Source: Chiloscyllium plagiosum (lineage: Eukaryota). Taken from it: a stretch of 63,527 bases of DNA. Of this stretch, positions 1-63,527 are shown one piece after another. The position numbers and the translations under genes are program-made. The notes beneath the pieces were generated by a model. The model was not told where the DNA came from and did no database searches. It was given only the letters and a program-made list of their open reading frames with translations. The stretch lies in contig NC_057722.1 in NCBI RefSeq assembly GCF_004010195.1, positions 55,834,436-55,897,962 on the forward strand. The letters are read 5' to 3'. How positions within the stretch are numbered: the first letter of the stretch is position 1; each line of letters opens with the position of its first letter.

Positions 1-239
1 TTAGATTACCTATAGTGTGGAAACAGGCCCTTTGGCCCAGCAAATCCATCCCGACCCTCCGAAGAGTAACCCATCCAGACTTACCCTGACTAATGGACCT
101 AAACTATGAGCACCCGGAGGAAAGGCAACGCAGACACGGGAAGAATGTGCAAACTTCACAGTGGCCCGAGGCGGGAATTGAACCTGGGTCCATGGCGCTG
201 TGAGGCAGCAGTGCTAACCACTGAGCCACCGTGCCGCCC
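1..239 (-). mobile_element. HE1/V-SINE-type tRNA-derived SINE (internally deleted)
   Basis: Reverse complement starts GGGCGGCACGGTGGCTCAGTGGTTAGCACTGCTGCCTCACAGCGCC (tRNA-like head) and ends in a TAATCTAA tail; same family as 12112-12428. Confidence 0.85.
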
Positions 240-761
240 CCCCGTTAGCGATCGTTCTATTTCCCCCCCCCCCCGAATTAGCTTTAAGAGTATACAGGGT
301 ACATGCGCACCCAAATCCTCCTACTCTCCAATTCCTACCTTCTTGCCTTAAAATAGTCCTGTTCGTCTTTCTCAGACCCAAAATCATTGACCCCACAATG
401 AACTCCATCACCGGTTTTACCCACTCACATCAGAGATCTTTTCCATCGTGATCTATTTCCTCGCAAATCTTCAAACTTACCGTACCTCGCAAGTATCAAA
501 TACAAACTCTAATACTTTACATGAGTCAAGTTAAGGATGTAAAAGTTTATATTGATAGAAATCAACATTTTTTTCCCAGGAAATTGGTTTCTCGAGACAA
601 GAGGAGCAGACCTCAAAAATTACAACAAAACGCGGGGGTATTGTCCCAACTTGTGCCGGGCACCAACAACGTTCACTTTCTGTCTGGCTGTAACTAGGGA
701 GATACTGTCTGGTTAACTCAGATTATAACAGGTCGGGAAGAGAACACAATAGACGCATTAC

Positions 762-836
762 CCGGAAATGTTGATCCCGGTACTGGCTCAGCTCCACATG
801 AGAATCACTGTTGAGGGCATTCAGTACAATAGACAT
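762..836 (-). CDS. NCBP2: Nuclear cap-binding protein subunit 2 (CBP20), coding exon 1; rest of gene lies off the left edge
   Basis: Minus strand ATG at 836 reads MSIVLNALNSDSHVELSQYRDQHFR (25 codons), then a GTAATG donor at 761. Matches the vertebrate CBP20 N-terminus (...ALRSDSYVELSQYRDQHFR) and lies head-to-head with NCBP2AS2 as in human. Confidence 0.93.
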
Positions 837-1287
837 GACACCAGAGAAATAAAAACAAACAGCAGCCTCCAACCAAACGGACCCGAACTGCCGGGAGCAG
901 CACGTGACTGGAAATCCCCGTCCTCTTCCTGTCCGTCCACTTGAAACGGTCCGTGCTACCGCCGCCTCCGGGCTGATCGTTCCTGAAATTAAACCGTCTT
1001 TTGGCGAGAATTGTCGTCCGATTTAGAATCAGAAAATGCACAATGGTTCGTGTTTGCATTCAGTTTCTGCAAAGGCAAAATATGAGCAAGATGCATAATC
1101 TTGTTTTTTTTTAGAAACAAATGGTCTCTCCTGCCCACCGGACTGTGAAAGTGACGGAGCGTTGCAGCCGATCGCCGAGATGATCGAGTCGTTTCCATGG
1201 TGATTGGACGATGGAGTCGATGGCCGAGTAGCGGGGAGGTTAGCAAACGAAGTGAGCGGGGGACGAGCAGGAGGGTGAGTGTCCGCC
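837..1287. promoter_or_regulatory. CpG-rich bidirectional promoter / 5' UTRs shared by NCBP2 and NCBP2AS2
   Basis: 451 bp between two divergent ATGs with high CpG density. E-box CACGTGAC at 901-908, E2F-like TTTTGGCG near 1000, inverted CCAAT (ATTGG) at 1203-1207. Confidence 0.8.
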
Positions 1288-1575
1288 ATGGTACTGCGAA
1301 AGCTGCTGCAGTCGGTGTTGAATAACGCGCGGCTGATCGAGAAGCTGTCGGAGTCTATGCCGATGCGGCGAGCGGCCCAGATCACTGTCTATGTGATAGC
1401 ACGGCTCCAGCTGAGAGGCCAGAATGTGGCCGAGCGACTGAGTCAGTTCAATGCCCTGCGGCAGCTCCTGGAGAAGGGAGACATTCCCCGCAACCTCAAC
1501 AAGAAACTGGCCGAACTGAAAGACGCCATTGCGAAGGAGCTGAAGGACTCTTTGGGGAAGAAAGGCGAAAAGTGA
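1288..1575 (+). CDS. NCBP2AS2: NCBP2AS2 (HIAR) microprotein, 95 aa, single coding exon
   Basis: Strong Kozak CCGCCATGG. MVLRKLLQSVLNNARLIEKLSESMPMRRAAQITVYVIARLQLRGQ resembles human MVLRRLL...VERLSESRPIRRAAQLT...QLRGQ; syntenic with NCBP2 and PIGZ. Confidence 0.92.
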   Translation: MVLRKLLQSVLNNARLIEKLSESMPMRRAAQITVYVIARLQLRGQNVAERLSQFNALRQLLEKGDIPRNLNKKLAELKDAIAKELKDSLGKKGEK

Positions 1576-2131
1576 AAAATACATTAAAAACTGGATTCTC
1601 CTCGGAGTTGATTCTCCGCACTCTCCGACACCTGCTGTGGTGACTGGACCAAAGAGGAAGACTTTGAAAAGTTACCCTATTTTAAAAGCACCACGGTAAA
1701 CATCTGTCCTGGGGATACTCCAGCTGACATTTGGGTAAATTCCCTTTCAGTATTCATGGTGGTTGGATTCCGATGTAGCGATACACTGACTTTGAAATTC
1801 TTTTGAAATGTTATGAATGCTTATTGTCATCAGCACAAGATCAGAATCGTGACACTTTTTCACCAGATTCAGATTAAATAGATGCCATCTGACAATTTTC
1901 CTATGTTGGCCGTAATTGTGCTGTAACTATTTGAGATTCACTTTAAATGCTGTGCAAATTCATTGATGACAATGTAAACTGTGCACACAATTCGTCAGAA
2001 ATGTCCTGTGATAGTCCAAAGAATTAAAGAAAACATGTTAATTGTTATTTGCCTTATTACTTGGACAAATCATTTTTTATTTATAAAGTGGAAACCTTAC
2101 ATGGTGTCATTTATGTTTAAATATATTTTAA

Positions 2132-2137
2132 AATAAA
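2132..2137 (+). terminator. Candidate polyadenylation signal for NCBP2AS2
   Basis: AATAAA about 560 nt after the stop, in AT-rich sequence before the repeat-derived region. Confidence 0.4.
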
Positions 2138-2589
2138 GGCAATGCAGTTCACAGAAAAATAACCTCAGGCTACACTTGTTCATGATAATGCATTGATATC
2201 GGACATTTCAGGCCTTCTTAAAATCTGGGTCCCTAATGAGAGAGCATTATTGAGAAATTAAACTGAAAGAACACAATCTGGAACTTTTAGTTGTTTTAAC
2301 AACTTGCATTCATATAGTACCTTAAATGTCCCACCCAAACCATGTTGTGGATTGCTCAACATAACTTGAGACTGAACCGTGCAAAGAAATTTTAGAAGTA
2401 ATGATCAAAACTTTTTTTAGGAGTGGCATTTAAAGTGTGCAATGTGAGGTTAGAGTGGGAATTTCAAAGCTTAGACTTTACCAAACCTGCTGAAATTTTC
2501 CAGCACTTTGTTTTTATTTCAGAACTCCAACATGCACAATCATTTTGTTTTTATATGCAACAACAATGGTGTCTTGAGATCGGTCCAAA

Positions 2590-3900
2590 TCAATTGACCT
2601 GTCTTTTTAAATATTCTTGCATGGTAAGTGGGTGTCACTGATACAGCCAACATTTATCTTCCAGCCGAAGTTGTCCTTGGAAGATTGTTATGAGTTGCCT
2701 TCTTGAACCACTTGCATCCAGTTGCTGAACGTATACTCACTATAATGTTGGTAACAGGTCCCAGAATTTTGACCTAGTGACATTGGATTTCATTATTTGT
2801 TAAGCAGAATCAGGGAGATCTTGCAGGTGTTAGTGATCTCATGTGTTTGCTGCCCAATCTTTTGAGAGAATAGTGTTCAGATATTTGGAAGATGATGTCT
2901 GAGAACCTTATTGAATTTGTCAGTGCAGCTTGTGTACACTGCTGCTGCTGTGTGTACTAATACTGTGGAGGATGTGAATGTGATTCCAATTAACAGGACT
3001 ACTTTGTTCTGGAATGAAGTCAAGCTTCTTGAGTTTTATTGAAGTTGTACTCAAAGAAAGTGAGGACTGCAGATGCTAGAGATCAGAGTTGAGAGTGTGG
3101 TGCAGGTCAGGCAGCATCCGAGGGGCAGGAGACTCGACGTTTTTGGACATGCCTGATGAAGGGCTTATGCCCAAAACCTAGATTTTACTGCTCCTCGGAT
3201 GCTGCCTGACCTGCTGTGCTTTTCCAGCACGATACTCTCGACTCTGAAGTTGTACTCATACAAGCAAGTGGGGAGTATTCTGTCACATGCCTGACTGCGA
3301 GCCTTGTACATGGTGAACTGTTTTTGGACAGTCACATGTGTTAATCACAGCAGGATCCCTATACTCTGGCCTACTTTTGTAGCCACAATATTTATATGGC
3401 AAGTCCAGTTCACTTTCTGGTCAATAGTAACCCCAGGATGTTGATAGTAATGAATTCAGCAATCGTAATGCCATTGAATGGCATAGGGCAATGGTTCTCT
3501 TTTGTTAGAAATGGTCATTGCCTGGCACTTACGTGGTTAAAATGTTACTTGCGACTTGAAACTTGTATATTGTCCACATCTTGCTGCATTATCTGAAGTC
3601 ACAAATGGCGCTGAACATTGCACAATCAACTGCAAACATCCCTGTTTCTGGTCTTTTAGTAGAGTTAAGGTCATTGCTGAAAATCGTTGGGTACATGACC
3701 TTACCCAGTGGAATTCTTGCAGAGTTGTTCTGGAGCGAAAATGACTGACCTCCGACAACCATAGCTATCTTCCTTTATGCTAGGTATTACTCCTATGATT
3801 CCTATTTTCTGTGGTTTTGCAAGGACTTCTTGATATCATAATTGGTCAAATGTGGCCTTGATGTCAAGGAATTCTCACCACTTGGATTGACTCTTCGAAG
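2590..3900 (-). mobile_element. Old, degraded CR1-clade LINE fragment
   Basis: Resembles the better preserved minus-strand LINE at 33950-35240 (e.g. TGACTGACCTCCGACAACC, GTGGCCTTGATGTCAAGG); no intact ORF. Confidence 0.5.
3054..3244. mobile_element. Palindromic Penelope-derived short element, family A
   Basis: Inverted arms (CAGGTCAGGCAGCATCCG.../...CGGATGCTGCCTGACCTG), decayed CTGATGAAGGGCTTATGCCC core, flanked by 14-bp direct repeat TGAAGTTGTACTCA (3040-3053 / 3245-3258). Confidence 0.8.
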
Positions 3901-4456
3901 GACTGGAAGGGAAATAATTGCAGTGGCACTCACGGGAGTAGAACTTGTGGAGGAAGTCCTTAATATTGAATGAAGGTCGTTGGTGGAAGTCCCACTACCC
4001 ACCCAAGATTTGAGTGGGGCGACTTTCTGAAATTCTTTCCTGCTCCTGAATTCCTCTCGCTAGCCTCATAATTGTGTTCTGTTGGCAAACAGTCCTTAAA
4101 TAGTCATTAGTTGCCCACTTGAGCGCTTCAATTGGGTAAGGCGAGCAGGTTCCTAAATTCTGGCTGCACCTTTTTTCTAGCTAGATTGTCCATATTATTA
4201 ACAACAATGTTCATATCCTGGGTGTTCTGCACAAGTTCAGTGACAGTTTTATCCCTGACACCAGGGAAAGAACTCACCATCCTGGATTCATGCCTGTGGC
4301 TGCAGAATTCCCTCTTTACTCCTTAACTATTGAATCTTCTATCACTGTTGTTCTTCCAGTATTCCTCGTGCCTTCTGTACAACTGAGTCAGCCAAGGTGC
4401 CATGGACCTAACTGGCTTCACTTTGCAGATGAACCATCACTTACATCAGTATTCCA

Positions 4457-4602
4457 TGATGTGGAGGTGCCAGTGTTGGACTAGGGTGGACAAAGTTACT
4501 CAATCACACAACACCAGATTATAGTTCAACAGATTCATTTGGAAGTACTAATGCTTCCAAATAAACCTTTTGGACTATAACTTGGTGTTGTGTGATCTTT
4601 AA
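4457..4602. mobile_element. Palindromic short element, family B (centre deleted), inserted in a minus-strand CR1 ORF1 fragment
   Basis: Arms ATCACACAACACCAGATTATAGT.../...ACTATAACTTGGTGTTGTGTGAT. Flanking near-identical 12-mers ATCAGTATTCCA / ATCAGAATTCCA. Confidence 0.7.
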
Positions 4603-6614
4603 ATCAGAATTCCAAAGTAAGTATTGATTGGAAAATGAGATGCACTCAGAGGACTCCTGCATGATCTGCCTGTTTCTTCTTGATTGGCTAATGGTCACCC
4701 ATTCTCTATTTCCCCGTATATGCATAAACTGTGGGCTGACTTCATCTATAATAGGCTATCCTTGAAGGTATGTTGCATGATGCCAACTGCTGCTCAAGCT
4801 CTGAAATCTAGAGTTTGAGCTGTTATCCACAATAGGATCACATTAACAGGATGTGAACTCCAAACGTTTGAGGTACTCTGCAACCTAAAAAAGAAAGCCT
4901 TATTACCAATTAACTTCAGTAGAGGGAAATTAACTGAAATGTTTTATTTACCCCAAATTTGTCTGAAAAAAATTGAAATTTCTACTTTCCCATCCATATA
5001 GATTAATTGTATAGTTGTAAATAGAAAAACACAGCTGCAACACTCTCAGCCTTTCTGTAAGGTCACTATTTTATTCTTGTTTTCTCTCTTTTTCAAACAT
5101 AAGCATGCCTAGGTCTGCTGATGGCAACAAATCTCTCTCCTAATAAGTCATGACTGACAAACTTGACTTAAGTTGTGACCCATGCGGGACAAATCCTAAA
5201 AGGAGGTAGGATAAAGTGGTAAAAAAATTGATTGCTTTGGTTTATAACTAGGGGAAAAAGAAAATAACAGATTATTCTAGAACATTATAAATCATTAGGT
5301 GGACTTCAACTAGACTGTCATGATGCATTCTGGACAATCCACTTCAAAAAATAATGTAAAGAGATTTAAGATGTACAGAGTCCATTTATTAGAATGTATC
5401 AATGATACTTTTGAGTTATGAGTGGGTTATAAAAATATGGTCAACTGTTGTAACAAAGGTTAAGAAGTTACCTGTTAAGAGATTTTAAGATGAGAGATTT
5501 TGATAAATGGTGAAATAAAATCCAAAATCATTAGAAAAAGTCTTGAAGAGAGAGCAAGATATTTTTCTTTTTTATTTAGAGAGTTGAGATCTAAATTACT
5601 GTACTTGAAATGGAAACTGTTCCTATTCAATACTTTTGAAAGGGAACTAGAATATTTGAGGATGAGGAACTTACATGGCTATGGAAAAATGGTGGGATAA
5701 TGTGGAACAATACACCATTGCTCTTTCAAAGAGCATGTACTAGCACAATGGGCCAAATGACCTCCCTCTCTGCTATAAGTTTCTAAAATTATTACATTAG
5801 TTACAACCCGGTGTCACCCTTAGTAGCCCCTGCACAATATTTGGGAAGGACATTTGAATACTAGATGTTAGCAGTATTGATAAGTATCTGCTTATCGAGA
5901 TGGTTCATCATATTAAATATAGCTTAGACAATATAGCTTAGTTACTGTTATACTTATGATTTAATCAAATTTACCACCTGACCTACATCATATCACAAGT
6001 TAATGTACTGGTCTATGAAAAACTACACAGTTATATAAAATGATGTGACAATGAAAAGACATTAGATCTACAATATGAATACAGTGTAAAGAGAAGCATC
6101 ACCTGATTTCTTAAACCATTTTAGTACTTTATTGCGTACATATTAACAGCTGTGAAACTGAGATGTAGAATACACATTAAAGTAAATGGTTAAAAATAAA
6201 CAATTTTACTACTGGATTTCTTAATATTAAGTTAATATATTTCTACTAGAGGCTTTGTCTGCAAAAAGTCATATTTTAAATTTTTTAATGAGAATATGAC
6301 AGAAAGTTACAAACTAAGTGTAGAAAATATTCTGGTTTTGAGCTCACATTTTGTTCCCCAGAATCTGCTAAAATTAACAGGGGCCTGTGTAGTAAATGCA
6401 TAAACCACAATTTCTATTTTCAACCATACAGAATTTTAGTATTTGAAGGTTACATAATAGTCCTTTGGAGCTGAGGTAATCAGAGTACAGAGATGAGCTG
6501 TATTTCCGTAGGCTCCACCAGTGTTGGAGATCTTAGTGCTTTTTGAATTCTGGCCTGATAATTCCTATGATTTATGACCCTCTTGCTAAGCACAGCAGGA
6601 TGTTTCACTATGTT

Positions 6615-6897
6615 CGTAGAATCCCTACAGTGTGGAAACAAGTCCTTCGGCCCATGAAGTCCAAACCGACCCTCTGCAGAGTAACCCACCCAGATCCATT
6701 CCCCTACATTTAACCCCTGACAAATGCAGAAGAAGGGGTTCCTGAAGAAGGGTTCATGCCCAAAACGTTGATTCTCCTGCTCCTTGGATGCTGCCTGACC
6801 TGCTGCACTTTTCCAGCAACACACTTTCAGCCCTGACAAATGCACCCAACCTACACATCCCTGAACACTGTGGACAATTTAGCACTGTGCTGCCCTA
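6615..6897 (-). mobile_element. HE1/V-SINE fragment interrupted by a single-arm family A element (6729-6830)
   Basis: SINE 3' part is split by CCTGAAGAAGGGTTCATGCCCAAAACG...; 14-bp TSD CCCTGACAAATGCA at 6715-6728 / 6831-6844. Confidence 0.75.
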
Positions 6898-7410
6898 AAT
6901 ATGTTAAATGAAGCATATAAATAAAACTCATTCTTGTACTTTTAATACCTAATCCTAACTTACATTGAACTTGATCTACGTTTCTTACCAACAAAATGCC
7001 ATATATGGTACCTTTTGTAAATCACCTGAAAGACTCTAATAATTTATAGTCACCGAGAGCCAGCATTTCTGCAAATGTAAGTATATAAATACATCACAGA
7101 AGAAGTTAAAATGACATCTTCAAAATATAGTTGCTCTGGAGTTTAGGAAAATGATGTGTGGTCTCAATTAATCTTTTAAAATTCTGAGTAGACTGGACAG
7201 TTTGGATGTTTACATGTTGTCCCACACCCCGCTCCTCCCCTTACACAGAATACTGTGAATCTTTGAAATTCTCCACTGCATTGTGGATGCTCAGTCTTGA
7301 GTGTATTCAAGACTGAAATGCAATAGTATTTGGTCTCGAGGGGAATGAAAGCATATGGCCTTTTTGGAAAAACAGAACTGAGTTCACAAATTAGCTGTAA
7401 TCTTAATATT

Positions 7411-9056
7411 CTAAATCTTTGACTTTGTGTGCACTTTGAAAATGTAAAGACTCAGCTGGTTCAATCCATCTTCAGAAAGAAAAGAAGAAATATCAGGTGG
7501 ATCTTCCATAGTTAAATGAGGGAAGAACGATGCAACAGTTTTCCAATGAAAGCCACAGCTTTTGATATCATCTTGAACAGTGCCAGGTGCAATAATATAA
7601 ATATTTATTTCCTGATTATTCCCATTGTGCTTGGACAAGCACTTTGTCAAGTGCATTGAGAAATTGTCGTGCAATCCATTCACTGTGTTATTGAGTATAG
7701 ACACATCAGACCCTCCCAAGTCAATGATTCTGATACACTCTTGGTCTGATTTGATGTTCAAGAGATATCTAGGAGGCATGTAGGTGTGATAAAATATCAA
7801 ATCATGCTCAGACTGGTTAGCTATGGGATCTTTTGAATGCAAAACATTTTCTAAATAGGACAAACAAGGAATTAAGCCACCCTGGTGCAGACAGCCAAAA
7901 AGTACAGAACATAAAATGTTAAACACAACAATTACAGCTTTCCCCCTCAATATCTCATAATTTAAAACACTATGTATAACAATTGGTATAATGAGTGGAG
8001 TAAGAAACCGTGCCTCCTGATGACTGAACAAGGACAGAATGATTAGAGGAACAAAATAAACCAAAATTAAATACCTAGTAATTGGAGGGGGAGCAGGAAA
8101 CTGCATTCGTAATCTCTTATCAAACTGCTGTTTCTTTGGGTCATGACACCTACCTGTGCCAACAGACTTCTGAGTTATAATTCTGATAACAGATACAAAA
8201 GCTGACAAGTGAAGAGCACCAAACATTGTAAAACCATTAACAGTCAGATGTGTAAACCAGGGATGCCTCCCATGTACAGAAAGGTTGTCTGGATCCAAGT
8301 TATACAAAATGAAATTAAGTGGAGTTAAAACTAGGTTTTTACTTAGATTAATGATATGTTTGTGTATAGAATATCTATCTTCCATAAACCAATCAAATTC
8401 AGAAACCAATAAATTAAAATATAGTGTATCAATAATAATGAAAATGAAACTGGTTACAATTACAGGTGAAAAAATGCTAAATGATGTTTTCAGTATTGTT
8501 CTTAAGTTGAATTGAAACTTTTCTTTCTGATCATGAGAAAGCCACAAGATCATTGGCATTAAAGCGTAACTAATGAATGTGGGCCTATTAAAAAATCCAG
8601 AGACCAAAACAACCCCAATAAGATATTTATTGTTCGTTCTTTCCTCCTCCTTAGGATGTATTGCCACACTTGTTTGCTGTACGTCCATAGCCACAAACAG
8701 CAGCAGTAATGCAAATAGAACTCCTTCTATAACATTTGAAAATGTCCTTGTGTAAAAAACCAACATCACATGTGACCCACTCAGCAGTATTAAAGAATGC
8801 CAAGGGTCTGCTCCCCAGAGACAGGCTAAATGGTATATAGAGTAGTCCAATATAAAGGATAGGCATGTCAGGTATAATCTGGGAAAAATCAACAAACTGT
8901 AGCTGTTTAGGATACTGCCAAATAATCCAGAATTGTGTAAAGTTTTCAGGACAATGAAGGAAAAGCCAGTTGTGGCCATTGGGAAAAGGATTGATCTGCT
9001 GGGATAGCTGGTATTGAATTCCCAAGAACGAAAGATCTTCAAGTTCAAAATGTCAC
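7411..9056 (-). CDS. PIGZ: GPI mannosyltransferase 4 (PIGZ/SMP3, GT22 family), copy A, large last coding exon
   Basis: Acceptor TTCTTCACAG at 9057, phase 1, reading GDILNLKIFRSWEF...TRTFSN...FFNRPTF...HQEARF...HQGG...YMPP...FFPHL to TAG at 7411. With the exon at 18499-18616 this gives an uninterrupted 587-aa multi-pass protein. Confidence 0.93.
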
Positions 9057-11600
9057 CTGTGAAGAAAAGATAAATGTTTTTGAAATAAAATACATTTCAT
9101 AAGGAGGATGGTGGCACTGTCCTAAACTGGGTACAGGGGAACCCCAACAAAGCTGTATCCTCCCTTTCTTGTAACAGGCTGCTCCTGTTTTGAGGTATTT
9201 TAGGTGCTGGAGGTGAGTTCCTCGAATCCCAGGAGCAGCAATTCCTGTTTTATATGATGTTGCATTGTTTTGAAACTTTGGAGGAAAAAAAATGTCAAAA
9301 CAATGGGACCTTTAAAAGGAAGAGGACAGACAAAGGCAGTACATGGTCAGGTCAGTGCAGGAGAGAGAAAGGAAGAAACCCACACTGCTAACTGACACAG
9401 CAGTGAACCTATGCAGTTACTGCTTTTGCTGTTGAATTAATGTATTGCTGGACATCGGAATGCATCTAGGAAAATTAACAAACAGTGAAATTTACAACTG
9501 ATCTTGGAGGAACCTGTTTGGGAGAGGTCACAGCACGGAAACAGGACAAGTGAATAGTTTTAAGTATAGCCTTGCTATGAGTCTACAACAGTGAGTAGAG
9601 TGAGTCTTTCTTGATTATCTGTTTTATTGAGATATGTCTCTTGATTAAACTTAAAAATATAAGCCATAATTATTAAGTTAGCCTGGAACAGTGTTTTGTA
9701 GTGGAATAAGAAGGTGCAATTTTCTAGGTCTGTAGATTGGAAGAAGCACAAATGGCCCCGAGTAAAATGACACGCTCTTCTTGTTGGATCTGGGAGCTTA
9801 GGGAGGTTTACATGTTACTGGGGATTATATCTGCAATAAATGCCTTTGGTTGCGAATCCTATCAGATCTAATGGATCGGTTGGAGCGACAGTTAGAGGCA
9901 ATGAAGAATTTACAAGAGCAAGAGGGTGTGATGGATGGGACGCAGTTATAGGAAGGAAGGAAAGCCACAGATACAGTCACATAGATGGGTTAGCTCCAGG
10001 AAAGGTAAGAGAGATAGGCAGGCAGTGCAGGAGTCTTCTGTGGCTATCCCCATTTCAAACAAGCATGCTGTTTTGGAAAACGTAGGATTCTCAGGGGAAT
10101 GTAGCATGAACAGCCAAGTTTCTGGTATTAAGACAGGTTCTAATGCAATGAGGGGTACATCAGGTTTCAGGAGATCAATTGTGTTAGGGGAATCTCTAAT
10201 CTGAGGCACAGACAGACGTTTTTGTGGCCAGCAGTGAAAAATCAGAATGGTATGTTGCCTCCCTGGTGCTAGTATCAAGAATGTCTCAGAGAGGGTGCAG
10301 AATGTTCTCAAGGGGGAGAGGGACCAGCAGAAGGTCATTGTACACACTGAAACCGACAACATTGGAAGGGAAAAAGATGACATTCTGAAGGCAGAATATA
10401 GAGAGTTAGGCAGGAATTTAAAATGGAGGTCCTCAAGCATAGTAATATCTGGATTATTCCCAGTGCTACAAGCTAGTGAGAGTAGGAAAAGGAGGATAGA
10501 GCAGATGAATGCATGGTTGAGGAGCTGGTGAATGGGAGGATTCACATTTTTGGATCATTGGAATCTCTTCTGGGGTAGAAGTACCTGTGCAAGAAGGACA
10601 GATTGCACCTGAATTAGAAGGGACTAATATAGTGGCAAGGAGATTTGCGAGAGCTGCTCAGGAGGATTTAGACTAGTAAGATGGGGGGGTGGTGGGACCC
10701 AGGGAGAAAGTGAGGAAAGAGATCAGTCTGAGACTGACTATTGAGAAAAGAAGCAAGTCAAACAGTCAGGGCAAGCAGAGGCAAAGTGGAGAAGAAAGTA
10801 GGACTGGTAAATTAAATTGCATTTATTTAAATGCAGGGGGCCTAACAGGGAAGGCAGATGAACTTAGGACATGGTTAGGAACATGGGACTGGGATATCAT
10901 AGCAATTACAGAAACGTGGCTCAGGGATGGACAGGACTGGCAGCTTAATGTTCCAGAATACAACTGCTACAGGAAGGACAGAAAGGAAGGCAAGAGAGGA
11001 GGGGGAGTGGCATTTTTGATAAGGGATAGCATTACAACTGTACTGAGGGAGGACACTCTCGGAAATCCATCCAAGGAGGTTATTTGGGTGGAACTGAGAA
11101 ATAAGAAAGGAATGATCACTTTTACTGGGATTATTTTAATGACCCCCTAATAGTGGGAAATTGAAAAACAACTTTGTAAGGAGATCTCAGTTATCTGTAC
11201 TGATAATAGGGTGGTTATGGTAGAGGGTTTTAACTTTCCAAATATAGACTGGGACTACCATAGTGTTAAGGTTTTAGATGGAGAGGAATTTGTTAAAGCA
11301 TGTACAAGAGAATTTTCTGATTCAGTATGTGGATGTACCTACCAGAGAAGGTGCAAAACTTGACCTACTCTTGGAAAATAAGGCAGAGCAGGAGACTGAG
11401 GTGTCAGTGAGGGAGCAGTTTGGGGCCAGCAATCATAATTCTATTGGTTTTAAAATAGTGATGGAAAAGGATAGACCAATTCTAAAAGTTGAAGTTCTAA
11501 ACTGGAGGAAGGATCATTTTGATGGTATTAGGCAAGAACTTTCAAAAGCTGTATGGGGGCAGATGTTCGCAGGTAAAGGGACGGCTTGGAAAACGGGAAG

Positions 11601-11822
11601 AAAGTGAGGTCTGCAGATGCTGGAGATCAAAGTTGAAACTTTATTGCTGGAACAGCACAGCAGGTCAGGCAGCATCCAGGGAACAGGAGATTCGACGTTT
11701 CGGGCACAGGCCCTTCTTCAGGAATCATTCCTGAAGAAGGGCCTGTGCCCGAAACGTCGAATCTCCTGTTCCCTGGATGCTGCCTGACCTGCTGTGCTGT
11801 TCCAGCAATAAAGTTTCAACTT
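11601..11822. mobile_element. Young perfect-palindrome family A element inserted in CR1 ORF2
   Basis: 11630-11725 is the exact reverse complement of 11727-11822 (96-bp arms, 1-nt spacer); 16-bp TSD CTTGGAAAACGGGAAG at 11585-11600 / 11820-11835. Confidence 0.92.
11727..11762 (+). ncRNA. Minimal type I hammerhead ribozyme motif (mirror copy on - strand at 11690-11725)
   Basis: AUUC-CUGAAGA-A-GGGC(CUGU)GCCC-GAAAC-GUC|GAAU: conserved core boxes, 4-bp stem II, stem I AUUC/GAAU, loop-less palindromic ACGU stem III. Activity not tested. Confidence 0.7.
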
Positions 11823-12111
11823 GGAAAACGGGAAGCCTTCTGAAATGAGATAACAAGAGTCCAGAGAAAGTATATTCTTGTTAGGGTGAAAGGGAAGACT
11901 GGTAATATAGGGAATGCTGGATTACAAGAGAAATTAAAGGTTTGGTTAAGAAAAAGAAAGAACCATATGTCAGGTATAAACAGAAGATCGAGTGAATCCT
12001 TAGAAGAGTATAAAGGCAGTAGGAGTATACTTAAGAAGGAAATCAGGAAGGCAAAAAGGGGACATGAAATAGGGTTAAGGATAATTGAAAGGGTTTTTAC
12101 AAATACATTAT

Positions 12112-12428
12112 GGGCGGCACGGTGGCACAGTGGTTAGCACTGCTGCCTCACAGTGCCAGAGACCCGGGTTCAATTCCCGCCTCAGGCGACTGAGTGTGTG
12201 GAGTTTGCACGTTCTCCCCGTGTCTGCGTGGGTTTCCTCCGGGTGCTCCGGTTTCCTCCCACAGTCCAAAGATGTGCAGGTCAGGTGAATTGGCCATGCT
12301 AAATTGCCTGTAGTGTTAGGTAAGGGGTAAATGTAGGGGTATGGGTGGGTTGCGCTTCGGCGGGTCGGTGTGGACTTGTTGGGCCGAAGGGCCTGTTTCC
12401 ACACTGTAAGTAATCTAATCTAATCTAA
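12112..12428 (+). mobile_element. Full-length HE1/V-SINE
   Basis: tRNA-like head with A/B boxes (GGTGGCACAGTGG...GGTTCAATTCC), V-domain GTGTGGAGTTTGCACGTTCTCCCCGTGTCTGCGTGGGTTTCC, (TAATC)n tail. Confidence 0.92.
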
Positions 12429-12944
12429 TTAAGGACAAAAGGGTAACTAAGGAAAGAATAGGGTCCCTCAAAGATCAGCAAGGCGGCCTTTGTATGGAGC
12501 CTCAGAAGATGGGGGAGATACGAAACAAGTATTTTGCATCAGTGTTTACTGTGGAAAAAGACATGGAAGATATAGAATGTAGGGAAATAGATTGTGGCAT
12601 CTTGAAAAATGTCCATATTACAGAGGAGTAGGTTCTCGATGTCTTGGAACACATAAAAGTGGATAAATCCCCAGGACCTGATCAGGTGTACCCCAGAACT
12701 CTGTGGGAAGCTAGGCAAGTGATTGCTGGGCCCCTGGCTGAGATATTTGTATCATCAATAGTCACAGATGAGGTGCTAGAAGACTGGAGGTTGGCTAACA
12801 TGGTCCCATTATTTAGGAAAGGTGTAAGGAAGAGTCAAGGAACTGTGGACCGGTGAGCCTGACATCGGTGGTAGGCAAGTTGTTAGGAAGAATCCTGAGG
12901 GAGAGGATTTACATGTATTTGGAAAGGCAAGGACTGATTAGGGA

Positions 12945-13026
12945 TAGATTAGAGTGGTGCTGGAAAAGCACAGCAGGTCAGGCAGCATCCGAGGACGTTT
13001 TGGGCAAAAGCCCTTCATCAGGAATC
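12945..13026 (-). mobile_element. Single-arm family A fragment in CR1
   Basis: GTGCTGGAAAAGCACAGCAGGTCAGGCAGCATCCG...GGGCAAAAGCCCTTCATCAGGAAT, which reads CCTGATGAAGGGCTTTTGCCC on the minus strand. Confidence 0.7.
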
Positions 13027-15059
13027 TAGTCAACATGGCTTTGTGCATGGGAAATCATGTCTCACGAACTTGATTGAGTTTTTTGAAGAAGTAACAAAGA
13101 GGATTGATGAGGGCAGAGAAGTGGACATGATCTGTATGGACTTCAGTAAGGTGTTCGTCAAGGTTCCCCATGGGAGACTGGTTAGCAAGATTAGAGCTCA
13201 TGGATTATACGGAGAATGAGCCATTTGAATACAGAACTGACTGGAACGTAGAAGATGGAGGCCTGTGACCAGTGGAGTGCCACAAGGATCGATGATCGGT
13301 CCACTACTTTTCATCATTTAAATAAATGATTTGGGTGTAAGCATAAGAGGTATAGTTATTAAGTTTGCAGATTACATCAAAATTGGAGGTGGACAGCGAA
13401 GAAAGTTACCTCAGATTACAATGGGATCTTGATCAGATGGGCCAATGGGCTGAGGAGTGGCAGATGGAATTTAATTTAGATAACTGGGAGGTACTGCATT
13501 TTGAGAAAGCAAATCTTAGCAAGAGACCTTGGAGTGCAGGTTCATGGTTCCTTGAAAGTAGAGTCGCAAGTAGATAAGAAAGTGAAGAAGGCATTTGGTA
13601 TGCTTTCCTTTGTTGGTCAGAGTATTGAGTACAGGAGTTGGGATGTCATGTTGCGGCTGTACATGACATTGGTTAGGCCACTTTTGGAATATTGCATGCA
13701 ATTCTGGTCTCCTTTCTATTGGAAGGATGTTGTGAAACTTGAAAGGGTTCAGAAAAGATTTACAAGGATATTGCCAGGGTTGGAGGATTTGAACTATCAG
13801 GAGAGGTTGAATAGGTTGGGGCTGTTTTCCCTGGAGTGTTGGAGGCTGAGGGGTGACCTTATAGAGGTTTATAAAATCATGAGGGACATGGATAGGATAA
13901 ATAGACAAAGTCCCCCTGGGGTGGGGGAGTCCAGAACTAGAGGGCATAGGTCTAGGGTGAGAGGGAAAAGATATAAAAGAGACCTAAGGGGCAACTTTTT
14001 CATGCAGAGGGCAGTACATGTATGGAATGAGCTGCAATAGGAAGTGCTGGAGGCTAGTACAATTGCAACATTTAAATGGCATCTGGATGCATGTTTGAAT
14101 AGGAGGGGTTTGGAGGGATGGGGCCGGGTGCTGGCAAGTGGGACTAGATTAGGTTGGGATATCTGGTTGGCATGGATGAATTGGACCGAAGGATCTGTTT
14201 CTGTGCTGTACATCTCTATTATTTGATGACTTCTTTACCCTATTGAATAAAATATTCACACTGATTGTCTTCCTTCCACCCTTCCCAACCAGTTGTATTA
14301 TCGTGGTAAAGTTGGAATGATGTTCTTCAGTGGCTATTGACCATTTAAGCATCTCAATGAGCCTAAGGGCAGGGGGGCTGTCTGATGCCTCAGCTACCTT
14401 TGGTAAAATGGAGGACAGAGTGGGAGTGTTTTGAGTAATATGTGCCTAATGGCTGCCACAGATTGCACACAAAGATGTTTATAGCAGAGGAAAAATTTGC
14501 ATGACTATAATAAGCAAATCAGTACAGAAATATTTCTCCAAACAGTTGCCTTTTCATGAAAACAAACAGAAATGGATGCAATATCATATGCAGATACAAG
14601 TAACACAAGTTACCCAATATACATAATCATAAAGAAAATCATCAGTCAAAACTGTGCATTAATTCTAGCCAGTTCCACTTCTAGTTTTACTATATCTTTT
14701 ACATCCAAATTCTTTGAATCATGCCATTCTTCTAATGGTACAATGTTTGTCTTTTTGTTGGCTGTACCTCTGGTATTGCTCATTCCCACGTTCTAAGTCT
14801 TGGGAGATCCATTGCCGTGGTAAGTGTTATTACCATGGTAACTGTTGTTGGTGAACAGTGGACATCTAGGACTGATGTTTGTTTCATATTCTGTGCAGGT
14901 GGTAAGATCACTTATTCCTGATTCAAGGAATGGGTTCTCAAATTGAATGTCGGTGCCTGCAGTCCAATGTTCATGCATACAATTGAGGTGACAATTGCAC
15001 AACAGAGATTCCAAGTTGCCATGTCGGTAGACTTTTGTTGTGAGTGCAATCATTTGTAC

Positions 15060-18000
15060 TCTAGTTATCCAGTGCTGAGCCCTGGTAATGACTGGAGAGT
15101 TTTATCAAGGTAAAAGTGATTTTTGTCACTCACACCTGTTATTATTTCTGGCTTCCACTGTTTTTTCACTTTTGGAAAAGTAGTTTGGGAGCAGTCTGAC
15201 ATTGGTCTTTGCTCTTTGGACTGGACTATTTTACATACCTGAAGTAGCTGCAGTTCTCTTTGAATGATGATTTATTGTTACTTGTAACCTACAATGAACA
15301 ACACAGTAAAATACAGTGAAAAGTTTCAACTGGCGCCACAGACTGTCACCTTTGGAATATGTTCTGCCTCCCTTGCCAGTGCTGCTATCTTGGGAGGTCC
15401 TTTAAGGATTGATTGAATATACTCAATTTCTTTATGGTCCCTTTGACGAGCTTAACTGCTACTTTGGCCTTCCCATTTAACTGGAAATAATATGGAGATC
15501 ATATATGGTGTTGAATTTCCAAATCCTTTTTTGATGCATCTGAATTCTTCACTGGTGAATTGGGGTCATTATTACTTAACATCACTTGCTGTAACAAATG
15601 AAGTGTACTTTCATGCATTCTAAACTTTCACTGGTAGTCATTGACATCAGTTGATCTAACTGCCAGTAGTCAGAATAGTAGTCAATGTTGACAAGATAAT
15701 CTGGTCCTATGAGAGTGAAGAAGTCTGCTGTCATCCTCACCCATGGTCAGTCTGGGATGTCCTGAGTCATAAACAATTCTTTAGCTTGCTTAGCCTGATA
15801 TTCATTACAAGAATTGCACTGGCTGATGTGGCCCCATAGTCTCATAGCTCATATTGTTTGGCCAGTAGAGAATTTATCCTGACTTTTCACACTAGACTCA
15901 ATTCCTTGATGGCTTTATCCTTGTGCTTTAGCATCACTTTTTTTTTTATCTCTTCAGGGATAATAACTTCCTTTGTTTAAGATGCTATCTTGTGTTATCA
16001 CATCATCTCTGTATGCCCATATTCCCCCCTAATTATCAGGTGAGACCTTGATGCGTTCAGGCCGAGCTTACATAACTAATTACTGTCGCACTTGGAGTTG
16101 CATCTTGTGTAGTTTGCTTGATTTGAGCAAGCTGCTTGTTTTTGAGATTTAATGTCTCTCCTGGTTTGATGATGCTTAGAACTTGTTGAGCTGTTGTTTC
16201 TCATTGCATCTGGAGAATATCATATTCCGTCTTTGCATCCTTAACTTTCTTTATATAGGGGCTGCTCTTGACTGCATGCCAGCAATGTCCATTTGTTTCT
16301 CTTGCTTGCATGTCATATCCAGAGGATATCTTTGAAAATGAAGTAACTCTCCTTGCAGACACTTTGGATCAGATAGAAGCAGTTTGAGGAAGATGCTTTT
16401 TAAATTCAAGTTATTGGACTGCACTGTGACTTTGTTTCTCCCAAATGGGCCTGCTCTAAAATGTTCAATCTGAGTATACCACCAAGTAGTTTGCATTAAT
16501 AAAACTTGGTCCAAATGCAACTGATTTATTGTCCTTGCTGCATTAGAATTGCTGCAAATCCTGACCCACAAGCATCAAACTGCAAGATGACTTCATCAGG
16601 GTATAGTATTACCTCAGCACTGGCATTTTAAGTGTAGTGTAGTTTAAGTGTAGTGATTGCTGCTTCTTGTTCTGTACCCCAATACCAATGCAAGTCCTTC
16701 GCAATGAGCTTAAAAACACTGACAGATCAGGCAAGAAATTTTCTATACAGTTCAAATTCATTGCTTTCACATCTTTTGGACCAGGATCCAGCCGAAGTCT
16801 TTTTTTTGTTAGTACATGACCTAAGTACTTGATTTCAGGCATGTTTAGTTGCATAATTTTCTTGTTCAGCATCAGGTTCTGTCTAGCTGTCATACTAGAT
16901 TATGATTGTGTTCAGTGATATGCTCTTTCATTGTGCCTCCACATCCACAAACCGCTAGATCATCCACAATAGCTTTCTCTCTGCGAAGATCATTGAATAT
17001 TTTGTGCTGTTTGCAGTAACACTCTTCTGAAATACTGGAAATGCTAAACAACACGCATAGCCATCTCCTGAATAGTACAGAGGTAGTTAGAAAACTGCTT
17101 TCATCCAGCTTCACTTTCTAGTAACTATCCTTTTGCTTGAGGGTGGTAAAGAATTCTGGCATGGCAAAATTTCTTTAATGGTTGCCATTAGGTAATGAGA
17201 CCTCTTCAAAGCTTTGTAGAGATCCTTTAAAACTGCACATACTCTGTGTTGTCCAATTTTTTTTTTACTGTCACCGTGCTGCTAATTTAAATCTTTGGTA
17301 GTTATGAATTTCATCATTGGTTAATTATTTTCCATATCTTCCAACTTGACTGTTACGATACAGTGGTGAACCCTTCTGTTAATTAAACAAAACACCCAGA
17401 AAAGTTCACCTCGCCTCGTAATCTGTTAAAATATGAGCGACAGAGAACTCCCCAAATTCCACTATTTAAAGAAAATAACATCAATGTAATTCTTTAACTT
17501 TAAAAGTGAACATTAAAAAACAATCATTCGCAACTCTAAGCCCCCTTTCTCTTAACTGCTTATTATATGCCTCCAACTTTATAACAATGTACTGTTCCAA
17601 TAAAACATTTATTAAAATTATATCAACTTAATTTCAAACCATGTAGCGGCTGTCATCTTCGGTGTCTGTCTTCTTCTGGCTGAAGATCTCCCTGGGTCAT
17701 CTTCTTTCATTTTACTGCAAAGATGTTTCATATGGAAAGGTACCTTTGATAGGGAGTAATTTTGATAGAAACTAATTTCTTGGATCTGTGTCGATAACAG
17801 TTGCTCTGTCTGATTTTCAAAATGCCTGCCTTTTTTTCTATCTCCAACATCAGATCATCTCATTGGTTTGATGTTGGAAAAACAATAAATTCAAACTTGA
17901 TTGGGTTTTAGTATCCTTGGGCATAATTTAAACTGATTACTTAAATTTGAATTGTTGTCAGAACAGCAACCAACTCAGGTATCCATTTCACAGCCAAATG

Positions 18001-18330
18001 TTACATATTTTCAATTTTCCAGTACACTCTGAGACTGCTATCTAGTCATCACTGGTGCTTGTCAGTTTTCAGTTCAGAACAGCATTCACTCACTCTTAAA
18101 GGTACAGTACACGCCTTCAACTTCATAACATGACTATCAGTCTAAATGTGAATGTGAGGGTAGCTGCAAGCTTCCTCTGTAGTTGCCATTTTGGTCTTAC
18201 ATACTTATCCACTTCAAGATGATAATCCCCATAAAGACATCCAAGACTCATAAAAACATATTTATAATCCTGTAGGATGTCTTTGGCAGTCAATGGTTTT
18301 AAGGCCTGTGAAATGAAGCAAATAAAATGT
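15060..18330 (-). mobile_element. Degraded Ty3/Gypsy pol remnant (RT-RNaseH-integrase)
   Basis: Minus-strand remnants IVDDLAVCG, EIKYLGHVLT, YTQIE and integrase-like SPYYFQLNGKAKVAVK, in RT-RH-IN order, with many stops and frameshifts. Confidence 0.8.
17351..18130. mobile_element. Solo LTR (780 bp) inserted in the Gypsy remnant
   Basis: Begins TGTTA, ends TAACA, flanked by 4-bp TSD TGAC (17347-17350 / 18131-18134); interrupts the pol reading. Confidence 0.8.
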
Positions 18331-18498
18331 GGCATAGTTCAATTTTGGACTCATTTCAGCTGAGTTAAATGCATTTTGCTTAACACCTACTATATGGAAC
18401 TCCAGATCCTAGTCCTTCCCATTGCACTGAGGTTTGACTTTGTTTATCCTCCTGGATTTGTAGAAAACAGATTTTTTTAAATTATCAGATTTTCTTAC

Positions 18499-18616
18499 CT
18501 GCCATGACCTCAGGTGACTGAAAAAATTCATCAGGATGTATATAGCCAGTTTGTGGAGCCAGGCACCACAGTATCCTGAATAATGCAAGTGCCAACCATA
18601 CTATTGAGAGTGCCAT
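18499..18616 (-). CDS. PIGZ: PIGZ copy A, first coding exon
   Basis: [39 protein letters not shown]+G (118 nt) with the GT22 motif HPDEFFQ; donor GTAAGA at 18498; acceptor TTGCAATTCTAG ending at 18629. Confidence 0.93.
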
Positions 18617-19261
18617 TTAGAAGATGCACTAGAATTGCAAAAAATATATATTTCAGTTCTTTGATGGTAAAACAGATGCATAGCAAAAGACATTAAAAAG
18701 TAAAATATTTTATAAAATAAATTTGATAAATACTGTACAATCTGTGGCTACTAATTAATGCCAACTGTAAGAGTGACTTGAGATTATGTCTTGGAAGCAC
18801 TAACAAGTTGACACAATGTAAGTTAATGTGATAATCAATAGCTGATTATGGAAAATAGGACATTTAATATACTAATTATAGTCTATGCAGAGCTTAACCA
18901 ATATCATTGCAAAAAGTCTTAATATCTTCCCAAATTTGGAAACCATTGTATATATATATTTCCTTTCCATAGAGTTCTATAAATTGAATGAAATTATCTA
19001 TGTTAAATTTTGCCAACTTTATAGTGTTTATTGCTCAAGTCTGGAAAAACAATACCATATAAAGGTTTACACAGGATTGTGTAAAAGTGGTGACTGCAAA
19101 GCAGCAAACCAAGTAATAATTAGTGGATGTTTTGGGGCTAGATTGACATAAATAGGACTAGGCAGGTAGTATTTGGAAACTATTCCCTTTCAATATATTA
19201 AAATTAAAATTTGTAGGTGACATGAAAACAGGGACTATGGCTAGTGAACATTTGATTATCA

Positions 19262-19863
19262 ACAGGATGTTAGGAGATTACAGGGTGACCTGGACAGGTT
19301 AAGTAAGTGGTCAGATGCATGGCAGATGCAGTTTAATGTGGATAAATGCATGGTTATCCACTTTGGTGGCAAGAACAGGAAGGCAGATTACTACCTAAAT
19401 GGAATCAATTTTGGTAAAGGGGCAGTACAAAGAGATCTGGGTGTTCTTGTACACCAGTCAATGAAGGTAAGCATGCAGGTACAGCAGATAGTGAAGAAGG
19501 CTAATAGTATGCTGGCCTTCATAACAAGAGGGATTGAGTACTGAAGCAAAGAGGTTCTTCTGCAGCTGTACAGGGCCCTGGTGAGACAATATCTGGAGTG
19601 TTTTGTGCAGTTCTATGAGGAGAAACTTCTTCATCCAGAGAGTGGTGGCTGTGTGGAATGCTCTGCCCCAGAGGGCAGTGGAGGCCCAGTCTCTGGATTC
19701 ATTTAAGAAAGAGTTGGATAGAGCTCTCAAGGATTGTGGAATCAAGGGTTATGGAGATAAGGCAGGAACAAGATACTGATTAAGGATGATCAGCCATGAT
19801 CATATTGAATGGTGGTGCAGGCTCGAAGGGCAGAATGGCCTACTCCTGCATCTATTGTCTATT
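19262..19863 (+). mobile_element. 5'-truncated CR1 (different subfamily, internal deletion)
   Basis: WQMQFNVDKC...QRDLGVLV...KKAN; 3' end GGCTCGAAGGGCAGAATGGCCTACTCCTGC followed by CTATTGTCTATT. Confidence 0.85.
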
Positions 19864-20399
19864 AACAATATATTAAGGTTTTTACAAAAATGTGATGGAT
19901 TGGGTGTTTTTATTTTTTAAAAAAGCAAGCATTTAGTTACCTTCAACATCTGTGAGCAATTCACATGATCAGTGAGCAGGCAGTGCATAAGTCCTTAATA
20001 TGATAATGCATAACATCAGGTTGCTTGACTAAACAATTCAACTGGAACTAGTTATGACATTTGATCCAAGCAAGGTTTTGGTAGAATTTCATTTTTTGTT
20101 GATTAAATGTTTCATAAGTTATGCTGTTCGCACCAAGGATATATATTTTTTGATATCTGATGTCAAAAATTAGAAACATAAGTAGTTAACTACTTTCTAA
20201 AATTGATGAGAAAAAAAAGGTTTCTTCAGTCAAGGTTGGCAGTTCCACAAGAATCTTTGATCCATAGTTTGCCAACCCAGGAACTGGTCACTTACCACTG
20301 TCTTTGGGTTAGGAGATTAATATATTCTGATGTGCTGTGAAAGATTCTAAGGTGCCCTTTATGTTTTTTGCATCCCTGTGCTTAGACTTCACGTCCCCA

Positions 20400-21260
20400 A
20401 CATTCATCTTCTCACTGTCCTTCACATCAGTGAATGACCATAATTGGTCATTCATTTCACTTTAGCCTACTTTACTGACATCCTGTTCTGCAAAACTAAA
20501 ATGTCCATCAATTAAACATTCAGAAGCTGGAAGCCATTGTCCATTCCTTGCTAGGCTGCTTATCTTCGCTGCCAGCTCAAATCACTCCATGGCAACCATG
20601 TTATACTGAATCAGATTGTTTGTAACACTGGTGTCCTATTTTGCTATGAGCTGCGCCTCTGGCTCCACAGATTCCATTTCACAAAGATTCCCTACTTGCT
20701 CCTCTGTAATATTTCTTGTCTCCATTCAGTTAGCGTTGACAATCCTCCATGTTGTGTTATCTAGAGTTTGATGATTCTGTTAATTTCCTGGGCAATTACC
20801 CATTTTCTGCATTAACTTCCGATCCCAAATGCTGCTCCCTGTACCTTAATTTGCATAAAGTCCCAGTCACCGTCACCTCTATGCTTGTTGAACTAGCAAG
20901 ACTCCAGTCTAAACAAAATCTCATTATAGTTTTCAAATACTTCTGTGGCCATTACCAAGCCTAACTCTGTGATCTCCGCTGGCCTAACAACCATCTGAGA
21001 AATTTGATTCTTCTCACCCTAGCTTTTTGTGAATTCCTCACCTCCACTACACTCTAAGACAGCCAAGACCTAAGTCCTCTAAGCATTATGCCCTGGAATT
21101 TGCTCCTAACCCTCTCTCTCCTACTGTAATTTGCTCCTTAAAAGCAACATTTCCCCAAGTTTTTAATTACTTGTACTGATGCCACCTCCATTGATTTGCT
21201 GCTTATTTCACTTTGAAGCATTCAGTTACATTAAAGATATGATGTGAGTTTAAGTTGTTG
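20400..21260 (+). mobile_element. Old L2-like LINE 3' remnant
   Basis: Pyrimidine-rich degraded sequence with L2-like 3' features, similar to 49280-50105. Confidence 0.45.
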
Positions 21261-22244
21261 CTGCGTTACTGTGGAATTGGTCTGGGTGTTGTTGATTCCT
21301 ACAAATTCGTTGTATTTTCTAACATCTCTGGGAGAGGAAGTGTAGAAGCGTTTGCCTATGACACTTAAATTGGTGGTACAGTGGGCAGTGAAGAAACCTA
21401 TCTAAGATTATCTAAGAGATCTTGATCAATTGAGTCAATGGGCTGAAGAGTGGCAAATGGAGATTAATTTGGATAAATACGAGGTGTTGTATTTTGGTAA
21501 AACAAGGGCAGGACTTACACAACTAATGGTAGGGCCCTGTGTAGTGTTGTAGAACAGAAAAACCTAGGGGTGCTTGAAATTTGCGTCACAGGTAGACAGG
21601 ATAGTTAAGAAGGTGTTTAGCACATTTGCTTTTATGGACAATGCTAGGTATTTGCTGTTCCTTTCACTTTCATTGGATTTGCCACATAGCTAAGATCATG
21701 TCTGTAGGGCACACTGCTGGACAGAAACAGCACAGCAACCCTAAATGAAGCTTGGCAGTCACTGGGAGGTGGCCACTGAAGAGGAAGGGTCCTTGCATCA
21801 ACAGGTATTGCATGTGCGGTATGTGGCCGTGATTTAACTTCAACCACAAAATTATTAAAAATCATCATTGATAGAAATGAACATACAGAAATTAAAGTCC
21901 TTTCTGAAGCTTCTCTAGCTCTTGCAATCCACTGTGCAGATACTGTCAGAGAGGGATTTCTAGGATTTTGATTTGTGACAGTGAAAGAACAGTGATACTC
22001 TTCTAAATCACAGTTTTATGTGGTTTAGACAGGAACTTGGAGATGGAGGTGTTTCCATGAGTATTCCACTCTTCTAGGTGGTAAAGGATGTTGGTTTGGA
22101 AGATTAAAATTGAAGGAGTCTAAATAAGTTATTGCAATGCATATGTGTGTACTGCTGACACTGTCCATTATTGGAGGAAGAAGGGCCCTGATCTTACATG
22201 CCAGTTAATTTTACGGTCAACAGTAACCCCCAGGATAGGACCAA

Positions 22245-25200
22245 AAGACATAGGAGCAGAAATTAGGCCATTCAGCCCATTTGAGTCTGCTTTGTCATTC
22301 AATCACGGCTGATAAGTTTCTCAACCCCATTCTCCTGCTTTCCCTCCGTAACCTTTGATGTCTTTGATACTCAAGAACCTATCTATCTCAGTCTTAACTA
22401 TACTCTATGACTTAGCCTCCACAGCCTTCTGTGGAAATGAATTCCACAGATTCTCTGGCTGAAGAAATTTCTCCTTATCTCTGTTCTGAAAGGTCTTCCC
22501 TTTACTCTAAGGCTATGGCCTCAAGTCCAAGTCTCTCCAATCAATGGAAACATTTTCCCAACATCTACTCCATCCAGGCCATTTAGTATTCTGTATGTTT
22601 CAACTAGATCCCCCCTCATCCTTTTAAACTCCATCAAAAATAGACGTAGAGTCCTCAAATGTTCCTCATATGTTAAGCTTTTACTCTAAGGCTGTGCCCT
22701 CAGGTCCTAGTCTCTCCTACTAATGGAAATATTTTCCCAAAATCTATTCCATCCAGGCCATTCAGTATTCTGTTTGTTTCAATTAAATTTCCCCTCATCC
22801 TTCTAAATGCCATCAAATATAGACCTAGAATCCTCCAACTTTCCTCATATGTTAAGCTTTTCATTCCTGGGACCATTCACGTGAACCTTCTCTGAACACA
22901 GTCCAAGGCCAGTAAATCCTTCCAGAGATATGGGGCCCAAATCTGTGCACAATACTCCAAATGTGGTCTGACCAGAGCCTTATAGACCCTGCTTTTATAT
23001 TCAAGTCCTCTCAAAATAAATGCCATTGTGGCATTTGCCTTCCTAACTACTGACTCAACCTGCAAGTTTACCTTGAGGGAATCCTGGACGAGAACTCCCA
23101 AATCTCTTTGCACTTCAGAGATTTACCTGGATGTTGCCAGGTTTGGAGGGTTTGAGCTATAGGAAGAGGCTGAATAGGCTGGGGTTATTTTTCCTGGAGT
23201 ATCAGAGGTTGACAGGTGACCTTATAGAGTTTTATAAAATCATGAGGAGCATGGATATAGTAAATGGACAAGGTCTTTTCCCCAGGGTGGGGGAGTCCAG
23301 AACTAATGGGCATTGGTTTAGGGTGAGAAGGGAAATAATTAAAAGGGACCTAAGGGGCAACTGTTTCACGTAAAGGGTGGTGCATGTATGGAATGAGCTG
23401 CATCGCTATGACTCGATGACTTCTGAATTTTCTCACAATTTAGAAATAGTCCATGCCTCTATTCTTCCTGCCAAACTCCATGACCTCACATTTTCCCACA
23501 TTGTATTCCATCTGCCACTTTTTTGCCAACTCTCCTAAGCTGTCCAAATCCTTCTGCAGCCCTCCCCAATGCTGCTTATCCTTTTAACTATCTTTGTATA
23601 ATTTGCAAATTTAGCCAGAATGCCATCAGTTCCTTCATCTAGATTATTAATGTATAAAGTGAAAAGTTGTGGTCCCAACATTGAGCCTTGCAGAACACCA
23701 CTTGTTACCAGCTGCTATCCTGAGAAGGACCCTTTTATCCCCATTCTTTGCTTTCTGCCAGACAGCCAAGCTTCTATCCATGCTTGCACCTTGCCTCTGA
23801 CACCATGGGCCCTTATCTTACTCAATAGCCTCCTCTGCAGCACCTTGTCAAATGCCTTTTTGAAGTCCAGGTAGATAACATTAATTGGCTCTCTTTGATC
23901 TTACCTTCCTCAAAGAATTCTAGCAGAATCGTCAGGCATGACCTCCCCTTGATGAAACCATGCTGACTTTGCCCTATTTGACCATACACTTCCAAGTATT
24001 CAGAGATCTCATACTTCACAATGGATTCCAGAATCTTACCCAGCCTTACTGCCTTTTTAAACAGAGATGTCACGTTAGCGATTTCCCAGTCCTCCGGGAG
24101 ACTCCCTAATTCTGGCAATTCCTTAAAGATCACCACTAACGCCCCCATTATCTCTTCAGCTATGTCCCTTCGAACTCTGAGGTGTAGTCCATCTGGTCCA
24201 AGTGATTTATCCATCCTCAGGCCATTCAGTTTCTCTAGCATCTTATCCTTGGTGATGGCCACCATAACCAGCTCTGCCCCCTCACTCTCTTGAATTTTTG
24301 GGTTATTACTCATGTGTTCTGCCATGAAGATTGACACGAAGTAATTGTTCAGTTCCTCAGCCATTTGCTTGTTCCCCACTATTATCTCTCCAACAGCCCA
24401 CTGTCCACTTTTGGCTCTCCTTTGCCCTTTATGTATCTAAAGTATGTATCCTACAGTCTTCCTTTATATTACTTACCCTCATATTTAATCTTCTCCCTCC
24501 TTTTTTGTTGCCCTCTGTTGGTCTTTGTAAGCCTCCCAATCCTCTGGTTTCCCACTGCCCTTCACCATGTTGTATGCTTTCTCTTTTGATTTTATGCTAT
24601 CCCTGACTTCCCTTGTCAGCCATGGTTACCTCATTGTCCCTGAACCATGTTTTCTTTTTCCTTGGAATGAATCTCTGCTGTGTCTCCTGAATTACTCCCA
24701 GAAATTCCTGCCATTGCTGTTCCACTGCCTTTTCTGCTCGGTTCATCTCCCAGTCAACTCTACCCAACTCCTCTCTCATGCCTCTTTAGTTGCTTTTATT
24801 CAGCTGTAATACCATTACCTCTGATTCTACCTTCTCCCTCTCAAATTACAGTGGAAATTCAATCATACTATGATCACTGCCTCCTAAGGATTCCTACACC
24901 TTAAACTCCCTTATCAAGTCTGCCTCATTGCACAACACTAAATCCAGTATTGCCTGTTCCTTAGTGGGGTCCATCACAAGCTGCTCCAAAAAGCCATTTC
25001 TTAGACATTCCACAAATTCCTTTTCTTACAATCCACTACCAACCTGATTTCACCTGCATACTGAAATCCAGCAAGGTCACTGTAACTTTGCCTTTCCTAC
25101 ACATCTTTTCTATCTCCTGGTATATCTTGCACACCAGCTCTAACTACTGGTTTGGAGGCCTGTACATAACTCCAACTATGTTTTATTTTACCTTTGCAGT

Positions 25201-25385
25201 TCCTCCATTCTACCCACATAGATTCTACATAGATTTTCTAAACAAGAAAAATAGTTTGTTTCTTACTATTGATTTAATTTCATTTCTTACTAGTAAAGAA
25301 ACCCTACCCTCTCTGCACACCTGCCTATCTTTTCAATAGGATGCATATCCTTGCATATTCAGCTGCCAATCCTCATCCCCTTGCA
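22245..25385 (-). mobile_element. CR1 ORF2 remnant with nested + strand CR1 fragment (about 23125-23420) and an internal ~180-bp tandem duplication
   Basis: ORFs QRDLGVLVQDSLKV...RPHLEYC and KSLGPDGLH...QHGFIKGRSCLT on -; LEGLSYRKRLNRLGL on +. Confidence 0.85.
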
Positions 25386-26198
25386 GTGGATGTTTATTCT
25401 GAGGGAATTCAATGATGATAATAAGTGAATATCAAAGGGAGATGGTTCTTTCTTAATAGAGCTGATCACTGTCTGGTGTTACGACAAGCCCAAGCTTGAA
25501 TATCAGGCAGAACTTTCTGAATGTGCGCATAGACAATATCAATGTCTGGGGTGCTACAAATGGTACTGAACATTGTGCCATTGTCAGCAAACGTTCCTAA
25601 TTCTGACCTCATGATGAAAGGAACACCATTGGAGATCACTGATCTCCAAAATCACAAAGACAGTTGTGAGAGATGATCTAGGTTTAGATGACATAGCCTC
25701 CGTACTGGCATAGGTAAAATAAAATAAAGCAAAGGATAGAAGACATTGGTTGGAATAATGTATAGATTCCCAATGGTAGTCACTCTATAGGATATGCTAT
25801 AGTTCAAAAAATAAGAGGAACATGTTAAAAAAAATAGAAATTATGGGTGACTTTAATCTTCATGTTGCTTGTGTTAATCAAATTGGAAAGGGTAGCCATG
25901 ACAGTGAATTCCTAAAGTGCATTAGGACAGTTAATGTGATATGATAGAGCAATATGCTATCAATCCAACTAGGGAGCAGGCTATCTTGGATCTGGTAATG
26001 GGTAATAAGGCAAGCTTTATAAATGTCCTTAGAGTAAAAGATCCCTTTGGAAGTAGTGATCTTAACATGATAAAATTTAATATTCAATTCATTGGAAACA
26101 AGTGTGCTTAACTTAAATAAAAGGAATTACAATGAAAAGTGGATAGAATTACCTAAAGTGAACTGGACAGATAGATTAGCTGGAATGACAATAAGCAA

Positions 26199-26332
26199 CC
26201 CATTCCTGAAGAAGGGCTTATGCCCCAAACGTCGATTCTCCTGTTCCCTGGATGCTGCCTGACCTGCTGCGCTTTTCCAGCAACACATTTTCAGCTCTGA
26301 TCTCCAGCATCTGCAGACCTCACTTTCTCCTC
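26199..26332 (+). mobile_element. Single-arm family A element
   Basis: ATTCCTGAAGAAGGGCTTATGCCCCAAACGTCGATTCTCC...CAGACCTCACTTTCTCC; 10-bp TSD CAATAAGCAA at 26189-26198 / 26333-26342. Confidence 0.85.
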
Positions 26333-26464
26333 CAATAAGCAATCAGTGGCAGACATTTAAGGAGGTAATTCATGATTCTCTGGAAAGATATATTCCAGTA
26401 AGGAAGAAAGATTCTGAGAGATAAACCAGAGATAAACCAACCATTGCTAACCAAGGGAGTTTTT

Positions 26465-26725
26465 TTAGATTAGATTACTTACAGTGTGGAACCAGGCCCT
26501 TCAGCCCAACAAGTCCACACCGACCCGCAACCCACCTAGACCCATTCCCCTACATTTACCCCTTCACCTAACACTACGGGCAATTTAGCATGGTCAATTC
26601 ACCTAATCTGCACATTTTTGGACTGTGGGAGGAAACCGGAGCACCCGGAGGAAACCCATGCAGACATGAGAAGAATGTGCAAACTCAACACAGTCAGTCG
26701 CCTGAGGTAGGAACTGAACCCGGGT
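26465..26725 (-). mobile_element. HE1/V-SINE, 5'-truncated
   Basis: Reverse complement of the V-domain and TAATC tail. Confidence 0.85.
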
Positions 26726-27315
26726 CGAAAAGAGAGTATTAAGTTGAAAGAAAAAGCGTATATGGTAGCCAAAGTCAGTGATAGCCCCAAAGACTGGTAT
26801 AAATTCAGAATCTAGCAAAAGTGGACTAAAAAGATGATAAAGTCAGAGAAAATAAACTATGAGGGCAAACTAGTAAGTAACATAAAAACTGACAATAAGA
26901 TCTTCTTTACTGTATAGAAAAGGAACTCAGAAGTTCAGAGTGAACATGAAAGCCCTTAGAAAATGAATCTGGGGAGATGTTTTGAGGAACAAGGAAATGG
27001 TAGAGGAGTTAAATCAGTCTTCATGATGGGAGATACTTCGAACATTCCGTTAATACAATGAATATGGGGGAGGAATTAAGTACCATCACATCACTAAAGT
27101 AACAATATTAGACAAACCATAAGGGCTGAAGGGAGATAAATCCTCTGGCCCCAAAGGCTTGCATCCAAGGATTCTAAAAGAGGTAACTACAGAAATAGTT
27201 TACGCTTTGGCTGTAATTCTCCAAAACCTTTTGGATTCTGAAGAAGTACCAGAGGATTGGAAAACTGCTAATGTGACACCCCTATTCAAAAAAGGAGGGA
27301 CGCAAAAATCAAGTA

Positions 27316-28666
27316 CAGGTACTTATTACGCTGTAGTTGTGTTCCAGCAAAACCTCGCTTAATAGAAAATTGTTTAATAGGAATAATGGGGCCTACAGGA
27401 AAAGTGGGGTTAGAGACAGACCAGCAAAAGATATCACTCATAACATCACCCAAAAGCCTAACACAGCCTGACTGAAGGTTTAAATCATAATTATTAACAA
27501 AACAAAAGTAAATTTAACACATTATATTGACAAAATATTGTTAATGCAAGGACAGAGGGTCTTCATTATCACCACCTTCGAGTGCAGTTGTAGTTGCAGA
27601 AGTCGATGGCTGTGGTTATCTTCTGACTGTTTCTTGGAGGTTGGTTTAAAAAAGACATCCAGCTTTTGCTGCTTTGCCCTTTTTCTTCTGTCTTGAAGAA
27701 GCTGTTCAGAGGCTGCCAGATCATATCTTATTGAACAAACTGCTATCCTGCTGTGATCTGCATTGTAATTGTTGTCCTCTAAGAGCTGCAACTGCCTCTC
27801 AATTTCCCTCAGGATAGAAGACAAAAGTGGAAAGTTCTCATGGTACTGCACCCTGGACTTCATCTTTTTCATCTCCAGCTTCCACATCCCTCTCAGCGAC
27901 AAGCTGTTGTAGATCAGCTGTAGAGAGGTCTTCACAATTGGACTCAAGCAGCTCTTCAATATCCTCACCTGGATGCTTTTGCTAACATTCTTGTCACTAT
28001 GCCCCTCAATTTTTGCAAAAACAAAGGATAATCTACGAGTAGATTGTGTGATATGCAGGTATAAGAACAAATTAGAAAGACAAATGGAATGTATAAGAGT
28101 AATGCAGTCCTGCATGGATTATACAGGGCATATACAGGAACTAGGAGAAAGTGAGGACTGCAGATGCTGGAGATCAGAGTCGAGAGTATGGTGCTGAAAA
28201 AGCGCAGCAGGTCAGGCAGCATCCAAGGACCATGAGAAATGACATTTCAGGCATAACCCCGTCATCAGGAATCCCAAAACATCGATTCTCCCGCTCCTCG
28301 AATGCTGCCTGACCTGCTGTGCTTTTCCAGCACCACACTCTCAACTTATACAGGAATTATACAAGAATATTCTTGTCTCAGAGGGACAGCAATGAACATT
28401 TGTTAGTTTAATTTTTGAGATGAAGCTGCTCAATGTATAGTATTGTACCTCTCACATGCACGGACATTGATGAATGCACAGAATGGTGCGGAGACTCCAG
28501 TGCTGATGTTGGCAGATCCGCAGTATGAAGTGTGCAAAACGATCATCGCTGGAATTGCGATATTGCAAACAGAGGTAAACATTCTCGGAAATACCATTCC
28601 CAAATTCTTCAGCAATGTTATAAGCAAATCATACTGCCGAAACACATTTTATACGAGAACTACCTG
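27316..28666 (-). mobile_element. Tigger/pogo-like DNA transposon (non-autonomous, C-terminal transposase remnant)
   Basis: Ends CAGGTA.../...TACCTG with TA duplication; removing it restores the CR1 frame QKSS|NYR. Minus ORF contains the Tigger-like tail LLQDRRKRAKQQKLDVFFKP. Confidence 0.75.
28144..28346. mobile_element. Palindromic family A element nested in the Tigger-like element
   Basis: Inverted arms around CATCAGGAATCC; direct repeat TATACAGGAA at 28131-28140 / 28347-28356. Confidence 0.8.
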
Positions 28667-29406
28667 TAACTATAGGATGATTAGCCGATCAACTATGGTT
28701 GGAATCAATCAATAAGGAAGTAATAGTAGAACATTTGGGAAATCATAATCTAATTAAGCAGAGTCAGCCTGACTTCATGAAGGAGAAATCATATCGAACT
28801 AATTTAATGGAATTTTTCAAGGAATTCTCAGAGTGGATAGAGACGAATCAATAGATGTGTTGTAATTGGATTTTCAGATGGCATTCAACATTCATGGCCA
28901 GGAAATAGCAAGTGGGGATAAGAGATTCGTTTTCAGATTGGCAACTGCGACCAGTGCTGGGACCACAACTTTTTACAATATATCAATGACTTGGATGAAT
29001 AAAGTGAATGTATTGTAGCCAAATTTGTAGACTTTACAGAAACAGCTGGAAAGACAGGTTGTGAGAGAGTGGGCAAAAAATGACAAATAGAGTATATAGG
29101 AAGTTGTTCATTTTGGAAGGGAGAACAAAAGAACATAATATTATTTAAATGGTGTAAAACTGCAGAAGGCTGCAACACAAAGGAACTTTGAAGTACTTGC
29201 GCACAAAACAGAATGCTAGCACACAAGTAAGCAGGAAAGCTAACAGAACGCTGGCGCTTATTTCAAGAAGTTTGGCGTATAAGATGAGAAAATTCTTTCT
29301 AGAACTGTAAAAGGTGCTGGTGAGACTACATCTGGAGAACTGTGAGCAGTTTTGGACTCCTTTATTTAAGAAAAGATACCATTTCATTGGAGAAGTTACA
29401 CTGAGA

Positions 29407-29705
29407 TGCCTCACAGCACCAGAAACCAAAGTTTGATTCCTGCCTCGGGCGACTGTCTGTTTGGAGTTTACACATTCTCCCAGTGTCTGCGTGGGTTTCC
29501 TCCGGGTGCTCCGGTTTCTTCCCACATTTCAAAGATGTGCAGGTCAGGTGAATTGGCCACGCTAAATTGCCTATTGTGTCAGGTGATTAGGCAGGGGTAA
29601 TCTAGGGTTGGGGAATGGGTCTGGGTGGGTTGTCTTCTGAGAGTCAGTCTGGACTAGTTGGATCAAAGGGCATGTTTCCATACTGTAGGGTATCTAATCT
29701 AATCC
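29407..29705 (+). mobile_element. HE1/V-SINE, older copy
   Basis: V-domain and ATCTAATCTAATC tail. Confidence 0.8.
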
Positions 29706-30182
29706 TGCTTCTTTATGAGTAAAGTCTAATCAAGTTGGGTCTCTACTTACTTGAGTTTGGAGCAATGTGAAGTGACCTCATTCAAACAAACGGGATTCTT
29801 AAGGGGTTTGGCAGAGTGAATCCTGAGAGAATGTTTCCCCTTAAGGAGTAGTCTAGGAACAATGAGCATAGTCTCAAAGTTTAGGAGCATCAATTTAAGA
29901 TTGAGATGAAGAGGAAATTCTTATCTAAAGGGGTGACGGTCTTTGGAACTCATTGCCACAGAGAGCTTTGGGTAGCCCTAAAAGAAACGTGTATATGATA
30001 AGTAGAAAGACAGCCAATGGATATGGACATGGAGGCTGTGCGCTCTGGGAATTGTAGTCCAGGCAAAAGTGGGTACTGCTGGAGGTTAGAGGCAAGATTA
30101 GAATAGTGCTGAAAAAGCACAGCAGGTCAGGCAGCATCCGAGAAGCATGTTGCAGAACTTGTAGTCTAGACCCACCTTTGCC

Positions 30183-30381
30183 TACAAAGTTAAAAATCAC
30201 AAGACACCAGGTTATAGTCCAACAGGTTTATTTGGAGCACTGTTCCTTCGTCAGGTACACAACCACCTGAAGAAGCAGCACTCCGGAAGCTCGTGCTTCC
30301 AAATAAACCTGTTGGACTATAACCTGGTGTCTTGTGATTTTTAATTTTGTACACCCCAGTCCAACACCGGTGTCTCCAAAT
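30183..30381. mobile_element. Palindromic family B element (preceded by a family A arm at about 30064-30143)
   Basis: ACAAAGTTAAAAATCACAAGACACCAGGTTATAGTCCAACAGGTTTATTTGG mirrored by CCAAATAAACCTGTTGGACTATAACCTGGTGTCTTGTGATTTTTAATTTTGT. Confidence 0.85.
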
Positions 30382-30394
30382 TTTGACTACATCA

Positions 30395-30900
30395 GACCGC
30401 CCTCAAACGCCCCCGCCCTCGGGAGGTCACCTCCATGACAACCACAGGCCGCACCTCAGAGCGGCACTACAGCAGTTACCGTTTGTTTCCGTCCTGTGCC
30501 GCTCTCAGGTGCGGCAGGTTGGTGCTGTCACAACGTGTGTTTGTAGTAAAGAGTCCGAGATGATTATTATTTGAATAATTATTTCAACCCACCCTGGTAA
30601 ATGCTGCGAAAACACCAGTCTGCTGTTTGCGGTTCGGGTTATTCACGGCGCAGTTTGACCGTTTGTTTTTCACCCGTTTGAGAAACCACGCTCCAGCCGC
30701 CAATTCAAACAGCACTCGGGGCACCGCGCGCTCAACGGCAGGCCTGGCAAACACCTGCACTGGATTGGCTGGCCGGACAGGCAGGCAGCCAATCACGGCG
30801 GGTCAACGACAAATTTAAAGGCAAAGACTTGACGTTTTTAAAGGGGCACAGTGTCCTCCTACAATAAATCGATTAACCTTTTCAAACCAGACTGAAGACG
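30395..30900 (-). promoter_or_regulatory. CpG-rich promoter and probable non-coding first exon of PIGZ copy A
   Basis: Local CpG enrichment, inverted CCAAT pair at 30764-30768 / 30789-30793, GC box near 30410, candidate minus-strand donor ACG|GTAACT at 30480/30479. Assignment to PIGZ-A is inferred from position. Confidence 0.6.
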
Positions 30901-31000
30901 AGGGCATACATCCGTTCAAACCAAAATACTGCGGGTGCTGTAAATATGAAATAAAAACAAAATTCCAGAGAAATTCAGCGGGTCAGGGATAGCATTTGTG

Positions 31001-31521
31001 GACAAAGTTAAAAATCACACAACATGAGGTTATAGTCCCATAAGTTTATTTGGAAGTACCAGTTTTCAGAGCACTGCTCCTTCATCAGGTAGCTAGTGGA
31101 GCAGGATCATAGGACACATGATTTATAGCAAAAGATCATAGTATCATACAACTGATGCGATATATTGAACAAACCTAAATTGCTACTAAGTCTTTCATCT
31201 TTTAGAATGAGTTGCAGGTTTTGATTCATTAATAACTTCTTCCAAGTTCTGGGATTTAGATAGTAATGAATCAAAACGTGCACCCCATTCTAAAAGATGA
31301 GATTTAACAGTAACCTAGATTTGTTCAATTTATCGCATCAGTTGTATGACACTATGATCTTTTGCTCTAAATTCTGTGTCCTACAATCCTGCTCCACTAG
31401 CTCCCTGCTGAAGAAGCAGTACTCCAAAAGCTTGTACTTCCAAATAAAGCTGCTGGACTATAACCTGGTGTTGTCTGATTTTTAACTTTGTCCACCCCAG
31501 TCCAACACCGGCACCTTTACA
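31001..31521. mobile_element. Long palindromic family B element (~230-bp arms) nested in a family C element (about 30920-31590)
   Basis: Arms about 31001-31233 and 31262-31493 are imperfect reverse complements; TTTGTGGA is repeated at both junctions; minus strand 31062-31088 reads CTGATGAAGGAGCAGTGCTCTGAAAAC. Confidence 0.8.
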
Positions 31522-31804
31522 ATGTTTGTGGAGAGAGCTACACTGTTAACATTTTGAGTCCAAACACTGTTCTTTGGACCTGAAGAGCACTATGAATCTG
31601 TTAGGTCTTCTGGTTCTCAAAAGGTCAAAGCAATCACTTTTACTGAAAATTCAGGCATATCTTTTAAAGCTGCTTATGTAGTTGCTGTATTGATTTCAGG
31701 TTTGTGGAACATTTTTGTTAGCTGTCAGCCAGTGGTGCTCTTTGAAGAGGATGTTTTCCCTGTGGACATAAGGATGTAAAAATGTTAGCCATTTACAAAG
31801 TGCA

Positions 31805-33560
31805 TTTGAGATTTTGGAGAAGATTTGCAGCTCAAGCTGTGAAATCAGGTTGTCAGTTTGCTCGCTGAGCTGGTCGGTTTCTTCTCAAACGTTTCATCAC
31901 CATGCCAGGTAGCATCATCAGTGAGCCTCCGATGAAGCATTGGTGTTTGTTCCGCTTGCTGTTTATGTGTCTTGGTTTATTGTGGTGTGTGATATCATTT
32001 CCTGCTCTGTTCCTGGGAGGTTGATAAATGGGGTCCAAATCTATATGTTTGTTAATGGAGTTCCGGTTTGAATGCCAGGCCTCTAGGAATTCCCGTGTGT
32101 GTCTTTGTTTGGCCTGTCCCAGGATGGATGCATTTTCCTAGTCAAACTGGTATTTCCCTTCATCTGTGTGTATGGATACTTGTGATAGTTGCTCATGTCT
32201 TTTGGTGCTAGTTGGTGCTCATTTTTCCTGGTGGCTAGTTTCCTGCTGGTTTGTCCAATGTAATGTTTGTGGCTGTCCTTGTAGGGTGTTTTGCATCTAG
32301 ATTGGGTTGGGGTATCCAGTCGGCATGGACGAGTAGGACCGAAGGGTCTGTTTCCATGCTGTACATCTCTATGACTCTATGCTGGCTGTGCATATGTTTC
32401 CTTTAAATTCATCAGTAGTTGTTTCAGTGTGGTAGTAGGTTTGTGAGCTACCATGATGCCTAGGGGCTAGTGTAGTCTGGTGGTCATCTCTGAAATGTCT
32501 TTGATATATGTAGGGTGACGAGAGTCTATGGGCTTCCTGTTTCGGTCCATTGTGTAGGAATCGACGGAATGCGCTTATTAGGTAACCATTGATTCTGAAT
32601 ATGTTGCATAAGGGTTTCTCCTCAGCTTCTGTGCTGGTTAGGTGAATTGGCCATGCTAGATTGCCCATAGTGTTCAAGGATGTGTAGGTTAGGTGTATTA
32701 GTTGTGATCAATGTAATAGGGTAGGGGAATGGGTTTGGGTGGAATACTCTTCAGAGGATTGGTGTGGACTTGTTGGGTCAAATGGCCTGTTTCCACACTG
32801 TAGGGATTCTATCTATGATGTCCAAGAAGGGGAATTGGTTATTGTTCTCTTCCTCTTTCGTGAATTTTATACCGGCTGAGGTGTTGTTTATGTGTTTGTG
32901 GGTTTCTTCTAGTTTGTTGCATCTCGTGGTGATAAGGGTGTCATCCAAATAGCAGATCCAAAGCTAGGCTGGATCGTGGAAGGGCTACTCATTCTAACCT
33001 CTGCATAAGTGCTTCTGCTATAAGTCCAAATATTGGTGATCCCATAAGCGTCCCATTGATTTGTTTGTATATCTTGTCATTGAAGATCAAGTGAGTTGAG
33101 GGGCACAGGTCAAGAAGTCTAAGGATGCTTTCCTTGCTGATGGAGTTGGCAGTGTTGGGTGTTTGTATCCCTGGTTTGTCTAGCAGTGAGGCCAGTGTTT
33201 TTTTAGCTAGGGTGATGTTTACTGATGTGAATAAGGCCGTCACCTCGAAGGAAACCATGATCTCATCATCCTCTATCTTGATGTCTTTGATGATGTTAAG
33301 GAATTCCTGGATGGAGTGGGTTGAGTCTTCTACAAGGTGTTTTCATTTTCTTGCAGTTCCTTTGCTAGCCTATATTTTTATGTGCCAGGAAGTGAGTCCA
33401 TGGGTCTGAGGAGGGCTCCTCGTTCATGTACCTTTGATAATCTGTAGAAACAGGGTGTGTTGGACCCTTCCGGTTTCATTCTTTTGAAGATCTGTCTTGT
33501 TAATTTAACGTGTCTGGTGTAGTTTCGTCAGGATAGCTTAGTGTGGTTTTCTAGCTGTGG
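31805..33560 (-). mobile_element. Penelope-like retroelement remnant (RT + GIY-YIG endonuclease + terminal repeat), with nested CR1 tail and SINE fragments
   Basis: MVSFEVTALFTSV...YKQINGTLMGSPI (PLE RT) and HYIGQTSRKLATR (YIG). Terminal region has CTGATGA...GAAACG at 31890-31921. Confidence 0.88.
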
Positions 33561-33949
33561 AGAAACTGCATTGGTCTCAACATCCAAGAAGTAACTCTCA
33601 TGCCTTCCCAGAGGTGTATATCCAACATGTTTGTGGGCTGGTTCCTAAGCCAGTTGGAGCAGCACTGCCCTGCTGAAGGGTAGACCAAGGTAAGTGAAGC
33701 AGTCCATAGCATCTTAGCTTTGCCATCCCATATGATACCTACAAGTTCCCAAACCTGGAAATGGAGTGGAGACTTATAATATATAACATGGGAACATTCC
33801 CTTTTAGTATCAGGGAAACCGTTTATGAACTAAAATTTTGGATATTCAATAAAATTCAGATGTGAAAACAATTTCCTTCATTCTTTACCAATACAGTACA
33901 ATTATTATTTCAAAACGGAGATTACAAATAGGCTTAGACTAATGGCTGG

Positions 33950-35240
33950 CTCCTGGACTTCAGAGATAAATTCGGACTGATTACTGCATTCAAAACAGCA
34001 GTTCTGCAACGACCAATGAATGTCAAGGACAAGTAGTTAGATTGTCTCTTATTGTGTTTGCCAGAGATTTGTGCACTATGAATGTTACTTGCCACATCAG
34101 TCCAAACCTGCATATTGTCCAGATCTTGTTGCATTTGAACATGGACTGCTTCAGTATCTGAGGAGTCATAATTGGTGCAATTATTAGTGTAAACCTCCTT
34201 ATGATGGAGGGAACATCATGGATGAAACAGCTGAAGATGGATCGGCCTAGCACACTACCCTGAGGAACACCTGGAGCTGAGATGACTGGCCTCCAACAAC
34301 CACAACCATCTTCCTAAGTGCCAGGTATGACTCTAACCAGCAGAGAGTTTTTTTTTCCCAGATTCTCATTGATTCCAGTTTTGCTTGGGTTATTTGATGC
34401 TACACTTGGTTGAATGTAGCCTTGATGTCAAAGTTTGTCACTCTCCCCTCACCTCTGGAATGCAGTTCTTTTTGTCCTGAGGTCAGGAGCTGAGTGGCCC
34501 TGGCAGTACCCAAACTGGACAATACTGAGTGGGTTATTGCTGAGCAGGTGCTGCTTGACAGCACTGCTGATGACATATTCCATTACTTCACTGATGATCG
34601 AGACTGGACTGATGGGGCAGTAATTGGCTAGGTTTGATTTGTCCAGCTTTTTATGTACAGGACAGACATGGGTAACTTCCCACATGGTATGACTGTACCG
34701 GAAGAGCTTGGCTGGGGAGCAGCAGTTCTGGAGCACCAGTCTTCAATACTATTGCTGGAATGTTGTCAGGCCTTTGCAGTATTCAGCGCTTCCAAGTGTT
34801 TCTTGATATCACATGGAGTGAATCTAATTGGTTGAAGATTGTTATCTGTGATGCTGGGAACTACTGGAGGAGACTGAGATAGATCATCCACTCAGCCCTT
34901 CTAGCTGAAGATTGTTGCAAATGCTTCAGCCTTATCTTTTGCACTGATGAGTTGAACTTTTCCATCATTGAGGATGGGGATATTTGTGGACCCTCCCACT
35001 CCAGTGAATTATTTAATTATCCACCACTATTCACAACTTGATGTGGCAGGACTGCAGAGTTTAGAGCTGACTGTCCGTTGTGGGATCACTTAGCTCCATC
35101 TATCACTTGCTGCTTATGCTGTTTGGTGTTTAAGTACCCTGTTTGGTAGCTTCATCAGGTTGAACCTCATTTTTAGGTATGTCGGGTGCTGCTCCTGGCA
35201 TGCCCTCTTGCACTCTCTGTTGAACAAGGATTAATCTCCT
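33950..35240 (-). mobile_element. CR1-clade LINE RT remnant
   Basis: CPVHKKLDKSNLANYCPIS...VQFGYCQGHSAPDL; FSCFIHDVPS; QQDLDN. Confidence 0.8.
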
Positions 35241-35538
35241 GGCTTGATGGTAATGGTTGATAATGTAATTAAACTATACCAAGCAATGGTAAATCTGAGA
35301 TATTTAAGAAAATGAGCAGATGCGCAATCCATGACAGCAGCAGCGAACTCATTGTGTATATTTAAAGCCATCAGAAATTCCACAACCAAAGGTTATCAAG
35401 AGAGAATAAAATTAAGATGAGTTAAAAAGAGGATGAGAGAATCTATTATTGGTCTTCTCTAAGGCCAATCAAGCTAAGTTTTAATTGCTTTTAAAAGATG
35501 CAGTTCTGCAACTTACTGTAATAAGCTCTAGTGAAGAA

Positions 35539-35709
35539 AGTAATGGTAAACCAATTCTTTTTACTCTATGAATTAAATCACTGACTTTATTTTTTGGTTG
35601 AGAGACCAGTATGTGACTTCTGATTATTTTAAGTATACACAGTGGGTTTGATGCAGTCTTTTGTGGCTGCTGAGGTTTGGTTATGTGAACAAATCATGCT
35701 GAAGCTGCT
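35539..35709 (+). repeat. ~170-bp dispersed direct repeat, copy 1 (copy 2 at 36511-36680)
   Basis: Shared AGTAATGGTAAACC...TGAATTAAA.CACTGACTTTATTT...TCTGATTATTTTAAGTATACACA.TGGGTTT.ATGCAG...ATGCTGAAGCTGCT. Confidence 0.85.
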
Positions 35710-36510
35710 GAAGTTCTGTTTCAATCACATATTGAATACTGCATTTAGTTCTTATTACTGAGGCACAGCCACTCATCCCAAAACGTGCAAAAATTGCTGA
35801 AAAGGGTCACTATACTGCTCCCTAGTGACAGTTCATTGAATTATGAGAAAAGTTATAACATTGAACTTTTCAATCCGTAAAAAGAATTTGATGGAAACTT
35901 CTCAAGATATGGAAAATTCAAAGGATTATTTCTGAACATGACTCCAAATTAGGCACTGTAGGACAAAAGCACATTGGTATACACTAAGAAAAAGACAACT
36001 TCAGGCCCCTAACTGAAACACTGAAATTATTTTAAAAATACCTTGTTCTATACTCCTGTATTCTCCTTGCTGCTTTCTCATTCACCCTCAATAAATTACA
36101 ACATATTTAAAGTTCGGTTCCTACATTCAATTCCACATTAAATTCCACTTTCCCATCATCCCAGTCCTTGTTCATTTACAATTCCTCCATTCCATATCAT
36201 TGTTAAAAAAGCTCTCCATAAATGTGCTGCACCCTATCTTTGCAATCTCCTTCATCATTATATATACCTAAATAACACTCCATGATATTTTGTGCATCAC
36301 TTATGCTTTAAGTACCTTCTTATTGCATCCTACCCCTAGAAACTTATTATTTCAATCTCTCCATTTCAACTCTAAATCATAAATGTCTTTCTAGAATTTT
36401 CCTTTCTCATTTTGATGCTTTTTATTTTCTCATCCTTTCTGTGAAATATCCTGGGAAGACTTAGACTTGGGTATATATGGCCCAATTCTAAAATCTTTGG
36501 ATGACACAGA

Positions 36511-36680
36511 AGTAATGGTAAACCGATTCTTTTTCCCTTGTGAATTAAACCACTGACTTTATTTCTTTCTTGAGATACCATTATGTGCCCTCTGATTATT
36601 TTAAGTATACACAATGGGTTTCATGCAGCCTTTTGTAGCTACTGAGTTATGTTAAGTGAACACATTATGCTGAAGCTGCT
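36511..36680 (+). repeat. ~170-bp dispersed direct repeat, copy 2
   Basis: Collinear with 35539-35709, with scattered substitutions. Confidence 0.85.
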
Positions 36681-37079
36681 TAATGCTTTATTTCATGCTT
36701 TGGAAGTATTATGAACTGTGAATTACCAGATAACTGGCAGATGAATTTTAAATGTAAGTGATTCATTTTGGTATGCAGAACGAGAACAAATTTAAAAGAA
36801 AATTACAATTCTAAAAGGAACGCAGGAGCAGAGGAACCTGGGGAACATGTGCACAAATCATAATGATGACAGGACACATTGAGAGAGCAGTTAAAAAAAA
36901 AACAATTCTAGGCTTTATAAATAGATGGTACAACAGCAAATAAGTTATGATAGATATGTATAAAACAGTGATTCAGCCTCAGTTCGAATATTATGATGCA
37001 CAAAGGCCAGCTGTACTTCCTTGCTATACACACGTTATTACAAACTTTTATAACTATCTGGTTTCTCTCCTTACAGATG

Positions 37080-37340
37080 ACAGTCCACAACTTTGGGCAG
37101 AGGCTGAGACCCAGCAGCAGGGTGCATCTGTGAGAGCCACCACAATGGCCATGTGTAATGCTGGGTCACTCAGAAGGATGCCTTGTTTCAGGTGGCTTCA
37201 GATGTTTACAATGCCTTGCTGGGAAAATTTGATTCTCCTGAGATACTGGCGCTCACAAATGTTGAGACACCTAATCTTCTGCCTGTATTTAGGATCTCAC
37301 CTTCTTGGAGGTGATCTCTATCCATCTCATATGCCTTTTG
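37080..37340 (-). mobile_element. PIF/Harbinger transposase N-terminal remnant
   Basis: Minus strand reads YRQKIRCLNICERQYLRRIKFSQQGIVNI*SHLKQ...LHMAIVVALT, resembling the HARBI1-type N-terminal region; contains a stop. Confidence 0.55.
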
Positions 37341-38057
37341 CATGGTATGTGATTGAGGAAGCTGCTGGTCTTCTTGCTGGTGTTGCTGTTCTTCTTCAGA
37401 TTTATAAGGTAGAACTGCAATAGTAGCTCCATACTGTGGTGAAGGCTGGCATATAGGGAAGTGAAGTGAAGGGCAAGACAGGTGAAATAATTTCTAAGAG
37501 CATGTAAGTTCTTTGTGTGGAAAGAAGTGCATTGAGCAGCACACTTTCACCTTTCCAGGCTGGCATTCTTCAGCTTCACACATCAAAGGCTTCTCAGCCA
37601 AGTGGAAGGGCAAGGTGGAGAATTCTCTATTTGTCTTCAAACCAACCTGGGTGTAAGGTGGAAGAGAGCAAGGCGATGTTAGGAATATTACTTTTAGGGG
37701 ATTTGATTCTTTGGATCCACCCATCACCCTTTGGCTGTAAAGTCTGCCCAGTTCCTCTTAAACACCAACATGTTTTAAACAGATAAGTGTTCATTATCTC
37801 TCAATCCAATGAGTTGATGAAGTGAATTTTACAAAAAAGGCTCTTTATTCAAAAAAAATGTCATGTACAAAGAATAATCCAGCAGATAATCATAGAAATT
37901 GGAGAAGTTTAAGATGGAGTTGAACATTACAATAGGTGAATAAAACATTAAAGTGATGGCAGAATACTCTTTTCTTACTCATGACATTTTGTTTTTAAAT
38001 TTCCAGTTGAGTATTTGTGATTTACAAAATAAAATCTAAAATAAAGTGATAGAAAAA

Positions 38058-41050
38058 AAGCAGGGAGATATTGAGGAAAGATTTCAATCTGAGACTGGTA
38101 CAATTGAGAACAAAGGCAAGTCAAACAGTCAGGGCAGGCAGGGACAAAACAGAGAACAAGGTAGGACTAATAAATTAAACTGCATTTAGTTCAATGCAAG
38201 TGGCCTAACAGGGAAGGCAGATGGACTCAGGGCATGGTTAGGAACATGGGACTGGGATATCATAGCAATTACAGAACCATGGCTCAGAGATGGACAGGAC
38301 TGGCAGCTTAATGTTCCAGAATACAAATGCCATAGGTAGGACAGAAAGGGAGGTAAGAGAGGAGGAGGAGTGGCATTTTTGAGAAGGGATAGCATTACAG
38401 TTGTACTGAGGGAGGATATTCCAGGAAATACATCCAGGGATGTTATTTGGGTGGAACTGAGAAATAAGGAAGGAATGATCACTCTTATTGGGATTGTATT
38501 ATAGACCCCCTAATAGTCAGAGGGAAATTGAGAAACAAATTTGTAAGGAGATCTCAGTTATCTGTAGGAATAATAGGGTGGTTATGGTAGGGGATTTTAA
38601 CTTTCCAAACGTAGACTGGGACTGCCATAATGATAAGGGTTTAGATGGAGAGGAATTTGTGAAGTGTGTACAAGAAAAGTTTCTGATTCTGTATGTGGAT
38701 GTACCTACTAGAGAAGGCACAAAACTTGACCTACATTTGGGAAATAAAGCCGGGCAGGTGACTGACTTGTCAGTGGGGGAGCACTTTGGGGCCAGTGACC
38801 ATAATTCTATTAGTTTTAAAATAGTGATGGAAATGGATAGACCAGATCTAAACGTTAAAGTTCTAAATTGGAGAAAGGCCAATTTTGATGGTATAAGGCA
38901 AGAGCTTTCAAGGCTGTCTGGGCGCAGATGTTCGCAGGTAAAGGGACGGCTGGAAAATGGGAAGCCTTTAGAAATGAAATAACAAGAGTCCAGAGAAAGT
39001 ATATTCATGTTAGGGTGAAAAGAAAGGCTGTTAAGTATAGGGAATGCTGGATGACTAAAGAAATTGAGGGTTTGCTTAAGAAAAAGAAGGAAGCATAATT
39101 CGGGTATAGACAGGATAGATCAAATGAATCCTTAGAAGAGTATAAAGGCAGTAGGATTATACTTGAGAGAAATCAGGAGGGCAAAAAGGGGACACGAGAT
39201 AGATTTGGCAAATAAAATTAAGGAGAATCTGAAGAGATTTTACAAATACATTAAGGACAAAAGGGTAACTAGGGAGAGAATTGGGCACGTCAAAGATCAG
39301 CAAGCTGGCCTTTGTGTGGAGTGGCAGGAGATGGACAGACAATAAACAAACATTTTGCATCCGTATTTACTGTGGCAAAACACATGGAAGATATAGAATG
39401 TAGGGAGATAGATGGTAACATCTTGAAAAATGTTCATATTACAGAGAGGAAGTGCTGGTTATCTTGAAACGCATAAAAGTGGATAAATCCCCAGGGTCTG
39501 ATCAGGTGTATCCTAAAACTCTGTGGGAAGCTAGAGAAGTGATTGCTGAGCCTCTTACTGAGTTATTTGTATCATCGATAGTCACAGGTGAGGTGCCAGA
39601 AGAGTGGAGGTTGGCTAACGTGGTGCCACAGTTTAAGAAAGGCAGTAAAGACAAGCCAGGGAATTATAGACCGGTGAGCCTGACGTCAGTGGTGGGCAAG
39701 TTGTTGGAGGGAATCCTGGGGGACAGGATATACATGTATTTGGAAAGGCAAGGACTGATTAGAGATAGTCAACATGGCTGTGTGCTTGGGAAATCATGTC
39801 TCACAAACTTGATTTGAGATTTTTGAAGGAGTAACAAAGAGGATTGATGAGGGCAGAGCAGTAGATGTGATCTATATGGACTTCAGTAAGGCGTTTGACA
39901 AGGCTCCTCATGGGAGAATGGTGAGCAAGGTTAGATCTCACGGAATACAGGGAGAACTAGCCATTTACGTACAGAACTGGATGAAAGGTAGAAGACAGAG
40001 GGTGGTGTTGGAGGGTTGTTTTTCAGACTGGAGGCCAGTGACCAGTGGAGTGCCACAAGGATCGGTGCTGGTTCCACGACTTTTCATCATTTATATAAAT
40101 GATTTGGATGTGAGCATAAGAGGTATAGTTAGTAAGTTTGCAGATGACACCAAACTTGGAGATGTAGTGGACAGCGAAGAAGGTTACCTCAGATTACAAT
40201 GGGATCTTGATCAGATGGGCCAATGGGCTAAGAAGTGGCAAATGGAGTTTAATTTAGATAAATGTGAGGTGCTGCATTTTGGGAAAGCAAATCTTAGCAG
40301 GACTTATACACTTAATGGTAAGGTCCTAGGGAGTGTTGTTGAACCTAGAGACCTTGGAGTGCAGGTTCATAGCTCCTTGAAAGTGGAGTCGCAGGTAGAT
40401 AGGAAAGTGAAGAAAGCATTGATATGCTTTCCTTTATTGGTCAGAGTATTGATTACAGGAGTTGGGAGGTCATGTTGCAGCTATACAGGACACTAGTTAG
40501 GCCACTGGTGGAATGTTGCCTGCAGTTCCGGTCTCCTTCCTAACAGAAAGATGTTGTGAAACTTGAAAGGGTTCAGAAAAGATTTCCAAGGATATTGTCA
40601 GGGTTGGAGGATTTGAGCTATAGGGAGAGGTTGAATAGGCTAGGGCTGTTTTCCCTGGAACATCGGCGGCTGAGGGGTGACCTTACAGAGGTTTTTTAAA
40701 TCATGAGGGGCATGGATAGGATAAATAGACAAAGTCTTTTACCTGGGGTGGGGGAGTCCAGAACTAGACGGCATAGGTTTTTGGAGAGAGGGGTTAGATA
40801 TAAAAGAGACCTAAGGCGCAACATTTTCACTCAGAGGTACGTGTACGGAATGAGCTGCCAGAGGAAGTGCTGGAGGCTAGTACAATTGCAACATTTAAAA
40901 GGCATCTGGATATATATGAATAGGAAGGGTTTGGAGGGATATTGGGCAGGTGCTGGCAGGTGGGACTAGATGAGGTTGAGAAATCTGGTCAACGTGGACG
41001 AGTTGGACCGAAGGGTCTGTTTCCATGCTGTACATCTCTATGATGCTATG
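38058..41050 (+). mobile_element. CR1 LINE, essentially complete but disrupted ORF2 plus 3' tail
   Basis: YYRPPNS...VGDFNFP; NYRPVSLTSVVGK; YMDFSKAFD; GVPQGSVL; KFADD; tail CTGTACATCTCTATGA. Confidence 0.92.
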
Positions 41051-41289
41051 CATCAATTAAAACCACTTAAGCTGTCAACTAATTAATTACTTTTTCAATT
41101 TTATTGGTCTTCATTACAATACTGTGTTTCTTCCCACTACTCTTCGTACATTATTTCATTTTTTGTTGCATTTTTCATAAGAATTAGATAACTTAAAATC
41201 CACAAAAAAGTACTTTTGGTAAATATCAGCTATTTTTCTAATAAATTCTTTGTTCGAGGGAATAACAACATTGGTCTAAATTTATCTAA

Positions 41290-44200
41290 TCAAGTAAGAA
41301 CTTACAAAAGCTGATTGGGGGCAGATGTTCGCAGGTAAAGGGACAGCTGGAAAATGGGAAGCCTTCAGAAGTGAGATGAGAGTCCAGAGAAAGTATATTC
41401 CTATTAGGGTGAAAGCAAAGGCTGGTGGATATAGGTGATGTTGGATGCCTAAGGAAATTGAGAGTTTGGTTAAGAAAAAAAAGGAAGCATATGTCAGGTA
41501 CAGACAGAATACATAGCGTGAATCTTTAGAAGAGTATAAAGACAATAGGATTATACTTAAGAAAGAAATCAAGAGGGCAAAAAGGGGACATGAGATAGCT
41601 TTGGCAAATAGGGTTAAAGAGAATCCAAAGGATTTTTACAAATACATTAAGGACAAAAGGGTAGCTAGGGAGAGAATAGGTGACCTTTGTGTGGAGCCGC
41701 AGAAAATGGGGGAGATACTAAACGAGTACTTTGCATCACTATTTACTGTGGAAAAGGACATGGAAGATATAGAATGTAGAGAAATAGACGCTGACATCTT
41801 GAAAAATGTCCATATTACAGAGGAGGAAGTGCCTGGATGACTTGAAACACATAAAAGTGGATAAATCCTGGGGAACTGATCAGGTGTATCCTAAAACTCT
41901 GTGGAAAGCTAGGGAAGTGATTGCTAGACTTCATACTGAGATATGTGTATCATTAAGGAGAATCCCAAAGTATTTTATTCTTATATAAGAAATAAGCAGG
42001 AAACTAGAGAAAGGATTGGTCCACTAAAGGATAATGAAAGAAGGCTGTATGTCGAACCTGAGAGAATGGGTGAGATTCTGAATGATTACTTTGCATCAGT
42101 GTTCACTGAGGAGAGGAACATGATGAATCTTGAGATTAGAGATAGAAGTTTGATTAGTCTGGATCACGTTGTCATAAGTAGGGAAGATGTGTTGGGTAGG
42201 CTAGAGGTTATTAAGGTGGACAAACCCCTAGGACCGGATGGGATCTATCCCAGGTTGCTGAGGGAGGAGAGAGAGGAAATAGCTAGGGCCCTGACAGATA
42301 TCTTTGTGGCATCCTTAAATACACGTGAGGTGCCGGAGAACTGGAAGGTTGCTCATGTTGTCCCCCTGTACAAGAAAGGTAGTAGGGATATTCCGGGTAA
42401 CTACAGACCAGTGAGCCTGAAGTCGGTGGTGGGAAAGTTTGCTGGAGAGGGTACTGAGGGATAGGATCTATTTATATTTAGAAAGGAATGGGCTTATCAG
42501 TGATAGGCAACATGGTTTTGTGTGGGGGAGATCGTGCCTTACCAATTTCATAGTGTTCTTCAAGGAAGTGACTAAGTTGATAGATGAAGGAAAGGCTGTT
42601 GATGTCATCTACATGGACTTTAGTAAGGCGTTTGATAAGGTTCTCCATGGTAGACTAATGGCGAAAGTGAAGTCACATGGTGTGCAGGGTGTTCTAGCAA
42701 GGTGGATAAAGAACTGGTTGAGCAACAGGAGACAGAGAATAGTAGTTGAGAGGAGTTTCTCGAAATGGAGAAAGGTAACCAGTGGTGTTCCGCAGGGGTC
42801 GGTGTTGGGGCTACTGTTGTTTGTAATATACATAAATGATCTAGAAGAGGGCATTGTTGGTATGATCAGCAAGTTTGCAGATGACACAAATTTTGGTGGA
42901 GTAGCAGAAAGCATAAGGGACTGTCAAAGAATACAGGAGGATATAGATAGACTGCAGAGTTAGGGGGAAAAATGGCAGATAGATTTCAATCCAGACAAAT
43001 GTGAGGTGATGCATTAAGGCAAGACTAATTCTAGAGCAAATTATACAATGAATGGAAGAGCCTTGGGAAATGTTGATGGGCAGAGAGATCCGGGAGTGCA
43101 GGTCCATTGTACCCTGAAGGTTGCTGCACAGGTGTATAGAGTGGTCAAGAAGGCATATAGTATGCTTGCCTTCATTGGACGGGATATTGAGTATAAGAGC
43201 CGGCAAGTCATGTTAAAATTGTACAAGACATTGGATCGGCCACATTTAGAATACTGTGTATAGTTCTGGTCGCCACACTGCCAAAAGGATGTGGACACTT
43301 TGGAGAGGGTGCAGAGAAGGTTTACGAGGATGTTGCCTGATAAGAAAGATGCTAGCTATGAAGAAAAGTTGAGTAGGTTAGGTTTATTTTCATTAGAAAA
43401 AAGGAGATTGAGGGGGGACCTAATTGAGGTTTACAAAATCATGAAGGGTATGGACAGGGTGGATAGAGACAAGCTTTTTCCCAGGGTGAAGGATTTAATA
43501 ATGAGAGGTCACGCTTTCAAGGTGAGAGGTGGAAAGTTTAAGGGGGATACATGTGGCAAGTACTTCACACAGAGGGTGGTGGGCGTTTGGAACGCGTTGC
43601 CAGCAGAGGTGGTAGAGACAGGCACGGTAGATTCATTTAAGATGTGTCTGGACAGATGCTTGAGTAGGTGGGGAGCAGAGGGATACAGATGCTTAGGAAC
43701 TGGGTGGCAGGTTTAGACAGTAGATTTGGAATGGCTAAGGCTTAGCGGGCTGAAGGGCCTATTCCTGGGCTGTAAACTTTCTTTGTTCTATCAATAGTCA
43801 CAGGTAAGGTGTCGGAAGACTGGAGGTTGGCTAACGTGGCGCCACTGTTTAAGAAAGATGATAAGGATAAGCCAGGGAACTATAGACCAGTGAGCCTGAC
43901 GTCAGTGGTGGGCAAGTTGTTAGAGGGAATCCCGAGGGACAGGATGTACATGTACTTGGAAATGCAAAGACTGATTAGGGTTAGTCAACATGGCTTTGTG
44001 CGTGGAAAATCATGTCTCACAAACTTGATTGAGTTTTTTGAAGAAGTAACATAGAGATTGATGAGGGCAGAGCAGTAGTCATGATCTGTCGGGACTTCAG
44101 TACGGCGTTCAACAAGGTTCCCCATGGGAGACTGGTTAGCAAGGTTAGATCTCATGGAATACAGGGAGAACTAGCCATTTGGATACAGAACTAGCTCAAA

Positions 44201-45234
44201 TGTAGAAGACAGAGGGTGGTGGTGGAGGGCTGTTTTTCAGACTGGAGGCCTGTGACCAGTGGAGTGCCACAAGGATTGGTGCTGGGTCCACTACTTTTCA
44301 TCATTTATATAAATGATTTGGATGTGAGCATAAGAGGCATAGTTAGTAAGTTTGCTGATGACACCAAAATTGGACAGCGAAGAAAGTTACCTCAGATTAC
44401 AACGAGATCTTGTTCAGATGGGCCAATAGGCTGAGAAGTGGCAGATGGAGTTTAATTTAGATAAACGTGAGGTGTTGCATTTTGGGAAAGCAAATCTTAG
44501 CAGGACTTATATGCTTAATGGTAGGGTCCTCGGGAGTGTTGCTGAACAAAGAGACCTTGGAGTGCAGGTTCATAGCTCCTTGAAAGTGGAGTCGCAGGTA
44601 GATAGGATAGTGAAGAAGGCATTTGATATGCTTTCCTTTACTGGTCAGAGTATTGAGTACAGGAGTCGGGAGGTCATGTGGCAGCTGTACAGGACATTGG
44701 GTAGGCGTACAATTCTGATCTCCTTCCTATCAGAAAGATGTTGTGAAACGTGTAAGGATTCAGAAAAGATTTACAAGGATGTTACAGGATTGGAGGATTT
44801 GAGCTATCGGGAAAGGTTGAATAGGCTGGGGCTATTTTCCCTAGAGCATCGGAGGCTGAGGGGTGACCTTATAGAGGTTTACAAAATCATGAGGGGCATG
44901 GAAAGGATAAATAGACAAAGTCTTTTCCCTGGGGTGGGGGGAGTCCAGAACTAGAGGCCATAGGTTTAGGGTGAGAAGGGAAAGATATAAAAGAGACCTA
45001 AGGGACAACTTTTCATGTGGAGGGTGGGATGTGTATGGAATGAGCTGCTACAGGAAGTGGTGGAGGCTGGTACAATTGCAACATTTAAAAGGCATCTGGA
45101 TAGGCATATGAATAGGAAGGGTTTGGAGGGATATGGGCCAGGTGCTGGGACTAGATTGGGTTGGGATATCTGGTCGACATGGACAAGTTGGACCAAAGGG
45201 TCTGTTTCCGTGCTGTACATCTCTATGACTCTAT
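41290..45234 (+). mobile_element. CR1 LINE split by a second CR1 subfamily copy
   Basis: Host breaks at GAGATATGTGTATCA (41952) and resumes at TCAATAGTCACAGG (43791); ends CTCTATGACTCTATG. Confidence 0.88.
41953..43790 (+). mobile_element. Nested CR1 of a different subfamily (RT region to 3' end)
   Basis: Second complete set of RT motifs (GPDGIYP, DFSKAFD, GVPQGS, KFADD) with a distinct tail ...CTGGGCTGTAAACTTTCTTTGTTCT. Confidence 0.88.
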
Positions 45235-46335
45235 GTATAATGCAATAACTATCTAATTTAGACAAGTAAGAAGAAGTGTTTTGTGTCACCATTTATTTTT
45301 ATTCTTTAGACAATCATTATCTACCTTACACACTTTAAGCATGGAAGAAAACTCTCTCAAATTGTACACTGTTCAGATCCTTCATGTCAGAACATAACCC
45401 GACCTGAAAATGTACCAGATGTTTAGTTTGACTGTTTCTCTTCAGTCTAACATAAGGACAATAAAATGAATATAAATCTTCCATCACCACATTTAGGTCA
45501 AACAAAGTGTTCCATAATGCTATCTAATGTTATTACTCAAGAAGGGAAATAGATCACATTCATCTTTTCTCCTTTACATTGTAAAATGATCTTACTTGGA
45601 TGTGTGCATATCTTCAGATAATTCAGAAATTTTAGTTTAAAAACACATAACATTGGAGGGAATAGATGCGCAACTGATATATCAGTTATCCCTATAATAC
45701 AACTGTCGTAATTTGATCACAAGGACTATGATAATTCTGATACACTCAGTATACTATTACAAAGAGACTTTGTAATGGAACATTTGATTTCTCCAAACAT
45801 AAAACAATACACTTGTTCTCATAAATATCAAATTTTCTTCCTTTGTTTAGGATTCCTCCACCCTTTTGTGCCCACATTACACAGAAAAAGATAATGTTTC
45901 TTTAGTGCTTTCCTCGAATATCATAAATTAACAAACTACTAGTGTGGACTATGGTGTAAAGAGATCTGCCTACATTTCTGCCTCACACCATCAAAACATT
46001 TAACTCTTAGAAGTGAATTTGTAAACACAAACCCATTACAATATACTACAAAGGATCATCATTGAATACTTGTAATTTTAGCTGTGTTTTTGAAGATTTT
46101 GGTTCCATGATAACCATTCTGCAGATAGAGCCTCTGTTTCTTAATCTCATGATTTGTTAAAATCAGAAACATTTTTAAAAATGTTCCATTCCAATATGTT
46201 TAGACTTCAGATGCTGCAAATACTATTCCAGACAAAGGACTTGAATGCTTTAACAATCAGATCCTAAGCCAAAGTACCCACAAATATATTGCAAAAATAG
46301 ACAGCAGGAAGAAAACTAAATCAAACTGAATCCTA

Positions 46336-47969
46336 TTAATGTTCTGGTTGCTTCAACTTTATGTGCACTTTGAAAATGTAAAGACTCAGTTGAGTTAATC
46401 CACCTTCAGAAAGGAGAGAAGAAATATCTGGCGGGTCTTCCATAGTTAAATGAGGGAAGAATGATGCAACAGTTTTCCATTGAAAACCACAATTTTTGAT
46501 ATCATCTTGAACAGTGCCAGGGGCAATCATGTAGATATTTATTTCCTGATTCTTCCCAAAGTGTTTTGAAGCAGAATTGTCAAGTAGCTCATTCACTGTG
46601 TTATTGAGAAAAGACACATCAGACCCTCCTAGGTCAATGATTCTAACAAACTTTTCATCTGATTTGATGTTAAGAAGATACCTAGGAGGCATGTAGGTAT
46701 GGTAAAAAACCAAATTATGCTCAGTCTGGCTAGGCAAAGGATTTTCTGAGTGAAGAACTTTTTCTAAATAAGACAGACAAGGAATTAGTCCACCCTGGTG
46801 CAGACAGCCAAAAAACACTGACCCCAAGAGATTAAATACCACTATTACAACTTTCCAACTCCGCATCTTATATTTTGAAGCACTAAGGATGACAAGTGGC
46901 ACAATGAGTGGACTAATGTAGCGTGGCTCTTGATGACTAAACATTGATAGAATAACAATAGGGATAAAATAAACCAACAGTAAATACTCAGTAATTTGAG
47001 TAGTCATAGAAAGCTTTGCAGGCAACTTATTTTCCAAATTGTCTTTGTGAGAGGTATGGCCACTGGCTTTGCACGCAAATTTGCTAACCATTGTTTTGAC
47101 ACCAGTTGTCACAGCAGATAAGTGGAGGCCGCCAAACAGTAGAAAACTGTTCACAGTCAGATGTGTAAACCAGGGGTGGCTACCATGTGCGATAAGGCTT
47201 TTTTGGTCCAAGTTATATAAAATTAGATTAACAGGGGTTAAAACAAGATGTTGGCTTATGTTGACAAACAGTGTATAAATGTTATTGCCATCTTTCAAAA
47301 ACCAAGCCCTTTCAGATAACAATGAACCAAAATACAATGCATCTGTCACAATGAAAAGAAAACTGGTTGCAATTACAGACGATAGAAGACCAAAGAAACG
47401 CTTCATAATTCGTCTTAAATCAAACTGAAGTATGCCTTTCTGATCACAAAAAAGCCATCGGAACATTGGTATTAGAGCATAACCAATGAATGTGGGCCTG
47501 TTAAAAAAACCAGAGACCAAAACAATCCCAATAAAATGTTTTTTTTTCCCGCTTTCCTTTCTCATAGGATTTGATGCCACACTTGCTTGCTTTATGTCCA
47601 TGGCTACTAGCAGCAGCAGTAATGCAAAAAGTACTGCTTCTATGACATTTGAAAATGTCCGGGTGTAGAAAACTAACACCACATGTGACCCACTCAGTAG
47701 TGTCAATGCATCCCATGGATCTGCTCCCCAGAGACAGGCTAAATGGTATACAGAATAGTCTAGTATAAAAGACACACATGTTAGGTAGCATCTAGGGAAA
47801 ACCAACAAACTGTAACCATTTAGGATTTTATCAAATAGGCCTGAATTGTGTAAAGCTTTAAGTGTTGTGAATGAAAATCCAGAGGTGATCAATGGGAACA
47901 GAATTGATCTGCTGGGGTAGCTGGTATTGAATTCCCAAGTACGGTAAGTTTTGAGATTCAAAATATCAC
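46336..47969 (-). CDS. PIGZ: PIGZ copy B, large last coding exon
   Basis: Acceptor TTCTTTACAG at 47970, phase 1, GDILNLKTYRTWEF...HQEPRY...FFPHL to TAA. With the exon at 50520-50637 this gives an uninterrupted 583-aa protein. Confidence 0.93.
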
Positions 47970-49279
47970 CTGTAAAGAAAAGAAATATATTCAAAATGAG
48001 AAAAGCAAATTACTTTGACAATTATATACATTGTTATAGAAAATTCAGCCACCGAATTAATACCTCTTACCTTTGATAATTTCATCTTAATCTCATCCAA
48101 TTCTTGCTCTCACTATCTCCTCAGATCTTTAGTGGTACTGCATCTCCTCTATTGCTAATGCTGGCTCATTGAAACAAGGCTTTTTCTTTCCTGTGGTAAA
48201 TCCTTCTTTTTCTCTGCCTCATTGATGAGATACAAGAAAATACTAGTTATTTGCATGATGATTGTTCTGTCATCTCTGGACTCCAAGGTAATGGAACCTT
48301 TGTCACTGTTATCAAAACTCATATTCATTGCATACTCGTCACTCTTTTCCTCTAAGTGCCAATTACATCATATTTCTTGTGTTTTCAGTAGAATGAGATT
48401 AAGACTTGCTGCTCCACCTCCTGCTTGAAATCATCCTTTCCAGAACTTAAAATCTGTAGAAATCCTTAACCCTTCAGTCTTCAATTCCTTCTACAGTCTC
48501 TAAGATTTTAAAATATATACTTGGCATCATCTAATTACTTCCTGAATTATCTCATCTTCTTTTCTATTGCTTTTGGTTGTTGTGGAATCCTTCACTGAGG
48601 TTTCACCCTAACAAAGAAAAAATCATATTCCAGCTTGTTTACAAATATCAGAGAATGAAAGCAACAGTCATCTAAAACATTTTAATCAAGAATGCAAAGC
48701 TATTTTACCATACAATTCATGGAGATGGTTACTTACCTTTTTCCCCAGCATTTCCTCTTATCCCACCAAGAAGGTGAAGTCATAAACAGAGCTGACAGGT
48801 GGATATGAAATACACACTAAAAAATAACAGTGCTTTGCTATAGGTTGAATTTGTGGAAGCTTGGATTGCAAAAGGTGAGCAACCACAAAATATAAATTCA
48901 ATATAATTACCTATGCTGACCCTTGCTCCCATTATGCATGTTTTAAGCAACTGCTGGCCACAAAAGGTTATTTTGTATAAACATCATGCCAATATTTTAG
49001 TGAGGCTATATTGGCTTTGCTGATATATTTCATGTTGCATCATGCATTGTTTCTAATTTTCTACAGTGTCAGAATGACTGCCCTCATAAACATATGCCTC
49101 ACTCCGGTTTAAAATATTGTTTGCCTCCAGACTCCTAGATATCAAAACGAAAGCTGAATACCATTGTTCTTTGTGAATTTGTACCATGACTAATTAATGA
49201 ATGGCACCAGTCATTAAAATGTCCACCTGCTTTTGAATATTTCTTATTTAAGAAATTCCCCTTGGCTACAATTCAAATG

Positions 49280-50105
49280 GAATCACATCAGATTCCATGT
49301 GTATGCTGATAACAGGAAGTTCTCATCTCCATTTCTCTTGACCACTCTAATATCTGACTTACCATATTGCTTGTCTGACATTCAATCCTGAATGAATAAA
49401 ATACTGCTGGGTTTAGTCTCTTTCACAATATCTATTAACTCCACCTCATTCCATAGCCAGACTATTCCCACCCTCAGCATCCTATCTGAACTAGAAATGA
49501 GTTTGCAATCGCATGGTCCACTGATCACCAAAACCATCTTCTTCCATCATTGTAACATTGCCAATTTCTGTTCTGCCTAATCTCATCTGCTGAAACCCTC
49601 ATCCATACCTTTAGAATCTCAAGATTTGACCATTACAGTGCTTTCTTAGCTGGCTAACCTCCCTCCATAAATCTGACCTTGTACAAACCTCTGTTGTCCT
49701 TATTCCATTTTGCACAAACATCATTCATCCATCATTGTTTGCTCACTAATCTACACTGGCACCTTGTCCAACAATCCCTTGATTTTAAAATTCTCATCCT
49801 TGTTTGCAAATACTCCCTTCTCTCCCTAATCTCTTGCAGTCGTACAACCTTCCATGCTCTCCTCGCATTCTGGTCTTTTGTGCATCTCCAATTGTAAATC
49901 TTCACCATTGGCAGTTTTCAACTACTTAAGCCTTAAAATTCCATCTCTGCATCTCCTTGTTCTTTTAAGATGCCGCTTAGAACTTAATGTTTTGATTAAA
50001 GTTTTGGTCACTTGTCCTGTTACATCAATGTAGGTCAATATTAACACTGGTAAACGTATTGGAAAAGCTCTGGAATGTTAGAGGCACTATATGAATGTAA
50101 GTTTC
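49280..50105 (+). mobile_element. Old L2-like LINE 3' remnant
   Basis: CTGCTGAAACCCTCATCCAT, CTACACTGGC...TTGATTTTAAAATTCTCATCCTTGTTT and a GGCACTATATGAATGTAAGTT-type end. Confidence 0.6.
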
Positions 50106-50519
50106 TGTTTTTGATGTGGAATAATATTTTATGAAACTGTTATTCAATCAATGCAATGTGATTCTACAGAGTATTAACATTGCTATCACTTTAACAATAA
50201 TGTTATTTTATTATGTTGCATTTTAGCATTTTTGATTTTACATTTCTCCATGAACTTCTGGCAATTAGTATCTCATTTGCTTAATATAGCCAATTAGTTC
50301 TTACGAATTGCAGCTGTGTAGCACACTGCAGCAAAATTATTGCATTTTAACATCAAAATTAGAATTAATTCCAATTTTATGCAGACCTCTGTTAAAACTA
50401 AATCATGTCACCCTCAAAGTTTTGTAGACACAGGAAGTTAATTCATGAGCATGGGATGAAGCAGTTTATTTTAAAAGCAAAGGAAATTATTTGTAGAAAG
50501 TCTTTAAAAGACATTTTAC

Positions 50520-50637
50520 CTGCCATAACCTCTGGAGACTGGAAAAATTCATCAGGATGTATATAGCCTGTTTGTGGTGCTAGGCACCATAGCACCCTGA
50601 CTACTCCAAGTACCAACCACATTAACTTGGAAGCCAT
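50520..50637 (-). CDS. PIGZ: PIGZ copy B, first coding exon
   Basis: [39 protein letters not shown]+G (118 nt, same length and phase as copy A); donor GTAAAA at 50519; acceptor GATGCACAG ending at 50639. Confidence 0.93.
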
Positions 50638-51257
50638 CCTGTGCATCAAAACTTCTCACAACTGTTTAAAAGAAATTCTAATTAGTTTTCTTTACAACAA
50701 AGGAAAAGCAGAATGATTAATTTTGTAAAAAAAATTTGAAAATTATATTAAAATATTTTAACTATATGAGACAGATGTAACAGTTACTTCACAATCTTTA
50801 AACAGGAAAATAAAATGTGAAGTCCCTACCTTAACGCATTGGTCTGTTTTTCCGATTTTGGTGGACTTGTATACTTGCATTGGTTTCTGGTTTATTTGAA
50901 ACATACAGAATTTTCTTTATCTTTATTATATATATGTGAAAATAGATGATGTCTTAGCATCAAAATTAATAAATATCATATTTTAATAATAGCATTGCAC
51001 ATTAAAAGAAAGATCTCACATTTATATTAGGCCTTTCATTACTTCATGATATTAAGTGCTGCCAGGTCTCTCTTTCCTATATCAACTGCAATCTACATCA
51101 ATCTATGTAACAATGCTTACTTTACCTATCCTCGTTCAAGCCTTTTTACATCTAAACTTCACTATTCCAACCCTCTCCTGGTTGGCCTCCCATTGCCCAT
51201 CCTCGATAAACATGAATTTATCCAGTACTGTTCACCATATTTTAACTTCACCAAGTT

Positions 51258-52183
51258 CTGAATCAGAAAACTTTCTTGTATACACTTTACAAATTCCTCT
51301 CCATCTAAACCCTTAACTCTATGGCAGTCCCAGTCTATGTTTGGAAAGTTAAAATTCACTACCATTTAAAATTAAAAAGTTAAAATCCTCTATTATTCTT
51401 ACAGATAACTGACATCTCCTTACATATTTCTCAATTTCCTGCTGACTATTGGGGGCAGGGGGGGTGTCTATGGTACGATCCCAATAAGGTGATCATTCCT
51501 TTCTTATTTCTCAGTTGCACACAAATAACTTCTCTAAACGTATTCTCAGGACTATCATCCCTAAGTACAGCCATAAATCCCATGTCAAAAAATCCACTTC
51601 CCCTTCTTGTTTGCACCCCCCTTTCTAAAGCATTTGTTTGGCCACTTCGGAATATTGTGTGCAATTTTGGTCCTCCTCCAACAGGAAAGATGTTGTGAAA
51701 CTTGAAAGAGTTCAGAAAAGAATCACAAGGATGTTGCCAGGGTTGGAGGGCTTCAGTTTAGGGAGAGGCTGACTAGCTGGGGCTGTTTTCCATAGAGCAT
51801 TGGAGGTTGAGGGGTTACCTTATAGAGGTTTGTAATATCGAGGGTCATGGATAGGTAGGCAAGGTCTTCTCCCTGGGGTACAGGGAGTCCAGAACTAGAG
51901 GGCGTAGATTTAGGTTGAGAGGGGAAAGATTTAAAAAGGACCGAAAGGGCAACTTTTTCACGCAAAAGGTAGTGCATGTATGGAATGAACTGCCAGAAGA
52001 ACTGGTGAAGTCTGGTACAATTACAACATTTAAACGGCTTCTGGATGGATATATGAATAGGAAGAGTTTAGAGGGGCATGGGCCAAGTGCTGGCAAATGG
52101 GGCTAGATTGATTTCAGATATCTGGTTGGCATGGACAAGTTGAACCGAAGGGTGTGTTTCCATACTGTACATCTCTATGACTT
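51258..52183. mobile_element. CR1 fragments: minus-strand endonuclease piece joined to a plus-strand 3' end
   Basis: NFNFPNIDW on - (about 51258-51625); FFTQKVVHVWNELP and tail CTCTATGACT on + (about 51635-52183). Confidence 0.75.
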
Positions 52184-52210
52184 TAATTTCTGTTCACCCA
52201 TCAGATCTCA

Positions 52211-52506
52211 GGGGCGGCACAATGGCTAGCACTGCTGTCTCACAGCACCAGGGTCCCAGGTTCCATTCCAGCCTCGGGTGATGGTCTGTGTGGAGTTTGC
52301 ACATTCTCCCTGTGTCTGTGTGGGTTTCCCCCAGGCGCTCTGGTTTCCTCCCACAGTCCAAAGATGTGCAAGTGAATTGGTCATGCTAAATTACCCATAT
52401 GTTAGGTGCATTAGTCAGAGGGGAAATGGGTTTGGGTGGGTTACTCTTTGGAGGGTCAGTGTGGGCTGAAGGGCCTGTTTCCACACTGTAGGGAATCTAA
52501 TCTAAA
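52211..52506 (+). mobile_element. HE1/V-SINE
   Basis: GGGGCGGCAC head, V-domain, ATCTAATCTAA tail. Confidence 0.85.
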
Positions 52507-52884
52507 TCTATACTCATTGCTCCCAGTATAGCTCAATATAAATATTATCATTATTATTTTTAAATGTTGGAATCAGTTTATTCAGTTGACCAGAATGTGA
52601 CGTAGAATTGCACCAACAACACACGTTCAATCCCCTACCAGTTTTAGTGCCACTGAGAGACTTGCATCTGTGCCTCACTCATGTTTGATGTGGAATGGTG
52701 CTCTTCAAGTTATACAGTCACATTTTCTCTCTCTATTTTCTATTCATCCTGTTCCCAAATGTTATTACACAGCTTTGGAACAGGTGGGATTTCAACTTGA
52801 GTCTCCTGACTAAGAGTCAGGGACGCCACCACTGTGCCACAGCAGTCTCTATGTCTCTCACTAAGAAGGGCATCCAACCACTTA

Positions 52885-53046
52885 AATAAAAACTGTGGAT
52901 GCCAGAAACCAGTGACAAAAATAAAAATTGCTGAAATAACTCAACAGATCTGGCAGCACCTGCAGAAAGCAAACAAGAGTTAATATTTCAGATCCAGTGA
53001 CCCTTCCAGGCCTGCTTAGTTATTGCAACAAATTCTGTTTTTGCAT
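52885..53046. mobile_element. Family C imperfect-palindrome element
   Basis: AAAACTGTGGATGC...AAATTGCTGAAATAACTCAACAGATCTGGCAGCA with a partial mirrored arm; related to 54345-54552 and 30920-31000. Confidence 0.5.
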
Positions 53047-53056
53047 CTATGGTTCC

Positions 53057-53430
53057 TAAATTAATCTCGTCCCATTTGCCAGCACTTGGTCCATATCCCT
53101 CCAAACCTTTCCTATTCACAGCCATCCAGATGCCTTTTAATTGCTGTACTTGTACCAGCCTCCACCACGTCCTGTAACCGCATATTCCATACACACACCA
53201 CCCTTTGCGTGAAAATGTGGCCCCTTTGAAATCTTTCGCCTTTCACGTTAAACCTATGCCCTCTAGTTCTAAACTCCCTCCACCCCAGGGAAAAGACCTT
53301 GCCTATTTATCCCAACCATGGCCCTTATGGTTTTATAAACCTCTAAAAGGTCAGCCCTCAGTCTCCATGCTCCAGGGAAACCAGCCCCCTGCCTATTCAG
53401 GCTCTCCCTGTAGCTCAAACCCTCCAGCCC
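53057..53430 (-). mobile_element. CR1 3' fragment
   Basis: Reverse complement of the CR1 3' region (LEGYGPSAGKWD). Confidence 0.8.
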
Positions 53431-53845
53431 ATTCTCGGCTCAATGCCCTCTCCACGTTACAGAAGCACCCAGTCGAGAGCCCTCTCCAGAGCGGACAGGG
53501 AAACTGACCACGTGTTGTTCAGGAGTGGGTGGTGGAGGGGTGGGGCGGGGCAGGGGCGACGGTTACACTCCGTCAGCAAGAGACTGTTACCTGGACAAGG
53601 CCGTACGGTAACCGGAAGTATCTCGCGCTGATATGTTCAAATTCGGAGCCTTTGATTGGTTACAAGCGGTGGCGTTCTCACGGTGACAGCTGACGTTTCC
53701 GATGTTTTAAAGGCGCAGGGGCGCGTTCGGTCAGCGAGGAAAGTTTTATTTCCAGCCGACAATAAATATTTGATCATAACCAACGATCTTTTGCATCGCG
53801 GTCGGTATCCGTGCTTGGTTCACTCAGCTCGACAGTCGTAGTCTG
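53430..53845 (-). promoter_or_regulatory. CpG-rich promoter and probable non-coding first exon of PIGZ copy B
   Basis: CpG enrichment, ETS site CCGGAAGT (about 53612-53619), CCAAT on - (53655-53659), GC boxes 53541-53558, minus-strand donor CAG|GTAACA at 53591/53590. Confidence 0.65.
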
Positions 53846-54344
53846 ATTTACACTTTCAAGAGAAATTAAGGTGGTTTAGTCATCTGTTTTGTTTTAAAGA
53901 AAACCTACAATTAACCTTGTTTGTTGGTAGTCACTTTTTGGCAAATTATTCTGATCGGGGAGACTCAGTTGGGGGATAGAGCTCTCAAAAGGTCTGGGAA
54001 AAGTAACAGAAACAGGGAAGGTAATAGAAACCGTTAAAGAGTTGAAAATGAGAATTTGAATTTCGGAGTTTGTTTAACTAGGAGCCATCCTCAGTTAAGG
54101 GTGATTCGTGAATGCGGATTTCATTATCTTCATAAAGATAAATACAAGTGAAACATTAAAATTACATACACAAGCTGAAATTGCTGCAGAAACTCACACT
54201 GCTGTGTGAAAACTGACAAATCATTCCGGGAGCAATCCCATTTCAGTGTTTCATGGGCTGTTACATGCACTCAGATCTCCTGAGATCTTGTGCCAGTGTG
54301 TGATTTTATTTTTTTTTATTTTTAAATAAAAACTAACTACTGTG

Positions 54345-54552
54345 GATAAAAACCGAAAGATCTGCGGATGCTATAAATCAAACACTACCAGAAATTGTCT
54401 GGCAGCATCAGTGGAGTGAAAGCAGAGGAGTTCTGAAGGAATCAGTGTATCCTGACCCCACTTTCTCTCCAGGGTGCTGCCAGACCTGTTGAGTTTTTCT
54501 AGCAATTTCTGTTTTATTTCTCCTTCCAAGCATCCACAGTTCTTTGTTTTTT
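54345..54552. mobile_element. Family C imperfect-palindrome element, followed by an isolated CR1 3' tail (about 54567-54655)
   Basis: AAAGATCTGCGGATGCT...TCTGGCAGCA mirrored by TGCTGCCAGA...AGCATCCACAGTTCTTT; central TTCTGAAGGA. Confidence 0.65.
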
Positions 54553-55114
54553 CCATTAAAATTACATGGGACGAGATTGAGTTGGGATATCTGGTCGGCA
54601 TGGATGGGTTGGACCGAAGGGTCTGCTTCCATGCTGTATATCTCTATGACTCTATCTCAGGAGGTCTGAATGCATTTAACAGCCAATGAAGCGTTGAATT
54701 GCAGTTACTGCATGAGGAATTTGCCAGTTTTCATACAGCAAGCTCCCACATACCATAATATGATAATGACCGGATCATTTGTTTTCATGGTAATTGAAAA
54801 TAAATAATAACTTTGCAGAACACCAAAACAGTAATCTGTTAAATACACTGAGTGCCATACAGGCAAGGCCTCAGTTTAACATCTCACCCAAAGGGCAACT
54901 GTTACACTCATCTGTTACAGCCCTTTGATGTCAATACATTTGGTAAAATGTGAAATTGTCCATTTTAGCAGGAAAGATTTTTTAAAAATGTTATTAAATG
55001 ATGAGATATTTTAGAGGTACAAACGCAGAGGGATCTGGTTGGTCTTGTACATGAGTTGTAAAACTTAATGCAGTTACAGCAGGAATTGGGAAAGCTAACT
55101 ATACCAGATCCTAA

Positions 55115-56200
55115 CTCCCAGCCCTGCTGAGTTTTTACCATTCCCCCAGATTTCCCTCTCGCTGACGGTGAATGGTCAGTCCTCAGTAAAGGTCTCACCT
55201 TCATCCCACTACATTCCCAGGTCAATAAATTCCAAACACGTTGCAACATCAAACTTTCCTTCCCCCTTCCTGCTTACTTTTTCCATTGGAACTCTCACCC
55301 ACCTTCCGAGAACCCCTTTTCCTGCCTCTAACACACTCCATCCACTTGGACACCCCAAGCTGGTCTGTTACCTCCCCTCAACCTCTTTATCTTCAACTGC
55401 CACCGTGACATTGACCACCTCAACCTGTCAACCCCTCTCACCTACTCCAACCTCTTCTCCTCACAAGATGCAGCTCCTCCCCCAACTCCAACCCTAAACT
55501 CACCACTAAACCAGCCAACAGGTTGGGGTGCGCAGTGGTAGTTTGGTGCAACAACCTCTACACCGCTGAAGCCAGGCGCCAACTCACGGACACCTGCTGC
55601 GACTGTCCCCATGACCATGACCCCAATTCCCATCACCAAACCATCATCTCCAAGACAATCCATAACCTCGTCACCTCAGTTGATTTCCCATCCACAGCCT
55701 CTGACTTCATTGTCCCGGAACACTGCACTGCCTAGTTCTACCTTTCACCCAAAATTGACAAATCTGACTTCCCTGGTCGATACATCATTTCCACCTGTTC
55801 CTGCCTCACCGAACATATCACCTAATATCATTACACCGTCCTGGATTCCTTGGTCCAGGAAGTCCCACATACATTCCGGACAGTATCTACACCCTTCATC
55901 TCACCCATGGCTTTTGTTTCCCCTGCCCATAGTGCCTCACCTTTACCATGGACATCCAGTCCCTGTACACTTCCTTCTGCCATGGTAAAGGCCTTCAAGC
56001 CCTCTGTTTCCTCCTCTCCCGCTGATCCAATCAATATCCCTCCATTGTCACACTCATTCGATTGGCAGAACTGGTCATCACCCTCAACAACTTTTCCTTC
56101 AAAATTTCTCAATATTCCTGATGAAGGGCTAATGCCCGAAATGTTGATTCTCCTGCTCCTCAAATGCTGCCTGATCTGCTGTGCTTTTCTATGACTGCAC
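55115..56200 (+). mobile_element. Penelope-like (probably Neptune-type) RT remnant ending in a family A terminal repeat
   Basis: SVLSKGLTFIP, FY..PKIDKSDFPGRYII and FTMDIQSLYT remnants, followed directly by ATTCCTGATGAAGGGCTAATGCCCGAAATGTTGATTCTCCTGCTCC at 56114. Confidence 0.8.
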
Positions 56201-56307
56201 TTTTCGGCTCATTTATCACCAAGGGAATTAAATATAAAAATAGGAAAGTTGTGCTTCAGTTATGCAGAGTTATGCAAGACTACACCTGTGCATGGCATTT
56301 TGTCACT

Positions 56308-57950
56308 TAGAGTTATAGAGTCACAGAGATGTACAGCATGGAAACAGACCCTTCGGTCCAACCCATCCATGCCGACCAGATATCCCAACCCAATCTAGTC
56401 CCACCTACCAGCACCTGGCCCATATCCGTCCAAACCCTTCCTACTCTTATACCCATTTAAATGTTGCAATTGTACCAGCCTCCTTCACTTCCTCTGGCAG
56501 CTCATTCCATACACGTACCACCCTCTGCATGAAAAAGTTGCCCCTTAGGTCCCTTTTATATTTTTCCCCTCTAACCCTAAACCTATGCCTTCTAGTTCTG
56601 GAGTCCCCAACCACAGGGAAAAGACTTTGTCTATTTATCCTATCCATGCCCCTCATAATTTTGTAAGCCTCTATCAGGTCACCCCTTTGCCTCCGACACT
56701 CCAGGAAAAACAGCCCCAGCCTGTTCAACCTCTCCCCATAGCTCAAATCCTCCAACCCTGGCAACATCCTTCTAAATCTTTTCTGAACACTTTCACGTTT
56801 CACAACATCTTTCCGATAGGAAGGAGCCCAGAGTTGCATGCAGTATTCCAACAGTGGCCGAACCAATATTCTGTACAGCCACAACATGACCTCCCAACTC
56901 CTGTACTCAATACTCTGACCAATAAAAAAAACATACCAAATGCCTTCTCCACTATCCTATCTACCTGCGACTCCACTTTCAAGGAGCTATGAACTTTCAC
57001 TTGAAGATCTCTTTGTTCAGCAACATTCTCAGGGACCTTACCATTAAATGTATAAGTCTTGCTAAGATTTGCTTCCCCAAAATGGAGCACCTCACATTTA
57101 TCTGAATTAAACTCCATCTGCCACTTCTTAGCCCATTGGCCCATCTGGAAGGATGAAAAGTAGTGGAACCAGCATTGATCCTTGTGGCACTCCAGTCTGA
57201 AAAACAACTGTCCACCACCACCCTCTGTCTTCTACCTTTGAGCCAGTTCTATATCCAAATGGCGAGTTCTCCCTGTATTCTGTGAGATCTAACCTTGCTA
57301 ACCAGTCGCCCATGGGGAACCTTGTCGAAAGCCTTATTGAACTCCATGTAGGTCATATCTACCATTCTGCCCTCATCAATCCTTTTTGTTACTTTAGATT
57401 AGATTACTTACAGTGTGGAAACAGGCCCTTCAGCCCAACAAGTTCACACCGACCTGTCGAAGCGCAACCCACCCAGACCCCTACATTTACCCCTTCACCT
57501 AACACTACGGGCAATTTAGCATGGCCAATTCACCTAACCTGCACATTTTTGGACTGTGGGAGGAAACCAGAGCACCCAGAGGAAACCCACAGACACGGGG
57601 AGAATGTGCAAACTCCACACAGACAGTCGCCTGAAGCGGGAATTGAACCCGGGTCTCTGGCGCTGTGAGGCAGCAGTGCTAACCACTGTGCCACCGTGCC
57701 GCCCACTTCTTGAAAAACTCAATCAAGTTTATGAGACATGATTTCCCACGCATAAAGCCGTGCTGACTATCCCTATTCAGTCCTTGCCTTTCCAAGTACA
57801 TGTACATCCTGTCCCTCAGGATTCCCTCCAACAACTTGCCCACCACCGACGTCAGGCTCACTGGTCTATAGTTCCCTGGCTTGTCCTTACTACTCTTCCT
57901 AAAGAGTGGCACCACGTTGGCCAACCTCCAGTCTCCCGGCACCTCACCCT
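56308..57950 (-). mobile_element. CR1 RT/3' region with nested full-length HE1/V-SINE (57394-57704, -)
   Basis: NYRPVSLTSVVGK, GVPQGS, RPLLEYC and tail CTCTGTGACTCTAT on -; the SINE interrupts the FFKK|VT region. Confidence 0.88.
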
Positions 57951-58046
57951 CATTTAAGTAAGGATGTAAATGCATTGGAAGTGGTTAAGAGAATGTTTAC
58001 TAGACTATTATCTGGAATAGACAGATTGTCTAATGGAAAATTTGGA

Positions 58047-58546
58047 NNNNNNNNNNNNNNNNNNNNNNNNNNNNNNNNNNNNNNNNNNNNNNNNNNNNNN
58101 NNNNNNNNNNNNNNNNNNNNNNNNNNNNNNNNNNNNNNNNNNNNNNNNNNNNNNNNNNNNNNNNNNNNNNNNNNNNNNNNNNNNNNNNNNNNNNNNNNNN
58201 NNNNNNNNNNNNNNNNNNNNNNNNNNNNNNNNNNNNNNNNNNNNNNNNNNNNNNNNNNNNNNNNNNNNNNNNNNNNNNNNNNNNNNNNNNNNNNNNNNNN
58301 NNNNNNNNNNNNNNNNNNNNNNNNNNNNNNNNNNNNNNNNNNNNNNNNNNNNNNNNNNNNNNNNNNNNNNNNNNNNNNNNNNNNNNNNNNNNNNNNNNNN
58401 NNNNNNNNNNNNNNNNNNNNNNNNNNNNNNNNNNNNNNNNNNNNNNNNNNNNNNNNNNNNNNNNNNNNNNNNNNNNNNNNNNNNNNNNNNNNNNNNNNNN
58501 NNNNNNNNNNNNNNNNNNNNNNNNNNNNNNNNNNNNNNNNNNNNNN
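58047..58546. other. Assembly gap (500 N)
   Basis: Run of exactly 500 N, typical of a fixed-size scaffolding join. Confidence 0.99.
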
Positions 58547-59633
58547 CACCGGGACCATTCCTGCGAGGATCCTCAACATTTAAGTCCTGCCGAGTAAGTA
58601 CTTTTCATCCGTTGCACTTCTCCCATAAAATCTGTGGTCAGTGCCATTCATTGCACAGTACTTGTAATCATTGGCCATAACACCTCTGTCTTATGTTTTG
58701 TAGGTACCACCAGCATGTCCACAACTTAGGTACAGAAATACCTTGCTGTCTCAGAAGCCATCTCCAAGTACCAAGGCCTCAAAGTGAGCATCAGCAAGGT
58801 GCCTTGTGTATCCCACAAGTTCAGAAACTGACACCTCAGTGGAAATGTTCTGGCAAGCATCTCGCTGTAAGAGGACTGCAGCTGGCCAAGGAGGAAATGC
58901 CCCAGGCTGCTTGCTGAAGGATTCATCTACCCCAACCTCTCCAAGTTTGGTTGCATCCATTTTCTAATTGCATTTTCCAATTTAAAGTTCCAGCAAAATG
59001 GAAGATGACATGAGTGCTGTTCAACTACTGGCTTTCAGTAACTTTCTCAACATGTCAGTGAGTCCCAAACAAGTAAGTCCTGTGAAGTTTACGGGAAGGG
59101 CTCTGTACCTCCCATGTCCTTACATAATCCATGTACATGCACCTGCACCTGCCTACCTTTGCCCACAAGGTGCCAGGCCTCCCACATCTCCTCACCATGG
59201 ACAGAACCTCATTCCACCTGAACCCTTTCTGATTCATGCTTTACTGTATACCTCCCATGCAGCTTGCATTTCCTCCTTTACATTGTCATTCAACTCCCCC
59301 CCCCACCTCCCCCTCCCATCCTTCCCCAGGCTGTAGTTCCCAGATCTTGAGATAATTTGCCAAATCTCATTCCCATGGCATAGCCCCTTCAGTTTCTGCA
59401 GACATAGTCAATGGACTGACCATTGCCTGAACCTTGAGTGATCTGACTGGACAACCTCCAACGAAAATTGCCCAGAACCAGACTCATGAATGTCCATTTC
59501 CCCAGTTGCATTACCTGTAAACCCAGACTGTCCACTGTGGCATCTCAGAACTGGCTGTGACACGCTGTCTGGATTTCAGAGTCTTGTACCCCTGACCATG
59601 TTCAACTGAGCAAATATCTGACAATGGACAACC

Positions 59634-59753
59634 CATGATGAAGGACTTTGGCCCAAAATGTTGATTCTTCTGCTCCTTGGATGCTGCCTGACCTACTCTG
59701 CTTTTCCAGCAACACACTCTCAACTCTGATCTGCAGACCTCACTTTCTCCTCC
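59634..59753 (+). mobile_element. Single-arm family A element, decayed
   Basis: ATGATGAAGGACTTTGGCCCAAAATGTTGATTCTTCTGCTCC...CAGACCTCACTTTCTCC. Confidence 0.75.
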
Positions 59754-61382
59754 TGCATAAGCTGTTGGCACATGGTGAAAGCGTGACATTGCTGGAGCAC
59801 TCTACCACACAGAAAAATGCATACCCTTGAGTGAGAACTGCTGACTAGCAAGGTATGCTGTCTGGTTGTGTTACTGCGCTAATTAGTACAGTAAGGCATA
59901 GATATTGTGAGCAGGTAGGTGCAAAGTAAATGAACATAAAGAGAGCAAACAAGTTGCCCTGAGATGGAACGTGGTTAAGTCTGTGAGCTGGGTACTTATC
60001 CTGTGCACAAAATGTCCCTACTGTGGCCTTTTAATGTGAGTTGCCAGTGCGCCCCATAATGTAAATCTGCACTTCTCGAGCACCGTGCCAGTGTATTGGA
60101 GAGTTGCCATGATGGTTAAGGGGGGTGGCAAATGAGTTTAATGCCATTGTCCACGAATGCGAGATGCATGCAGCTGATGCCATGCCCTGAGCCGCAGTTT
60201 GTTTGAATGCAACATGGAGATTGTTCAGAGTAGGTAGCAAAATGACTAAATAGGTACACACTCTGGTTTCCATGTCGAGTCTTCTCAAAATCCAGCTCAT
60301 TTGGTAAGACAGAAAACTAAATATTAGTGAGGTGACTTGGGTTATCAACAAGCTATTTAACAAACAGTAATCCCCTTTAATCATCAACTCATGCTGCCTA
60401 GTGAGGATCTCATCATGCCACTTGTGAGAAGCATAAAAATGGAGTGAGATGCTCCCAAAGTTGATATGAGACTCACCGGACATTTCGATTGATTCTGCCA
60501 GAAATCTTGCCATCATCCTTATTGTTCAGACTCCTATAAGATGTGCAGTTTTTCTCTGAAGGTGATACTACTTTCCCTAAGAAAGATGGCACTGTCATAG
60601 GCTTGAAGCAGGGTTCCCTATAGAGTGTCAGTATTTGCTGTGGTCTCCAATGGTTGCAGGTGATTCGTAGCATAAAGTAATGAAACACTTTTGCTTTCAG
60701 TAAGAAATGTTAGGAAAAAAAAATTCTTGTTTTGTGAAATAACAGAAACCAGAAAGATGCAGGTCTGTAATTCCATTATCATAACCTTAAATATAGCAGT
60801 GAAGCACTGCTAATAACAAACATCTTTTGACATATGATGCCTTCAACTTCTTATAGCACACTTTTAAAATTTAAGTAAAAGTTTGCAACTACTTTTTTAT
60901 GAAATGATTCTTCTTTCTGCAGTCTTAATCCCTTTTTTGAAACATTCTGCAAAATTTTTATAATACAACTTTTGACTCGAGTACAAGTGACAATATTAAA
61001 CAAATTAAATCTAAATCTAACAAGAATTTGATTTTTTTCCTACTTTCCTACTTTTTGTTTTTACATTCACAACCTAAAATTACGGCGAACTATGTCATTG
61101 CTTCTTTAAAAAAATCTGTGAAACACAAAGTCTACAGTGTACCAGGATATGAAAGAGGCGTTATGATCCCGGTGCCCAGATATGTTTAGCTTCATTTTAT
61201 ACGCAGTTTGCTTTTGAACTAGGTCTTTGGGCGATATCCATAAATTGGAATAATCGCGGAGAAAAAGAAAGAACAAAATTGCACAATTAGAGCGATAAAA
61301 TAACTACTTTGAAGGACATTTTGCAACTTGCAGTATGACTTGGGGAAAGTCCGATTCTTAACTGCAGCGGCTGCCGTACTGT

Positions 61383-61423
61383 CATAATCATTAACTTGAC
61401 CAAAGGAACTTGGAAGGTATAAA
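61383..61423 (+). promoter_or_regulatory. Candidate tissue-specific core promoter (HNF1-like site + TATA)
   Basis: CATAATCATTAAC at 61383-61395 (close to the HNF1 palindrome GTTAATNATTAAC) and TATAAA at 61418-61423, about 60 nt upstream of a Kozak ATG. Confidence 0.5.
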
Positions 61424-61484
61424 CAGAGCAGAAGAATTCAAGGTGATGGTGAACGTTTCAGCCGTTTTCCAAACGGAACGCACC

Positions 61485-61539
61485 ATGCGGGGTCCCGCTC
61501 TATGGGCTGTGTGCGTTTTAGTCGGCATCTTCAATTTGG
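61485..61539 (+). CDS. MELTF: Signal-peptide exon 1 of a secreted/GPI-anchored protein, probably melanotransferrin
   Basis: GCACCATG Kozak; MRGPALWAVCVLVGIFNL+G, phase 1, followed by GCAAGT (GC donor). Resembles the human MELTF start MRGPSGALWLL, and MELTF neighbours PIGZ in human. Exon 2 was not found in the window. Confidence 0.55.
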
Positions 61540-63247
61540 GCAAGTACAAAAAAGTCTTTCAGTTTGAGGCAAACTTTAGGTTGTAATCTGAGTCTGGCAA
61601 GAAAGGTTGATAATGTTCAGTCTGTTTGGAGAAGGGATGCGTGACCGAATTCAAGTCGATGGTGTCAAAATAATTCGAACCAAAATGTTTTGAGGCAGCT
61701 TATGTGTTTTTAAATGTAATGACAAGTGGAAGTATTAGTGAGTACCTATCATGTGAATTGTGAAGAACTTGTACTGCTGAACCTTGCATTGCATGTATTT
61801 TCAATTTTAGACTGGTGTTGCTCGGGAGCACTGCATATTCAGGAGGAGAACTGGAGTAAATCAACATTCTGAGAACCTGCAACAGAAGGGGAAAAAAACA
61901 CAAATCAATCGGGCGAGTTTTCGCGATATTGCCAGGGATTCGGACACAGACTCGCGACTATATTGGCAGACATTGACTCATTCTACATCTAAATATCAAG
62001 GCGTACCACACATAATCCACCAACTCCTCTAAAGGAGTCTTATTACACCATGAATATGACACGAGTAATTTGGGCAAATAGCCATCAATATTGTTAACCC
62101 AAATCTTATTACTTGACAAACTAGAATCCAAACTATCACTAAACTACTTAAGACCCCACACCCACCCCATCTACACAAAAAATTCACAGTGACCAGCCAT
62201 TAAGAAATTCCAGGCTGGAATCTTGGCACTGAAGCATCAAGCACAAAAAAAAATGTTTTCTAAAAACCATCCTAGGTTTGAGCCTTCAAAATTCCACAAA
62301 ATGATGCACTGCTGCCTGCTACTGTTAGATTTTGATTGATTCAAAATAAACCCAAATTTAATTTTAATTTGTTTAAATTTCAATGTAGATTTCAAGGGAG
62401 GTTCAGTGGAAATGAACATTAGACAATCAGTATAACTGACAATGGCAGTTTCCTGTCTATGCAATGGCAGTATGCTCTCTTTCACAATCTGTGGGGAGGC
62501 CGACTCAGAGGATACTCTCCATGTCTTTGCTGGCCAGTTTTTGGAGATTTGCATCAATACTGTATTATAATTCAGCACCTGTCCTTTTCCCTTTATGTAA
62601 GAAGAAACATCCATCCACTCTTTTGCCTTTCTGTATGGATTTTAGAAGATTTGTGCTTACTTTGTGAAGAATCAATGGAGATACCATATACCTAAAATCT
62701 CAAGATATTAAAGGGCAATGGATGGGACAGGAAAAGAATGGATTGTGTAGAGTAACGTTAACCTATGGAAATGTAACACATTCGTACAAAATTATTTTGT
62801 GTTTCTAAAAAGGAAGCACCTTCCAAATAAACAAGTTCATACCTCTGCTAAAAATTGGAGGCAAAAGAATTTTGTACAAATATGTTGACTGCTCAGACAC
62901 AAATAAAGCACAATGCAATTCAATTAATTATTTTTCAAAAAATGAACAGGTTACATTTTATGCAAGTATTGCCAGGGACATGTATCCTGGATCAATTCCT
63001 TTGACAGTTTAATTTAATGGATTGTTTCTGTGACCTTAGTTATGTGAATAAGTTATTCCATGTGGAAATAATAGATAGTGAATATTCAACATAACTCAGA
63101 ATTGGAAGGAGGTCTGATAATCAGAAAATGGTTAGCTCTCTATGAAGGATTAATTCAACCGAGTAGAACATTGAGATTAGTGGTTACGCAATTCTCTTTG
63201 TTCAATTTTATTTTTACCTGGAGAACATCATATGAATGCTTGGCTTA

Positions 63248-63527
63248 TAGATTAGATTATTTACTGTGTGGAAACAGGCCCTTCGGCCCAGTAAGTCCAC
63301 ACCGACCCTCCAAAGAGCAACCCACCCAGACCCATTCCATAAGCCCATAAGACATAGGAGTGGAAGTAAGGCCATTCGGCCCATCGAGTCCACTCCGCCA
63401 TTTAATCATGGCTGATGGGCATTTCAACTCCACTTACCCACTTATAGTGGGCGGCACGGTGGCACAGTGGTTAGCACTGCTGCCTCGCAGCGCCAGAGAT
63501 CCGGGTTCAATTCCCGACTCAGGCGAC
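63248..63527. mobile_element. Cluster: SINE 3' fragment (-), CR1 3' tail (-), and start of an HE1/V-SINE (+, 63449 to window end)
   Basis: TAGATTAGATTA...GGAAACAGGCCCTTCGGCCC; CATAGGAGTGGAAGTAAGGCCATTCGGCCC; GGGCGGCACGGTGGCACAGTGGTTAGC. Confidence 0.8.

Follow-up and report, generated by a model that had tools for sequence, protein, structure and literature searches.

The perfect palindrome centred on position 11726 of the window, the 63,527-nucleotide stretch of Chiloscyllium plagiosum DNA analysed here, is an ordinary example of a known Penelope footprint. The unit consists of two head-to-head ends of a young Penelope-like element (PLE), probably laid down in one twin-priming event. From the anatomy of the insert, its target-site duplication (TSD), the link of its arms to reverse transcriptase (RT) and GIY-YIG coding sequences, the copy numbers and the end statistics, we infer two priming events, a transcript start at +1 and a final end joining.

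Anatomy of the insert and its target site

The features of the locus are collected in Table 1, where positions within the arms are numbered from the A of the hammerhead first stem (+1). As the sequence-only reading of this DNA had it, 11630-11725 and 11727-11822 are perfect reverse complements of each other over 96 bp, where the match stops, and the unit is enclosed by two identical 16-bp TSD copies. The insert itself (11601-11819, 219 bp) carries no ORF and is asymmetric: its left arm of 125 nt exceeds the palindrome by a 29-nt tail, and its right arm measures 93-96 nt, the last 3 nt being common with the TSD. A paralogous LINE fragment elsewhere in the window (38768-39178) runs unbroken through the site and has the 16-mer only once, which is the layout of an empty site and identifies the palindromic unit as a clean insertion with a TSD. 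Judging from the natural upstream sequence, position 11726 most likely belongs to the short arm, whose start would lie one base ahead of that of the long arm. The long arm is identical to the downstream pseudo-LTR (pLTR) of another fetched locus, L139.

Table 1. Features of the palindromic insert and its host locus (positions are those of the window)
Feature	Position	Strand	Basis
Large coding exon, Glyco_transf_22 (E 7e-46); upstream coding exon near 18.5 kb	7411..9056	-	
Host LINE fragment holding the insert, within that intron; AP-endonuclease piece PF03372	10680..14040	+	
Left TSD copy, 16 bp	11585..11600	+	sequence comparison, empty paralog
Long arm: 3' pLTR end of a putatively Neptune-like Penelope element, +1 (11725) to +125 (11601)	11601..11725	-	
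Tail, the long-arm stretch without mirror image	11601..11629	-	tail described in the accessible text of PMC3846280, PMC8557442, PMC11167929
Minimal hammerhead motif, host-gene strand; predicted cut between 11694 and 11693	11690..11725	-	
Central C, natural pLTR base at -1	11726..11726	+	
Short arm, +1 to +93/96; final three bases common with right TSD	11727..11822	+	
Minimal hammerhead motif: stem I 11727-30/11759-62; core 11731-37; bulge 11738; stem II 11739-50; GAAA 11751-54; CG-UC 11755-58; predicted cut after 11758	11727..11762	+	sequence, descriptor
AATAAA, marker of the young subfamily	11807..11812	+	sequence
Right TSD copy	11820..11835	+	sequence comparison

The intronic position first assigned to the insert holds, since coding exons lie on either side of it on the minus strand. 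The host gene, named as PIGZ in the sequence-only reading, belongs to a tandem pair of intact Glyco_transf_22 (PIGZ-like) genes on that strand, 7411-18600 and 46336-50600, with two coding exons each, and the LINE fragment that holds the insert is presumably of CR1 type. Contigs of four sequencing runs were compared with the right junction, and those of three with 11700-12100; the Penelope family is abundant in them and, among the matches listed, none spans the locus junction or an empty site. No RNA run was among the sequencing runs listed as containing the sequence.

Family identity of the arms

A young, protein-free retroposed insert of Penelope origin with an inverted terminal copy had been proposed, and the match of the arms to pLTRs at RT- and GIY-YIG-linked loci supports it. 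Upstream of the arm, other loci have a 3' UTR rich in pyrimidines and, beyond it, a GIY-YIG frame; downstream they run on into the tail and reach an ORF start after about 170 nt. One locus (L146) combines the ORF start, a GIY-YIG domain (PF01541, E 1e-4) and a pLTR that matches the arm at 96% identity, while in L147 and L149 RT matches under the Pfam cut-off (RVT_1, E 9e-5 and 7e-4) lie beside older pLTRs that are 84-90% identical. These layouts identify both arms as the 3' pLTR of a PLE. A parent ORF that codes for RT and, at its C terminus, for a GIY-YIG domain, as in endonuclease-bearing PLEs, is therefore present at the level of the family, through these three loci taken together; no gap-free full-length element was found among the fetched loci, L146 and L147 being interrupted by gaps. 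Other hallmarks of such elements are partial-tandem pLTRs, seen as pLTR-ORF start-pLTR in L112, L127 and L138-L141, an inverted end copy with a one-sided tail (29-31 nt here, about 35 nt across the family, in the 23 of 23 and 46 of 48 pairs described below) and a TSD, of 16 bp in this insert. The L146 translation contains both a CX2-5CxxC linker before the GIY-YIG domain and two cysteines inside it, so that the parent element may be called Neptune-like by cysteine motifs that, in the accessible text of PMC8557442, are given for Neptune and Nematis alike.

A 320-nt mini-element (pLTR, ORF start, 3' UTR, pLTR) occurs in L117, L138, L139, L140 and L144, with a common junction at several loci. Within the window, palindromes of other repeat families, probably other Penelope families, lie at 4503-4596, 30183-30351 and 54200-54740; the second carries a decayed hammerhead with a different stem II, and no TSD was found at the arm ends tried for the first two. 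A large inverted repeat with 196-nt arms (85%) and an inner 52-nt pair occupies 30998-31495.

Abundance of the young subfamily

Exact matches in the genome number 9,154 for a 29-mer with the stem-II loop variant and 18,897 for a 27-mer with AATAAA, and none was found for the reversed-pattern control of either. The CCTGTG loop, GAAT and AATAAA, the last of which lies in the right arm as reported, had been described as variants absent from other copies; they are missing only in the older copies of the window and are subfamily markers genome-wide. Within the first 100 listed AATAAA 27-mer matches, 48 fall in 24 head-to-head pairs, which extrapolates to about 4,500 such pairs in the genome. The exact 35-nt palindrome centre is found at 89 loci, this one included, a spacerless centre at 184, and two full hammerhead starts 0-12 nt apart at 280. 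The fetched loci contain 90 pairs, 77 of them young, with identical arms in 40 of these 77 and unshared differences of 0.8% per base. These counts make a perfect palindrome the usual state of the young subfamily and remove the special standing first given to the locus, which is one of very many and probably inert.

Stem I, of 4 bp, is perfectly paired in the young subfamily (AUUC/GAAU) and contains a U-U mismatch in older subfamilies (AUUC/GAUU). Older palindromic relatives in the window lie at 3057-3247 (16-bp TSD) and 28148-28347 (13-bp TSD), and solo copies at 6739-6829, 12958-13025, 26202-26326, 56114-56189 and 59636-59746. Elsewhere in the genome, one palindromic insertion has become a source element, the junction of its short arm with the host flank having 302 exact matches (L201-L212, e.g. 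G000:C1:1863435; L007, L015, L110, L179, L180). All 12 loci examined have the same layout, the flank being 100% identical over up to at least 1.5 kb, and the copies are variably 5'-truncated, often switching into Penelope ORF sequence.

Arm ends and pairing

The end statistics come from the loci behind the first 100 of the 18,897 listed AATAAA 27-mer matches, that is, 73 loci with 99 arms. At the 3' side, 36 arms end at +94 to +97, 5 lie in between, and 58 reach at least +123, with ends at about +129 to +131 where these could be resolved. Both classes also terminate solo copies, the inner one in 20 of 50 solo-class arms, some of which stem from pairs that have lost the anchor in their second arm. 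At the 5' side, 56 arms end at -3 to +7, in a cluster within TCATTCC at +1, which presumably fits the initiator consensus; 16 end further upstream and 27 downstream, a class inflated by early halts of the ungapped extension at indels. The downstream class includes 6 ends near the predicted cut (+32/33), and with 6 of 99 arms there, hammerhead cleavage was rejected as the main origin of the 5' ends. A cap-derived central base was also discarded, as most spacers match natural upstream bases instead.

All 23 unselected pairs consist of one long and one short arm, against a proportion of 0.48 expected from solo frequencies if the arms were independent (P 5e-8). Leaving out three pairs that were copied from a single source gives 20 of 20. 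From 57 loci selected by junction, 48 pairs were obtained, 46 long-short and two short-short (L073, L194), with no TSD found for either of the latter. With one mismatch allowed, TSDs measure 14-19 bp in 19 of the 23 unselected pairs; in 42 of the 48 selected ones they range from 12 to 19 bp, 16 bp being the mode. Most solo-class arms have shorter TSDs or none. Of 19 simple pairs, 12 have a short arm that extends beyond the long one at the 5' side; sequence lost asymmetrically from the palindrome centre at a later stage could mimic this result. Palindrome centres vary between loci and contain short, templated-looking snippets. In L205, L212 and L206 the arm of the opposite class abuts host-flank or ORF DNA at a distance of 0.25-1 kb from the other end, and the TSDs, of 14-15 bp, are flush; L209, the far arm of which belongs to an older subfamily, is excluded from this set. 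A few point variants are common to both arms in L158, L163 and L184. Both arms of L177 (G000:C1:31161774-31161855) carry an 8-nt deletion that starts at the hammerhead cut site and is found nowhere else in the assembly (2 matches), which may record cleavage and rejoining of one RNA.

The hammerhead motif

The right arm reads AUUC-CUGAAGA-A-GGGC(CUGU)GCCC-GAAA-CG-UC|GAAU, and both the cut position and the presence of the motif on the two strands are as first reported. The core boxes, stem II with its preceding bulge, a palindromic 15.2-16.2 and stem I are all present, in line with a putative minimal type I hammerhead. A minimal-hammerhead descriptor gave 199 distinct matches in 581 kb (the window plus fetched loci, which were chosen for the Penelope family) and none in one block-shuffled control. 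No Rfam hammerhead family matched at E <= 1 in the window or at E <= 5 in L007, L112 and L139, the only Rfam matches being generic hairpins under the gathering score. Single arms fold no better than shuffles (z -0.1 to -0.3), so that folding energy gives the ribozyme no support. Stem II is GGGC/GCCC or GGAGC/GCUCC in different families of the genome, with pairing kept, although the descriptor itself enforced stem II. As a non-circular check, recurrent subfamily variants affect stem I, loop II and N7 and leave the core and stem II untouched, a pattern consistent with selection on the parent element.

The suggestion that the RNA might either fold into a hairpin or cleave itself is not supported, because the hairpin is predicted at -203.7 kcal/mol against -7.7 for the ribozyme fold, about 196 kcal/mol stabler, and because, whichever strand is transcribed, the antisense arm comes before the ribozyme. 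According to the accessible text of PMC4209133, minimal hammerheads are inactive as monomers and weak as dimers; that of PMC11167929 describes the hammerhead of an Anolis element as protein-dependent and dispensable for insertion. Cleavage of the palindrome RNA is unlikely on these folding estimates, and the two hammerheads are predicted to be pLTR passengers, masked by the hairpin in read-through RNA. If the intron is transcribed, hairpin dsRNA would likely form in the pre-mRNA. One single-cell RNA run, sampled at about 2 in 100 reads, yielded 514 reads in both orientations, nearly all from other copies, and these 514 showed no start or end pile-up and no locus-specific editing evidence.

Origin of the inverted ends

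In the twin-priming event proposed here, the element enzyme would cut both DNA strands 16 bases apart and use each cut end to prime a copy of its RNA. One of these copies would begin at an outer start site (about +130), yielding the tail, and the other at an inner site (+94/95); both would extend as far as the 5' end of the RNA, close to +1, after which their 3' ends would be joined by host repair into a palindrome with a centre differing by locus. The accessible text of PMC11167929 reports that the Anolis element cuts and extends both strands in vitro, is predicted to act as a dimer and has two RT start sites bounding the tail. The two 3'-end classes of the shark family, which also end solo copies, match these start sites and favour twin priming. 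Against the transfer stands the fact that the in vitro system is a Poseidon element whereas the shark element appears Neptune-like, and the two short-short pairs count against twin priming itself. No statement of twin priming for Penelope elements was found in the open-access literature; subscription journals and supplements may hold one. In the text available, PMC3846280 explains palindromes of this type by antisense-template self-priming, and PMC8557442 takes the tail for endonuclease resolution and states that the inverted ends with a one-sided tail are unresolved.

Such self-priming corresponds to the snap-back copying favoured by the sequence-only reading, whereby a single tail-primed cDNA would fold near its 3' end and copy itself until the endonuclease or the second target end stopped it at +95. 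Snap-back would likewise yield one long and one short arm and agrees with the identity of the arms at this locus, and the genome-unique L177 deletion in both arms would be expected from it or from arm conversion. We nevertheless consider it unlikely. A fold-back from the long arm cannot make the short arm the longer one at its 5' side, as it is in those 12 pairs of 19 and, at this locus, by a single base; the short-arm end at +95 is also a common solo end; and the far arms of L205, L212 and L206 are joined to unrelated DNA, with flush TSDs. In all three respects twin priming fits better. The shared variants once cited as a sign of snap-back are the subfamily markers described above, and the end statistics oppose a fold-back from the long arm. 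The weaker claim that both arms often come from one template retains some support from L177, the deletion of which points to a shared template or later conversion and is compatible with twin priming only if one altered RNA served both copies.

Perfect palindromes are a known class of assembly artefact, and this assembly is short-read-like, with gaps at repeats, which could suggest that the assembler made the second arm. That origin is hardly credible, since the asymmetric arms end at two family-wide sites, the 16-bp TSD is flush, the empty paralog is contiguous, and the older, diverged relatives in the window repeat the layout with TSDs of their own. Copying of the palindrome as a whole from a palindromic master, as a self-propagating non-autonomous unit of retrozyme or MITE type, would explain the exact centre common to 89 loci and has a parallel in the different palindromic insertion that became the source of 302 copies with its flank. 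Yet some of the same-centre fetched loci carry the extra base on the short arm and others on the long arm, with their own flush TSDs, and centres vary widely across loci. The unit is moreover not tandem, hence no retrozyme as defined in the accessible text of bioRxiv 10.64898/2026.07.22.740005, and its asymmetric arms and 16-bp TSD are unlike a MITE, so that this origin is very improbable. A functional RNA switch in the host intron, acting by dsRNA or self-cleavage, could appeal to the intact motif on both strands and to the spared core and stem II, but that conservation reflects selection on the parent element. The predicted stability of the hairpin, the antisense arm preceding on either strand, the inactivity or protein dependence of monomeric minimal hammerheads in the two papers cited for them, and a copy indistinguishable from hundreds of others make such a function exceedingly doubtful.

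Returning to twin priming, a wider reading, on which our confidence is evenly balanced, extends it to the Penelope inverted-end-plus-tail footprint in general. The footprint would represent programmed twin priming by a dimeric RT-endonuclease, with the tail site on one cut strand and the inner site on the other; both copies would run off the transcript 5' end just before the hammerhead and be joined by repair. The shark stubs would then be its minimal readout, some of them becoming source elements that carry host DNA.

Significance

The importance of the family is modest. Its thousands of young, precisely bounded stubs nevertheless provide statistics that bear on the unresolved origin of the inverted ends and the one-sided tail and point to twin priming, and they delimit a test substrate of 130 nt for use in the in vitro system already established. 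Intronic perfect hairpins of this kind might also give rise to large amounts of dsRNA in the genome.

Comparison with known systems

In L1 twin priming, both cut ends prime reverse transcription and an inversion results inside the TSD; the second primer anneals internally by chance, and sequence is not duplicated. The insertions described here share the two-ended priming within a TSD that is proposed for them, but their two starts are at fixed positions, and the segment that is copied is present twice. MITEs have symmetric terminal inverted repeats, a short fixed TSD and a DNA-transposon parent, whereas asymmetric arms, TSDs of 12-19 bp and a retroelement parent were found here. Non-LTR retrozymes (bioRxiv 10.64898/2026.07.22.740005, accessible text) are likewise protein-free, derived from pLTRs and equipped with a type I hammerhead, but they form head-to-tail tandems of at least two hammerhead units, whereas the arms of this insert are head to head. 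Elsewhere in the family, L112:1939-2508 and L102 contain head-to-tail 224-nt units with a hammerhead in each, a retrozyme-like internal-deletion derivative with 40 exact matches to the unit junction.

The motif shares with the minimal metazoan PLE hammerheads, as presented in the available text of PMC4209133, the CUGANGA and GAAA core, the extra base before stem II, G10.1-C11.1, the palindromic 15.2-16.2 and the absence of loop 3, and opposite-strand pairs were already noted there. The Schistosoma examples in the same text have a stem II of 7-8 bp, in contrast to 4 bp in the present putative hammerhead. Anolis Poseidon in vitro (PMC11167929) resembles the shark family in its two RT start sites bounding the tail, its pLTR hammerhead and the fact that reads never end at the cut site, but its ORF begins inside the hammerhead, compared with about 170 nt after +1 here; both-strand extension is not tied to inverted copies in the main text of that paper. 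The closest description is that of endonuclease-bearing PLE insertions, for which the accessible text of PMC3846280, PMC8557442 and PMC2377424 gives head-to-head inverted pLTRs, a tail of 30-40 bp at one end, a TSD and a pLTR hammerhead, the mechanism of the inverted ends being left open or ascribed to antisense self-priming. An inverted pLTR with a one-sided tail and a TSD is thus the Penelope footprint already described, from which the present insertion differs in lacking an ORF between its ends, the whole unit measuring 219 bp.
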